Below, piece by piece: positions 1-64,000 of a DNA stretch of 64,000 bases. This DNA is from Podarcis vaucheri. Its lineage: Eukaryota. Every line of letters starts with the position of its first letter. Positions within the stretch are counted from its first letter, which is position 1. The position numbers and the translations under genes were made by a program. The stretch lies in NCBI GenBank assembly GCA_965113315.1, contig OZ220365.1; one strand, 5' to 3'. The notes under the pieces were generated by a model. That model saw only the letters and a program-made list of their open reading frames with translations. It searched no databases and was not told the DNA's origin.

Positions 1-1006
1 TTATAAGAAAAAAACTTATTTGAAACAGAAAAGCCAGTTTGCCTAGCTGCTCTTTGATTGTCATCAAAGTGCAATCTGTATGTTTGTCCAATAGGACTGT
101 TATGCCTTTTGAGTTGGACACACTTGAGCTGTGATCCTAAACACCCTTACTGTATGGAGTAAGCCCACTGAACACAGTGGAGCTTCGTTCTAAGACCAAG
201 TAAACATACATGGGGCAACTGCTCAAGGGCGGGGAGCTGTAAAGGATATATGTTATTGCATTCTATAGTTAATATATGAAGCAATACTGTGCACAGATTT
301 ATTGGTGTGTGGGATTCTTTTCTGGACTGCTTGAATTAGTCAGGTTCGGTTTATTTATGTAGTCTTTTCCTGCTATTACTGCACTCAAAGCAGGTTCGCA
401 AAATATATGGTTACAATAATACCACAATTAAGTCGTCTCTCCCTTATTTCAATTATTTATTGCTGCAGTTACAGTTAAAAGAAAACCTTAATAAACCACT
501 GACACCAGAGTTAACATAACTGTAGGCATGTCGCCGAGGGAGTGCAAGGGCAGGAGAGTTCACCTACCACACTTGAAACGCTGCTTTCCTATGCATTGCT
601 GAGCGTCGTGCAGGGTTAGGGTAAGTTCAGGAAAGACAATTTGGCAAGCAGAGCCTGAGTGCTGACAAGGTAACAACACGCTAATTACTGCAAATGCCAC
701 GAGATGCCGTGTGCCCAGAATGCAAAAGGAAGAATAAATGTGACTCCTTTTTTGCATGCTGAGATCTCCACGTGGCTGTGCAAAGGGCATGTCTTCAAAT
801 GCCCCCTTTCTGGGATGGCTAGCCCTGAGATGATTTTGCTTAAGCGACTTCTGTCTTGTCTTCTAATTGGGAAGCCTTTTCCTTGGCTCTGGGCTATTAG
901 CGCAAAAGCAATGGTTGTGCCCTCAGTTCCCTGTCTCCCTTTATCTGAAGAGAAGGGGGTAGGGACACGCCCAGTTCAGCAAGGAGAAAAATTCAAACAC
1001 TTCCGA

Positions 1007-1757
1007 ACTCATCCTGAGCTTACAAATTGGTCCAGCTACAAAACCTGGACAAATGAATGTGTGTTATGCAATCTGGGTCACAATCCATATAGCCTTTTAC
1101 TTCCGTCTACCTCTCTATTTCCTTCCTTTGTGTCTCCTTTCTTGGTCACACAACTGACTCACCTATGATGAGAAGCACATTTTGAGCTTGAATTGAAAGC
1201 AAGTGGGTGGGCCTTGGGTACGCAGGTCGAGTGAATTGACCCTGAGTACAGTGACTATCATGTGGCTGAAAGCAACTTCTGAAGTGGTAGTGAAGTTTTG
1301 GATGCCAGCTTCCAGACACCAGGATTCACTGCAAATCATGCCCTCTGTGGCTCCAATCCTAAATGCTTGCTCCCCTGGGGGCAAGTCCCATTGAACTCAG
1401 CAGGGTGTACTTCTCAGTAAAGGTGGTGCGGTGGTCTAAACACTGAGCCTCTTGGGCTTGCTGATCAGAAGATCGGCGGTTCGAATCCCCATGACGGGGT
1501 GAGCTCCTGTTGCACGGTCCCTGCTCCTGCCAACCCAGCAGTTCGAAAGCACCTCAAAGTGCAAGTAGATTAATAGGTACTGCTCTGGCGGGAAGGTAAA
1601 CGGCGTTTCCGTGGTTCGCCTGAAGCAGCTTAGTCATGCTGGCCACATGACCTGGAAGCTGTACGCCGGCTCCCACGGCCAGTAAAGCGAGATGAGTGCC
1701 TTAACCCCAGAGTCGACCACGACTGGACCTAATGGTCAGGGGTCCCTTTACCTTTAC
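1007..1757 (+). repeat. Left copy of a local inverted duplication (partner 19496-20629)
   Basis: 1007-1255 is the reverse complement of 20381-20629 with 3 mismatches; about 1258-1460 matches about 19808-20010; ORF-track peptides THPELTNWSSYKTW... and KFWMPASRHQD... recur on opposite strands. Confidence 0.95.
1421..1757 (+). mobile_element. Sauria (Squam1) SINE, chimaeric
   Basis: tRNA-like head GGTGG..GTGGTCTAAA, B box GGTTCGAATCC, core GCAAGTAGA.TAATAGGTAC, (ACCTTT)n tail. Confidence 0.95.
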
Positions 1758-3312
1758 ACCTCTTTAGTAGTCATGGCTTCCCTCATACAATCTGGGAACT
1801 ATAGCTTAAGGTACTCCTGATGACGCTAAGCAATCCTGAGCAAACTACAGTTCCCAGGATTCTTGGGGAGGGGGGAAACAGTGTCAGATTAAAGTGATAT
1901 AAGGGTGCTTTAAATGTGTGGCACAGATGTGATAGCAGTGGTTCACAAAATAACTCCTGCTGAGACATATCCGAGAAACTGAAAGAAACTAAATATAATA
2001 CAAAACTACAATGCAATATGAAACAATATGAAAGCAAAAACATATCAGCACATTTTGAAAAAACAAAAAGGGTCCCTTCCCTTCCAGCCTCCTTCTCTCC
2101 AAGGGATATCCTGGCTCAATAACAACACTCGCCCAACAAACACATGCACGTCACACCCAAATCCTGTCTTACATCTAAACAATTTGTACAGTATCTGCGG
2201 CTCACCCAATATCACTCATCCAATTCTACTCCCACACCCACTGATAAGCGCAAACACACCACCCAACCAGTATCTCCCTCTTCATCCCCAAACTACTATC
2301 ATCAATCACTCCTCCCACTCTGCTAAAAATGTACTTCAGCAACACCAGGATGCAACAAAACCACTCGCCAACAGAGACACATAAAATATCGGAGCAAATT
2401 TCCACCCATCTATCACTCAGATGTACTGCTGCTGGAAGTGATCTGGTGTCATCCACATTGTTATCTTCCCCCTCCATCCCAAGATTCTCCCCCAAGGATG
2501 GGTGGATCTGCACACCCCCTCCCTGGTACTCCTTCCTCCCACAAAGGAGGGTCCTCTGACATTTTGACACACACAAGATGAAGGGGAAGACCCCTCATCG
2601 CAACCCTGCCTCGCCATGAGGCTCTGCCTCTTCCATTGCTGGTTTTGTTGTTATCTGGCAATCGGCAATGGCAGATTCTACTCCCTTCCTCCTCCACAGT
2701 TCTGTACAATCTTGTCTGGTGGCATCATATAGAGGTTTATGAAAAAGTGGAGAGGGAGATCAGGAGTATTATTATTTTACCATGTCCACCTGTTGAAAGA
2801 AGTAGTCATCATAATGTGGCCTCTCCATGGGAACAATTTATGGCTGGAAAATGTGACACTAGAAAACATGGAGATTGCTTATGTTTGAGAGGCTGAGATT
2901 AGAGAGAACGGAGGTCCCTAGAGCATTTGCATGATCTCCCAAAATAGTTGGTGGCAGCAGGCTGCTCTCTCAGTCGCAGTTGAGAAATGTCGTCCTAATG
3001 GAAAAACCATTCCTGCTTTTTGTATCTCTACCGTAAAACAGTATTAGTGCTTAAAGGGCCTTCCTCTCTCTTTTCAAGGGTGCTGTCATAAACTCTGCTG
3101 CAAGTCTGAAACCCAAAAGAACCCAAAGTCTTCTGGCTTCAATGAACTTTTTTGTGATGTCAGAGCGCTGCCTTTCCCACAAATATTCAGCAGTGACCAC
3201 TCACATATTAAAATCAAAGGGACTGTGCTTTGCTTTCCTCTTTCTGTTTGTGTGTTTCAAAAGTGCATGGGAGCTTGGGAAGGCTATTTTCACGTCAGGG
3301 TGTTCATGTGTA

Positions 3313-3527
3313 CTCCCTGCCAACCTAGCAGCTAGAAAGCACGAAGTGCACGTAGATAAATAGGTACCGCTCAGGCGGGAAGGTAAACGGTGTTTCTGTG
3401 CACTGCTCTGGTTCACCAGAAGCAGCTTGGTCATGCTGGTCACAGAATGCCAGTAAAGCGAGATGAGCGCCGCAACCCCAGAGTCATTTGCGACTGGACC
3501 TAATGGTCAGGGGTTCCTTTACCTTTA
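3313..3527 (+). mobile_element. Sauria SINE, 5'-truncated
   Basis: Sauria core and ACCTTT tail; TSD TTCATGTGT at 3303-3311 and 3528-3536. Confidence 0.9.
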
Positions 3528-6500
3528 TTCATGTGTCCATGGGTTGCTTTTTCCCTGTGCGCAGTGGTGTTTGGTGCCTATGGACGCTGGTGGGGTGGAA
3601 GGCAAGGAGGCCAACAGTAGGTGGTGCCAGAGCCAATGCCAGACAGAGCCAATTAAATTTGAGCTTTGCCCCCATCCTTCCAGCTGAGGGCAACACTGAG
3701 ACTGGGGAGGAGGAAGCTGCCACTCAGGGCCACCCCTTGGACTAGATGTAAGGAAGAAGATAGGCAGATAGGCGCAGGCTGAGGACAGAATGAGGTTGGG
3801 AGTGTAGTGCCCCATTTACCCTGATAGACCTGTCTCCACTGCAGGTGTGCTTGGGCACCTTTGTCCACACATAAGTGCTATCAGTTTTCTGCCTCTGAAA
3901 TCTCTCTCGATGTTTCCTGTCCTCACTAGTGGGCAGTACTTAATGTATTCACACTGTGTGTTGCTGTGCGTTGTGGGTGCAGGATTATTTTTTATAAGTT
4001 GCACCATTCTTTTTTTAATTATTTTTGAAATGCAAGTTTCCCAATATTCCATACTTGCACAAAAGTGTGCTCTGAATCCGTAAATCTGGATTGTGGGCAT
4101 CACACGGCACACATTTACCCTGCGCCTGTTTGATTTTTATTTGTTTAGAAGTATAACCTTTCCAGTGTAGCAAGGTTTGCACAAAAGAGCAGGTAACAAT
4201 AAATCTAAAATCTGTGTTTGCCACTCCAAGTCAGACATGGTTTTGGAGTTGCTTGTGTGAAAGGCTGCTACTTCCTTTTCTCCCCCTTTTTGTTCCTCAT
4301 CTCCTGTGGCTCTCTTGAGAAGAACAAAAGACCATCCAGGAGTTGCTATAGGTGGTGGAGGCAGCAGGGCTCCGCTCCTCCTTCTGCTCTTCACATGCTC
4401 TGCTTGCTTAAGTCCTTCCTCCTCCTGAGCCCACCCCAGTTCTTCCTCTGCACTCCCTCCCACCACCTCCCATCTAGAGACGGAGGTTAATTGGGAGAGG
4501 AGGGCAGGCAATCCTGAAGTCTTTTGACTATGCTTGCATTCTTTGGTTGGGGAACCGCATCACAAAAATTAGAGAAGTGTGAATTTGAAAAGTGAGCTGT
4601 GTTTTGGATCTTATGTTGGTTTAAGAAGTGCAGATGTCATAGGCTTTGTATTAAAATGTGAGCTGAACTAATTTTTTGCCTACCCATTCCTCTAAGCAGG
4701 CGTGTGAGGATTCAGGGATTAACAGGGAGCTAAGAGTTAACCTGATAATGTGGCAGGATTTTTTTTCTTTAATCTACATTATAAAATAACCAAGTTTAAT
4801 TAATGAGCTTTTAATTAATTAATTAATGAGACAAATCTTTAAATGACAGTTTGTGAAGGTACTGTAGCTGTGAAAGTCTTTTTTTTAATTTAAAAAAAGT
4901 TCTTATGGAGTGCGAGCTTGCACAAAGGGTAAAATATTTGTCTTTGAAAGCAAATCAACAGGTAATTAACACTCAAAGACTTGGGAAGATTTTCTGTTCC
5001 TCGTTACTAAATAATCTCCAAAGACATGGATGAAAGCTAATTAAATTAATCAGCTTTCTCATCTACTCAAAAAATGTTGCCGTTCTCCCCACCACCACCA
5101 TGCAATGTTTTCTTAAGAGATATCAAAAATCAAGACACTCATTTATCATGTTGCCCTTCCAGGCTACATCTGTTGTTCATCACTGTGGCTTTCATTTGTC
5201 ATCAGTTGTCACCACAAATATCCCTGGTACAGCTGCGTGTCAATTAATCAGTTCCTCGTTTCCCTGCGCCGACTCCCAACGCAGTGGACAGAGTAATCCC
5301 AAAGTTAATATGAATTCTAAAGTGCTCCAACCGTCCCTCTTAAAGGAAAAATAATGATGCTCAGATGCATCTTCTGCATTATGCACATGTCACCATGTTC
5401 TGTCTGCCTCCATATTGCAGATGATTAAGTGTTTTCATTTCAGGCTCTAGAGAGCATCCTAACGGTGTGCTTGGCAGATACAAGTAAATTGGGGAAGCGA
5501 GTGGGATATTCTGTCTGGAAGGTCTGTGAGCCTTCGGTGTAATCCCTCCAGTTCATTACTTGCAATTACCCGGGGACTAAACAAAACAACTAACCTGCTT
5601 TTTGCAGGGTCAATGAGGCTTTCATGTTGAGCATCACTGCAAATAATGCTTTGAAATAGCATGGAATCCACATGGCCAATAGGACTGACATTTTTTTTCT
5701 CAACACAACACAACACAACACAACAAATACCCAAGGATTCACAATTTATTTAAGCTGTAACATTACATTAAATATCAACATTTTGAACAATTTATAGACG
5801 CAGCATGCAAATTAATGTCTTGCTTTTCATTGGAATAGTAGGACATTTCTTCTAGGCTTTTGAAAACAAGCACACAAATGAATAGTTTGGGGACTGTACA
5901 GTGGGTACATTCTACAAAAGACTGCACAGCAGATGAAAATTAATTGGCTTCATTACACCTTATGAAAGTTTATCCTTCATGATGAGTTTTGATGATGAAA
6001 TCTCAATCAGCTTGGCACATTATGACTGTAGTTTATACGCAATGAACATTACACGTAATTGTTATGTGTTGCTACATTATGGGCAACATCATTATATGTT
6101 AAAATCCATTACATGTTTAGTCTATACTTGACGTCTCAGGGGTGACCTACTGAGGGAATTTAGCTGAATGTAATTAACATAATTTACATATCATTTTCAT
6201 GAATATGATGAATTTCAAATTACACTCAGTTGGCTCGGCACACTTGTTCTACGCTATTAGATCTGACTGGAGGTCTGCAGTCAAAGATTTGGCTAGTTAT
6301 TTTAAATCAGCACGTATGACCTTCTGATCTCTGTAACTTTGGCACATTTCCCTTTGCTTCTCTATCAGTTCCTCTCTCCTGCCCCGGTTCTTTCCCCTCT
6401 CTCATGTTCCTCATCCTGGCCCCTTATTTTTCTCTGATTCCTTTAAGTCTCCTCCCAAAACAGCCTGCGACCTTCTCCTTCCCCTGATCCAGGATTTTCT

Positions 6501-7668
6501 GACTCCTCCATCCCTCACTAAGATCTGAGCTGCTCTTGGTCAGGGGCAGCCAGAGATTCTCCCATTCACAATCCTCTATCAGCCACATTGTAGTCATCAC
6601 ATGTGACCAACACACATATTTTTTAAGTATGTTCCAGTGTAATTAAGAAAATCAATGGGATAGAGTCTAGATCAGATGGGCTAGTGATTCTGGACTCTTT
6701 CATGCCTTACCCTTTAATGTATGATGGACCTTTCTTCCTTCCAGGCACCTGGCCTGGTTGGCCACTGTGAGAACAGGATATTGGGCAAGTTTGGCCATTG
6801 GCCTGATCCACTAGGACTCATCTTAAGTTCTTGAGGCACCTCTGTTTTGCTAAACTCATTTCCCACAGTCCCTTCTGGATTTATGAATATTTCCTTATCC
6901 TTCAGCTCTGCTTCATGGATTAATTGGTTGGTTTTTTTAAGTAGGAAAGGACTTACCTTGGTATGTTGAATTGGGCTTTGTTCATATGTTGTCTCATAGG
7001 TATGGTTGCCACAAAGATGTCATTTCACAGAGGTTAAGTTTAGCCATACTAGGCAAACGTGTCACAATATTGCAGTTTCCCTGGGTGAGGCTATGGAAAA
7101 TAGCTCATATAACTACCCCAGTACCAACTCAAACGTGAAAGTTATGGCACTTCCATTGTAGAACTCCCTTTCATTGGAGGTGTGTTTGTCCTATCACCGA
7201 TGTCTTTTCAATGTCAGCTGCAGATATATCTGTTCCATTTTGGTCCTTGGGAATCGATGAGAGTTGGCTGTTCTGTTACCTGTGGAATTGTGCATTGCTG
7301 CAATTTGTGGAAGGTTATTCTCTTTTGATGATTTTATGGTTGTAGTGTTGGTATTTTGACATATGCTCTTGTAACTCCTGAACATCCTCCTGGGGACCTG
7401 GCTGAATGGTTACTTAAAATAAAACAACAACAAATTTGATTCTGATTGATCAATCAATCAATCAATCAATCAGCTTTTTGTTCAAGCCAGAGGCCATGAC
7501 AAAGTCACAGGAATAATATAAATAAAATACAGATGATATATCCATATTTTAAGCCAACATCCATGCAGTAAGAAAAAGACAAATCAACAAGCTTAAATCT
7601 GACTTAATTTCAAATTAAGTTTCCGAATGACCAAAATAACTTATGGTGATTTTATCTAACTCGTTTTC

Positions 7669-7669
7669 C

Positions 7670-7716
<47 letters not shown>
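7669..7716. repeat. (TGT)n microsatellite
   Basis: Direct reading. Confidence 0.95.
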
Positions 7717-8605
7717 GTAGCCAGAACATAAAGGGCCACTGAATTTGATTCAGATATTTAGTAGCAACCACTCAGCTGAAAAAGCACTGTGTATGCGTCC
7801 ATCACTTCCCTGAATAGTGAGAAATTCTACCCAGGTTTATGTTTCCTTTGGAGGAGATTGAACTAGAGACTTATTCAGCTCCTCTTTTTGTAATATTTAT
7901 TTTATTTACAAGTACAAAAATGGAGCAGTGAGTGGAGGCAAGCAATGGGCACTATCCTACAAGTCAGTGGATCTGGATCCTCACACCACGTCTCCAGAGA
8001 GAGGTGCTCTTGCGCCACAAGGCACTTCCAGCCTTCAAATCACAGCTCTCTTTCTCTACCTCCCTCCCAAAACTTCTTATTTTTCCCTTTCATATACACC
8101 TGCTCCCCCTTTTAACTAGAGGAGATGGGATGCATCACCTTCCTCAAGCACTGCTGGCTTTCCCGTTCCAAAAGCTGAACCACCTCCCTCCCAAACAATC
8201 AGCTTCCATGAAGAGACATCGGCTGGCAATTTTGGGCTATTAAGAAAAATTAACATTCTTTTGTCAAATCCTAGGTTTTGAACAGGCATTGATTTCAAGT
8301 CTGCTTCAGGTGTTCACAATCAATGTCATCTCAACAGACAAGTGGGAGGCGGCATGGAGACAGGTGTGTTAGCTCTGCCTGCCCCCATCATTCTTGCTGC
8401 TCCCCAGGAGGAGAAGGGTGAGTTTATGCAGCCAATAGATTCCTATATTTTGAAGGCTCCTGCCACATTTTAGAACCCTAATTTTCCTGACACGCACCCT
8501 CCAATTCATGGAAATCAATGACTGGGGTTGGGGGCAGTGAGCTAGCAGAGATCACAAATGCCCTGGAGATGGTTGTACTGATAGACCTATCCTATCATAC
8601 AGATA

Positions 8606-8808
8606 GGAAATGGTGTTTCCATGCGCTCTGACGTCCGTCACAGTGTTCTGTTGCACCAGAAGCAGTTTAGTCATGCTGGCCACATGACCCGGAAAGCTGT
8701 AAGAGGACAAATGCCAGCTCCCTTGGGCTGAAAGCGAGATGAGCGCCACAACCCCATAGTCACCTTTGACTGGACTTAACCATCCAGGAGTCCTTTACGT
8801 TTAACCTT
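8606..8808 (+). mobile_element. Sauria SINE 3' fragment
   Basis: AGTCATGCTGGCCACATGACCCGGAAAGCTG...GCGAGATGAGCGCC...CCTTTAC. Confidence 0.85.
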
Positions 8809-8809
8809 A

Positions 8810-9835
8810 TTCTGTGGGGTGCCACAGGGGACTATCTAATCTCGGTTGTTATTTAATATCTTCATGAAGCCGTTGGGAGTGGTTATTAGGAGTTTCGGGG
8901 CAAGGTGCTGTCAGTATGCTGATGACACTCACCTCTGTTTCTCCATAACATCTGGATGGGCCATTGCTTGGACCCAGTGGTGAAATGGATAAGGAAAAAC
9001 AAGCTGAACTTGAATCTATGCAAGACAGAGTCATTGTGGGGGAATAGCTCTTGTGTCTGAAAAATTGGTCACTTGACCTCTGGATAGGGTTGTGCTCCCC
9101 CTGAAGAAGCACATTCACAGTTTGGGGGTTCTTCTGGATCCAGTTCTGTCACTGAAGGTTCAGGTAGCCTCAGTGGCTAGTAGAGCGTTTTATCAACTGC
9201 AGCTAGTTTGACAGCTACGGACATTCCTGGAGCAGGAAAGCCTTGCCACAGCAGTTCCCGTGTTGGTTATTTCAAGACTGGATTACTGCAGTAGACTCTA
9301 CAGTGTTTGTGTCGTCTCTTGGGCTTGGTCCAGAAGCTGCAGTTTGTGCAGAATGTAGCAGCACAATTGCTGACGGGTGTGAGGCTTTGTCGGCATCTAA
9401 CACCTGTGCTGAGATATCTGCACTGATTGCCGATTTGCTACCAGGCCAAGTTCAGCATATTCCTATTAGCATATAAAGCCCTTAACTTGGGAACAGTTTA
9501 TCTATGAGATTGTCTTACCCACGTGACTGCTTTGATCAGCAAAATTGATGCTACTACAAATGCCACCTAATGCCCATGCCACATTTATAAAAACTCAATC
9601 ATTTAGTGGGGCAGCTCCTGCACTTTGGAACTCCTTGTCTTTAATAAATAATAATAATAATAATAATTTTTCACCTTCCTTTTGGCACCTGCTAAGAACA
9701 TTCTTGTTTAGACAAGCCTATCCTATGCTCAGAAAGCTGAGGTGATGTTAATCTGTTTTAGTATTTTAACTTTATATGTTTTTAAAGTACGGTTGTGAGT
9801 TTTTCTCGGTTTTATTTCTTTGTAAACCACTTTTT
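8810..9835 (+). mobile_element. Degenerate L2 (CR1/L2 group) LINE 3' part, RT remnant
   Basis: Encodes CGVPQGT (8813) and QYADDT (8911) RT motifs with frameshifts, followed by a T-rich 3' UTR. Confidence 0.85.
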
Positions 9836-9861
9836 TTTTGGGGGGGGGGTGTCTTAAAATA

Positions 9862-10000
9862 ATAGAATTACCGGTATACAGCTGGAAAGGACCCTGAGAG
9901 TCATCTAGTTCAACCCTCTGTAATGCAGGAATACACAGCTGTCCCATATGGGGAATCAAACCTGCAACCTTGGCGTAATCAGTAACACACTCTAACCAAT
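9862..10000 (-). mobile_element. tRNA-Ile-derived SINE with CR1-like 3' end (Squam2-like)
   Basis: Minus strand reads TTGGTTAGAGTGTG..TGATTACGCCAAGGTTGCAGGTTTGATTCCCC (tRNA-Ile-like), then GGGTTGAACTAGATGACTCTCAGGGTCCTTTCCAGC (CR1-type tail). Confidence 0.75.
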
Positions 10001-10017
10001 GGAATCAAGCAGTGTAT

Positions 10018-10263
10018 AGGTAAAGGTAAAGGGATCCCTGACCATTAAGTCCAGTCGTGACCGACTCTGGGGTTGCGGCACTCATCTCGCTTTATTGGCC
10101 AAGAGAGCCGGCGTACAGCTTCCGGGTCATGTGGCCAGCATGACTAAGCCACTTCTGGTGAACCAGAGCAGCGCACGGAAACGCCATTTACCTTCCCACC
10201 AGAGTGGTGCCTATTTATCTACTTGCACTTTGACATGCTTTCGAAGTGCTAGGTTGGCAGGAG
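10018..10263 (-). mobile_element. Sauria SINE, 5'-truncated
   Basis: Sauria sequence on minus strand; TSD AAGCAGTGTA at 10007-10016 and 10264-10273. Confidence 0.95.
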
Positions 10264-10411
10264 AAGCAGTGTAGAAATCTTAAGAAATAAAGAAACTAAA
10301 TAATAGACTGCTACCTTGTTGCAACACAGTGTAAAGGGCTGGTGACTCATTATCTTGGAAGTTTTCTAGCTCAAAGATGGATTCACACTGTTTGTGGATT
10401 CTCTGTGCGAT

Positions 10412-10791
10412 GGTAAAAAGTAAATGTAAAGGACCCCTGGAAGGTTAAGTCCAGTCAAAGGCGGCTATGGGGTTGCAGCCCTCATCTCGCTTTCAGGCCG
10501 AGGGAGACGGTGTTTGTCCACAGACATCTTTCCAAGACATGTGGTCAGCATGACTAAACTACTTCTGGCACAACGGGACACCATGACGGAAGCCAGAGTG
10601 CACAGAAATGCTGTTTACCTTCCTGCAGCAGCGGTACCTATTTATCTACTTGCACTGGTATGGTTTTGAGCTGCTAGGTTGGCAGGAGCTGGGACAGAGC
10701 AACGGGAGCTCACTCCGTCATGGGGATTTTAACCGCCAACCTTCTGATTGGCAAGTCCAAGAGGCTCAGTGGTTTAGACTACATCGCCACC
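10412..10791 (-). mobile_element. Sauria SINE
   Basis: Near full-length Sauria sequence on minus strand. Confidence 0.93.
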
Positions 10792-10824
10792 AGGAGTCTG
10801 AAAGGCAATCTCCCAATGCTACTC

Positions 10825-11060
10825 TCTAGACTTGGTCATGAAGGTTAGATTGGAACAACTGTAACACAGTGCCCTCAGTTCCCATTTCCCAGAGACAGTC
10901 CAGGAGGATACAATAGTCAATAGTATCAAATGCCGATGAGATCAAAAGGCAGGAGCAAAGTCACATTGCCCTTGTCTCACTCTCTGCAAAGGTCATCCAT
11001 CAAAGCAACCAAGACCAACTCTGTCCCATGGCCAGGCCTGAACCCAGATAGGAATGGATC
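10825..11060 (-). mobile_element. L2 LINE RT fragment
   Basis: Minus strand encodes DPFLSGFRPGHGTELVLVALMDDL, a typical L2 RT segment. Confidence 0.8.
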
Positions 11061-11910
11061 TTAAAAAATGAAGTCTCCTTCTCTCTATATAAAATATTAC
11101 GCAAATTATTAATAATACATACCCCCAACACCATATATATATCACAAAAATCTCATCAACCTTACAAATATTATATTGTTAGGGCTATTAAACCTAATTA
11201 GAACATAAATAATACCTAACCCTATCGTACAAAGCCCCAGAGACTCAACCACACATAAAACAGACACTTTAAATTCTATTAGGACATAAATATAACCATA
11301 ACTTAAATACATGATATCAAATTAATTAAATCTTATTATACATCTCTGTAGTTCAAACTGCTGGGTTATATTCAATAGATTTCACATTTCTTATACTCCA
11401 ATAAACTTTAAAATATTTCTTCTTTGAATCAAACGTTACTACAGCACAATTTAATTTTGATACACCTGTTCTACTACACAGCAAACCCACAACTGTGAAT
11501 CCACAACTGAGCTGGAAAACTTCCCTTGGTAGAGTGTTTTAGCGATGCACTGCAGTTTTTATTCAGGAAAATACTCTTGAGTCCTATGGATGTGTTTGTG
11601 TGTGTGTGTGTGTGTTTTAAGGTTGAAAGAGGTTAGATTACACAGGAACGTGGGCGTAACCAGGATTTTTGTTAGGGACGGCAGGCTTGTGGACCAATTG
11701 TACCTAGCCAAGTCTGCATGAAGAATCGAAGATCCAACACGTAAACATCGGCAGAAGAGACTCTCTTTGTAGTTCTGCTGTCCTTGGAGGTTCAATGGAT
11801 GGCAACTTGGGAAAGACTGTTCTCTCTGGTAGCTCTATAATCCATAGAATTCCATCCTTATAGAGGTATGTTTAGTTAGCGCTTCGCCCTATAGTTTTCA
11901 GCCTATGCTG

Positions 11911-11911
<1 letters not shown>

Positions 11912-11945
<34 letters not shown>
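11912..11945. repeat. (AC)n microsatellite
   Basis: Direct reading; a (TG)n tract lies at about 11590-11615. Confidence 0.9.
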
Positions 11946-11948
<3 letters not shown>

Positions 11949-13189
11949 TGTTTTTATGACCTAGCTGGAGATTGTTAATTAATGAACTTTTGGAACTGGA
12001 GTTTTATTTGGTTTTTAAATTGTATCACTGCCCTGGGACCTTAAGGTGAAAGGCAGGCATGAAACGTTATAACTAAGTAACTAAATGCCTAATCCTAAAA
12101 ATAAAAAATATGAGTGGGGATATTATGATAGGTTGCAATGTATTTCTTCACTTTGATCTGCTTTGTAATTGGCTGGTCAGTGGCACAAGCAGCAAAATCT
12201 GTTGTACCCTCTCCTCCCTGTACAGAAGCAAGAGTCTATGTGTTTGGCTATGGTCACTTGGGGAATGTATCTGCATTGAAAACTGGATTAAATTCTAGTT
12301 GGGGGGGGGGGGCGACTGCACTGTAACTTGACTGTCCAAGGACCCACTGTTTTCTGACTTCTGAGTGGCTCCGGAAACTAGAGACAAAACCACCACAAGG
12401 GATGGGGTGACAAGTACTTGTGTCCTAGACTCATTAGAGAGCCAATTTCTTATGTTTGGGATTTGGCTTGTGGCAAAAATGCCCCAGAGGTTGCCACCAC
12501 TGCCTTTTTCTTTCTTGTGAACAGACTCTGCTGTTCAAGTCACACTCTGCTTTTCTTCCTGTTCAATTGATTTACCTACTCTGGGAGCACTCAGTTTTCT
12601 AATTGGCTATGTTCTTGGTAATTGCCTCCGGTTTATTGATTGTTTATAGCGGACTTTTATAGTTCCTCTTATTCACTATCTAAATGTGTAAATATTATTT
12701 GTTGGTTAAGTGCATATTTTAGCTGTTCCAGAAGTGTACATTTTCATCAATACTTTTGTTTCATATGGGCAGTTTAGCCCTAATGGGCTTCTTTAGTTAC
12801 AATGACATAAAAGGAGGTTGTGCTGATGTTGCTAAAGAAGCAAATTGATGTGGTCCCATTTGCAGACTCAACTGGCCCATGCCAGAGAGTGGATCAGCTG
12901 GCCTTGGGCCCATAGACTTTGCAGAAGACTAAATTAAACACCACTATCAAATTTCCTACCTGCAATTTGTTCCTCCACCACCTTAGAGTTGCTCCCTCAA
13001 AGCTTTGAAAGTTGCCTATTGCAAAGCAAGGAGGTGGGAAGCAATTAGAAGAATATAGTTTTAGGTGTAATAATATCCTTTTGCAGGGTTGGTTCCAAGC
13101 CCTCCCCTGGCAAAGTTCTATCTGCTGTCTGCCCCCCCCCCCCAGATGCTTAATGGGCTTTCACAGGGCCTTACCATCAACAGGAGGCA

Positions 13190-13458
13190 GAAGAAGAAGA
13201 AGAAGAGGAGGAGGAGGAGTAGTTTGGATTTGATATCCCGCTTTATCATTACCCTAAGGAGTCTCAAAGTGGCTAACAATCTCCTTTTCCCTTCCTCCCC
13301 CACAACAAACAGTCTGTGAGGTGAGTGGGGCTGAGAGACTTCAGAGAAGTGTGACTAGCCCAAGGTCACCCAGCAGCTGCATGTGGAGGAGCGGGGACGC
13401 GAACCCAGTTCACCAGATTACAAGTCCACCGCTCTTAACCACTACACCACGCTGGCTC
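13190..13458 (-). mobile_element. Squam3-type tRNA SINE with (CTT/CTC)n tail
   Basis: Minus strand GAGCCAGCGTGGTGTAGTGGTTAAGAGC head, CTGGGTGACCTTGGGCTAGTCAC core, GGGATATCAAATCCAAACT end; four similar copies in the window. Confidence 0.9.
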
Positions 13459-13691
13459 TACCACCAGGCAGCAGGAGTTGTGGTGAGCAGAAATGACACT
13501 ATCATCAGCAATGGGCAGCTGGGAGATGTCAGGGACTGGGTGGATGAGGAAGAGTGATAGGAACCGCCCACCCAAGAGCCTCCCAGGGAGGGTACAGAAG
13601 AGGGAGGGTACAGAAGACTTAGATCCTGGTGGTAGGACACTGGGCAGCAGTCTGGGGAAAGGAGAACCTGTGGATCTCTAGATGTTGTCAG

Positions 13692-14134
13692 TGTTAGAAT
13701 TCCTGCTCCGTGATTGCAGTCATGGGATTGTTGTCTTTCACATCACGGTGTATGTTTTGACTCCACAAAGTGGGAAGTGATGGAGACAGGATGTTTGTGT
13801 TACTGTGTTCCGTGAAGTCGGACTATTGTCCTTTGTTCTTTCTCTTTGCTGTCTGATGCTAGAGAGATAGGGAGCCATGTTGCAGTGCTCCGTGTGTTTA
13901 TATGTAAATAAAGTAGATTAGCCAAAATGCTGAGTTGCTGAGGTCTGTTACACAAAGTGCAAACACTCTGCGGATCCCTAAGTGTGCTGGTGTCTGTTGG
14001 CATCGGTCGCTGTGATGTTTGGGCTGAAGAAAGCTTTTGAAGCTCCTAAATGATCAACCAGGAGGGAGAGAACATGCCAGTCAGGCATGTGTCTCTACCA
14101 GGGTCCCACTCGAGTTTAGGATGAGCTCCTGACA
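13692..14134 (+). mobile_element. Solo LTR (Gypsy-like, 443 bp) inside a small hAT-like MITE
   Basis: TGTTAG...CTGACA termini, internal AATAAA, perfect 5-bp TSD GTCAG at 13687-13691 and 14135-14139. Confidence 0.85.
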
Positions 14135-17100
14135 GTCAGACCCTGACTCCAACCATCCCCAGACATCACAGTCAGTGATCACAGGTGGTGAAGGTTGTAG
14201 CCCAACCATACCTAAAGGGCCAGAAGTTGCTCATCCCTGATTTAAATTCTCTCTAAAAGAGTTGTAGCATCCTTCATTCTATGGTTAAATAGTGGCATGA
14301 GCACCATCTGTTAGGCAGACTCCAGTTGACTATCTTTGTGGTTGTTGTTTTTTTTGGGGGGTGTCTTAGGATTCCATTTCTAGCAGACTACTAGCCATCA
14401 TGTATTCAAGGCTGCTGTTTCCATCTCTGCAATGCAAAGCTCTTATGGGTGGTCCGACATAGCATTTTAACAGGTTTCTCTGTGGTCCAGAAGGGGCTGG
14501 CTAGGAAGGGCTGCAGCACTCTGAAGTCTTGTTTATTAAATAAATGTGTCTGCTTGATAAAATGGCTTCCCCTGGCTTTGACAAAAATGATCAATGAAGC
14601 TCATTTCTTACAGCAGCAAATTCTGATGAAATTCTCAGCCTAATCCACCTAATATCATTTACTCCACTGGAATTCATGTGCTTTTAAAACATCCTGTCAA
14701 TTAAATGCATTTCATCAAAGGAGTGCATGTATTTCTGGTGACAAAGTGATTTGGTCAACAAAATACAGCTTGGAACTTGTACAAAAAAAATTACTTACTG
14801 GGGTGGAGGGAGAGAGAGAGAGAAGCAGATGTCAGTGAACAGAAATTATAGCGGTATCAAATCCACCCCCCTGGATGCAGCAGTGAGAGAGAGAAGGTGG
14901 GTTTGTGTTTTCTAGAAGATTGTATAGTGTTTCACATACATTATCTCAGTCATCCTTAGCGTGTGTCTGTAAAAATCTCAGTATTCTCATGAGCATACTC
15001 CATCCAGATTTTCAGGGTGTGTGTGTGTGAGAAGAGTTGTGTCTTTAAGAATAGGGCCTTTTAGTTTGTGACTGGGCCAAAATTAGCAAGTCCTTCCTCC
15101 TGCATCAAGTGACAGAGCTATCGGGGCAACTTTTCTGTGGCTGGACTGTGTTTACTAGAAAGACAACCCTGTGCTTTTATAGAAATATGTTCACTCCCAC
15201 ATTACTAGTTGAGGCCCAACCAATGGGGAGTAGCAGCCACTACCATCCATAACTTGCTTATGTTTTAGGAAGGCCCGTAGTGCAGTTTTCACCATATGGG
15301 TCCCCATTTGGTGTGTGTTGAGGTATGCATGATACTGAAAAGACATGCTTGCTTGAAGGAGCCCACTAGCCTACAGTGTCTCTCAAACTTGGGTCTCCAG
15401 CTGTTGTTCCCAACATCCCTGGCTAGGAAGACCTGTGGTCAGGGATGATGGGAGCTGTAGTCCGACAACAGCAGGAGACTCAAGTCTGAGAAACACTCAC
15501 CCATCCAAGCCACTTATGTCCAACGGTGACCCAGAAAGGCATTTCAGCCTGCTAAACCTTAGAACAGAAGTGGAGGACATATTTTTTAAGCTCAAGGTCC
15601 ATATTCCTTTCTTTGTAACCTGTCAGGGGCCACATGCCAGAGGCAAAAGTGGTCAGAGTAAATGAACGTAAATTTTACCTTTGTACAATAGAGTAGTTTC
15701 TACACAACCCCTACCCACACCTCTAGGCAAACAAGGATGACTGGGATAATGTGTGTGAAACACTCTGAACACTGGAGAGATGCTGTGTAAATGGTTTGAA
15801 GACAAACAATGCCATCACTATGCTGAAGTGTAGCAGGTTTGCATTCGGCTGGTGTCCGGATGGGAGATGACTTGGGTACCCAATGTTTAGCCTTCCTAAG
15901 GAGGAAAAGGAGGGTATAAATATATAAATATCTCTACCTCCTCAGGAACTAACTCTGCTTTGTTCCTCCCCCCTAAAAAACCGTTCAAAGTTATCATTAA
16001 TGTGCAACCAGCAATTCTTAAAAAAACAAAAAACAGAACTGTGTGTGAAAGTTGGCTTTGGGTTTGCTTGTGTTCTTCAGGAACAATTTTTCTGAAGCCA
16101 GCAAAGTTACAATGTCAGCATGCAGGAGGTCAGGACAGTCTTTGGACTGCTCTTGCCATTACTTAATGCAACGTTTGCTGTTTTCCTGCATCATTTACAA
16201 TGATGTATAGTTTTAAGAAGAATGGCTGTCAGTCCATCTGTTACAGTGAACCCCATCCTTAGCTACCGCCTTAGGTTCTTAACTGCTATTGTAATTCCGA
16301 AACCTTTGAGCAGTGCTTACTGTTATGGGTTTAGAACAGAGGCTATAAATTGCTCTGTGTCACTGGAAAAGGAATGCGGAAGTTCTCCTCTGTTCCAACT
16401 TGGTGGTGCATTGTCTAAAGTACACTTGGCGAATGGGGTTTACACATTTAAGTAATGATTGTCCAGGAACGAAATTAAATCATTCTCACTTCTCCTTGCG
16501 CTGAGGCACATGAATTGGAACGGTAATAAAAGAAGAATCTCATCAACTAACCACTGGCCACCAAAGTCATTTGTCTGTTATTGATCCACAGCATAATTTA
16601 ATGGCGTGGAAAGCAGCTACAAACAGAGTCTTTTGTTCCTCTCGCTAGGTTAGGAAAGCCTTTGAATGTACTTGTTGGGTGGGGGAGCGTGGAAAGGCAA
16701 GGTTAAAGCAGTCCTTTGTAATTTTTAAAAAACAGGTTCCCTCACAGTTCTTTTGAGAGTTGGCACACATGCTGTGACTTACTGTAACTTACATCCTAAC
16801 TTCTACTGAAGGGAAGCTAGAAATATCATATTATACACATAAATGTTAAGCAATCTGCCCCCCTCCCCTCTCTCTGCAGCTGTTCATCTCAACTGTTTCA
16901 TTTTGTTATGAATCCTGGATCAGGAACAAGGTATGCAAAAGATTATAGCTTCAGTGAAAGAACAATCTAGAGCTAAACCTGTTAAGTATAATTTTGGTTT
17001 AATTGACACAGAAATGGAAAATGTATGTGTGTTAATGAAGGCTTAAAATGGAAAATAGCTAAATGTGTATTGCTAACATTGGGATTTTTCCACAGTAGTT

Positions 17101-17243
17101 TTTCTAAGGGACTTTAAGCTCCTAAATGGGTTGATGATTACCTGTTTTCTGTTACTCTAAACTGTTGTAACCTTAAATCAGGTGACAATGGCATTGAGTT
17201 GCAAATTCACCATCTTGAAAGGGTGGTGGCTGATAGTCTTTCA

Positions 17244-17333
17244 GGTATCTGAAGAAGTGTGCATGCACACGAAAGCTTATACCAAGAACTAACTTAGTTG
17301 GTCTTTAAGGTGCTACAGGAAGGAATTTTTTTA
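17244..17333 (+). mobile_element. Penelope-like element terminal fragment with minimal hammerhead ribozyme motif
   Basis: GGTAT-CTGAAGA-A-GTGTGCATGCACAC-GAAA-GC-TT-ATACC; same sequence as 39920-40005; flanking repeat TTTCAGG. Confidence 0.8.
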
Positions 17334-19495
17334 TTTCAGGGAACAGAAGATGTAAATGAAGCTCTCAAGGGAACCAGCTCCAGGGAAATGGATGCTGTTA
17401 AAGAAAGAGAGAAAGACCTCTGCTTCTAGGTCTGTTTTGGATTGTTTCATATTTTCTAAGATGCTGAGCCTGTGACAAGACATTGTATGGATATGTTGGT
17501 TGTATCTTTGATACTTATGTCCTGTTCTTGAAGAGTTCTGCAAGTAAAAGTTTAAATAATAGTTTTATGGGCCTGGACAATGATTTCAGAGAGCCTGGTT
17601 TGGACAACTTCTTATTTTATTTATTTTTAATTGCATTCATATCCTGCCTGCTTGCCTGCCTTCCATCAGGGAGCCCAAGGCAGGATTACATGTAGTTCCC
17701 GGGCTATTCCCCAGCGCCAGGCACTGTCCAGACCTGCTTAGCTTCAGCAAGGTGGTGGCTTCACCTGCATTCAGAGAATAGTGAGTGGCACTGCTGGGAG
17801 GCAGCTGATAGGGATGAGGGGGAAACTCCATTCAGTTCACAATTACAGCTGAATCTGGCAAATTTGCAATTTCTGAAATGAGATGACACCTGAAACACAG
17901 CCATCCTTCAAAATCTGCACTTACCGTTACTGGACGCAAGTACAGATCTACTTTATTTTTCCTGTAAAATATAACCTCATGGGATGTCACAAAACGGTCC
18001 TTTAAGGGGATGCCAGTTGCAGCTGCTGCAATTGTGACCCAATGCAAGCACAACAGACTTTTTGTGCCCAGTTCTCTCATTTGCTACCTGAGCTCAGCAT
18101 CCTCCGCTTTGCAAGAAAGGAAATCGTTTCTATAGGTAAAATTGTATGGGAGGAGGGCATGCCAGGGAGGAGATAATTAAATCCGCCAACTATAAGGCAA
18201 GAAGTGATGAAGCTCAAGCAAGCTTCCTTGGGGAGACTGTTCCATGACAGTGGTATAGCTACTGAGAAGGCACTGAGAAGGCCTTTGCGACTTGCAAAAA
18301 AACAGCTACCCCATCATGACATGATAATGATAAAACCACGATCCTAACAGCCCTTGGGGGGCGTATCTGACCAGTGTGACAACTACTCTAGAAATCCTGC
18401 ATGCTTTTGACTCCTCATCTTGCAAGACTTAAAACCTGACTGCTCCTTCTGTTCCATTAGTTAGTTAGTGTCAGCTTTACTTTTAAGCTGAAGTAGCGGA
18501 GGTGTGCCACAACCCCCCCCCCCACAAGGTTACTTCTGAAATTTATGGCTGGTGTCATCATTTACTGGCAGGGAATTAAAAAGGGGAGGGGGAAAGAAGA
18601 AGAAATCAACCTTGGCCTGTTTTGCCACAGACAAATCTATCTATAGCTAAAAATGTGCAGAACCCATAAAAGGGATTTTGCCTGCATAACCTGCAGCTAT
18701 AAATCCCAGCTGGCTGTAGTACCTTGGCACAACGGCTAAGTGATACGTGCAGCCCTCTGGGCTTAAAATGGAGGCCTTTGGGGGAAAGGCGGGGGTGGGG
18801 GGGACTTGCTGAGTTGGTGCATTAATAAATACAAACACAAGGATCTCGTTGGAAGGATTTAAGCAGCAGAGCATGGCAGGAACCCGTGGCGAGTGGCGCT
18901 TGAGCGACAGGCAGTGAGTTTTGATTGAAAACGGGCTATTAATGGATATAATTAAGACACAGTTTCAGTTTAAAGATGAACTGGCCGTAGAGCAGCAAAT
19001 TGTGGAGCACTTATCCTGCTGAGCCATGTAATCAGGGAATGAAGTTGTAATTGTGGCTCTCCTTGTTTTGCTTCTGCCAGAGAAGAGGATATAGGATTCA
19101 ATTTAACAAACAATTTGCCACATGGGTCACCCCTGCTGAGTGGCAAAGCGAACCTTTCTCGGATCTTTTTTCTTCTCCCCGGCATTTCTGCAGCTTTTAA
19201 AACCTGTTACATACAGAGTGACTCATGCAAGATGAAAGCCACGGCAAGGTTACCTGTAGTTCTCAGAAAAAGAACCAAGCGGGGTCTCCTCATCAACACT
19301 TGCCTCCCCTCCCTATTATTTTCAATTTCTAGATCAGCTCCTTGACTGCCCTGCAGCAAACTGGACTCTGGAAAGAACTGACTACTTGCAAACAGTCTCT
19401 CCTTTAGAGACTAAAGTTTCGCATTTTGTGCCTTCTTTGCTATTCCTCAGACACACAGTCTAACAGTGCAACCCAATACAAGGTACTGAGAAGTA

Positions 19496-19850
19496 AAAAA
19501 AGGTAAAGGACCCCTGGACAGTTAAGTCCAGTCAAATGCAACTGTGGGGTTGTGGCGCTCATCTTGCTTTCAGGCCAAGGAAGCTGGTGTTTGTCCACAG
19601 ATAGCTTTTCGGGTCCTGTGGCCAGCGCAGCGGGACACCGTGGCGGAAAACAGAGTGGATGGAAATGGCGTTTACCTTCCCACCACAGTGATACCTATTT
19701 ATCTACTTGCACTGGTGTGCTTTCAAACTGCTAGGTTGGCAGGAGCAGGGACAGAACAACGGGAGCTCACCCCATCGCGGGGATTCGAACCGCCAACCTT
19801 CTGATCGGCAAGCCCAAGAGGCTCAGTGGTTTAGACCACAGCACCACCTT
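19496..19850 (-). mobile_element. Sauria SINE
   Basis: Sauria sequence; perfect 12-bp TSD TACTGAGAAGTA at 19484-19495 and 19851-19862. Confidence 0.95.
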
Positions 19851-20629
19851 TACTGAGAAGTACACCCTGCTGAGTTCAATGGGACTTCCCCCAGGTGAGC
19901 AAGCATTTAGGATTGCAGCCACAGAGGGCATAATTTGCAACAAATCCTGGTGTCTGGAAGCTGGCATCCAAAACTTCATTATCACTTCAGAACTTGCTTT
20001 CAACCACATGCCGATCATTGTAAAAAGGTAAAGAGACCCCTGACCAGTAGGTCCAGTCGTGGCCGACTCTGGGGTTGCGGCGCTCATCTCACTTTATTGG
20101 CTGAGGCAGCCGGCGTACAGCTTCCAGGTCATGTGGCCAGCATGACTAAGCTGCTTCTGGCGAACCAGAGCAGCGCACAGAAACTCTGTTTACCTTCCCG
20201 CTGGAGTGGACCCTATTCATCTACTTGCACTTTTACGTGCTTTTGAACTGCTAGGTTGGCAGGAGCAGGGACCGAGCAACGGGAGCTCACCCCGTCACGG
20301 CGATTCGAACCGCCTACCTTCTGATCGGCACGTCCTAGGCTCTGTGGTTTAACTCACAGCGCCACCTGTGTCCCTGTACGGTCACTGTACTCAGGGTCAA
20401 TTCACTCGACCTGCGTACCCAAGGCCCACCCACTTGCTTTCAATTCAAGCTCAAAATGTGCTGCTCATCATAGGTGAGTCAGTTGTGTGACCAAGAAAGG
20501 AGACACAAAGGAAGGAAATAGGGAGGTAGACGGAAGTAAAAGGCTATATGGATTGTGACCCAGATTGTATAACACACATTCATTTGTCCAGGTTTTGTAG
20601 CTGGACCAATTTGTAAGCTCAGGATGAGT
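19851..20629 (-). repeat. Right (probably ancestral) copy of the inverted duplication, interrupted by a second SINE
   Basis: Reverse-complement match to 1007-1420. Confidence 0.95.
20023..20374 (-). mobile_element. Sauria SINE, full length
   Basis: GGGAC head to ACCTTT tail on minus strand; diverged TSD CGATCATTGTA / CGGTCACTGTA. Confidence 0.95.
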
Positions 20630-23175
20630 AACAGAAGCAAAAAGAAGTTTCCCAGCAGACCTTTTCAACAAAAAGATAAACCTCACTGAAATTTCTCTGT
20701 TGACCCAAGCTTCAAAGGCCAACCCAAACAGGCAAAACTTACCATTCTAACAGTTGCCATACTTGGACTTGGGAAGAGAGTATGTGCAGTAAAGGAAATT
20801 TCGGTAATTGATGGGCAACACTCAAGAATGCTCCTCTCTGTACATTTGCTGCCTGAGCCTTCAGAGTAGACAAGTGTATGATTGTGAAGTAAGTTGTTGA
20901 TTTGCCATTGACTTTCTATGGAACACAGTTTCTCAGTGCCTCAGTTTCCCACCAGTAATACTGCTATCAGCATGAGGTATAGCCCATACATGTATTATTA
21001 TATATGAATTGCCTACCACTATGGCATAGGGTATCTTAGATAAGTCTTCAGAAAGCAGAGCTCTGAGAATTGGCTCACGCCAACCAACTGGAAAAGTAAA
21101 GCAGAGCGATTCCTGGTGCACCTCTTGGAAAATGGCTTCTGCCTGTTTTGACAGAAGTCAGTGTGAATCCCTTGATGTATCGTGCTTGTTATAAAGCCCT
21201 TACTCCATTTAATGCATTCCTGAAGCAAACACTCTGCAGTGAAAATAATCTTGTTATAATGAATCACAGAGATTTTAATGGGCATTTTGGTTTGGTTTTT
21301 TTTAAGAGGCCAACATCTGCTCTGCCTCTAAATTGGAGCCACAGAAAGGCCATGAGCACATTTCTTTTTTCTTTTTCATTTTATCACGAGCAACAAAACT
21401 AACAACCCAATGTTTTTAACCACCACTCCACCTACAAGATTGGTTAGTTAAATAGACAGTCAATCCATCCTTTAGAGAACTCTGCAAGTGGAAAGAATAA
21501 CAGCCCCTGCGCTTGCAAATAGGACTCTTGGCATCTTAGTTCTATTGCACCGAGTCTCCTACAGTATATACTGCTTAGAGACCACTGTAATTAAGCAGTA
21601 TATAAATTGTCAAATAAAAATAAACATATAGCCGAAAGGACCTTTAATGCTTTGGTGGGGATCTTCCAACTTGTGGGTCTAATTAGGTTCTCCAGATCTT
21701 CCAAGATCCGCCCACAAGGCTGTTTCAGCTCACCTAATCACACACAGCCCTTTCTACCTGGATCACTCCCTTATTGCTCCCCATTTTCCTCCTCTATTTC
21801 TTTCCCACTGCAAATCCATGATGAGGATTCCATCTCTTTACATTTCAGGCATGCTTGCTGTAATACAACCTCAAGTTCCCTAGTCTGGGGTGGGGGAGGA
21901 GGAAGGAAGAGCTTGAATTGCCAAAACAACTGTAGCAGAGACTTCCGCAGTGCTCCCAACACAATATGATGGGTGTTAGATGCCATCTAGAAGCTGGGTA
22001 AGAAGCAGCTTCTATATGCCTCAGAAAATTGACCATTCCATCTAATAAATGGGATAGCACTGCCTTCATCAATAACTGTAACACATTAGGGACTTGTCAG
22101 CTGGTTTTCCTGTGTTAAGAGTTTAAAATTCCCAAGCTCCTGCATTTCAGAGACATTTTTTGGGGGGTGGGGGAAGCAAGAAGAGGTAAGGGAACTTCCT
22201 GCTAGCCAGAGGACTGGTCCACACACAAGCAGGTACACAAGTTCTATCCACATTTTTCCATTTTGAGTTCAATCAAAAGTAGACCACACCAAAGTATATT
22301 TGATCTTGAGGCTATTAATGCCAAATTACTGTTTCCTGACCATGCCTGTGGTCATTACAAATGAGGTTGTCTCTGTATTGCCTTGCTTGGCTCCACCTTC
22401 TCATTACTTAACCACATGCCTTACATTCTGACCGGGACTGAGCATGCATACAGGTGTGGCTGTCTGTGAGTGCATGTAGCATTTTAAAAAACACATTACA
22501 GATTAGCACAAGATCATATACAGTACGCATATTATTATCCCAACATTGTCCCAAGTGATCACTGTTTCACTCATGCACAAATCTGCATGTCTATCCGTCC
22601 GTCCGTCCGTCCACTCACCCACCCACCCACCCTATATATTTTGGGAAGGAAGGAAGGAATTAAAGCTGTCATTCTGTGCCGGCTTACTTGGAAATATGCT
22701 ATATTGAACATGGTGGCACATGCTTCTGAATGGTACCTGAACATTTGAGCTACTAGGCTGAATGCATTGTTTTGTATAGCAAAGCCTTAAAGATGGCTAA
22801 CCAGAGAAGCAAGGGGTTTAAGCTCAATGACTTGTTCCCACCCACTCTTACATTGCCAGCCTTGTGTAAAAATGGTGTTGTGGTTTAAAAAGGTCATGGA
22901 AGTTTGCCCTCTGAGAAATGACTAGCATTTCTCAGAGGGCCTGCATATGTTCCTAACGGGAAGGGTTAGTTCCCTTTGGAACCCTTGAAGCTGGAGGGAA
23001 AGAATTTAACTCAATAAATTAACTTCCACTTTTTCTAGCCATTTGATAATTAAAGCAAAATAAAACAATAATAATAATTCATGCCTTCTTAACTATCACT
23101 CTTTTGCTCAGTCATTTTTTGAAAACGTTTTACTTAACAAAATGTATATGCTGCTCACTAGACCTGGAGGCATAT

Positions 23176-23545
23176 GGGACACGGGTGGCGTTGTGGTCTA
23201 AACCACAGAGCCTAGGACTTGCCGATCAGAAGGTCAGCAGTTCGAATCCCCACGGCGGGGTGAGCTCCCGTTGCTCGGTCCCTGCTCCTGCCAACCTAGC
23301 AGTTCAAAAGCACGCCAGTGCAAGTAGATAAATAGGTACTGCTCCTGTGGGAAGGTAAATGGTGTTTCCGTGTGCTGCTCTGGTTTGCCAGAAGCGGCTT
23401 AGTCATGCTGCCCACATGACCTGGAAAAACTGTCTGCGGACAAACGCCATCTCCCTCGGCCTTTAAAGAGAGATGAGCACTGCAACCCCTTAGTCGCCTT
23501 TGACTAGACTTAACCGCCCAGGGGTCCTTTACCTTTACCTTTTCC
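23176..23545 (+). mobile_element. Sauria SINE, full length
   Basis: GGGACACGGGTGGCG head, ACCTTT tail, 12-bp TSD GACCTGGAGGCA. Confidence 0.97.
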
Positions 23546-23632
23546 GACCTGGAGGCAGTTTACAGTAGGCAGTCTGAAGTATTCATTAAAAAAAATAACA
23601 ACAAATAAAAAGTGATGTTGGATACGATTCAA

Positions 23633-24549
23633 CCAGGGGTTTTTTCAGCTGGAACTTTCCAGAACTCAGTTCCGGCACCTCTCAGGCGGTTGCCATTGCC
23701 ATTCTAAGAGAACGAGGGAGGCATTCATGCTGTAGCATAGCTCGGAGGGGGGCACACTGGGTGGCCACTTACCGTGGAGGCAGCACTTACCATGGTTCCT
23801 GCAGCACACCTGAGCCACATGTCTGTCCTGGGAGTGATGCAGTGGCTCACTCACCTACAGGGACCACACCACCTGAAAAGTCTGCATGGGGCTCGTGTCT
23901 GCCGTCTGCCTCCCGCTTCGCCACCCTGAAGCTGAGGGGGAGGCGGTGGGTGGATGCATGCCCCACATCACCTTTTTGGGCAGTGCAGAGTGTCTGCAAC
24001 TGGGGGGAGGTGGTGGGCGGAGCGGACTCCATGCAGGCTCCAGCTCCGTGCAGCTTTGCCCGTTAGGATATAGTTCCATTTCACCTTAAAAGGAGCAGGC
24101 ATGGCTGGTGTGTCACATGCCTGTTTACTTCCAGCTCTTGCTGGGAACTTCCGTTTTGTGTTACTGCTGTTTTGCTGGACACGAAGGCAAGCAGACATGT
24201 TTTCCTTTGTTCCTGAGCTATACTGAATAAAAAGCTGTACATTTTGCTTGCACATTTCTCTGTCCGCCTCTTCTGCTGTGAGGTGATTTACACACTCTGC
24301 TGACAGAGTGTGCGCGGGTCTCTAAACGTATCTGAGGCTCGTGTCGCTGACTGACTGATGCTGTTCCGCGGGAGACCGGTGATCGTCTGGAGCCAGCTGG
24401 GGGCCTGCCTGATGCCCCCATCTCGCCGGCAGTATCCCAACAGCCCCGCCCCATGGGTACCTACACTACCCACGGCACCTGAGCAGCTAGCTACGCCGCT
24501 GCATTCGTGGTGAGTTCCGGCACCTCTTTTTGTAGAAAAATAGCACTGC
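23633..24549. mobile_element. Small MITE-like element interrupted by a hAT-like insert (about 23730-24500)
   Basis: AGTTCCGGCACCTCT motif on both sides; termini CAGGGGTTTTTT / AAAAATAGCACTG; insert flanked by CATTCATG / CATTCGTG. Confidence 0.6.
24061..24442 (+). mobile_element. Probable solo LTR (Gypsy-like)
   Basis: (C)GTTAGGATA...TATCCCAACA inverted termini, AATAAA at about 24226, GCCC on both flanks. Confidence 0.65.
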
Positions 24550-24692
24550 ATTCAGCTGAAGTCTTCTGTTAGCAGAAGCCCTGGGCAAGGACTTCTGACT
24601 GTGAAATGGAGCCCACCCCTCCTTTCCCCATGTGCATTTGGCTTTGGTCACAAGAGTCCTCAGAATAGTGCATGGTGGAGAGGAGAGGGGTA

Positions 24693-25363
24693 CCGTATTT
24701 TTCGCTCCATAACACACACTTTTTTCTTCCTAAAAAGTAAGGGGAAATGTTTGTGTGTCTTATGGAGCGAATGCATGGTCCCTGGATCCAAATTGCCCAG
24801 GGGCAAAAAGCAGATCATGCTTTTTTTCTTTCTTTTTTTTTTTGAAAGAGGGAAGTGGGTATTGAAACAAAGCCGCTGATCGTTTGCGATCGGGGAGTGA
24901 GATAAGGGATGCTAGAGATAAAGGAGGCTGCCTGGGAAGGGGGAGGTGAAGACAGCAAACTTGCAAAGGGGGGGGGACAGGAAGGCTAAAGCAATAAGGA
25001 GAGAAATTAGAAGAAAATGAGGAGCAAAAAACTGCTCCAGCTAAGGAAAAGATAATACGCTAAGGCAAACAAGAGGGAAGGGAGTGCTGAAAGGAAACAG
25101 CTGATCAGTGGGGTCAGAAGAGAGATAAGGGACGCTAGTGGAGGCTGCCTGGGAGGGGGGAGGTAAAAGCCCATGGATCTGCAGGATTTTTGCATTGGGT
25201 CACCCCAAATTCACCATCAGATCACATGTCTGTGGTCACAGCATGAACCACAAAAATCATACATCCACCATTTCCTTCAGAATATTTTTTTTCTTGCTTT
25301 CCTCCTCTAAAAAACTAGGTGCGTCTTATGGTCAGGTGCGTCTTATGGAACGAAAAAATATGG
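24693..25363 (+). mobile_element. Non-autonomous Tc1/mariner (Tc2/pogo-like) element, CCGTATTTT TIR family
   Basis: TA-CCGTATTTTTCGCTCCATAA ... TTATGGAACGAAAAAATATGG-TA; relatives at 43292 and 52168. Confidence 0.85.
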
Positions 25364-26829
25364 TATTTTGTTCCATCCAGTAACACAAAATACATGTCCT
25401 GGTGGAATGATCAGAAGATCATGATGCTGAATTCATCCTATTAAAAACAAGTTACGTGGATAAAATCACGATACAGAATTATGAAAACATTGATGACAAG
25501 ATGACAAGGACTATGATGTTGAAAACGCTTTGGAAGTCAGACTGTGGGAAGTCAAAAAATTATGATTACAATTTGGAAGACAATTGGACTTTTTTATTTT
25601 AGTTTTTTATTTTTATTGGATTTGATTTGATATGTTAATTAGATGTTCTTATTGGAAAATTAATAAAGGCTTAAAGAAACAACAAGAAGTTACATGTTTT
25701 GTTTTGTTTTAAAGCAGAAACTAAAATCAGCATTTTTAATACTCACTAAGATCACACGCTAAAATCCCATGCCCAGGTAGGCTTGCTGGAACAAAAAGGG
25801 TTTTAGCAGGCGGCAAATACAGTCCGGTGAAGTTACCTGCCTAATATCAATGGCAAAGGAGGCTCCAAAGTGTAAGGGCTGCCACAAAAAATGTCTGGTT
25901 TCTTGCAAGTGCAGAATGAACATTATATGACAGTTGCAAAATAACTACGGGACAGATTTTAATAGCTAGATGGAACATCAAATAATGGGCTGGGGTGGGT
26001 GGGTTAATGTTTCAAGACAACACCGTTCCTTTTGGCAACTCTTTTTGATCCTCTTTTTCTGATTGCAAGGAAGCCAGAATGAGAAGTTTCTTCCCTCTCC
26101 TGTTTCTTTCAATAATTCAAGAACCTTCACAGCCATTTTAAAGAGCATTTATGATATTACTTTTCCAGACCTCCGGCTTTGACCTTGTTTTCCGACAATT
26201 TGGAGGTTAAACCTGGCCTTCGCTGTGAGTAACAGATGGACTGTCCAACTCTAATGAAGTCTGAAAGACTCTGCTAAGCTCACTAGAACACAGCAATTGT
26301 CCACACAATTTAGGATGCTATGGCAGCAGAAAATCCATGCTTTGAAGCAGCAAGGGACTCTTGTATAGCCAACCATTTGAAAAGCTGAAGCTTCTACCTA
26401 AAACATGTCCAACAATGAACTGCTTCCCAAGAGTGCAAGATCGAGGAAATGGCTGTTCAAATCCCTGCCCCAGAGTCACCTTTTCCATTAAGCCCTTAGC
26501 TTAATCCCTATCTCTCCTCATCCTCAACCACCACAAAGCCTAAGAACTGGTACTGTTACCTCTTTCTCTCCTATTTCCCCCCACTTACTCTTAGATCTCT
26601 CTTCACTTTGTTGTCACACCATTCCCAAAATTTAGCTTGTTCATTCATCAGGACAGGGCCTTAAACTATTTTATGTTAAAGATATGTTCAATATGCATAA
26701 AATGTAATGCTGGCATGCATTATGTTTGAAAACATTTTGCGAAGAGAATTTGCATTAGGCACAGGAGGTTTTACTCTGTTAAATGCGGCAGAAAAGATTG
26801 GGTGTTTCCATTTCAGTGTATGGAGTGTT

Positions 26830-27525
26830 AGGGGAGGGGTACTACCTCCGGTGCGGAACATGTCATGCTCCTTCCGGGGTAGTTTGTCCACCTTTTGTCC
26901 CCTGCACTCAGCTCTCACCTGTGGTTCCTAGCAGCTTTCAGCATGTGAAAACAGCTTTGGCTGGCAAGCTAAACCAGGTGAGGGTAGCCAATGGGTCTCA
27001 AACAAGTGAGTGAGGGACTTCCCCTGTATGCAAAGGCAGGCTCTGGCATATTGAGCAGAAAAGATCAATGGTGGGTTCAACAGTCAAGATGACACTTCTG
27101 CACGTACTGTAGAGGGAAGTGAGGGCCTTCCCATCAACCTGGGAAGGTAGACCATCTATGAGAAGGAAAACTGATCCTAAACCTCCACTGCCTTGTTGGA
27201 TATCTTTGGGAGAGGAAAGAGCTAAGGAGTGAACCCTGTACAAATCTTTAGTGGAGACCCTAAGACAATTGGATGGCACCTTGTACACTTCTTCCTGCCT
27301 GCAGCCAAGCTGATGTCAAATGTATTGCTCTGCTTTTCTTTGGACTGCATCAGGGAGGCCAAGAGGGGGATCTTGTTGTCTGGGCAGCCCAGGACCTCCA
27401 TACACCCTGCCCAGGCTTGCATCCCAGAGAGGTCACTTTGATGCTCCTAACACAGCAGTTTGACTTTACCCCCCCCTCCAGGTACACTCCATTGTCTCTT
27501 GAGATAGATGGATGCCAACAACAAC
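26830..27525 (+). mobile_element. RTE-derived non-autonomous element (internally deleted or bipartite)
   Basis: 3' end TTTGACTTTACCCC...CTCCATTGTCTCTTGAGATAGATGGATGCCAACAACAAC matches the 3' end of the RTE at 57979 with no RT sequence upstream; 5' boundary uncertain. Confidence 0.55.
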
Positions 27526-27859
27526 TTTAGGCTAAATGATGATACATCCTGAAGCCTGAGCTGCAGATCTCTCACAACAGGACATGAAACCTGGAAACCT
27601 TTGTTAGTCTTTGGAGCTAGTAGCAGCTGTAGGGGCTAAGCTCTGAGATGATGAACAAGCAAGATGCTTAGGATGTATTTCTGGGAGCAGAGAGAGGCAT
27701 GTTTTTGGTCTGAATTAAGGACTAAAAAGGAACCACATTGTTAAAGAGCAATGTGTTATTTTGTATTTTTGTAATCTTTATTTACAATTATTAAATTCAT
27801 TTCTAGTCTGCACAAGGTCTGGATCAGGGAGTCCACTTGCAGCAATGCTAACATTTATT

Positions 27860-28084
27860 ACTACATTTATATCCTGACTTTTCTTTAAGGAGTTCAAGAT
27901 GGCTCCCTTTTTGGCTCCCTTTTGCTCGCCATTTTATACTTGCGCAACAACCCAGAGAGATATTGTAGGCTGAGAGAAAGTGATTGGCTCAAGGTCACCC
28001 CAGTGAGCCTTGTAGCAGGCTGGACATTGGAACTGTAGGTTCTCAGGTCCTAGTCTGGCACTCTAACCACTACACCACACTGCC
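27860..28084 (-). mobile_element. Old Squam3/MIR-like SINE
   Basis: GGCTGAGAG..CAAGGTCACCC..CTCTAACCACTACACCACACTG; a second degraded copy at about 28260-28430. Confidence 0.65.
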
Positions 28085-29255
28085 TCACAATTATTGTCTT
28101 TATAGTTATAAAAAATTATATATATATAAAAAATTATTCTCTAAGATGTCATGTAGTATTAACAACCAGACAGACCCAACATGACTCAGATTGTGGCACT
28201 GGTAGAGGAGGCTTAACACATCCATCCATCCATCTATGTAGCTATCTGGCTATCATCTTATGCATGGTTCTCCTCATCTCCGTTTTATCCTCACAACATC
28301 CCTGCAAAGTAGGGAGATGGTGAGAGATGGTGACTGGCCCAAGGTCACCTAGGGAACATCATTGCTGAGAGGGCATGTGAACCCTGCCTGCCTCTCGGTC
28401 CTGGTCCAAAACTTTAAACACGACCATTGGCTTTCCCCAGTGCTGAGTTTCTCAACCTCTTCTTCCAGCTGCTATTTAGACTAGGAGGAAAGCTCCTAGA
28501 TGTTAAAAGGAGCTGCTTACTTCCAGGGGCAAACAGCTGCTTTTGGGGGGTGGGGTGATTTCCATTAGGTGTATAATGTATAGTTCAACACTGAGTAGCT
28601 TTACCCAGCTCTCACACATCTGGGACCGTGACTAGACAACACTATTATCACTATTCTGTTCTTCCCAATATTGCTACTCTTTCTGTGTTTGATTATGCTT
28701 AGAACGTTACAACAATGAATTGACCTATATTCCTTATGACTATTATTTCTAGTACATATAATGCCTAATTGCACATACAATGCTTTAATGTACTGTAATG
28801 CATATATCTATTCCATGGGTAGTTATAATAATACTTAGAGTATCTATCCTATGGATATTATTTCTAGCACATTAGCATTTTAATCAGCCAAATACATTTT
28901 TGACTAAGAGGTACATCATTTCCTTAACAACATGGATATCAATCTAATAATATAAATCTATCTGTTGTACTAGGCAATGTATATTATTGATCGTACATTG
29001 CTCGTTGATTGTACATTACCACGTGACTATTAATCTAGATTCTAGATTCTATCTAGATTCTAATTTAAAATATGAAGACTATACTTGACAGACATGACTG
29101 GAACATTTCTTAGAGCTAGAGTGAAAGTTTTGCATGCCAAATCCAGTCCCCTGGCATCTCCAGGCAGGGATGGGGAAAACCCCCATGTGAAATATCTGCA
29201 TGGCTGCCTGTTGGTTTGGACACTGTTGAGCTGATTTTGTATAAGAGAGCTTCCT

Positions 29256-29937
29256 AAAAAAGCCAATGCAATTCTGGGCTGCATCAATAGGAGTATAACA
29301 TCTAGATCAAGGGAAGTAATAGTGCCACTGTATTCTGCTCTGGTCAGACCTCACCTGGAGTACTGTGTCCAGTTCTGGGCACCACAGTTCAAGAAGGACA
29401 CTGACAAACTGGAACGTGTCCAGAGGAGGGCAACCAAAATGGTCAAAGGCCTGGAAACGATGCCTTATGAGGAACGGCTAAGGGAACTGGGCATGTTTAG
29501 CCTGGAGAAGAGGAGGTTAAGGGGTGATATGATAGCCATGTTCAAAAATATAAAATGATGTCATATAGAGGAGGGAGAAAGGTTGTTTTCTGCTGCTCCA
29601 GAGAAGCGGACACGGAGCAATGGATCCAAACTACAAGAAAGAAGATTCCACCTAAACATTAGGAAGAACTTCCTGACAGTAAGAGCTGTTTGACAGTGGA
29701 ATTTGCTGCCAAGGAGTGTGGTGGAGTCTCCTACTTTGGAGGTCTTTAAGCAGAGGCTTGACAACCATATGTCAGGAGTGCTCTGATGGTGTTTCCTGCT
29801 TGGCAGGGGGTTGGACTCGATGGCCCTTGTGGTCTATTCCAATTCTATGATTCTATGATTCTATGATTCTATGATTCTATGATTCTATGATTCTATGATT
29901 CTATGATTCTATGATTCTATGATTCTATGATTCTATG
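29256..29937 (+). mobile_element. CR1 LINE, 5'-truncated, ORF2 C-terminus plus (ATTCTATG)n tail
   Basis: [21 protein letters not shown]...LEKRRLRGD motif, two in-frame stops downstream, canonical CR1 octamer tail. Confidence 0.98.
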
Positions 29938-31719
29938 TTCCTGACATGGCCAGCCGCCCCCTCAAGTATTTTTATTTCTATTTTCTGGAGCTGATCTTAC
30001 AAATGTCATTGCATATCTCCAGAACATATTGAGACTGAAACATACCATGATCTCGGAACCTTGAAAAATATGGCTTGACCAAGGACATGATGACCTTAAC
30101 ACATCACCACGCTCAAAGTCACTCTGAAAGACAATATTGGAGCACCCCAAATCATTTGCCCGGGTCCATGCACAGAAAATAGTAGACCTAGCTAAAAGGC
30201 AATATGCAGAGATCTGCATTGATTGTTGCTATTTTTGCAGAATTATAGGATTATTGCATAATCTTAGAGGGTTGTATCATCTTAGAAGGGGGTGTGACTA
30301 TCATGGACTATGCCATTCTTAATTCACCACTACACCGTGCTTATCATTGCAGCCCTCTGGGAGTTGGAGGGCAGATTTCTGCCCTACATGGATATGGCAG
30401 ATTCTCTGTGGCAGATGGCTGCCCCCCAACTCACAGGGAGCTGATGGTAGCTGGGAGTGGGGGCTGAGCTGCACAGCTCTTATTGACACATATTTTGAGA
30501 GAGTTTCTGCCTTCATAAAAAGATAGATTTGAGATCTACTCCCATCAAAGCCTACTGTTTTTGCTACATGGATCACATGGCTTCATGCTTTAAGCTTCCT
30601 TGGATATCTTCATAAATTCTGAAGCTTCTTTGAGCCCTCACCAGGTGGTAATCCACTCCATCTGGTAGCAGACATAAAGCTGCTCAGGAACTCCTACTCT
30701 GAAATTTGTATGTACAACTAACAAGATGATCCAAATACAAGTGGGGATTTTCTGACAGTAAATAATAATAGCCAGTCTTCTCCATCAGACAGGCAGTATC
30801 AGCCCAAGGTCACAAGGGCTACTCTCGCCTTCAAGCAGACAGAATTACCATAAGTGGAGAAGTCTCTTTTTCTGTAGGCAGACATCATCAGCATGAGGAC
30901 ACAATGGGATGTCTCTCTCCTTCAGCATCAGCATGAAGACACAATAGCCAGCCTGACTCTTCTTCCGGGAAGCATCATCAGCATGAGGTCACAATGGCCA
31001 GTCTCTCTCCTTGAAGCAGACAACCAGGGCTACTACACGTGAGCTACCATCTTTCTCTCTCTCTCTTTCTCATGGAGGCAGACAGAGAAACAGAAGTGTG
31101 AGGACACCGTCTCTCCTATTCAGGTGGGCAGTAGCAGGATGTGAGCAAAGTGGCTTCTGTCGTCTCTCTCTCCTTGAAATGATCAGCAGAGTGTAGGCAG
31201 AGAACCAGCAGGCAAGGAGAGGAAAAGAACGGGCAGTTTGGCACTCTAGCTATTAGTACTCCCCCCCCCCTTATTTTGAGCATTCATGGGGTATTGCCAA
31301 GCTGTTGAAGTATTACCATCACAGTACTCCATACACATTACAGGGCTGTCCAATGCATTTGCCAATTCCTGCCACAATTCTTGCTCTTCCCAGAGACTAG
31401 GGGTTGCTGTCCCTGCTTGCTTCGGCCACCAACCTCATTGACCCATAGGCCAACTGCCCTTCCTCTACACCTGAACAACCCCCTCTCTTTACACCTCATC
31501 TACTCTGGCTATCCCTCGCTTCTTGCCCCAAACCCTTCACTTCCCAAGCCCCACCCCATTTTAAAGGAGGCAGGAGGAGCTTCACAGAGTGGCTTGTTAC
31601 ACCACTGTGTGAAGCACCTCCTCTTTCGTTAAACCTCACTGCAGGTGTGTTCAGTGCACCTTCTCCCTTCCATTAAACAACTCATGTGGGCCAGCTTGCC
31701 ATTCCTTATGCCACAGTAG

Positions 31720-32148
31720 ATAATAATAATAAATAATAATAAATTTTTATTTATACCCTGCCCTCCCCAGCCAAGACCGGGCTCAGGGTAGCTAACAACC
31801 AATAATAATAACAAGTTGATTAAAATACAATTTAAAAGATTAAGATACAACATTAAAACATTAGGGTGCAATCTCTTCATAGTAGGAGAAAGGAAAAAGA
31901 AAGAGGGGGAGGGAATCAAACTGATTCCAAGCCAAAGGCCAGGTGGAACAACTCTGTCTTACAGGCCCTGCAGAAAGAAATCAGATCCCGCAGGGCCCTG
32001 GTCTCATGAGAAAGACCGTTCCACCAGACCGGAGCCAATGTTGAGAAGGCCCTGGCTCTGGTTGAGGCTAATCTAACTTCCTTAGGGCCCAGGACCTCTA
32101 GGGTGTTGCTATACCTTAAGGTCCTTCGTGGGGCATACCAGGAGAGGC
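31720..32148 (-). mobile_element. L2 LINE 3' end
   Basis: Minus-strand peptide TRARAFSTLAPVWWNGL...CKTELFHLAF; TTA-rich tail; same subfamily as 50873-51757. Confidence 0.88.
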
Positions 32149-33114
32149 TTGATGAACTGCAGAGCTTGACCACACCTTACATTTTTTATTATATAGGAAG
32201 AAATAATTCACCATAATTTATTCTCTTAAAAAAAAATTCAGCATGCTAAATGTCTAGCTGCTTCACTTTTCTACAAAGATACAATCATACATTCTATACA
32301 CACAGCCATACAGGAGAAAATGTCCTGTCCCCTGCCCTACCTTATCTCTTTTTACCTCGGGGATGCCTCATTTACTCGATCTCACTCTTGGTTGCTCCTT
32401 TAAGGCTTGCAGAAACCCCCAATGATATCCAGGCAGCCTTCCAGGTTAACTGGGAGTGCTTTGGAAGGTGTGATGAAGAAATATTTTTAAAAGCTTGTTT
32501 CAATAAATGACAGTTTACAGCTGTCAGCCTGCACATCAGGCTTTGGATGGTGATATAGCTACATGATCTGGAAGAAGTGGGGGGGGTAAAGGGGGTGGTG
32601 GTGGAATAAAATAAAAGGATGCTTTACTATTCATATGTTAGCAGCAGAGGATGCCTTGTTGCTGTTGTTTTTAATAAGAGAGGACCGCACACTGATATAT
32701 GCTCCTTTTTATTGTTCCGTATCCCAGCTTAGCTTGGCTTGCTTATTACAGAGTTGTGATAGGAAATCCTTCCTTCCTGGCAAAGTCCTAACAATGAGTT
32801 ACTGCCAGACAACAGCCTTTCATCAGTTCTTGGAGGGATAGACAACAGCTCACCTCCATCTGACTGCTCTGTTTTCCGGCACGGGGAGACAATTTATGGA
32901 GGCTGCGGACAAAGTAAAAGTTCAGAGAGCACTTTCTCCTATGCTGAGAAAGAATGTCTGATTCATAATATGGGAGTCTTTACATCGATTAAATGGCTCT
33001 GAGGGGACTAAGCACTAAGAAACTGGCTTTCTGTTTTAAGGATAGATCATCTAGGAGAGAAATGAGGGTTTTCTGTTCCTGTATTCTCAGCATATAAATA
33101 CTGGGTTATGGTTA

Positions 33115-33253
33115 NNNNNNNNNNNNNNNNNNNNNNNNNNNNNNNNNNNNNNNNNNNNNNNNNNNNNNNNNNNNNNNNNNNNNNNNNNNNNNNNNNNNNN
33201 NNNNNNNNNNNNNNNNNNNNNNNNNNNNNNNNNNNNNNNNNNNNNNNNNNNNN
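33115..33253. other. Assembly gap (139 N)
   Basis: Run of N. Confidence 1.
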
Positions 33254-34500
33254 AATGTGCACATCTCAAGCATGTAGGCACTGTTCATACACAGAACTTC
33301 TGCCAGAATGGGGCGTGTGAGGAAGCCAAGCTGTTAATTCTCAGGCTTATGGTTTTTGGATGTCCTCCTTAGTCTGGATGCCCACTGTCTTCTGTCACTA
33401 TAACAAATCACAGGTTTGGACTGTTCCTTCTTCCAACCTGTTGTTAGTGTTGTACATGCTTGCCTTCTATATATTACCCCTTCCAATTTCACACTCGTAT
33501 CAACATTTCTGCTCTCTATGCCATTCTTTGCCACTCTGACCAAATCTTTCTTAGCTGGTAACCTCTTGTTGCTTCCAGTTCTGTGCGTGTTTACTCATTC
33601 ATTTCTGCTTCACCAGTTTGTCATTGTCACTCACCATGTGAGCAACGTAAGATTCCCATTCACTGTTCTTCTGTTGCTAATGTCAGGCTACTCTTAATTA
33701 GGGATGGGCAAAGTTGACCATTTAAATTCTTTAGTTCCTCATTTTTCTAATCTTAAATTTACTTCTGTTCTCCACACTTCCAAATCAGCTTGGGATTTTA
33801 ATTTTTTTAAAGGTCCTCCTGAAAATTCATTAGCACTTTAGTGAACATTTCTCCTAATACATTTGTTGTTAATTTATTTAATCATTTAATTATCTTGCCC
33901 AAGTCAACCCAAAGTGAATTACACCAACCAAATAAACAAACAACCCCCCCCACATATAAACATACCTTGAAAAGGCCACATATACACATATGTACAATTT
34001 CCCCCAATATGCACATTTTTTTGCAAAGTGATTTCCCCTAATATAATGTGTTTCTGCATGTTGTTTTCACTAATATATGCAGTTCTCTGCATACTTTACC
34101 CTAGCATATGCTTGATACCTGGAGAACTGCACTGCAAAATTTGGAGAATTGCAGATTTTGAAGGTTGGCTCCAAGATCGTCTTTCGATTCATATATTGTT
34201 TCAGAAGATGTGAATTATGTAAGTTTGCCTGAATCAAATTTCTCCCCATCCTTCCACCCTTTCTCTTGTATGATTGGATCATAAAAAGCATCAAACATCC
34301 TTCTGTGGTGTGTCATTTGCGATTTTATCTTGCCAATGAAAACTGAATGTTTCACATAAATACTTCATTTCATCCAGATTTAAACTTCATTGATGCCTTT
34401 ATTCAGGCTCCCACTCAACACATACAGCAATATGGGATTAATTGCAGGCATATGTACTCACAGTCTTACTTTATCTTTGCATATGCTGGTAAGAAGAAAA

Positions 34501-35037
34501 AGTAAAGGTAAAGGACCCCTAAACAGTTAAGTCCAGTCAAAGACAACTATGGGTTTGCGGTGCTCATTTTGCTTTCAGGCTGAGAGAGTCAGCGTTTGTC
34601 CACAGACAGTGTTATGTACTGAGCTGAATCCTAGAATAACAGGATCCAGAATGCAGCAGTCTGATTGGTCCGTAGGAGCCACCCAATCCAGCTCCAGGTG
34701 GAAGTGAATCAGCAATCTGATTGGCCTGCAGGAGCAGCCAATAAAGCTTCTGGAGGAGGTGAATCCGCAACCTGATTGGCCAACAGGAGCAGCCCAGAAT
34801 TAGCCAATCACGCGGGGCCCATTGTGTAAATAATGTATATACAGAGAGACGTTTTGGGGAAAGTTTCATTCATTGCTACTATGAGCTGAATAAAGAGCAT
34901 GAAATTCACACTCGACTCCGAGTATATTTCAGACAGCTTTCCGGGTCATGCAGCCAACATGGCTAAACTGCTTCTGGTGTAACGGGACACCATGACAAGT
35001 GCCAGAGCACATGGAAATGCCATTTACCTTCCCGCCA
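34501..35037 (-). mobile_element. Sauria SINE fragment split by a solo LTR
   Basis: SINE sequence continues seamlessly across 34610-34931. Confidence 0.9.
34610..34931 (+). mobile_element. Solo LTR (322 bp, Gypsy-like)
   Basis: TG...CA termini, perfect TSD GACAG, repeated CTGATTGG/CCAAT boxes, TATA-like GTATATAC, AATAAA. Confidence 0.92.
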
Positions 35038-35365
35038 ATGCTGATGTCCGTGCAAATAATACTAACTTCATGCAAAAAAAAAAAAAAGAGATTATTTTTA
35101 GCACTTTTGCTCATAATCATCATTTTTGGTGTAGCCTTTAGTGCTGAGTAAATGTTCCCCCACCAATGTAAGCTATAATTAACCTTTAAAAGATGAGCCA
35201 GAGTTATGAGGAAAAGGAAATGGTACAAATGTGCTTATTTAGTAACAAATACATATGTTCTCAGATCTTACCAGATTAATTCAGCTGCTAAGAAAATGGA
35301 AATCAGATACTTGAATACACAGAGAGATGCAGCGGAATCATTCTCAATACACAGGCAAGTATATA

Positions 35366-35607
35366 CAGTGGTACCTCGGGTTAAGTATTTAATTCGTTCC
35401 GGAGGTCCGTACTTAACCTGAAACTGTTCTTAACCTGATGCACTACTTTAGCCAATGGGGCCTCCTGCTGCTGCCGCTCCGCCGGAGCACGATTTCTGTT
35501 CTCATCCTGAAGCAAAGTTCTTAACCTGAAACACTATTTCTGGGTTAGTGGAGTCTGTAACCATAAGCGTCTGTAACCTGAAGCGTATGTAATCCGAGGT
35601 ACCACTT
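35366..35607 (+). mobile_element. Tc1/mariner (Tigger/pogo-like) MITE, CAGTGGTACCTCGG TIR family
   Basis: TA-CAGTGGTACCTCGGGTTA ... CCGAGGTACCACT(T)-TA. Confidence 0.92.
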
Positions 35608-36540
35608 TAATTGAGAAAGCAAAGACCATATTTTATGAAGGATATGACAAGGAAAATCTAAGCTGCTTCAGGATTCCTCCAAAAGGTCTGTGACAAAAAA
35701 TCAACAGCATCCTCAAAAGATAGTTTGCAGTGCAACCCTTTGCATGTCTACTTAGAAGTAAGACCCACTGAGTTCAATGGGCTGTACCCCCAGGAAAAGG
35801 TGCATATGATTGCAAATGCCACTCAGCATACAGATTGTGATTTTCGCCATGTTTGTAGTGTGATTGTTTATATTTAGATCTTTGGCTGTCCCCCACATCT
35901 CCACCTTGCCATAATTTGTAAATTATAACAATAAAGGATATGTGATATTGATTATAGCCAATTATTTTCCATAGTTTAAATCAGCAAGCACCAGTAGAAT
36001 TTCTGGGTGAGAAATCCACTTGTTTCACTCTGTGATTTACCTTCTCCTTTTGTTCTCTTTGTTAAAAGCTGATGGAAAATTGCTATAAACAAGCATGTAT
36101 TAAGCTTATATTTAAATACCAACTTGCAGGGCTTTTTCCCATGGCTTTTCTATTCTCTGATTCTTAATTAAATGAAAAAAACAAAAACACCTATGCATTA
36201 AAATTCAAATTTACTTGAAGCATCACCCACAGTTTTAATTGGCAGGACAGGGGTGGATTTCATCAGTGAGGCAAAGATTTTAGTGGCTCCTGGATCTTCC
36301 ATGTCCTCTTGTAAGTGGAAGACACAATCATCATCACAAAAATAGCAGGATGTCAGACAGAGCTCAGTTAAGGGTTTTTGTTCCCTTTCAAGGGAATAAT
36401 TACAAGCCTCCTAACCCATCCACTGCCCCTTTCCAACATGGCAAAATGAACAAGGTTGCTTTAGGTGAGAGCAGCGTCTTTCAGATTAGAGAATGCACAA
36501 CAGGCAGACAATGTTTTTGCAAATATATAAATTAAAAAGT

Positions 36541-36783
36541 GAAAGAAGAAGAAGAGTTTGGATTTGATATTCTGCTTTATCATTACCCTAAGGAGTCTCA
36601 AAGTGGCTAACAATCTCCTTTCCCTTCCTCCCCCACAACAAATGCTCTGTGAGGTGAGTGAGAGAGACTTCAGAGAAGTGTGACTAGCCCAAGGTCACCC
36701 AGCAGCTGCATGTGGAGGAGTGGGGATGCGAACCCGGTTCACCAGATTACGAGTCTACCGCTCTTAACCACTACACCATACTG
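36541..36783 (-). mobile_element. Squam3-type SINE
   Basis: Near-identical to 13190-13458. Confidence 0.9.
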
Positions 36784-37494
36784 ACCAACCCAGGTTCTAA
36801 AAGTACCCAAAAGAGATTGAGGGCTATAGAGGCAACCCAGGTTTGCTACATACAAAACCTTGTGCCCTCCCCTCTCTCCGCCAAGCAGTGTGGCCAGAGT
36901 GCACGGGGCCACAGGCACACACAGGGTCTGTGTCCCTTTGGAGAATGGAAGACGTGGCAGAGACTGTTGTGCTTTAAGAAATAGGGTTTATTCTCCTTTT
37001 TACACCATCAGTCTGCATGGAGGGAGTCCAGATCTTACAACATGACCCAAAGCATTGCAGACAACCCTTCCGTCACCCCCGCCAAGATGGATCTCATCCT
37101 TCCCCCCCAAAAGCACCTTGCCCTCCCCCCAGAGCAGTTACCCTGGCAACCTTCCAAATCTCCAGTCTCTGGTCCCACATGGGGCAAGAAGTTCCCTTGT
37201 CTTGTTGACGACCCTATTGTAATGCTAACAGGTCTGCTCTTCCCCTCAGCCAGTCAGGCTGGTTTGCATAAGGCAGCCCAAGAACTCCTTGTCTGGCACA
37301 GCCCTGCAGCTTATGGTTTAATCCATTCCCCAATTAATCAAAACCCTGGCATCTATTAATTTCCAGGGTTTACTCCAAATCTATAGGACCACTAAGTATA
37401 CACTGAGTAGAAAGCTGCAACCCATTATGGCTCGTTAATCATAGTACCTGAATCATACAGCCTTGTAAACATGTTTGTTGCTGAACGTATATCT

Positions 37495-38172
37495 AGATCT
37501 ATTTCAATTGGGGTTTAGGTCCAGTTTGGCACAGAAACTGTTTTGTTCATCCTATGTAGGGAGACAGACAGGGGAAATGTGTGCCTCTTAATTCTCCTCG
37601 ATACCATTGACCATGGTATCTTTCTGGAGCAGCTGTTGGAGTTACGGGTGAGTGACACTGCTTTGTGGTGGCTGCAGTCCTACTTGGATGGTTATTCCCT
37701 CTGGGAATGCTGGGGAGTGCTATTCAGCCCCATGGAGCCTTCAATGCACGATTCCTCAGAGGCTGATTTTATCCCTCATGCAGTTTAGCATCCACATGAA
37801 ACCGCGGAATGGAATCATCCGGAGATTTGGAGTATGTTGTCAGCAATATGCTCTATGTGTTCTCCTTTACATCTGCAGGTGTAGGATTGGATGTGCTGGA
37901 CCGTTGTCTTGTCTCGGTAATGGACTGAATGAGAGACAATAAACCAAAGTTCATCCAGATAAGACTATGCCACTGTTAGTGGGTGATTCACTAGATCAGA
38001 TGGATGGGAGGTTGACTGCTCTTGATGGCGTTACGCTCCCTCTGAAGGAGTGGGTATGTAGCTTGGGGGTACTTCTGGATCCACTGTTGTTGCTTGAGGC
38101 TCTGGTGGCCTCAGTGGCACAGGGTGCCTTCTATCAGCTTCGGCTGGTAGCCCAGCTACGCCCTTATCTGGG
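37495..38172 (+). mobile_element. Degenerate L2 RT fragment
   Basis: LILLD..TIDHGI, LWWLQSYL and SLGVLLDP..L...VASVA..AFYQLRLVAQLRPYL motifs. Confidence 0.85.
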
Positions 38173-39790
38173 CATCAAGACAATTGCACAAATCTCACAT
38201 GAAACATAATTTGGCTCATATACAGAATGTTCCATTGAGAACGATGGAAGTGAATTAATTTCAGATCAGTGAGAGATTCTTAAAGCTTTCCAGATCTCCT
38301 CAAAGATGTGCAAGTGACCTTAAATTTAATCAGAGAAAAAATTATTTAGTGTGCGAAGGCTTCAAACAGCTACACAGTTAAATTATAATTTTATTATATG
38401 TTTGCTTGGCATGTGAAACATATTTCAACAGAAGGTGGGAAAGGAATTGGAACAAAACTCATCTTGGCTGAGCAAACATTTGACAATGTGCTGTAGAAAA
38501 ACCCATCTGTCCTGGGAGGTATCAAACTGCACGAGATGTTGATGGTGCTAAAAATACCTTATTGACTCCCTAATCTCAGAATACGCTGTTTTTTTGCTAC
38601 ATGTATTGAATATTAATACAAAATTCAAATACGGAGAATGCATTCAGTCTGTAGCATGCACAATCTTCCCAAAGTTTAACATTTTTCAAGTCCAGTTGAA
38701 AAATGGGAAAGTTATTAATTCCCGTTGATACCCATGGGACTTGAAAACACTATATTTGGGCAGGGATCGTGCCCTTAGTGCTTTTTACACTGACAGTATT
38801 CCTGGTTAATTCTTCTGAGCTACATTAACACTGTGGAATCACAATGCATGTGAAACACACATGTATGGTTAATTGTGGTGAATTTCTGAGCTCATGGTGG
38901 ACTGTGCTGAGTTCTGTGTGTTGTTTGGCACAAACACGGCTAGGAGGAGGAAGGATCATAGCTCAGTAACAGAGATGATCCTACATCCAGTGCCTGGCAC
39001 ATTAGAAAATGGTCTCTGAGAGCAGGTGACAGAAGACACCTGTCTATCTAGAATGCTGGAGAGCAGCTGCCATTATTGTGCTAGATTGGGCTGGACTACA
39101 ACTTCCATCCAGTATAGCCAGCATGGCCAATAGTAAGGGGTGGTGGGACTAGGAGTCCAACAACATCTGGAGGTTGGCATGGTGAATTCCCCTGGGCTAG
39201 TGATCTGAGGCAAGTGGCCCTGTTTGCTGCTGCTTGAAGTCAGTATGGCTTCACTAAAAACCATGGCTATTACTGCAGAGAGGGCAGTGAAAGCTGGTCC
39301 TCTGTTTTCCTCAGACATAAACTGAACTTGTATTTCCCCTGCCCTGCAAATCTAAGATTTCTAGGATATCTCTGTTGACACAGATAAGGAGTTTCAGAGT
39401 GCTCTGGCTCCATACCCTGAGCAGGATGTATTGGGTCAATGACAAAATATTGTGAGTGTGAAGATTAGCCCCTTTTCCACACCCAATTCTGGAAATCAGA
39501 GATAAGAAGCCTGCTGTTGTTTATGTGAGGATCACATCCTGGAATGTGTCAAAAAATCTGATTCTACCAGGATTTATGTTTCTGTCTTTTAGCTCGCTTT
39601 AGCTTCTGATTAACATTTAGAACGTGGGTAGACAACAAACTCCCATAATCCCTACCCATTGGCTATGCAGGCAGAGGCTGATGCAAGTTGGAGTCCAACA
39701 GTAGCTAGAGGGCATGCCATTGACTCCTCTGATCTAGAACAAACACATCTGACATTGAAATGACCTCCAAGAGTTGCTGTTAACAACTAC

Positions 39791-40005
39791 AGATAGGTAG
39801 CCGTGTTGGTCTGCCATAGTCAAAATAAAAAAAATCCTTCCAGTAGCACCTTAAAGACCAACTAAGTTAGTTCTTGGTATGAGTTTTCGTGTGCATGCAC
39901 ACCTGCATGCATACATGTGTATCTGAAGAAGTGTGCATGCACACGAAAGCTCATACCAAGAACTAACTTAGTTGGTCTTTAAGGTGCTACTGGAAGGAAT
40001 TTTTT
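39791..40005. mobile_element. Penelope-like element, inverted (palindromic) terminal-repeat pair with hammerhead motif
   Basis: About 70-bp inverted arms; CTGAAGA...GAAAGCTC core at 39923; 13-bp TSD TGTTAACAACTAC at 39778-39790 and 40006-40018. Confidence 0.88.
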
Positions 40006-40357
40006 TGTTAACAACTACTGATTTACAAAAAAACCTGTCAATTTTGTATCCTTATTCTTGGCACAAATTATTCTGTATATAGAGGAACAGGTGGATCATT
40101 CCATTCATTTGGACTGCTCTTAACCATTTTTGGGAGACTGACTAAAGGCTCCCCTTCACAGCTTGCTCTACAATAGTAACATTCCAGATCTTTGTGTTTT
40201 GAAGTGTCACCTCCAAGCTATCGATCCACCTTATCATCGCTGCAGCTGTCGGACCAGAGCAGCAAATTCTTTGCAGTCCTGGCTTACAAGTTCTACCCTT
40301 AGGAAGGTTAGCTGGGGTTTAACCCAAACACATTTTAAAACAGTACTCCTGTATATA

Positions 40358-41311
40358 CACCCTTGTGCAAATTAATTGAAACAAAACATGTTTTCTGTCT
40401 TACTCATAATCCTGTACTCAAAACGAACACGAAAAGTCAGTTGATCGTTGTGGTGTCGGCCTATAGAAGGAATGATGTGCTCACCACAAATATATTGAGG
40501 TTCTACGAAAGAGAGTTATTCCACAGCTGGAAAAGAGGTGTCCTGGCAGTACTGGGATATTGCAGCAGGACCTAGCCCCCTGTCACACATCAAAAGTGGT
40601 GAAGAAATTCATGACAGAGCAGCAAATACAGGTACAGTCATGCCCCACAAGACGAATGCCTCACAAGACGAAAAACTCGCTAGACGAAAGGGTTTTGCGG
40701 TTTTTAAGCTGCTTCGCAAGATGAATTTCCCTATGGGCTTGCTTCGCAAGACGAAAACGTCTTGCAAGTTTGTTTCCTTTTTCTTAACACCGTTAATACA
40801 GTTGCGACTTGACTTCGAGGAGCAACTCATAGCACGCGGTGTGGTAGCCTTTTTTGAGGTTTTTGAAGACTTTGGTGATTTTTGAAGCTTTTCCAAAACT
40901 TTTCCGACACCGTGCTTCGCAAGACGAAAAATTCGCTAGACGAAAAAACTCGCGGAACGAATTAATTTCGTCTTGCGAGGCACCACTGTACTTGATTGGC
41001 CAGGGAATTCCCTGGATGTAAATCCCATTGAAAATTTGTGGGCTGTATGCAAAAGTCGCTTCCTTGCTGTAGACTGTACGACTATGGAGAAGCTCATTCA
41101 GGTGCTGATTCAAGTGTGGTACAGGGATCCAAAAATCAACAGTAACTGTTTGAAACTAGTAGACTGCATGCCAAACCGTGTTCAAATGCTGCTTAAAAAT
41201 AGCGGAGGACATATCCGTTACTAATGTACGTATATGTGAGTTTTGTACATGTATATATGGGTTTTGTACAATAAACGGCATTGTTTGTTTCAATTAATTT
41301 GCACAAGGGTG
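40358..41311 (+). mobile_element. Internally deleted Tc1 (DD34E) transposon with transposase C-terminus
   Basis: Perfect TIR CACCCTTGTGCAAATTAATTGAAACA and TA TSD; removing the nested MITE gives LQQDLAPCHTSK...VLDWPGNSLDVNPIENLW with 34 residues between D and E. Confidence 0.95.
40635..40988. mobile_element. Tc1/mariner MITE (GCAAGACGAA subterminal-repeat family) nested in Tc1
   Basis: TA-CAGT...CACCACTG-TA; relative at 45689-46104. Confidence 0.92.
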
Positions 41312-43083
41312 TAGTTACAAGCTACCCAAATTTCTGCCTAGCAGAGCATGAAATTCCAGGGGTCTTGGCCCTCCACCAGGGTCTGTGTTCTTTTGTGGAA
41401 ATAAGGTACAATGGAGGCTAGTATCTGAATGATATATGGTTTATTTTACACATATATACAGCCTTCAGTCTTCAACAGAGGGCGTGCATAGCAACACCAT
41501 CCCAAAACATGCCAGCTTATCTTTATGGCAGTATCACCAGCATCCTTTTTGCTCTGCAGCCTATCTTGGTCTCCAGGGTGCATACAAGCATGGCTGCTTC
41601 TCAGCTTCCTAGCACCATCTTCCCTAATTCTGCTGTTCCTAAAAACTACGGTAAGTCCCCTTTATTCATTTGCATTCAAATACCCAGTTATTTCACTGCT
41701 TTGACATACTAATTGTTAATCCGCAAGGCGGCACCTAACAAAGGAGTTTGTCTGACTTGATGAACACTTGTTGATTGACTAGGATTAAACACTTAGGATG
41801 TTTACCTCAGTTAATTAACTCTTCACGTGCTAATTGCTGATGCTCAGAAGTATGTCCATATACATATTCTAAAAACAGGAATCTTTATTACATTCTCAGG
41901 TCTGATACACAGTCTTTACACATAAACACTAATTAAACACCTCAAACCCATCACATTTGCCCCTTCTAATCCACGTTGAGACTGTCTTATAACATACAAG
42001 TTCTAATTAAATCCTAATATTTACTAAGCCTGGACATTTAGCACCATAGATCTCTTACAATATTTTGCTAGGTCGTACTTTGCTGCAAAGGTCAGAAGAG
42101 TGAAATAGCACTTAAATGTCACAGTAAATTAGAGAAACATGGGGGATTCAGATTAGTCAGCTAAGAGGGCAAAAGTTCTGATCAACAAATAGGAGCCCCA
42201 CTAGTGGATTTATCACCCTCCTCAAAAACAACAGCCCCCATTTGGTTTATTCAATCATTATTCCAGGCGAGCATCTCTACCGTCACCTAGTAGGGCTGAG
42301 ACTCCATAAGCTTACAGCCTCATTTTACACAGAGAGTCATTTCTCCAAGTTTTTCAGTGGACAGCAAAACAGAGGGTGGTGGTGTTTGCTTCAAAAAGCT
42401 ATTTTCTTTCTCTTTTTGGTTGTTTCTGGTGGCGGTGGCAAAACACACACTCTTATTTCAAGTTCCACTGCTTGATTTCTCCAAGGCTGCTCAGCAACAG
42501 CATCATTCAAAGCCACTCTGGTGGCAAAAAAGGGCTGCTATCATAAAAGATAGCAGCTACCCATGATTCAAGAGCTGCAGCCTAAGACTGGGCACTTTTG
42601 TGAGAAACTGCACTTGAGACACACACTTTAGTAGAACTTCCATTTCATTATGATCATTACTGGTCCCATGATGCAGTGAAACTTTAAATATGCAACAAGT
42701 GTTTATGGGACAATAACAGACCCATTAAAAACCAGCATAGGCACCATCTCGGGGGGGGGGGGGGACGGGGACGGGGACAGACACACAATTTTTACTGCAG
42801 GTGCCTGGCCGTTGTGCCCTCCCTTTGTAGTGGCGATGTGTCTTGTCACATGTGTGCGCTGGGCAGCCACAATGTTGGGTGGAACACAGCGTGTCTGAAT
42901 ACCAGTCTGGATCCAAACATTTCTAACAATATTTATTCTTTGGTTTTAGTTCAGGTTCCTTTCCCCCCCATCCTGCCCCACCTGGGAGTTTTTCAGGTCA
43001 CACAACTTGGGATTACACAATGGCACTGGAAAAGAAGAAGAGGAGAACTGAACCAATATAATAAGCCCTTGCAATTATCAGTA

Positions 43084-43575
43084 CAGTGGCACCTCGGGTT
43101 ACAGGTGCTTCAGGTTACAGACTCCGCTAAGACAGAAACAGTACCTTGGGTTAAGAACTTTGCTTCAGGATGAGAACAGAAATCATGCAGCGGCCATGGC
43201 AGCGCAGCAGCAGCAGGAGGCCTCATTAGCTAACGAGGTATCTCAGGTTAAGAACAGTTTCAGGTTAAGAACGGACCTGCAGAACGAATTACCGTATTTT
43301 TCACTCTATAAGATGCACCAGACCACAAGACGCACCTAGTTTTTGGAGGAGGAAAACAAGAAAAAAAATATTCTGAATCTTAGAAGCCAGAACAGCAAGA
43401 GGGATCACTGCGCAGTCAAAGCAGCAATCCCTCTTGCTGTTCTGGCTTCTGGGATAGCTGTGCAGTCTGCATTCGCTCCCTAAGACGCACACACATTTCC
43501 CCTTATCTTTTAGGAGGGAAAAAGTGAGTCTTATAGAGCAAAAAATACGGTAAGTTCTTAACCGAGGTACTACTG
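43084..43575 (-). mobile_element. CAGTGGTACCTCGG-family MITE containing a nested MITE
   Basis: TIRs with TA flanks; host sequence rejoins across 43292-43550. Confidence 0.9.
43292..43550 (-). mobile_element. CCGTATTTT-family MITE
   Basis: TA-CCGTATTTTT...AAAAATACGG-TA. Confidence 0.92.
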
Positions 43576-44694
43576 TATTGTTAGTTTTGCATTGAGTTTA
43601 TTTGCGTGAAGCTCTGGCCTCAGACTAAAGTACAGACAAGGGCAATGCTGCATAATGTGTATCACTACTGCATGAAATTCTGCTTTTTTAAAAAAAAATA
43701 TGACGGGAGATTCTGAGCTAGAGATGGAGGAAATATCAGCTTACTGCAAACTTTGTGGAGGGGTATGAAGAAGCAACAGGCAAAATGACAAGGACCTTCC
43801 AAAACAATGAAAACCATGCATACAAATGACTTATTAAATAGCACGACAGAACTACCTGTGTAATAAACATATATATATTTAAGGTGGCCAATGGCGTGCA
43901 ACAATGGCAACAATTTCTCCAGACACTTCAAATTGTTATGACAAGATCTCCTGACTTGCATCCTGTTTCATGCTCCATCAGAACAAATGGATAATTTCTC
44001 ACAGATGGCAGCTGTAGACCCGTTTTTGGGGTGTCCCTGTCATTTTGTTAGTTGCTTTCATATATTTTGTGGACCCTCTCCTCTGCTTTCGATTGGGTCT
44101 ATAAAGAAGGCAGCCAAAATGAACACACACCATGTAACACTGATATACTTCGCGACGCTGATTTCACATAATAACTGTCATGTGAAGTGTTCCTACCACT
44201 GAAGATTTGCATATCCCAATTGACTAGAAGATGTATTAAGTCTGATTTAGTTAATTCTCGAAGATAACAGCAATCCCTTCAAACATCCCACAGGAATCTG
44301 TGATGAATTGCCACTTCTGCATTGGGATTAACTATTTCTGCCCTACTTGAGAGCAATATTCTTTCACAGCACATTTTCTCACGAATAATGAAGCATTTGG
44401 GAAAGGGCCGCAGGTCAGTGGAGCAGCATCTCCTTTACAGGGAGGCTCAATCCCTGATATCTCTAGTCAAAGAGGATCAGGAGCGGATGATGCAAAAGAT
44501 CTGTGCCCAATAACCTGGAAAGATACTGCCAATCAGAGTAGACAATACTGGCTAAATGGACCAATCGTCTGGGCTGGCACAAGATAACTGACTGCCACAA
44601 ATTCACAATGCAGTCACTGTAAGTTGTAAGTCGTGCCTAAGTTTAGCATGTGTGAAGTGTTTGTGTGTGTAAACAGCACCATTCTGTAGCCAAT

Positions 44695-45309
44695 TGGTGG
44701 GCTCTGCGTTGATCCCGGACGGGAGGAAGGAAGTCAAATGACACCGAGGGTTGGTTCAGAGAAAGAGTTCTTTATCTCTGCTCTCCGGAGCAGCAGAAAG
44801 GCACTTGCATGGTTAGTCCACAGCAAGTCCAAAGAAATGAGAAATTTCATGCAGTATATATATCCTCCAGGCACCCACTCCCCCCTTCCCCAGGAATCCA
44901 CCCACGTCAGCTTGTACACGCAGGTTGACCTCACAGATGTTTCTGCTCCGGTACTCTTAACCATAAAAGGGTTTTCCTTCCTGTACTTCTGACCATAAAA
45001 GTGTATTCCTGTTCCTATACTCTTATCTTGGAGCAAGAGGTCACCAACTCCAAGAACACACACTGGCGCTGTTCCCGGACTAGGTCTGTTCGTCAGAGTG
45101 TGGTAAGATAAGACCCAGACATGTCATCCCTACTCTACTGGAACATCCAAGGTCGTCCATTTCATTGACTGATAAAGGAGAGAGCTTTGTTTATACAGCT
45201 GTGTTCTTGTTGTGCATTTGCTCAACAGCTCAAGTTAATGCATTTTAGAAATGCTTTCTTGGAGAAAGAAGAAAGGGGGGGTTGGGTCCCGTTTCAAACT
45301 GACTGCACA
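44695..45309 (-). mobile_element. Solo LTR (ERV-like), same family as 47686-48293
   Basis: Minus strand TGTGCAGTCAG...CCACCA, TATATA box; aligns end to end with the inverted copy. Confidence 0.8.
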
Positions 45310-45688
45310 GAAACCCATTCCTTCATTTCAACTACATTTCCCAACCATTCTTTAATTTTATTTGACTCACACATAGTGTTCTCTTGCAGATATACCATGC
45401 AGTGTGCATCATTTCAATTCACATTGACTAAAAAAACCCCCAAATGAGTCCTGTTTCTGTAGTAGGGGTGGGTGTTTCACTTTGCAAAATCCAATGAAAT
45501 GGGTCACTCGTTTGCTTGACGGTAAACGTTGTTCATAGGCTAGCTAACTGACTGAGGGGAGGAGGTTACCAGCTCTCTGAGTTTTCACTAGCTCTGAAAT
45601 TGTTGAAAGAAATATAAACAATAATGTCATTTTCTAAGTGCTAAAGGACCAGATTAGGAATGCTGTTTCTCCAGCACATTGCCATTTA

Positions 45689-46104
45689 CAGTGGTGCCCC
45701 GCAAGACGAAATTAATTCGTTCCTCAAGTTTTGTCATCTAGCGAATTTTTCGTCTTGCAAATCACGAAATCCCATAGGAATGCATTGAAAATCAATTAAT
45801 GCGTTCCTATGGTCAAAAAAAGTCCAAACAAAGCCAAATTTGGTACAACAACAGTTTATTAACTGCTCTTTAAAGTCACACATACTGTAAAGAGCAGTTC
45901 AAAAATTGAAGGGAAAATAAATTAACTTTATAAACAAAACATGTCTTTGTTTTTAGACAAAGGAAACAAAGTCGCGAGACGTTTTCGTCTTGCGAAGCAA
46001 GCCCATAGGTGAAATTCGTCTTGCGAGGCAAATCGAAAACGGAAAAACCTTTCGTCTAGCGAGTTTTTTGTCTTGCGAGGCATTCGTCTTGCGAGGTACC
46101 ACTG
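45689..46104. mobile_element. Tc1/mariner MITE (GCAAGACGAA family)
   Basis: TA-CAGTGGTGCCCCGCAAGACGAA ... TTCGTCTTGCGAGGTACCACTG-TA. Confidence 0.92.
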
Positions 46105-46368
46105 TATTCCTTCCACACAGTGCACTTTTGTTTTGGGATCTCCAAATAATGGGCTATTGCAGAAAGCTCTCTCCAAGTGTCGGAATTTAGGCTGGTTCCA
46201 TTAGCACTAGTTCTGAGTGCAATCGGCTGGGATTACCTAACATGTTCCGCTTGACCAGTGGGGCTTCCCCCCCTCCCCCACATACCCTGCAAACTGGCTT
46301 GGGGAGGGTGTCGGGAGACCCTTTAGAACAATGCACAGGGAGAAGAGCTGGGGGATCGTTCAATCTGA

Positions 46369-47067
46369 TGTTGTAAACAAAAATCTGTCCTTTTCCCTTA
46401 TGGGGCATCCAAGAGCCCATATAGAGTCCTTAAGTAGGTTCCCTATTGGTAGGAGAAAATAAACAAAAGCCAACCAGAGAATATTGAGAAGCAAAGCAGT
46501 TAGTAAGCCTGATCTTTATTGATCTGTTGCAACAGGAAAGGAGGAGGACCTAGAACCCAGGTGTGTCCGCCCTTATATAGACATTTTAAATTGCCTGCCC
46601 TGGAGTTCAAGACCACCACCACCCGAAACATCATACATACATCACAGAAGGGGCGTAGCTCAAGACCAACCCCCAGACACATCATACCTACATCACAGAA
46701 AGGGCGGTCTGCAACAGAAATCTGAGTGTGTTGTTTATCTCCTGTCTGGCAAGTTACCTGTTAATGCTTACTTGACTGGATACCCTGAGGAGCCTGGCCA
46801 GTCTTTTGTAATGATAAATACTTAGTTTCAGGTCACAGGCTCACACCCTATTCATATCTTAAATGTGCCCTTAAGACAGGATTTGTGAAGGAAAAGACAA
46901 TGGGAAGGCTTTTCCATTTTCCTTTGACCTTGCAGAGAAAACATTTGGTCAGTTTGGGAATCAAAAATGGTTTCAGGTTGGTCTTCCTGTGCTGATCTAT
47001 GTATGTGCTTGGTTGGTACGTTTATGAACATTTAATATATATCTAAGACCTTAAAATTCTTATCACA
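46369..47067 (-). mobile_element. Solo LTR (ERV-like, about 700 bp)
   Basis: Minus strand TGTGATAAG...TACAACA, TATATAA then AATAAA, U3-type direct repeats (ACATCATAC.TACATCACAGAA x2), near-TSD CTGA/ATGA. Confidence 0.78.
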
Positions 47068-47685
47068 ATGACAACCTTAGTGCTTGTACGGATGGCACAA
47101 CTGGAAGATTATGACGTTGAATTGCACTCAATGTGTCATACGGCTTGTATAAACACAGCTTCATCAAATATGTTTGCCTGCTGCATCTGAATTGTAGAAT
47201 TTGGTGAGATAAAAGAGTTGGTAGGCATAAAAGGTCAAAACATCACAGGAATGCTGCTGTTCTGGCGCACGCACATTACAATGTCATTAGAAAGCACAAA
47301 ACTTTATTACCCTACTGCTGATTTTCTCAATATATTACATACTGGATGATGGTTGCGTTGTTGCATATACTTTTGGCACTGATACATTGTCCTTAAGGAT
47401 TTGCTAATGTCTGCGAGCTGCTAATGTGCTTTATTGTGTTATATCTTCACTTGTAAATGGGAAATTATAAATGAATTTACCAGACTTTGATTAAAATTTG
47501 ATAAGACCACAGGGAAGCAAGTTATCAAAAGAAGAAAAGGATGCTTGTTACTTTATTATCTACTGTAGATAGATGGATTGTGTTTTTGATTGTGATTGTG
47601 TGATTGTATTTATTTTTTTCCTGAAACTTGAGGTCAATGAAGAGACACCTGAAAGGAATGGGCTTCCCAAATCTAAAAACCTGAC

Positions 47686-48293
47686 TGTACAGTCAGGCTG
47701 GAACGGGCCCCAAAATCTGCATTTTTCCTTCTCCAAGGGAGCATTTCTAAAATGCTTTAACTTGAGCTGTTGAGCAAATGTATAACAGGAACCCAGCTGT
47801 ATAAACAAAGCGCTCTCCTTTATCAGTCCGTGACGGCAATGGATGGCCTTGGCTGTTCCAGTGGAGCAGGGATGGCACTCTGTCTATCTTATCTTACATC
47901 CTGACCACACTCTGACACACAGACCTAGTCCAGGAACGGCGCCAGGAGTTGGTGACCTCTGGCTCCAAGATAAGAGTATAGGAACAGGAACACCCTTTTA
48001 TGGTCAAGAGTATAGGAAGAGGAAAACCCTTTTATGGTTAAGAGTAAGGAGCAGGAACATCTGTGATGTCAACTTGCGTGTATAAGCTGATGTGGCTGGA
48101 TTCCTAGGGAAGGGAGAGGGTGCCTGGAGGATATATATACTGCACGAAATCTCTCATTTCTTTGGACTTGCTGTGGACTGAACCACGCAAGTGCCTTCTG
48201 CTATCTGGAGAGCAGAATAAACTCTTTCTCTGAATCAACCTTGGTGTCATTTGACTTCCTTCCTCCCTCCCAGGAGCAACGCAGACCCCACCA
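47686..48293 (+). mobile_element. Solo LTR (ERV-like)
   Basis: TGTACAGTCAG...CCACCA, tandem AAGAGTA..GGA repeats, TATATATA at about 48132, AATAAA at about 48216. Confidence 0.82.
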
Positions 48294-48654
48294 GTCGGTA
48301 AAGTCTGATAAGGCTACACACCTAGATCAGTATGGTTGTTCAAATGGTTTGTCAGAGTCATGGCAAATTTTGAAAGGTTTCCAGACCTATTGTCATGGAC
48401 TAGCTGGATGTTGTGAGAGGCACCATCTGGGGAACACCCCCAAGGCAACCCCCAGAGTAAGAAGGCTCAGAGCCAGGGGATTGGTGGTGGGACAGCCAGA
48501 AGTGGTCAGAGGGAGAAGAGAGGGCAGACTGGGAAGGGACTCATCCCCCGCCAGAGGTACTACCCCTCCCTTAACACCCCAGACGCCAGAGACATCTGCA
48601 TAGGTACTTCCAACCCAATGCTCCAATCCAAATACAATAGTAATACAGCTAAAA

Positions 48655-48915
48655 GAGCCAGTGTGGTGATGTAGTAATTAAAAGCGGTAGTCTCGTAATC
48701 TGGTGAATTGGGTTCGCGTCTCCACTCCTCCACATGCAGCTGCTGGGTGAACTTGGGCTAGTCACACTTCTCTGAAGTCTCTCAGCCCCACTCACCTCAC
48801 AGAGTGTTTGTTGTGGGGGAGGAAGGGAAAGGAGATTGTTAGTTGCTTTGAGACTCCTTCGGGTAGTGATAAAGTGGGATATCAAATCCAAACTCCTCCT
48901 CCTCTTCTTCTTCTT
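48655..48915 (+). mobile_element. Squam3-type SINE
   Basis: GAGCCAGTGTGGTG head, (CTC/CTT)n tail. Confidence 0.92.
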
Positions 48916-49328
48916 AAAAAACAAAACAAAGACCCACAAATTGTGCATTGATGCTTTGCAGTTTTGCTTCATCTTCCACCAAGCACTAAAGATCCTTCCT
49001 GGTCAAATCAATAATCAATAATAAGGAGAGCGAGAGAGAAAGGGAGGGAGGGAGGGAGGGAGGGAGGGAGGGAGGGAGCGGCTTTGACCACTTCGTGGGT
49101 AGGTTCTCAGTAAAATATGTTTTTTTTGCTACAGTTCAGGAGGCTGCTTTGTACAGAAATAAATCTGGGAATACTCAGAACAGAAGAAAAATTCTACTTG
49201 GCTTGCTAAATTGCCAGGGCTTCAGAGTCAAAAGCCCAGGCTATTTGGGAGCGTCTTTTTGAGCTGCCTGCTAACTCCTGTGCTCCAACTGGCTGGATTG
49301 CCTTTAAGGACGCAGATAAAGATTAAGA

Positions 49329-49463
49329 CAGGCTTCCTCAAACTTGGCCCTCCAGATGTTTTTGGCCTACAACTCCCATGATCCTAGCTAGCAGGACCAG
49401 TGGTCAGAGATGATGGGAATTGTAGTCTCAAAACATCTGAAGGGCTGAGTTTGAGGAAGCCTG
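49329..49463. mobile_element. hAT MITE
   Basis: TIR CAGGCTTCCTCAAACT, perfect 8-bp TSD GATTAAGA; older relatives at about 15374-15497, 39080-39190 and 39620-39730. Confidence 0.92.
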
Positions 49464-49781
49464 GATTAAGAAATCAGAAGCCCTACCAGGTTGCTCTACC
49501 AGTTGCTATGTGACGGTATTTTTTCTGCCCTGAGATGGGAGGGGGACACTTCGAGGTATAGCAATTGTTTTGGCTAGGCCAATAGGATTGGCCAGAGAAT
49601 GTGAGATTGGCAGAAATGGTTGCAGCAGTAGAAATGAAAGACTAAGGAGTAGGCAGGAAACAGAAGACAGAGTGGTTTTTAATTTGGAGGTAAAGTTTTA
49701 ATTCCTCTTTTAAACTCCCATGTGATGGGGCAGTGCCCTTGGTGCCCTAGTTGGCCAGCCTGTGATTATGTGGTGAGAGAT

Positions 49782-50569
49782 TTGCGTGTCGAGGTCCCCA
49801 GGGCCACCCCAATAACTCACACATCACACGGAATTTTTGTTTAAGATTTTTGGCATAATTTTGGCCACAACTTTATTAAAATACAAACAAGTGAGTGGTT
49901 GCTCAGGCATTGGTTGCGACTATCTACCCCCACCGTGGGGGACAGTCTGACATTCCGCATGCCTGCGAAAGTCAGAAAAGGGGAATACACTTGGGGGTAG
50001 CGACGGAGCAGGGAACCTGCCCTCAGCCCTCCCCAAATGCAACCAGGAGCTCATTGCTATGGCCCGAGCCCCCTTGACAGAGTGGACAAGCAATAGTTAG
50101 CCCCCGATTCCTTTAACAGAATCCCTTGCAGCAACAGCATTAGAGGGGCAGGCATAGCCAATCCATGCCCCTCAACCAACCAAACCATAAACCAATGCCT
50201 AACCACAACCTTACAAGTTGTGGCGATTTGCTACGCAGTAGGCAAAAACCAAATGGCCCCAGCCAATCAGCCAGATGGACAAAATTCCTACCGGGCCCCT
50301 GCCCCAATAGCAGATGACCCCATGACAGGTATAGCAAGATCAACGCGAACAACCCTAATTCTAGAGAGGGGGGGTGGGCAATCTGATGCACGGGGCGAAA
50401 AGAGGAAGCTCCACACCTCGTGCAGAGAGTTTTAGCATTTCTGGCTGTCAATCAACAAATGGCAACATTAACTTCTTCCCAACAACAAGGGAAGCCCAAT
50501 CGTATCAGTGGCCAACGGCCAATTAGCCCGCCCCACAACTTTGGAGTGTCCTGACGGCCCCCACCGCAA
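49782..50569 (-). mobile_element. Probable Ngaro/DIRS terminal-repeat remnant
   Basis: Minus-strand 3' end AATAAAGTTGTGGCCAAAATTATGCC...GGGGTGGC...ACGCAA resembles 61017-61118; termini TTGCG/CGCAA. Confidence 0.55.
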
Positions 50570-50610
50570 CACGGGCTCTCCATGAAGGAGAACACGCTTT
50601 AGCAAATAGC

Positions 50611-50850
50611 TGTCAGGGACTGGGCAGAGGAGGAATGGTGGAAACCGCCTCCCCATCCTGACCCTTCCAGGAAGCAGGAAGAGGAAGACAGTATAGATTT
50701 ACAACTGGGGTTTGAGGGAGGTCGCAGCTCAGAGGCAGATGAGGGGAAAAGTTGGGAAATCATGGAAGAGAAGGAGCAGGCAGAGCCGGAGCAGCAGCTG
50801 GCTGATACATTGTCAGTAGAAAGCATTCCAGACCCTCCATCTCGGCGAGC
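50611..50850 (+). mobile_element. 5' part of an LTR-like repeat
   Basis: Starts TGTCAGGGACTGG; related starts at 13527 and 48391. Confidence 0.45.
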
Positions 50851-50872
50851 CTTAAAAGTAGGAGGGCAAAGA

Positions 50873-51757
50873 GCCTAGGACCCACGTACCTACAGGACCG
50901 CCTCTCCTGGTATGCCCCACGGAGGACCTTGAAGTTCACAAACGACAACACTTTGGAGGTCCCAAGTCGCAAGGTGGTTAGATTGGTCTCAACTAGGGCC
51001 AGGGCCTTTTCGGTACTGGCCCCGACTTGGTGGAACGCTCTGTCACAAGAGACTAGGGCCCTGCGGGACTTGACATCTTTCCGCAGGGCCTGCAAGACAG
51101 AGCTGTTCCGCCTGGCCTTTGGTTTGGACTCGGTCTGACCCTTATGTTTCCCTCCCCTTTTGGTTTTGATCTATGGGCTACTATTAAAATGAGGCTGCAT
51201 TTCAAATTGCATTTTTAACCTGTACAGTGGTACCTCGGGTTAAGTACTTAATTCGTTCCAGAGGTCTGTTCTTAACCTGAAACTGTTCTTAACATGAAGC
51301 ACCACTTTAGCTAATGGGTTAATTTAACTATACCCATATCTGCTATGGTCACTGGTGGAAACAAACTTCTCAGGTAACAATATACAGTGGTACCTCGGGT
51401 TAAATACTTAATTCATTCCGGAGGTCCATACTTAACCTGAAACTGTTCTTAACCTGAAGCACCACTTTAGCTAATGGGGCCTCCTCCTGCTGCTGTGCCA
51501 CCGGAGCATGATTTCTGTTCTCATCCTGAAGCAAAGTTCTTAACCCGAGGTACTATTTCTGGGTTAGCAGAGTCTGTAACCTGAAGCGTATGTAACCTGA
51601 AGGGTATGTAACCCGAAGCACCACTGTATTTTAAATTGGTTCACTCTCCACTATTATGTTTTTATTGTAATTTTCCTGGTGTTAGCCGCCCTGAGCCTGG
51701 CTCTGGCTGGGGAGGGTGGGGTATAAATAAAAATTTATTATTATTTATTTGTATTAT
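50873..51757 (+). mobile_element. L2 LINE 3' end carrying a composite MITE insertion
   Basis: TRARAFSVLAPTWWNAL...ACKTELFRLAF*; 3' UTR and TTA-rich tail. Confidence 0.9.
51225..51626 (+). mobile_element. Composite MITE: partial copy (51225-51318), 65-bp filler, full copy (51385-51626)
   Basis: Two CAGTGGTACCTCGGGTTAA starts, one right TIR, TA flanks. Confidence 0.93.
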
Positions 51758-52167
51758 TAAAGACAGAGGGCACTTAGCAGCACCTGTAGAAGTGACAAAT
51801 GAGGAAGTGGGAGAGACGAGGTGATGGAGATTCACTTGGGACAATGCCATTATCCAAGAAGCTGGTTTCTAAAGCCTCTCTCTGTAAAGATTGAATTCAA
51901 AAAGGACTGTAAGAAACTTTCCCCTGTCTTTATACTTTCCTGAGCAACCAGCCGGGAGCTGCTGACAGCATCCTGACAATAGCGGGAGAATTCACATAAT
52001 GTTTGCATGCCCAACATCTTATGCTCCAAGAAGCTATGCACATCCTGCTACTCTCATATATTGTCATGGGCCTCAAACAGTCTTGACAAAGAAGAGAATG
52101 CATCTTTGAGAGATGGAATATTCTGACATTCTCATTCTATGCCAGGGGAAATCCATCATTAGAATTA

Positions 52168-52812
52168 CCGTATTTTTTGCACCATAACACTCACTTTTTT
52201 CCTCCTAGAAAGTAAGGGGAAATGTCTGTGCGTGTTATGGAGTGAATGCCTACGGATGGCGGGGGATCTGGTGCAATCGTGAGCAGAGGATCCATGGTTC
52301 CCCTTCCTTCCCTCCTCCGTGGCTCGCTTTGAAACAGCAAAGCGAGAGAAGAGCCGCTGAGTGGGGAGGAGAGAGGGACAGAGAGCCTGCTTGCTTTAAA
52401 GGAGCAAAGCAGTGTAAGCGGCTCCTGTCTGGTTGGCTCCTTTAAAGCAAGCAGGCTCTCTGTCCCTCTCAGCTGACTAAATAGCAGCAAAGTTTTCCAG
52501 TGAGCCAGGGAGGAGGGAGAAAAGCATCTTCTGCATTATTAACAGCATCTTTCTCCACCCACCCCACGCGTGTTCCTTGTCCCTTGAGTGCTTTTCCTTC
52601 CCTCCCCACTTAAAACATGGTTACAAAGCACGGATCCACATGGATCCTCAGGATTTTTGCATTGGGCTACCTCAAACTCACTGTCAGATCACATGTCTGT
52701 GGCCACAGCATGAACCACAAAAATCATACATCCACTGTTTCGTTTAGAATATTTTTTTTTCTTGTTTTCCTCCTCTAAAAACTATGTGCGTGTTATAGAA
52801 CGAAAAATATAT
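52168..52812 (+). mobile_element. CCGTATTTT-family non-autonomous element
   Basis: Both ends homologous to 24693-25363; right TIR degraded. Confidence 0.85.
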
Positions 52813-52974
52813 GTGTTCTGTTTGGAATAATTTGGCTGTTTCTTGGTGCAGACCAAGGTCATTGAGCCTGAGCTTCCATAACCACTGCCCGCCATGAAGT
52901 ACCATGGACAGGATTGGCAGTAACAGCAGCAAATATGTTCTGTGCTTATGATAATACTTTATTCTCTTGCCAAT

Positions 52975-53215
52975 TGTGCTGCCATAAATGTGCATTTTAA
53001 ATTTGACTTCCTTTAGTAATGTTTTCTTTTCAAATGTTTATTTTTTATTGTTTTGCTAATGTTGCTGCATTAAATGTGCATTCTGTAGTTGACTTCCTTT
53101 GTAATGTTTTTATTTTGAAATCTTGAAGATAACATTTTTGTTAATTATGTTGCTTTGAATGGATACTTTATATTTGACTTTCTTCTGTAATGTTTTATTC
53201 TAGATAGTTTTATTT
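52975..53215. repeat. Degenerate tandem repeat, about 3 x 85-86 bp
   Basis: AATG...TTGACTT...GTAATGTTTT recurs from 52985, 53071 and 53156. Confidence 0.7.
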
Positions 53216-54443
53216 GATGTTTTAATGTAGGTTGAGATTGTTTTCTTAAAATATGTAAAGTAATAAAATTATCATAATGAATCATCATCATCATCAAAAT
53301 AGTGAAAGTCAGCAGAGAACTTTAAGACATATTTTTTAATGTGGGGAATTTTTATTCCATATAATGTCATTTTTATGTGTTTAAATTGTTATGCCCAGCC
53401 TTTAAAATGAGTATATAGGCTATAAATCTAAAAAAAAACAAGTAAACAAAATTCATTTTAAAAATCCAGCCACATTTAGGATTTATACAGCCACTGATTC
53501 CACTACTTGTCACCCAGATGCCAAAAATATTGTAGTGCATCCTATATTTCAGTACTTACAATTATCAAAATAGAACCAAAACAATTTATTTTGTTTTATT
53601 TAAATGCTAGTCATTTTTTCGACTTTGGATTTTGAAAATTGTAAGCTTTAATGCTTTCCTAATTTAAATGCAGGTTATAAAGCTCTGGCCTAACTAATCT
53701 CTAGAAATCTGATCACCCTCCTTAATAGCAATTCTCTAATGCAAACACTCTCATCTTTTTGTCAATAAATCCTTCTCAATTTATTTAGATCTACTGGCTG
53801 AGCATAACCACTGGCATATTCCCTGTAGTTACATCCCACTGTATCAGAGAAGATGGATAAAAGGTCAACAAATTCAACTCCTGAAGGGCCATTGGGAAAT
53901 GCAAATTCTACTTTGAGCACACATACAGAAGTTTGGGTGGAAGGAAAGACCACCTGCTCAGTTACCTTCCTGGTCAGTGATGTCATGAGATTTTAGTTTG
54001 TCGAACTCAACCTGGGACAGCTGCCACCAGAAATCGAGCTGTCTCCCTATATGCTTCATTTAGCAGAGGCCATCTGTATATCAGAACTACCTCTGAGGCT
54101 AAAAGACAGGAAGAGAGCATCAGGAAGACGCTGGAGTGCTAATCAAAGTCAGAAGATGACTATCGGGCTTCTGTGAAAACGGTCTGTTAGCTTTTTATTG
54201 GAGCTGTACAAGACAAATCTGAGTCTATTGGCTTTATTTTCTGGGGGAACTGCTACAGTATTATCTCCACTCTTAACATCTACCTCTCAAACATTTTAGA
54301 GAAGGGGAGGAGAGGGACAACAGTTGTCTTCAGCTGCACACAAGGAGGGGGTTACATCAACATTATTATTTTTTGAATGTACTAATTGCAAAGAGAAGTA
54401 CGTAGACCTTGACTGAACATTTAGCCTTCAGGCCTCTTAATTA

Positions 54444-54496
54444 TCTTCTTCTTCTTCTTCTTCTTCTTCTTCTTCTTCTTCTTCTTCTTCTTCTTC
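54444..54496. repeat. (CTT)n microsatellite
   Basis: Direct reading. Confidence 0.95.
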
Positions 54497-55911
54497 TCTT
54501 GTTACATTTTCCTCCAAACAAAGCCCAAAGCTATAAAATCACCAGGCTTAATCTTCACTTCAAGAACCAAAAGCCACCTGTGTCTCACTGGAGATGTCCT
54601 AACCTGAAAGTTGTGCCGTGTACTAAGTTGTGCAGTTAGGTTATTAGACTCTGTGCTTAATGGTTTTATGAGTGCCCAGGACTTTAGATGGTAGATGGTA
54701 TTGTTGGTTGGTTGGTTGGATGGTTAGATGGTATTGTGTATTAGCTACCCCTACTGCATTTGGGGGTCTTCCCACTCATTCTGTTGAGTGGGGCCCTGGA
54801 CTTCTGCTCTAAAGTCCTAACCTAATGGTGCAGTAGCATTCTCCAGTTCTTGTCAAAGTGAATTACATACTCATTAACCACTGACTGATCACACAATACT
54901 AGACCTCACTCTATATAAACATTTGACCATATTTCTTATCTCCAGAATAACTCATCCTCACCCCAAGGCTTTCTGAACTCTGCCTGCTTCCGTGACAGCA
55001 GTACCACACACTCCTCCTGCTATGGGCTGGCTTCAGAACAGGTGTGGTTCCATTATCCTTGGCCATTGGACGTTCTTTCTGGGACTGATGGGAGTTGTCC
55101 TTCAGCAACATCTGGAAGGTCACCTCCTTTAGAGATAAACAAGAATATTCTTCTTTTCTGATTCATTAGGGGAAAGATACTAAATTAGTCTCCTAAATGT
55201 ACACCTTGGGAGTCCAAACAGGGCAAAGGGGAGTTCTAGTGGAAGGAACCCCTAACTTCACAGTGGGTCAAAACAACTCCTCTAGCCCCGCTTCCAAATC
55301 TTGCTCCAGCTATGGATGTATTCACATGTCCCCTTTCCAGTAAGGAATACTGGGTTGGATTCAACAAAGTGGTCCACTTCACACAATGACTTCTGTTTGT
55401 ATAACATAGCTTATTCTCATGCCCTTCCCCTGAGGATTGGGGTGGACTCCAAGAACAGACTGGGTGGGTGTGTGGTAGAGAAGGAAGAGAAGGAAAATTA
55501 TATTATTGCCTTGCCCATTTCTCTGTTTGTGCTGCCAGGAAATTATGACCCAAATTTATAGCTCAACTCTGCATGCCTTTCCCCCCTTTGCTATGGCACA
55601 TAACTAAGTAAATAAAGTTGTTACTGTTACTCAGGGCCAGCCCAATGATAAAGCAAAGTGAGGCAGCTGCCTCAGACAGCAGGTGCTGAGGTGCAGGGAG
55701 TGGACAGTGTTGGGGGTGCTACATGGCCTGCCCTGTCCCCATACGCTAGCCTTCTGTCCTCAACTGCGGTCCTTTAACCAGTATTGGACCAGTATTCAAC
55801 TACCAGTCCAGTTGGCCCCTGTATATTCCCTGAGAGAGAACGCCATTGTGCCTCAGGCAGCAAAATATATTGAGCCGGCTTTACTGTTAGTGTTACCCTG
55901 GGTGTTCCTTC

Positions 55912-56178
55912 CCAGTGTGGTGTAGCGGTTAAGAGCGGTAGTCTCGTAATCTGGGGAACCGGGTTCGTGTCTCCGCTCCTCCACATGTAGCTGCTGGGTG
56001 ACCTTGGGCTAGTCACACTTCTCTGAAGTCTCTCAGCCCCACTCACCTCACAGAGTATTTGTTGTGGGGGAGGAAGGGAAAGGAAAATGTTAGCTGCTTT
56101 GAGACTCCTTCAGGTAGTGATAAAGCGGGATATCAAATCCAAACTCCTCCTCCTCCTCCTCCTCTTCTTCTTCTTCTT

Positions 56179-56208
<30 letters not shown>
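55912..56208 (+). mobile_element. Squam3-type SINE with long (CTC)(CTT) tail
   Basis: Near-identical to 48655-48915. Confidence 0.93.
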
Positions 56209-56209
<1 letters not shown>

Positions 56210-57978
56210 TCTGCCTGCTTGCCTCTAGGAAGGCAAGCCAGGAGGAGGTAGAAGAAATGTGGATGCTTTGTGTACATTAGCATTGGTTTCCTCTTCTCTT
56301 GCTAAGTCTAGGCCAGGCTTCCAGGGTGGGTGTGTCCCCTGCAGGACAGGAGGCTTCAGGACAACTTCAACCCATTGTGACATAGGGATCATTGCTGGAA
56401 ATGGATACATATTTTATATATATCCAATGACAGTCTTTTCAAGAATCTGCAGACTAAGCTTTTTGTTGCACTGACATAAATCCAGAGCGGAAAGTCAGTG
56501 CCTTAATACATGGCCATTGAGATGAGCATTTATGGAATGCTTTCTGCTGTAGCCAAACATTTCAATGTGAGCATTTCATGTCATTCTATTTTGAAATGCT
56601 TCAAGATAATGTGACATGCCAAAATAGCTTAAGCAAAAATAGTTTTATCCTAAGCATGGCAGAACAATAAAACATTCTGTTTCTTGACATACAGCCTAAA
56701 TTATACTTTCAGAAAAGCATTATTGCTTCTGAAGTGGCGAATTTCGAAAGTTTGATTATTTTTTGTCCCAGACTACTTCATTGTGAGTTTTTCTTTTTAA
56801 TTAAAATGAATATAGTCTCTTATCATTGCCAGCTTAAAAAAAACCAAACAAACCCAAAGGTGTTACATCTTTCAAGGGTTTTCATGCTAAATCCATGTTA
56901 ACAAAACAAATTCTGTGTCCTACGTTTCTAAGGCATATGAGGTGTCACTTTCCTATTTAAGATTTGTATGCTAACACGCTCCCCCCAACTCTCAGTTAAA
57001 TTCTGTGTGTTGCTGCTCCAACTAAACCTTCATAATTGCACATTGAGAAATCTGTTCTTTGCTTTCTTGGGATGCGGCACTAGCATCAACCTGACTGAGG
57101 AATACTCCAATATAAAGGGGAAGAGAAAGAAATGCAGGCAACATGTCAATCTATAAGACTCGGAGCTGCAGAATCTAACCCATTTTGAAGGGATTAGGAA
57201 GTAATGCTAAATGTTCTCCAGGGTCAATTTTTGCCTCAAGAGTATCTATTTCAGGGGACTGAAATTCTCTCCACATGCCCAATGCGATGACATCAGAGCA
57301 CAACGTACCTAATCTGATTTAGCTGTATCTGGCAATCGACAGACCACCCTTTCCTCCAATGAATTGTACGTTTCTGAAACATTGTGATTAGGGCAGCCAA
57401 AGCACCTGCTCTCCCTTTGCCATCCCAGGGCAAGTGAGAGCTGACAATGACCTTTTGCAGGGATTCCTCAGGGTTTCAGGGAAACAGCTGTGCAATCTCA
57501 CACCTTTTTTGGTCTTTTTACGACTTGCGTGGCTCAGGTGTGCTCATAGTGCCCTATTTGCTGCAGTGCATAAAATGCCTAGGGTTTTGTTTTTTTACTG
57601 AATATAGGCAGATGCTTAGAAAGGCCAAATAAGAACCCACAGGCAGACTGGCTTCTTTTGTTTTTGGAGAGATTACACCCCATCTGAGGTCGCCTCCACT
57701 GTCAGTATTTTGCAGGAGGGGTTCTCTCCCCCCCCCACACACTGGGGATTTTACTTTGCACAATTAAAGTGGATTAGAGAACTCTGTTGCCCTAGCACAA
57801 CAAATCCACTTTAAAAAGTAAGAGATGGACTTCTTGCAGCTAGGAAAGTTTCAGGGAAATAAATGGAAAAGTGTGGGATGAATGATTAATTAATTAATTA
57901 ATTAAATAGGAAGACAGAGAAATGCTCCACAATCAAATCAGGAAGAAAACTCATTTCAGTATTAAATAACAGGCTGCA

Positions 57979-58598
57979 GTTGTTGGCATTCATCTGTCTC
58001 AGGAGGCAATGGATGAGTTTGCCTTGGGGGGTGAAGTCAAACCATTGGACGGTTACAGCACCTACTGTGGCTCCAGAGATCAATACGGGAGAGACATGTT
58101 TTATTGCAGCTGGGGCAGATGAAAGCATCTGGTTGCAGGTGTACCATGGCGTTTCTTCTTTCGGTGCTCATCCCAATGGTCATGCCTCCTCTGGTCAGTG
58201 CTGTGGACGCATGACCTGACTGTCTGTCTCTGGGCACTGTGGTCATCTGCATGGGATTCCAACACAATGAGGTTGATGCTGCCAGCCATCATGTCATGTT
58301 TGTAGGCATCTTTGAAACTCGGAGTTGGTCTGTCAACGAGCCTGGTGCCTGTAGAGCACATCCTTGTGAATCTTGCCGTTTTCCGTTCTGTGTACATGAC
58401 CAAGCCAGTGTATATGTCTCTGAGACAGGAGTGCAAACATACTGGGAATGTGGGCTTGGGAGAACTCTTCTTCGAGACTCTGTCCTGCCATGTGGTGCCC
58501 AAAATCTTCCAGATGCAATGCATGTGGAAGGCATTGAGGCATCGCTCCTGGGAGTTGTAAGTTGCCCATGACTCACTACCATAATGCAGTGTGCTCAA
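57979..58598 (-). mobile_element. RTE-clade LINE 3' fragment
   Basis: Minus peptides STLHYGSESWATY...LNAFHMHC..KILG..WQDRV, WLGHVHR and the zinc knuckle FICPSCNKTCLSRIDLWSHSRCC; (CAA)n end. Confidence 0.92.
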
Positions 58599-59610
58599 CC
58601 TGCCAGCCTAGCAGTCTTGGTATCTTGGTATTGGATATTAGCATCACTTTCTCCCATACCTTTCTGGAGAGACGGGCAGTAGCAATTCTGTTTCCCAGTG
58701 TGTTAGAGTGGGCCTCTTGCTAGGCAGAATTTACTTGTTATAGCTGTCACTGCATGTTGGTACTGCAAGCCATTGTAGGGAAAGGTAATATATGAGATGC
58801 ATCAGCTGTGGAAGGGCCACAGAAGGTCAGAGTACTTGATGTACTCTTAAGAGAGGAATATATCCTAAAATAGATAATGGTGTGCATGTTAATGGAGAAT
58901 TTGAAAAAGGTGTTTTCCCCTCCCAGAAGCTGAATTAAAATACCATTTTACATGTTTAATATTTGAAATGTGCTCTCAGGGAAGAAATCTTGATTTTAGA
59001 TATTTGATCCAGCCTCTCTTTATGAGCTGCCACAACCCTTTATAACCATTCTTCCTTTACCCTGAGATTCCCTTCTAATCAAACTGATCCGTTGAAAAAA
59101 GAAGAGAGGCTTAGCTGACATGTCACCTGGCTTACCCCAGTCATAGAATTCAGCCCAGTGAGAGCAAGATCTGAAACGATGTACATAAAGAAACCGTCAA
59201 AGGAAGACGCCTGCTTTTGCTCTCAACTACCTGAATATTGTGAAAATCTTTGGCTTTTTCCACAACGAAAAAAGAGCAGGAAGATGTGGAGAGAGGAAAG
59301 TCACTGGGTGAGAGAACAAAGGCACTGCTTCTGGTCTGTTGCTCACTTTTCAGAGTCTGATGTCGGAAGGGCAGCCAGATAATCTTGTCCAAACCAGCGA
59401 CAGCTCACACCTACTGTTCCCATTAAAAAAACAGAACAAAAACCATCTGATTAAAGTAGCACAGTCTTTAGTAATCAGGTGCTACACAGATCACCTAAAA
59501 ATGTCAAGTTAGAAATGGTGACTACGATGGTTGAACTCAACGGGCCTTACTTTTAGGTAAGTAGGTATGGAGTTGCAGCCTTAGAAACATTTGTGCACAT
59601 TTTCCTGGGA

Positions 59611-59983
59611 GTAAAGGTAAAGGGCCCCTGGACAATTAAGTCCAGTCGAATTCGACTTTGGGGTGCATCTCCACTTTCAGGCTGAGGGAACCGGCGTTTG
59701 TCCTCAGACAGCTTTCTGTGGTCATGTGGCTAGTATGACTAAACCACTTCTGGTGCAATGGAACACCATGACAGAAGCCAGAATGCATGGAAATGTCGTA
59801 TACCTTCCCGCTGCAACAGTACCTATTTATCTACTCGTGCTGGTATGCTTTCAAACTGCTAGGTTGGCAGGGGCTGGGACAGAGCAACAGGAGCTCACTC
59901 TGTCGTGGGGCTTCAAACCGCCGACCTTCCAATTGGCAAGCCCAAGTGGCTCAGTGGTTTAAACCACAGCGCCACCCATGTCC
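59611..59983 (-). mobile_element. Sauria SINE
   Basis: Full-length Sauria sequence; flanks TCCTGGGAGTAA / TCCTGGTAGTAA. Confidence 0.93.
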
Positions 59984-60078
59984 TGGTAGTAAGACCCATT
60001 GAACACAGTGAAATGAGTGAGTATGCATAGGACTGGGCTGTAAAGATGTGAAGGACAACAAATGTTTCCAGATGTGGT

Positions 60079-61219
60079 AAACAGCAGTCAGCAATCAGAT
60101 ATTTTGTGGCCATCATTCACACACCAGCTGACTGTTCACTAGTTTGGGTGGATACCGAGCACAAAATATGCTTCAGAGTGGCGATGGAATGTGGCTTGGG
60201 ATGCCAACTTGGCCTACCAGAGCACGTCAGAGTTTCCTGGATATTGATGCACGGTATGTGCAATGAAGAGTTTTTTGCCGATTGCGAAGGCCAGGGGGTC
60301 TCCCTCCGCATTGATTGTGCAGCTGGGAGTGAACGAGTTGCCCTTGCAGAAGGGTGTAAACTTGAGATCAAGCATTGAAAAGGACTTGGAGGAGTTGTCA
60401 ACAACGTTCCCCAAAAACGACACTTTTGTGGTCACAACTCCTGGAAAGACGCGTTTAGCACAACCGTCTTTGCCCAGCTGCCACTAACAAAGCCAGGAAA
60501 CTCTTGCATCGAGCTGTGATGTGCAAGGTGTTGTCACTGGGTGGCCAGGTGATGTGCCACCCAGGACTTGCGTACCACAATGAGGTGCTTTACCGTGCAG
60601 ATGGCATTCATCTTTCTGACTCCAGAAATGATGTGTGATTGGCCAATATTATCAAATGCATAAGAGGCTGGTTGCAGGTGTGAGTGTATTGGTGGCGAAC
60701 TTTGGGCTTGTGTGGTGGTTAGACATTGGAATAGCGATGTGTGGGGGAGGGGAGGTGCAGCCATCACCTGCCCCTCCGTACTCAAGGGTATTCCAATAAA
60801 GGAATCCCGGGGTGTGGATCTTGTCCGAAGCCAGGGGAGGGGCTAGGGCCATGCCACGACCCCAGCGGGAACCCAGGGGATGCTCAAGTCGATCCACATT
60901 GGCGGGACTCCCCCTACTGGTGGTTTACCCTTACCAGGCTCCCTGCAAGGCGGGCAGGAGTCAGATATAGTCTGTTGATGCCAATGCCTAAGCCAATACC
61001 ACTCACATTCTGTAACCAATAAAGTTTTGGCCTAAATTTTGCCCATTAACATTAACCTAAAATTCTGTGTCCTTGTGTCTTTATTCTCATGGGGGTGGCT
61101 TAGAACTGTGGCATGCAAACAGCAGTCAGCAACAGATATTTTGTGGCCATCATTCACACACCAGCTGACTGTTCACTAGCTTGGGTGGATACTGAGCACA
61201 AAATGTGCTTTAGAGTGGC
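60079..61219 (+). repeat. About 104-bp direct repeat (60079-60182 and 61117-61219) flanking a retroelement fragment
   Basis: Direct alignment: 4 substitutions and 1 indel. Confidence 0.95.
60183..61118 (+). mobile_element. 3' fragment of a Ngaro-type (DIRS order) retrotransposon with disrupted SGNH-hydrolase ORF
   Basis: Across two frameshifts: QLGLPEHVRVSW...PSALIVQLGVNEL (block III-like)...LWSQLLERRV*...LYRADGIHLS (DxxH block V)...IRGWLQV* ending at 60683, then a GC-rich UTR and AATAAAGTTTTGGCC. Confidence 0.8.
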
Positions 61220-62488
61220 CCATATAATTTTTAAGTTATGTAGAAGTACCTCTGAAAAAAACATCTAGGCATAGCTCTAGGAAAGATAGATCTATCAACA
61301 TATTTTTTTATAGACTTTTGAAAGACACTGATAAAATCAATGAATAAATCAAATGGTAGTCAAGGTTTTTTTTTAATACAAAAAAATCAAATGTGGAACC
61401 AAAATATTAGAATAGCAGGTGGTGAAAAATGATTGTAGAATATATATGGGGAAATGGGCAGGAGACAGTCATCCTAACAGTGATAAGCTGGAGAGAGAAC
61501 TGTCTTCTTACAGTCCCAAATCATGTAAATGAAAAACAGAAATCATTACACACTTGGATCCCCAGGAGTAACTGAGAGAAGAGAATGGATTTCAGAATAG
61601 CTTTCCCCGTGAGATGAAACTGTGTAATACAATTGGAAATTGATTTGAAGGCATCTGCACACATATATAGGGCAGTTTAAAACTCATGTATACACTTCAC
61701 CTGCTTTTCCATTCTCTATTTTTGCTATTCAGGAATGGAAGGATATCTGATAGTATGTATTTTTGAGTGAGTAAAAATATGAGTTATAACCTCTCAGTTT
61801 GGATTTGGTGTCCTGATGCAGAGAGCTTCCTAGCCTGTCAGTCAACAAATGTCATCTGAAAGGAAAATCCTTCTTCCACATTCTTCCCCATCTCTGGTTT
61901 CTATGAACACACACACACACACACAAATATATATATGAAAATAACAAGTTACAGTGACTTTTTTGTTCAGTACAGGAATGGCACACAGTTACAAAATCCA
62001 TATTAATAGGACAAAAAAAATCAGGTTAACTGGTGAACTAAGAAAAGCAAAACATGAAATAGCAGTAGGGTAATACCATTATATAAAAAGAGGCATGAAA
62101 TTTAACAAATGTATAAACAAAGCTAGTTTTTCCATCAGCCAAATTGGTACTGGTGATAGTATAGTACCAGAGACTGCTAAGAGAAGGAATGGGGTAGCTC
62201 GGGTCCAGGGAGCATATGTGGACCTCCAGACTTCCCTACCTGGCCCTCACGACTCTCCACAGTCCACACAACCTCCCAGCCAAGCCCCTCACCAGGTATG
62301 CTTGAATGTATTTGGCTGGATGGAATGTGTCTTGGACTCTGATGATGCTTCTTGCTTGCCTGAATGGAGGATAGAAAGGGATGTAGTAATTGCGAAGAAG
62401 CTCTAGCTTCCATTGTTGAACTTAAATGTGGAGTCTCACCTCCATAGCTGTGTGATCTGTAATTTAACTACACCCATATCTGCTATGG

Positions 62489-62843
62489 GTGGCGCTGTGG
62501 GTAAAACCTCAGTGCCTAGGACTTGCCAATCGTATGGTTGGTGGTTCGAATCCCCACGGCGGGGTGAGCTCCCGTTGCTCGGTCCCTGCTCCTGCCTACC
62601 TAGCAGTTCGAAAGCACTTCAAGTGCAAGTAGATAAATAGGTACCGCTTTATAGCGGGAAGGTAAACGGCATTTCCGTGTGCTGCGCGGGTGCTGGCTCG
62701 CCAGAGCAGCTTCGTCACGCTGGCCACGTGACCCGGAAGTGTCTGCGGACAGCGCTGGCTCCCGGCCTCTTGAGATGAGCGCACAACCCTAGATGCGGAC
62801 ACGACTGGCCCATATGGGCAGGGGTACCTTTACCTTTACCTTT
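62489..62843 (+). mobile_element. Sauria SINE, young
   Basis: Many CpGs retained, (ACCTTT)3 tail, perfect 13-bp TSD ATATCTGCTATGG at 62476-62488 and 62844-62856. Confidence 0.97.
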
Positions 62844-64000
62844 ATATCTGCTATGGTCACTGGTGGAAACAAACTTCTCAGGTAACAATATAGCCAGATC
62901 ATGGAATGATTCCAGTCCTTCTCTGTGAGGTTAGTCAATCAAGTTAAAGCTCAAAAGAAGGGACTCTTGTGATAGGTTGTGGAACTGAGCATTTAAGTTG
63001 CCTATCTATGGATTGTTTTAATGTATTCTCTCTTGTATACACCAATATTGATCACATCAGCTTCACCCTCCAGATTCTTTCCCTTGATTGAGTGAAATTT
63101 CCTAGCATTTGAAGTGCACATTGCATTTTTAATTTCTCAGGCAATGTTTGAATGGCAAAATGGGGAAATCTGCCAAATTATGAACATTTTTCATGTTCAC
63201 TTCAGCTCTCATTTGTTTCCAAGGAAAAAAGAAAAGTACTTGGCAAAGGAAGGGAGTGTATGACCAAGAATTAGAGCAGACACTCAGAAATATGATCTAT
63301 GAAGGGATTTAACTCCTCGTCATTTCCAACATCCAACTCTGATTGGGAAGCAGAACTACCTTTGATCATGTTCCATTTATTCCTTGAATTTAAGAAAAAA
63401 ACCTGTCCTCTTTCTTAAAATGCACATCCAAACTTCACACTGCATTGAGAGAAATTCTGCTTTTTGGAGAAGGTCAAAATATGAAAAGGCGAATTTCTTT
63501 GCCTTCAGAATGAGTGATTGCTCTCTTGTTTAGCAGTGTTGTGTTATTCTGTGCCAGAACTTCTCATTCACAAATCACTGGAGAGGACAAAGGAGATTAT
63601 TACTGCTCTTTGAAGTAAAGCAAGGGTTAGGGTCTGCATTGTGTATGTGTGTGACAGAAGACAGAAGGGAGTGTTTAACAGCTCAGAAAGTACAATATTT
63701 TTGAATCTGATGATGAAATGAAACTGCGTAAATCTCAATAGCAGGAAAAAATATTTCAGAAGGTACAATAACAAAGAATAAAACTCTTGAATAAGGAGCT
63801 GGGTGTCTTTGAATGGGCTCATTCTTATGTAAAGATTCCTATTGGCCTGAACTCCATTCATCAGTTTGTTCTAAGGAAGCATTTTGTATTCTGTGTTCAA
63901 AGGAAAAGTTTATGGTTAGCATTTCATGACGTTCGTGTGGTGATGGGTTAAAGTATTGACATTTTTAATGAATGCACCTGAATGAATAGGAAAATTTATA

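What the first reader, a model, noticed from the sequence alone, without database searches (positions are those of the whole stretch)
1007..20629. Inverted duplication about 19 kb apart with a sharp identity step (candidate gene conversion or inversion substrate)
Seen: 1007-1255 vs 20381-20629 (reverse complement) differ at 3 of 249 positions, while the adjacent block (about 1258-1440 vs 19829-20010) has about 12 differences in about 180 bp. The step falls exactly where a Sauria SINE (20023-20374) interrupts only the right copy. Inference: an older duplication whose outer block was recently homogenised by ectopic conversion that stopped at the SINE heterology. Such inverted arms could also flip the intervening ~18 kb, which holds several enhancer-like stretches.
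Basis: partly seen in the sequence, partly recalled or inferred. Interest (0 to 1): 0.7.

Follow-up and report, generated by a model that had tools for sequence, protein, structure and literature searches.

The report
Old inverted duplication, partly re-copied
In DNA with no detected gene, likely from a lizard, a roughly 450-base stretch exists as two opposite-facing copies 19 kb apart, and its outer 249 bases were likely overwritten from one copy to the other long after the duplication; this is a tidy example of ordinary gene conversion, with no function or inversion shown.

Summary
Outer blocks differ at 3 of 249 sites and have two copies in the genome. Inner blocks differ at 10 of 161. The best change-point (~1256, permutation p=0.014) falls at the site where a Sauria-type SINE (SINE A) interrupts only the right copy.

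SINE A gives an internal clock. It is 2.8-4.1% from its subfamily consensus, so the arms should differ by 5.5-8.2%. The inner block fits; the outer block does not (P 6e-4 to 2e-6). A later conversion tract bounded by the SINE is the best reading.

New here: the right arm is native and the left derived. The left SINE is a chimera of two subfamilies, and its host element has lost its outer end. The duplicate therefore likely arose by a SINE-to-SINE template switch, either as a templated insertion or as the scar of an 18-kb inversion; these cannot be separated without an outgroup.

No reads or relatives were available, so conversion, polymorphic inversion and artefact were not tested directly. 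The longest perfect match is 82 bp, a poor inversion substrate. No gene or RNA family was found in the arms. A new instance of known processes; low interest.

The parts
1007..1255 (+). Left arm, outer block (near-identical, two-copy, no detected gene)
   Evidence: 3 of 249 differences; 2 copies in genome; no Pfam or Rfam match
1247..1258 (+). Empty site matching the target-site duplication of SINE A; identity step at 1255/1256
   Evidence: sequence; change-point ~1256
1259..1420 (+). Left arm, inner block (6.2% diverged); about 1345-1420 is the left part of a small old repeat (E1)
   Evidence: 10 of 161 differences; 2 full copies plus 12 partial hits to the E1 part
1421..1755 (+). Chimeric Sauria-type SINE: 5' junction and first ~40 bp of SINE B type, short-subfamily type from 1474-1516 onward; holds the inner, homologous breakpoint
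   Evidence: diagnostic-site table; only 1 of the 29 nearest genome copies has the full B-type 5' end on a short 3' end (alignment)
1750..1935 (.). Palindromic MITE-like host element of the left SINE's 3' end; its outer ~30-bp left end is missing
   Evidence: profile of 24 genome copies plus this copy's own right arm; missing end not found in the window
1936..19459 (.). Interior ~17.5 kb: single-copy non-coding DNA with SINEs, a LINE relic and other repeats; orientation relative to ancestor unknown
   Evidence: repeat depth profile; no Pfam hit in its ORFs of 72 aa or more; no Rfam hit
19460..19495 (-). 3' target-site duplication of SINE B (19484-19495) and continuation of host repeat E1; shows the right arm is the native locus
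   Evidence: 12 of 12 identical TSD; the continuation matches other E1 copies
19496..19849 (-). SINE B, long subfamily, 5'-truncated, 18 of 310 non-CpG differences from its nearest-copy consensus
19849..20010 (-). Right arm, inner block
20011..20022 (-). 3' target-site duplication of SINE A
20023..20374 (-). SINE A, short subfamily, full length, right arm only; internal clock and boundary of the tract
   Evidence: best other copies 93-94% identical; 12 of 291 non-CpG differences from consensus, 8 of them private
20381..20629 (-). Right arm, outer block (includes most of the 5' TSD of SINE A, 20378-20389)

Best explanation
This is a two-copy inverted duplication of about 450 bp of non-coding DNA, likely made by a template switch between two oppositely oriented SINEs 18 kb apart, whose outer 249 bp were likely re-homogenised much later by ectopic gene conversion that ended at a SINE insertion. 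Step 1 (shown): the right locus is native, because SINE B keeps its target-site duplication and its host repeat continues. Step 2 (chimera shown, mechanism inferred): a repair or replication end in a resident left SINE paired in register with SINE B, copied outward through the inner and outer blocks, and rejoined without visible homology at the outer end; the left SINE's own 5' end and flank were lost. Whether this was a plain templated insertion or also inverted the interior is undecided (about even). Step 3 (shown): SINE A inserted in the right copy only and split the homology into two blocks. Step 4 (inferred): one or a few conversion tracts of about 250 bp reset the outer block, bounded by the end of homology and by SINE A; direction unknown. 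No function is needed; the structure is most likely neutral and now largely inert.
For: Two copies only. Step at the SINE site, permutation p=0.014. SINE A clock: 8-12 non-CpG differences in about 290 sites predict 5.5-8.2% between arms; inner block 10 of 161 fits (P 0.22-0.72), outer block 3 of 243 does not (P 6e-4 to 2e-6). All 6 CpG-site positions of the outer block are unchanged, against 13 of 62 changed in SINE A (weak). Chimeric SINE: shared 5' junction with SINE B and short-subfamily state at nearly all diagnostic sites from 1516 on; the two 3' flanks lie in different host elements. Tract length matches the 200-300 bp reported for interlocus conversion (PMC3924818, passages). TE insertions disrupting pairing between duplicates is standard (PMC3924837, passages). 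Rate heterogeneity rarely gives such windows: 1 of 81 non-overlapping 249-bp windows in 7 repeat pairs of 4.5-10% divergence had 3 or fewer differences, and that window lies in a young LINE stretch shared genome-wide.
Against: No second species, haplotype or read set was examined, so homogenisation is inferred from one assembly. The direct outer vs inner test is modest (p=0.007; 0.027 counting the triple change once). SINEs may overstate the neutral rate of unique DNA. TE pairs are an imperfect null (one search shows mosaic ancestry in one). Short-3' SINEs with partly B-type 5' ends do occur (7 of 29 by a loose motif test, 1 of 29 complete), so the chimera rests mainly on the shared junction and the mismatched flanks. 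Conversion had to start between copies already about 5% diverged, where perfect runs are below the ~200-bp minimal segment, though shorter ones are not excluded (PMC3924818). My one apparent second local conversion tract was rejected, so no independent example from this genome supports the rate.
Confidence: 0.65

Rival explanations
1. Two-step origin. Only the inner block (plus a short stretch) was duplicated in the old event. The outer block was added by a second, younger templated repair or staggered-break inversion that used the 12-bp target-site repeat as microhomology. The step would then date a second duplication, not a conversion.
For: Explains the step at the TSD and the younger age equally well. 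Staggered-break inversions leave inverted duplicates of median 321 bp (PMC1885836, passages).
Against: Needs the old duplicate to end, or the new junction to form, within 12 bp of SINE A and to restore the exact pre-insertion junction on the left. More steps than one conversion tract.
Confidence: 0.13
2. No homogenisation. The outer block is functionally constrained in both copies (enhancer or non-coding exon), or is low by chance.
For: The direct test is only p=0.007-0.027. The region appears intergenic, where conserved non-coding elements are common (general knowledge).
Against: Needs about five-fold constraint on both the native and the transplanted copy, ending at a SINE site. No Pfam or Rfam match. 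Against the SINE clock P is at most 6e-4. Conservation in other vertebrates was not testable.
Confidence: 0.1
3. The arms are an active hinge: repeated crossing-over in the outer block flips the 19-kb interior and keeps the block homogenised, as in the yeast flip/flop region.
For: Geometry fits. A yeast 24-kb region is re-inverted through homogenised inverted repeats (PMC9731477, abstract).
Against: Those repeats are 4 kb. The human NAHR inversions in PMC6748972 have repeats of 654 bp to 24.2 kb (passages). Here the block is 249 bp with a longest perfect run of 82 bp and three differences.
Confidence: 0.07
4. Assembly or polishing artefact: one outer block was corrected towards the other.
For: Not excluded; no reads could be laid.
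Against: The contig or scaffold is 130 Mb in a 285-piece assembly and there are no N near the arms. A 249-bp repeat with unique flanks is easily spanned by long reads. Three differences remain, and the equally mappable inner block is not homogenised.
Confidence: 0.05

Closest known systems
Interlocus (ectopic) gene conversion between duplicates, interrupted by TE insertions (PMC3924837 and PMC3924818, passages read)
   Same: Patch of low paralogue divergence, about 250 bp, bounded by a TE insertion
   Different: Very short non-coding duplicate. Conversion seems to have happened after the insertion, on one side of it. Not confirmed by a species tree.
FoSTeS/MMBIR template-switch rearrangements (PMC4888836, passages); Alu-Alu chimeric junctions (recalled)
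   Same: Local inverted copy with one junction inside a SINE pair, leaving a chimeric SINE, and one non-homologous junction with a small deletion
   Different: Sauria-type SINEs in a squamate; fixed and old; enzymology not testable
Inversion-associated inverted duplications in Drosophila (PMC1885836, passages)
   Same: Non-repetitive inverted duplicate of a few hundred bp at both ends of a segment
   Different: One junction is SINE-homologous rather than plain end-joining; inversion of the interior not shown
Inverted-repeat-mediated recurrent inversions: human NAHR inversions (PMC6748972, passages) and yeast flip/flop region (PMC9731477, abstract and outline)
   Same: Homogenised inverted repeats around a ~20-kb segment
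   Different: Repeats here are shorter than the smallest in that human set; no second orientation seen; no genes in the arms

Membership tests
Ectopic gene conversion tract between duplicates | Locally reduced paralogue divergence relative to the age of the duplication | tested here: met
   3 of 243 against 5.5-8.2% expected; change-point p=0.014
Ectopic gene conversion tract between duplicates | Sequence is a low-copy duplicate, not a young dispersed repeat | tested here: met
   2 of 2 candidates are the arms; dispersed-repeat control gave 685 candidates
Ectopic gene conversion tract between duplicates | Paralogues cluster within species, or share polymorphism | not testable with these tools
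   no relatives held; run search listed none
SINE-SINE template-switch duplication | In-register chimeric SINE at one junction | tested here: met
   flanks in two different host elements
SINE-SINE template-switch duplication | Microhomology or blunt join at the other junction, judged against the ancestral allele | tested here: inconclusive
   both outer flanks unique; the missing host-element end was found near neither; no ancestral allele
Inversion-breakpoint (staggered-break) duplication | Interior inverted relative to an outgroup | not testable with these tools
   no outgroup sequence available
Recurrent NAHR inversion | Long, highly identical inverted repeats (654 bp or more in the human set) | tested here: not met
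   249 bp, longest perfect run 82 bp against PMC6748972
Recurrent NAHR inversion | Both orientations segregate | not testable with these tools
   no reads
Large DNA transposon with terminal inverted repeats (e.g. Maverick/Polinton; features recalled) | Target-site duplication outside the arms, coding interior, other copies | tested here: not met
   no flanking direct repeat; no Pfam hit in interior ORFs; arms occur twice only
Sauria SINE (SINEs A and B, left SINE) | 3' end of ACCTTT repeats; TSD beginning with T | tested here: met
   ends and TSDs; features from PMC13295347 (passages)
Sauria SINE (SINEs A and B, left SINE) | Alignment to the Repbase family consensus | not testable with these tools
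   no repeat library held; over 5,000 genome candidates per query

The most novel reading that the evidence does not exclude
A SINE-primed template switch some 20-30 My ago inverted an 18-kb non-coding block and duplicated its edge. The 250-bp arms then went on exchanging sequence and can still flip the block, so that very short unique inverted repeats sustain a recurrent regulatory inversion in lizards.
Probability: 0.06. Interest if true: 0.6.

Novelty: new member of a known kind. Interest (0 to 1): 0.25.

Why it matters
It is a compact, self-dating record of three ordinary processes: SINE-guided duplication, SINE insertion and later conversion. If confirmed across species, it shows that 250 bp of unique sequence already about 5% diverged can still be converted over 19 kb in a squamate germ line, below usual minimal-homology estimates. 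It would matter more only if the interior proves inverted or polymorphic and holds real enhancers. The literature searches (listings only, except the papers named as read) showed no paper on this locus, but the library lacks most subscription journals.

Tried and rejected
Sequencing-run search with window 1-8500 and the word PACBIO: none was listed, which is no evidence; no reads were laid.

High-copy young repeat: rejected (control).

Terminal repeats of a Polinton or other large transposon: rejected.

Coding or structured-RNA role for the arms: no Pfam match in 6 frames of 1007-1422; 0 Rfam hits in 1-23000. Of 219 window ORFs of 72 aa or more, 1 had a Pfam hit, below its cut-off and far from the arms.

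A decayed TSD after the left SINE: rejected; those bases belong to a palindromic host element.

Polarising insertion vs inversion: neither outer junction is crossed by a repeat, and the host element's lost end was not found in the window.

A 407-bp perfect run between two inverted LINE copies about 335-350 kb downstream first looked like a second conversion tract. It was rejected as support because all 40 scored genome copies match it at about 100%.

The first null-distribution script timed out. It was rerun on 9 independent pairs out of 90 candidates; 2 pairs with 0% substitutions were left out of the count.

Earlier-findings look-ups by place, by sequence and by the first word set returned nothing. 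No paper supplements were opened.

Full report
Observation. A SINE (A, 20023-20374) with a 12-bp target-site duplication sits in the right copy only; the left has the empty site at 1247-1258. A change-point scan not told about the SINE puts the split at ~1256 (p=0.014, 1500 permutations). The outer block has two copies in the 1.6-Gb genome, the inner block two full copies, and both outer flanks are unique. The tool warns that absence of hits is not proof of rarity, but it returned 685 candidates for a dispersed repeat of the same window.

Setting. The SINEs end in ACCTTT repeats with T-initial TSDs, as described for Sauria SINEs (PMC13295347, passages), so the host is a squamate; 'lacertid' is my recall, not a result. 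No ORF of 72 aa or more in the window passes a Pfam cut-off (219 scanned), and there is no Rfam hit in 1-23000. The nearest host-gene domains found are AMOP at about -318 kb, a PLP-aminotransferase exon at about -228 kb and BACK/PHR at about +231 kb (one search scanned 60 of 339 long ORFs). By recalled human synteny these would be ISM1, SPTLC3 and BTBD3, which would put the window in the intergenic stretch between the last two; short exons could have been missed. In 904 kb, 21 two-copy pairs were found and 4 were at least 97% identical. The other three have ends like LTRs or whole LTR elements, so this is the only near-identical pair of non-TE DNA there: uncommon, but not extraordinary.

Which copy is original. 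SINE B (19496-19849) has a perfect 12-bp TSD, and the small repeat it interrupts continues beyond it as in other genome copies, so the right arm is native. The left SINE (1421-1755) shares SINE B's truncated 5' junction and B-type first ~40 bp, but carries the short-subfamily state at nearly all diagnostic sites from 1516 on. Of its 29 nearest genome copies, 22 have the other 5' type, and only 1 has the full B-type 5' end on a short 3' end. Its 3' end lies in a different, palindromic element whose outer ~30 bp are missing and were not found in the window. The left SINE is thus a chimera marking an in-register junction, and the left arm is derived.

This fits a template switch between inverted SINEs followed by a non-homologous rejoin (FoSTeS/MMBIR-like; PMC4888836, passages). 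Two histories need the same two junctions: a templated insertion, or an inversion of the interior with a duplicated edge, as in Drosophila, where such duplicates have a median of 321 bp (PMC1885836, passages). I could not separate them.

Dating the step. The left arm lacks SINE A, so the duplication is at least as old as SINE A, barring copying from an empty allele. SINE A's best other copies are 93-94% identical. It differs from the consensus of 29 near copies at 12 of 291 non-CpG sites, 8 of them private. Independent arms should then differ by 5.5-8.2%. The inner block fits (P 0.22-0.72); the outer block, 3 of 243, does not (P 6e-4 to 2e-6). At 0.0013 substitutions per site per My (rate quoted in PMC13295347) the duplication is roughly 20-30 My old and the outer-block reset roughly 5 My, with wide error.

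Empirical null. As a rough null, 1 of 81 windows of 249 bp in 7 repeat pairs of similar divergence had 3 or fewer differences. That window looked like a second conversion tract (407 bp perfect), but it is a young LINE reverse-transcriptase stretch shared at about 100% by all 40 scored copies. It therefore supports neither chance nor local conversion, and it shows that TE pairs are an imperfect null.

Mechanism. Best reading (0.65): old SINE-guided duplication, then SINE A insertion, then one or a few conversion tracts that reset the outer block up to the SINE. Tract size agrees with the 200-300 bp reviewed in PMC3924818, and TE insertions are known to break pairing between duplicates (PMC3924837; passages). 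Rivals: a second, younger duplication of the outer block through the TSD (0.13), constraint or chance (0.10), an active inversion hinge (0.07) and artefact (0.05). The hinge is unlikely because the longest perfect run is 82 bp, against repeats of 654 bp or more in the human set of PMC6748972 and 4 kb in yeast (PMC9731477, abstract).

Limits. No reads, haplotypes or related genomes were available, so clustering of paralogues, the orientation of the interior and the assembly's accuracy are untested. Nothing here bears on enhancer activity. Notes of this scan on other genomes report similar patterns (unchecked, not used as support), which suggests the pattern is common. Verdict: real, a new member of a known kind, interest 0.25.

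Noticed in passing
window 44695-45310 and 47685-48293: Inverted pair, 84% identical, 2.4 kb apart. The left copy is a dispersed ~616-bp repeat with 685 genome candidates, so these are two TE copies or ends.
   Followed up: partly
window 29254-29879; also about 1.5 kb and 9 kb upstream of the window (L009): A ~600-bp sequence in three local copies at 98-99% identity; probably a young repeat or LTR.
   Followed up: no
window 39824-40009 and 17245-17336: A ~186-bp palindromic element whose arm also matches 17245-17336 at 95-97%; MITE-like.
   Followed up: no
L123-L124, about 79-85 kb on window numbering (C17 ~110,997,100-111,003,300): Two identical 1,036-bp LTR-like repeats 4 kb apart, with a Gag matrix (PF01140) ORF between them: a young retrovirus-like insertion, described only.
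   Followed up: no
L170:2622-3028 and its inverted partner about 15 kb away: Two inverted LINE copies 7.7% diverged overall share a 407-bp identical reverse-transcriptase stretch that is also near-identical in 40 of 40 scored genome copies. This suggests a young, mosaic LINE family.
   Followed up: partly
   Followed up: no
window 8850-9640: Decayed LINE reverse-transcriptase relic, with a 68% identical copy about 204 kb upstream.
   Followed up: no

What the first reader, a model, noticed from the sequence alone, without database searches (positions are those of the whole stretch)
51225..51626. MITE composite holds a 65-bp fossil of the pre-SINE allele of a locus 11 kb away
Seen: filler 51320-51384 equals 62460-62488 joined to 62857-62892 with one mismatch in 65 bp, which is the 62.5-kb locus with its Sauria SINE and one TSD copy removed. 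The filler sits between a 94-bp MITE 5' fragment and a full MITE, ends in TATA right at the second TIR, and the whole unit occupies one TA site in an L2 3' UTR. Inference: templated capture from a nearby locus during gap repair, or local hopping of a MITE that once sat at the TA near 62892. It predates the SINE or was copied from a SINE-free haplotype. With outer TIRs present, the unit could move host DNA in Pack-TIR fashion.
Basis: partly seen in the sequence, partly recalled or inferred. Interest (0 to 1): 0.7.

Follow-up and report, generated by a model that had tools for sequence, protein, structure and literature searches.

The report
Transposon repair scar preserving pre-SINE allele
A small DNA transposon in this reptile genome carries a 65-base copy of nearby DNA as it was before a later retrotransposon inserted there; it is likely a one-off DNA-repair accident, useful for ordering events but with no sign of function or spread.

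Summary
Filler 51320-51384 equals 62460-62488 plus 62857-62892 with one mismatch and has two places in the genome. The unit MITE 5' arm (94 bp) + T + filler + full MITE sits in one TA of a LINE 3' end (18 of 19 paralogues). Contigs of two related organisms run across the donor with the SINE and one TSD missing, so the filler matches a real pre-SINE allele. The composite has not spread. The full MITE looks mosaic: a subfamily-B marker in its 5' arm on a subfamily-A 3' half (marker in 1 of 46 A-type, 9 of 17 B-type copies). Best reading (0.4): a break in the resident MITE was repaired by copying from a second, now lost, MITE at the donor TA, overshooting 65 bp into its flank. No MITE or footprint is seen at that TA in four relatives. 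It works like a single-copy Pack-TIR (Tan 2021) but fails the >100-bp criterion and duplicates an arm. Neat, neutral, low interest.

The parts
50872..51755 (+).
   Evidence: 93-95% to most paralogues from 50872; RVT_1 in a frame upstream of one paralogue, 1 of 4 frames tested; A/T-rich tail near 51735-51755
51223..51224 (+). left TA target-site copy
   Evidence: single TA in 18 of 19 LINE paralogues
51225..51318 (+). MITE 5' arm, positions 1-94, subfamily-A-like (46T)
   Evidence: 3 differences from family majority, none shared with the full copy
51319..51319 (+). extra T at the left junction; junction 7-mer GGGTTAA also occurs in the TIR (51237, 51397)
   Evidence: reading as a templated end-joining insertion is inference
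51320..51384 (+). 65-bp filler, copy of the SINE-free donor allele, ending in TA
   Evidence: 1 mismatch to 62460-62488 + 62857-62892; same join seen in contigs of organisms D and E
51385..51626 (+). full 242-bp TA-duplicating MITE; 46A in the 5' arm on an A-type 3' half; two changes in the 3' TIR (51617, 51619)
   Evidence: 3' junction matched with 0 differences over 95 bp in organism A
51627..51628 (+). right TA target-site copy
62460..62488 (+). donor, left part, including SINE TSD copy 62476-62488
62489..62843 (+). SINE with (ACCTTT)n tail (Sauria-type), absent in organisms D and E, present in A and F
   Evidence: tail as described for Sauria SINEs in PMC13295347
62844..62856 (+). second SINE TSD copy (13 bp)
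62857..62892 (+). donor, right part; ends at the TA (62891-2) where a template MITE is inferred to have sat
   Evidence: 36 of 36 bases identical to filler; no MITE or footprint in 4 of 4 runs

Best explanation
The composite is a single-copy scar holding a 65-bp copy of the SINE-free donor allele, and it likely formed when a double-strand break inside a resident MITE was repaired by one-sided copying from a second MITE that would then have sat at the donor TA 11.5 kb away. Shown: the resident element occupies one TA of a LINE; the filler is the donor's SINE-free form; the full copy has a subfamily-B marker in its 5' arm and an A-type 3' half. Inferred steps: (1) an A-type MITE at 51225 broke near position 94/95; (2) the right end paired with a B-type copy in the same orientation at 62891-2 and copied back through that copy's 5' arm, its TA and 65 bp of flank; (3) the extended end was joined to the left end with at most 1 bp of microhomology and an extra T; (4) the template MITE was a segregating insertion that was lost or lay on another haplotype; (5) the SINE entered the donor later, or on another haplotype. 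No transposase is needed for steps 1-3, and no function is implied.
For: The filler ends exactly at a TA abutting MITE base 1, as an insertion flank would; TA-TA is an enriched left context (31 of 205 ends). The duplicated arm (94 bp) loses nothing of the resident element. Fragment and full copy share 0 of their 7 differences from the majority in positions 1-94. 46A occurs in 9 of 17 B-type but 1 of 46 A-type copies not selected on that site (Fisher p=9e-6), yet the full copy is A-type at 138/162/165/167. The family is dense, 30 hits in 600 kb, so neighbouring templates were common. SINE-free donor contigs exist in D and E. Cis bias under 15 kb is typical of single-copy Pack-TIRs (56.9%, PMC8277862).
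Against: No MITE or footprint at 62892 in the window or in 4 of 4 runs; the template is unseen. G right after the TA is a disfavoured target (21 of 205 ends vs 20% background; GC 2 of 205). The case for two copies rests on one site: 46A perfects an internal quasi-palindrome, 10 of 24 A-type copies in the similarity-selected set carry it, and the copy's two 3' TIR changes match an internal repeat, so templated change within the element may have made it. No second example of this architecture was found.
Confidence: 0.4

Rival explanations
1. Gap filling with two template switches and no second MITE (Tan-type): synthesis stalled at MITE position 94, copied 65 bp from the donor, and returned to the same MITE at its TA by 2-bp microhomology, perhaps at a transposase nick.
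For: Needs no unseen element; donor is clean in 4 of 4 runs. Distance, 2-bp microhomology and single copy match the published pattern. Filler and arm divergences are compatible with one age (non-CpG 3/86 vs 1/65, p=0.63).
Against: Return exactly at the TSD is unexplained without a cut there. It predicts identical arms at birth, so 46A must arise later (1 of 46 A-type copies), and it must follow insertion quickly (shared-time fraction under about 0.42 at 95%). Published gap-filling cases have small gaps (median 4.6% of the TE) and internal breakpoints.
Confidence: 0.27
2. One transposase event involving a MITE at the donor TA: either a local hop from 51225 to 62892 followed by gap repair from the new copy, or sister-chromatid (hybrid-end) transposition from 62892 into the unreplicated TA at 51223 with aborted re-replication, like maize Composite Insertions.
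For: Predicts the outer TA duplication, the TA-flush filler, a short local distance and, for hybrid-end transposition, an emptied donor. Composite Insertions have this layout: TE termini outside, donor flank inside, end-joined junction (PMC4270019). No shared derived change fits an event during the burst.
Against: Both arms would come from one element, so the 46 T/A difference is unexplained. Maize re-replicated segments were 4.8-18.9 kb, against 94 and 307 bp here. No excision footprint at the donor.
Confidence: 0.22
3. Two steps: a MITE excised, abortive gap repair left the 94-bp arm plus filler joined at the TA, and an unrelated MITE later inserted into that TA.
For: Explains two different arms; the junction context (TA-TA-TT) is a favoured target.
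Against: Needs a second hit on one given TA (about 50 copies per Mb, so roughly 1 in 1000 TA sites) by a copy of a rare type (46A, A-type).
Confidence: 0.09
4. Misassembly.
For: No listed contig spans the two filler junctions in any of the 4 runs (tables were cut).
Against: The arms differ at 7 of 94 sites, four of them CpG-type, and the filler differs from the donor; the SINE-free join exists nowhere else in the assembly yet is the true allele in D and E; the right junction is matched in organism A.
Confidence: 0.02

Closest known systems
Single-copy Pack-TIRs of animals, gap-filling model (Tan et al. 2021, PMC8277862; abstract, Results section on gap filling, Methods section and passages read; supplements not seen)
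   Same: Non-TE DNA between arms of one TIR family, one copy, same chromosome, parent under 15 kb away, short microhomology.
   Different: Filler is 65 bp (their cut-off is >100 bp); the parent is now split by a SINE, which their filters would discard; the 5' arm is duplicated instead of a small gap being replaced; one breakpoint lies at the terminus; the arms may come from two copies.
Composite Insertions from alternative transposition of maize Ac/fAc (Zhang et al. 2014, PMC4270019; passages and Discussion read)
   Same: TE termini outside, donor-flank DNA inside, one TSD, end-joined internal junction, nearby target.
   Different: There two separate reversed ends and kb-size tracts, often with a tandem duplication; here 94 + 307 bp, no tandem duplication of the 11-kb interval, no donor element seen.
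Templated insertions at double-strand breaks (Min et al., 10.1101/2022.09.30.509517; abstract only); one-sided invasion and synthesis-dependent end joining (recalled)
   Same: Donor contact, invasion or annealing, then end joining at the acceptor.
   Different: Those are induced or somatic events in cells; this is a germline event embedded in a transposon.

Membership tests
Pack-TIR (Tan 2021 operational definition) | non-TE sequence flanked by two TIR TEs of the same element, each covering at least 10 bp of the termini | tested here: met
   5' arm 1-94 on the left, full copy on the right
Pack-TIR (Tan 2021 operational definition) | internal sequence longer than 100 bp and under 5000 bp | tested here: not met
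   65 bp; criterion
Pack-TIR (Tan 2021 operational definition) | unique parental copy at 90% identity or more | tested here: met
   2 of 2 candidates: itself and donor; 64 of 65
Pack-TIR (Tan 2021 operational definition) | length ratio to parent 80-120% and no TE within 100 bp of the parent | tested here: not met
   parent now spans 433 bp with the SINE inside; the ratio would be met against the D/E allele
Multicopy (transposed) Pack-TIR | further copies with distinct TSDs | tested here: not met
   no other filler copy; 39 other listed hits of 5764 candidates cover only the full MITE part
Gap-filling Pack-TIR | plain TE without the capture at the orthologous site in outgroups | tested here: inconclusive
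   organism A has the same 3' junction; filler junctions not listed in any run; tables cut
Composite Insertion (alternative transposition) | whole unit flanked by one TSD | tested here: met
Composite Insertion (alternative transposition) | donor element beside the duplicated flank | tested here: not met
   none at 62892 in the window or 4 of 4 runs; loss cannot be excluded
Composite Insertion (alternative transposition) | reciprocal twin product | not testable with these tools
   ancient event
Tc1/mariner-type MITE | TA duplication and short TIRs, no ORF | tested here: met
   TA on the left in 28 of 29 and on the right in 29 of 29 copies; 18-bp TIR; superfamily name is recalled
Tc1/mariner-type MITE | autonomous partner with matching TIRs | not tested
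   not searched
Sauria SINE | (ACCTTT)n tail and 10-20 bp TSD | tested here: met
   described in PMC13295347 passages. TSD here starts with A, not the usual T

The most novel reading that the evidence does not exclude
The unit is a vertebrate Composite Insertion: the two ends of one MITE on sister chromatids inserted together into an unreplicated TA 11.5 kb away, re-replication aborted after 94 and 307 bp, and the donor was emptied. Such events would be a transposase-driven route to Pack-TIRs in animals that current pipelines miss.
Probability: 0.1. Interest if true: 0.6.

Novelty: new variant of a known kind. Interest (0 to 1): 0.3.

Why it matters
It is a clean case of a repair scar that records two things no longer in the genome: a pre-SINE allele (confirmed in relatives) and, probably, a lost transposon insertion. 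If the layout arm + flank + full element recurs in this family of about 50 copies per Mb, it gives a way to count lost insertions, order TE insertions without outgroups, and shows a capture route below the Pack-TIR size cut-off. As a single 65-bp non-coding, non-spreading event it has no evident biological effect.

Tried and rejected
Dispersed-repeat origin of the 65-mer: rejected. Spread of the composite: none seen. Look-alike L019 (98-bp arm + 918 bp + full copy): its spacer has no donor, only an old repeat inside, so it is not a second case; L088, L017, L091, L070, L074 are ordinary truncations, an insertion or a deletion. A genome-wide survey for arm-gap-arm pairs could not be run, so recurrence is open. 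Absence of the composite in D, E, F: depth at 51325-51349 equals the donor contig alone (5.65, 7.99, 34.3) and donor contigs are unbroken, but contigs cannot show absence, so this is not used as evidence. Organism A shows unexplained extra depth there (34.3 vs 18.8), which may be a filler or a donor-junction contig. One search collapsed copies with equal 5' ends; it was redone by place (121 copies; 63 with a called base at 46 in the unbiased A/B test, 2 gaps dropped). In one search I tallied position 72 by mistake; position 70 was tallied (70A in 1 of 79 unbiased hits, so private). Dating by SINE divergence (11/292 non-CpG, 7/62 CpG) vs MITE divergence did not separate the events. Earlier findings look-ups returned nothing. 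Paper searches listed no report of this layout in animals; the library is partial and only listings were seen for most hits.

Full report
Observation. The window shows, in order, TA (51223-4), MITE positions 1-94 (51225-51318), a T, a 65-bp filler (51320-51384, ending in TA), a full 242-bp MITE (51385-51626) and TA. The filler equals 62460-62488 joined to 62857-62892 with one mismatch at 51331, that is the donor without its SINE (62489-62843) and one 13-bp TSD. A search of the 1.6-Gb own genome found two places only, and both donor flanks are single-copy. In 18 of 19 paralogues of the host LINE the sequence runs through a single TA, so the whole unit occupies one target site. The MITE family has TA on the left in 28 of 29 and on the right in 29 of 29 near copies and about 50 hits per Mb (30 in 600 kb).

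Relatives. Of 24 runs listed I laid four, each from a different coded organism. At the donor, single contigs of D (X5) and E (X6) go from 62475 to 62844 with nothing between; their pieces differ from the window at 25 of 722 and 17 of 744 bases. So the SINE-free allele is real and identical in layout to the filler. A (X15) and F (X17) have contigs that begin inside the SINE tail and so carry the SINE. All four run through 62892 with no MITE and no gap there. At the composite, A has a 95-bp contig across the full copy's 3' junction with no difference, including its private changes; A could be close to the assembly's own source, so this is limited support. No listed piece spans the filler junctions in any run, and the tables were cut. 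Depth in the filler bin is explained by the donor contig alone in D, E and F and shows an unexplained excess in A. I draw no conclusion of absence.

The two arms. Against the family majority the fragment has 3 changes and the full copy 4 in positions 1-94, none shared. Copies not selected on this region average 3.8 changes, so if both arms came from one element the duplication followed insertion soon (shared fraction under about 0.42). Filler and arm divergences are compatible (p=0.63). One difference is informative. The family has two types, told apart at 162/165/167; 46A occurs in 9 of 17 B-type and 1 of 46 A-type copies. The fragment has 46T; the full copy has 46A with an A-type 3' half. 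This is what is expected if the fragment and the 3' half are the resident element and the second 5' arm was copied from a B-type neighbour. The caveat is real: 46A perfects an internal inverted repeat, such A-type 46A copies exist (10 of 24 in the similarity-selected set), and the same copy has two 3' TIR changes that match an internal repeat. I put the weight of this site at roughly five- to tenfold (my estimate).

Mechanism. Any model must explain a filler that ends flush with a TA at MITE base 1, a duplicated arm with no loss, one outer TSD, and a donor 11 kb away. One-sided copying from a MITE that sat at the donor TA explains all of these and the mosaic, at the price of an unseen, lost insertion in a mildly disfavoured context (G after TA in 21 of 205 ends). 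I give it 0.4. Gap filling with a return at the TA by microhomology needs no unseen element but leaves the exact return point and 46A to chance (0.27). A single transposase event, local hop plus repair or hybrid-end transposition with aborted re-replication, explains the geometry but not 46A, and the tracts are far shorter than the 4.8-18.9 kb of maize (0.22). Two separate insertions at one TA are unlikely (0.09). The left junction has at most 1 bp of microhomology and an extra T; the junction 7-mer also lies in the TIR, a weak hint of synthesis-dependent end joining (mechanism recalled). The order relative to the SINE is open: either earlier, or copied from a SINE-free haplotype.

Comparison. 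Tan et al. 2021 (PMC8277862) report 370 animal Pack-TIRs; 160 of 281 lie under 15 kb from the parent and most single copies are ascribed to gap filling. This unit works like those but fails their length and parent filters, and differs in duplicating an arm with a breakpoint at the terminus; they note that their pipeline may miss cases with TEs linked to the parent. It shares the layout of maize Composite Insertions (PMC4270019) but lacks a visible donor element. Supplements of these papers were not seen and may list similar cases. It has not moved as a unit.

Verdict. Real, well supported as a fossil of the pre-SINE allele, probably also of a lost MITE insertion; a structural variant of a known kind of capture, single-copy and non-coding. 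Interest 0.3.

Noticed in passing
window 60079-60182 and 61117-61219: A 104-bp direct duplication at 95% identity about 1 kb apart; may be another local templated duplication or a repeat.
   Followed up: no
window 39823-40009: Two inverted copies of an about 90-bp sequence, head to head; a third copy lies at 17245-17336.
   Followed up: no
window 52371-52470: 42-bp arms, 95% complementary, 16-bp loop.
   Followed up: no
MITE family, genome-wide: Two sequence types (162/165/167 C-G-T vs T-A-C, with 46A and 138T linked to the second); target preference for T or C next to the TA.
   Followed up: partly
window 51617, 51619: Two changes in the 3' TIR make it match the internal repeat at 51450-51469, as if templated within the element; shared with organism A.
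   Followed up: partly
L070:1501-2372: A MITE copy split by a 610-bp insertion with an about 20-bp duplication.
   Followed up: no
window 1007-1255 and 20381-20629: 249-bp inverted pair at 98.8% identity, a young repeat.
   Followed up: no
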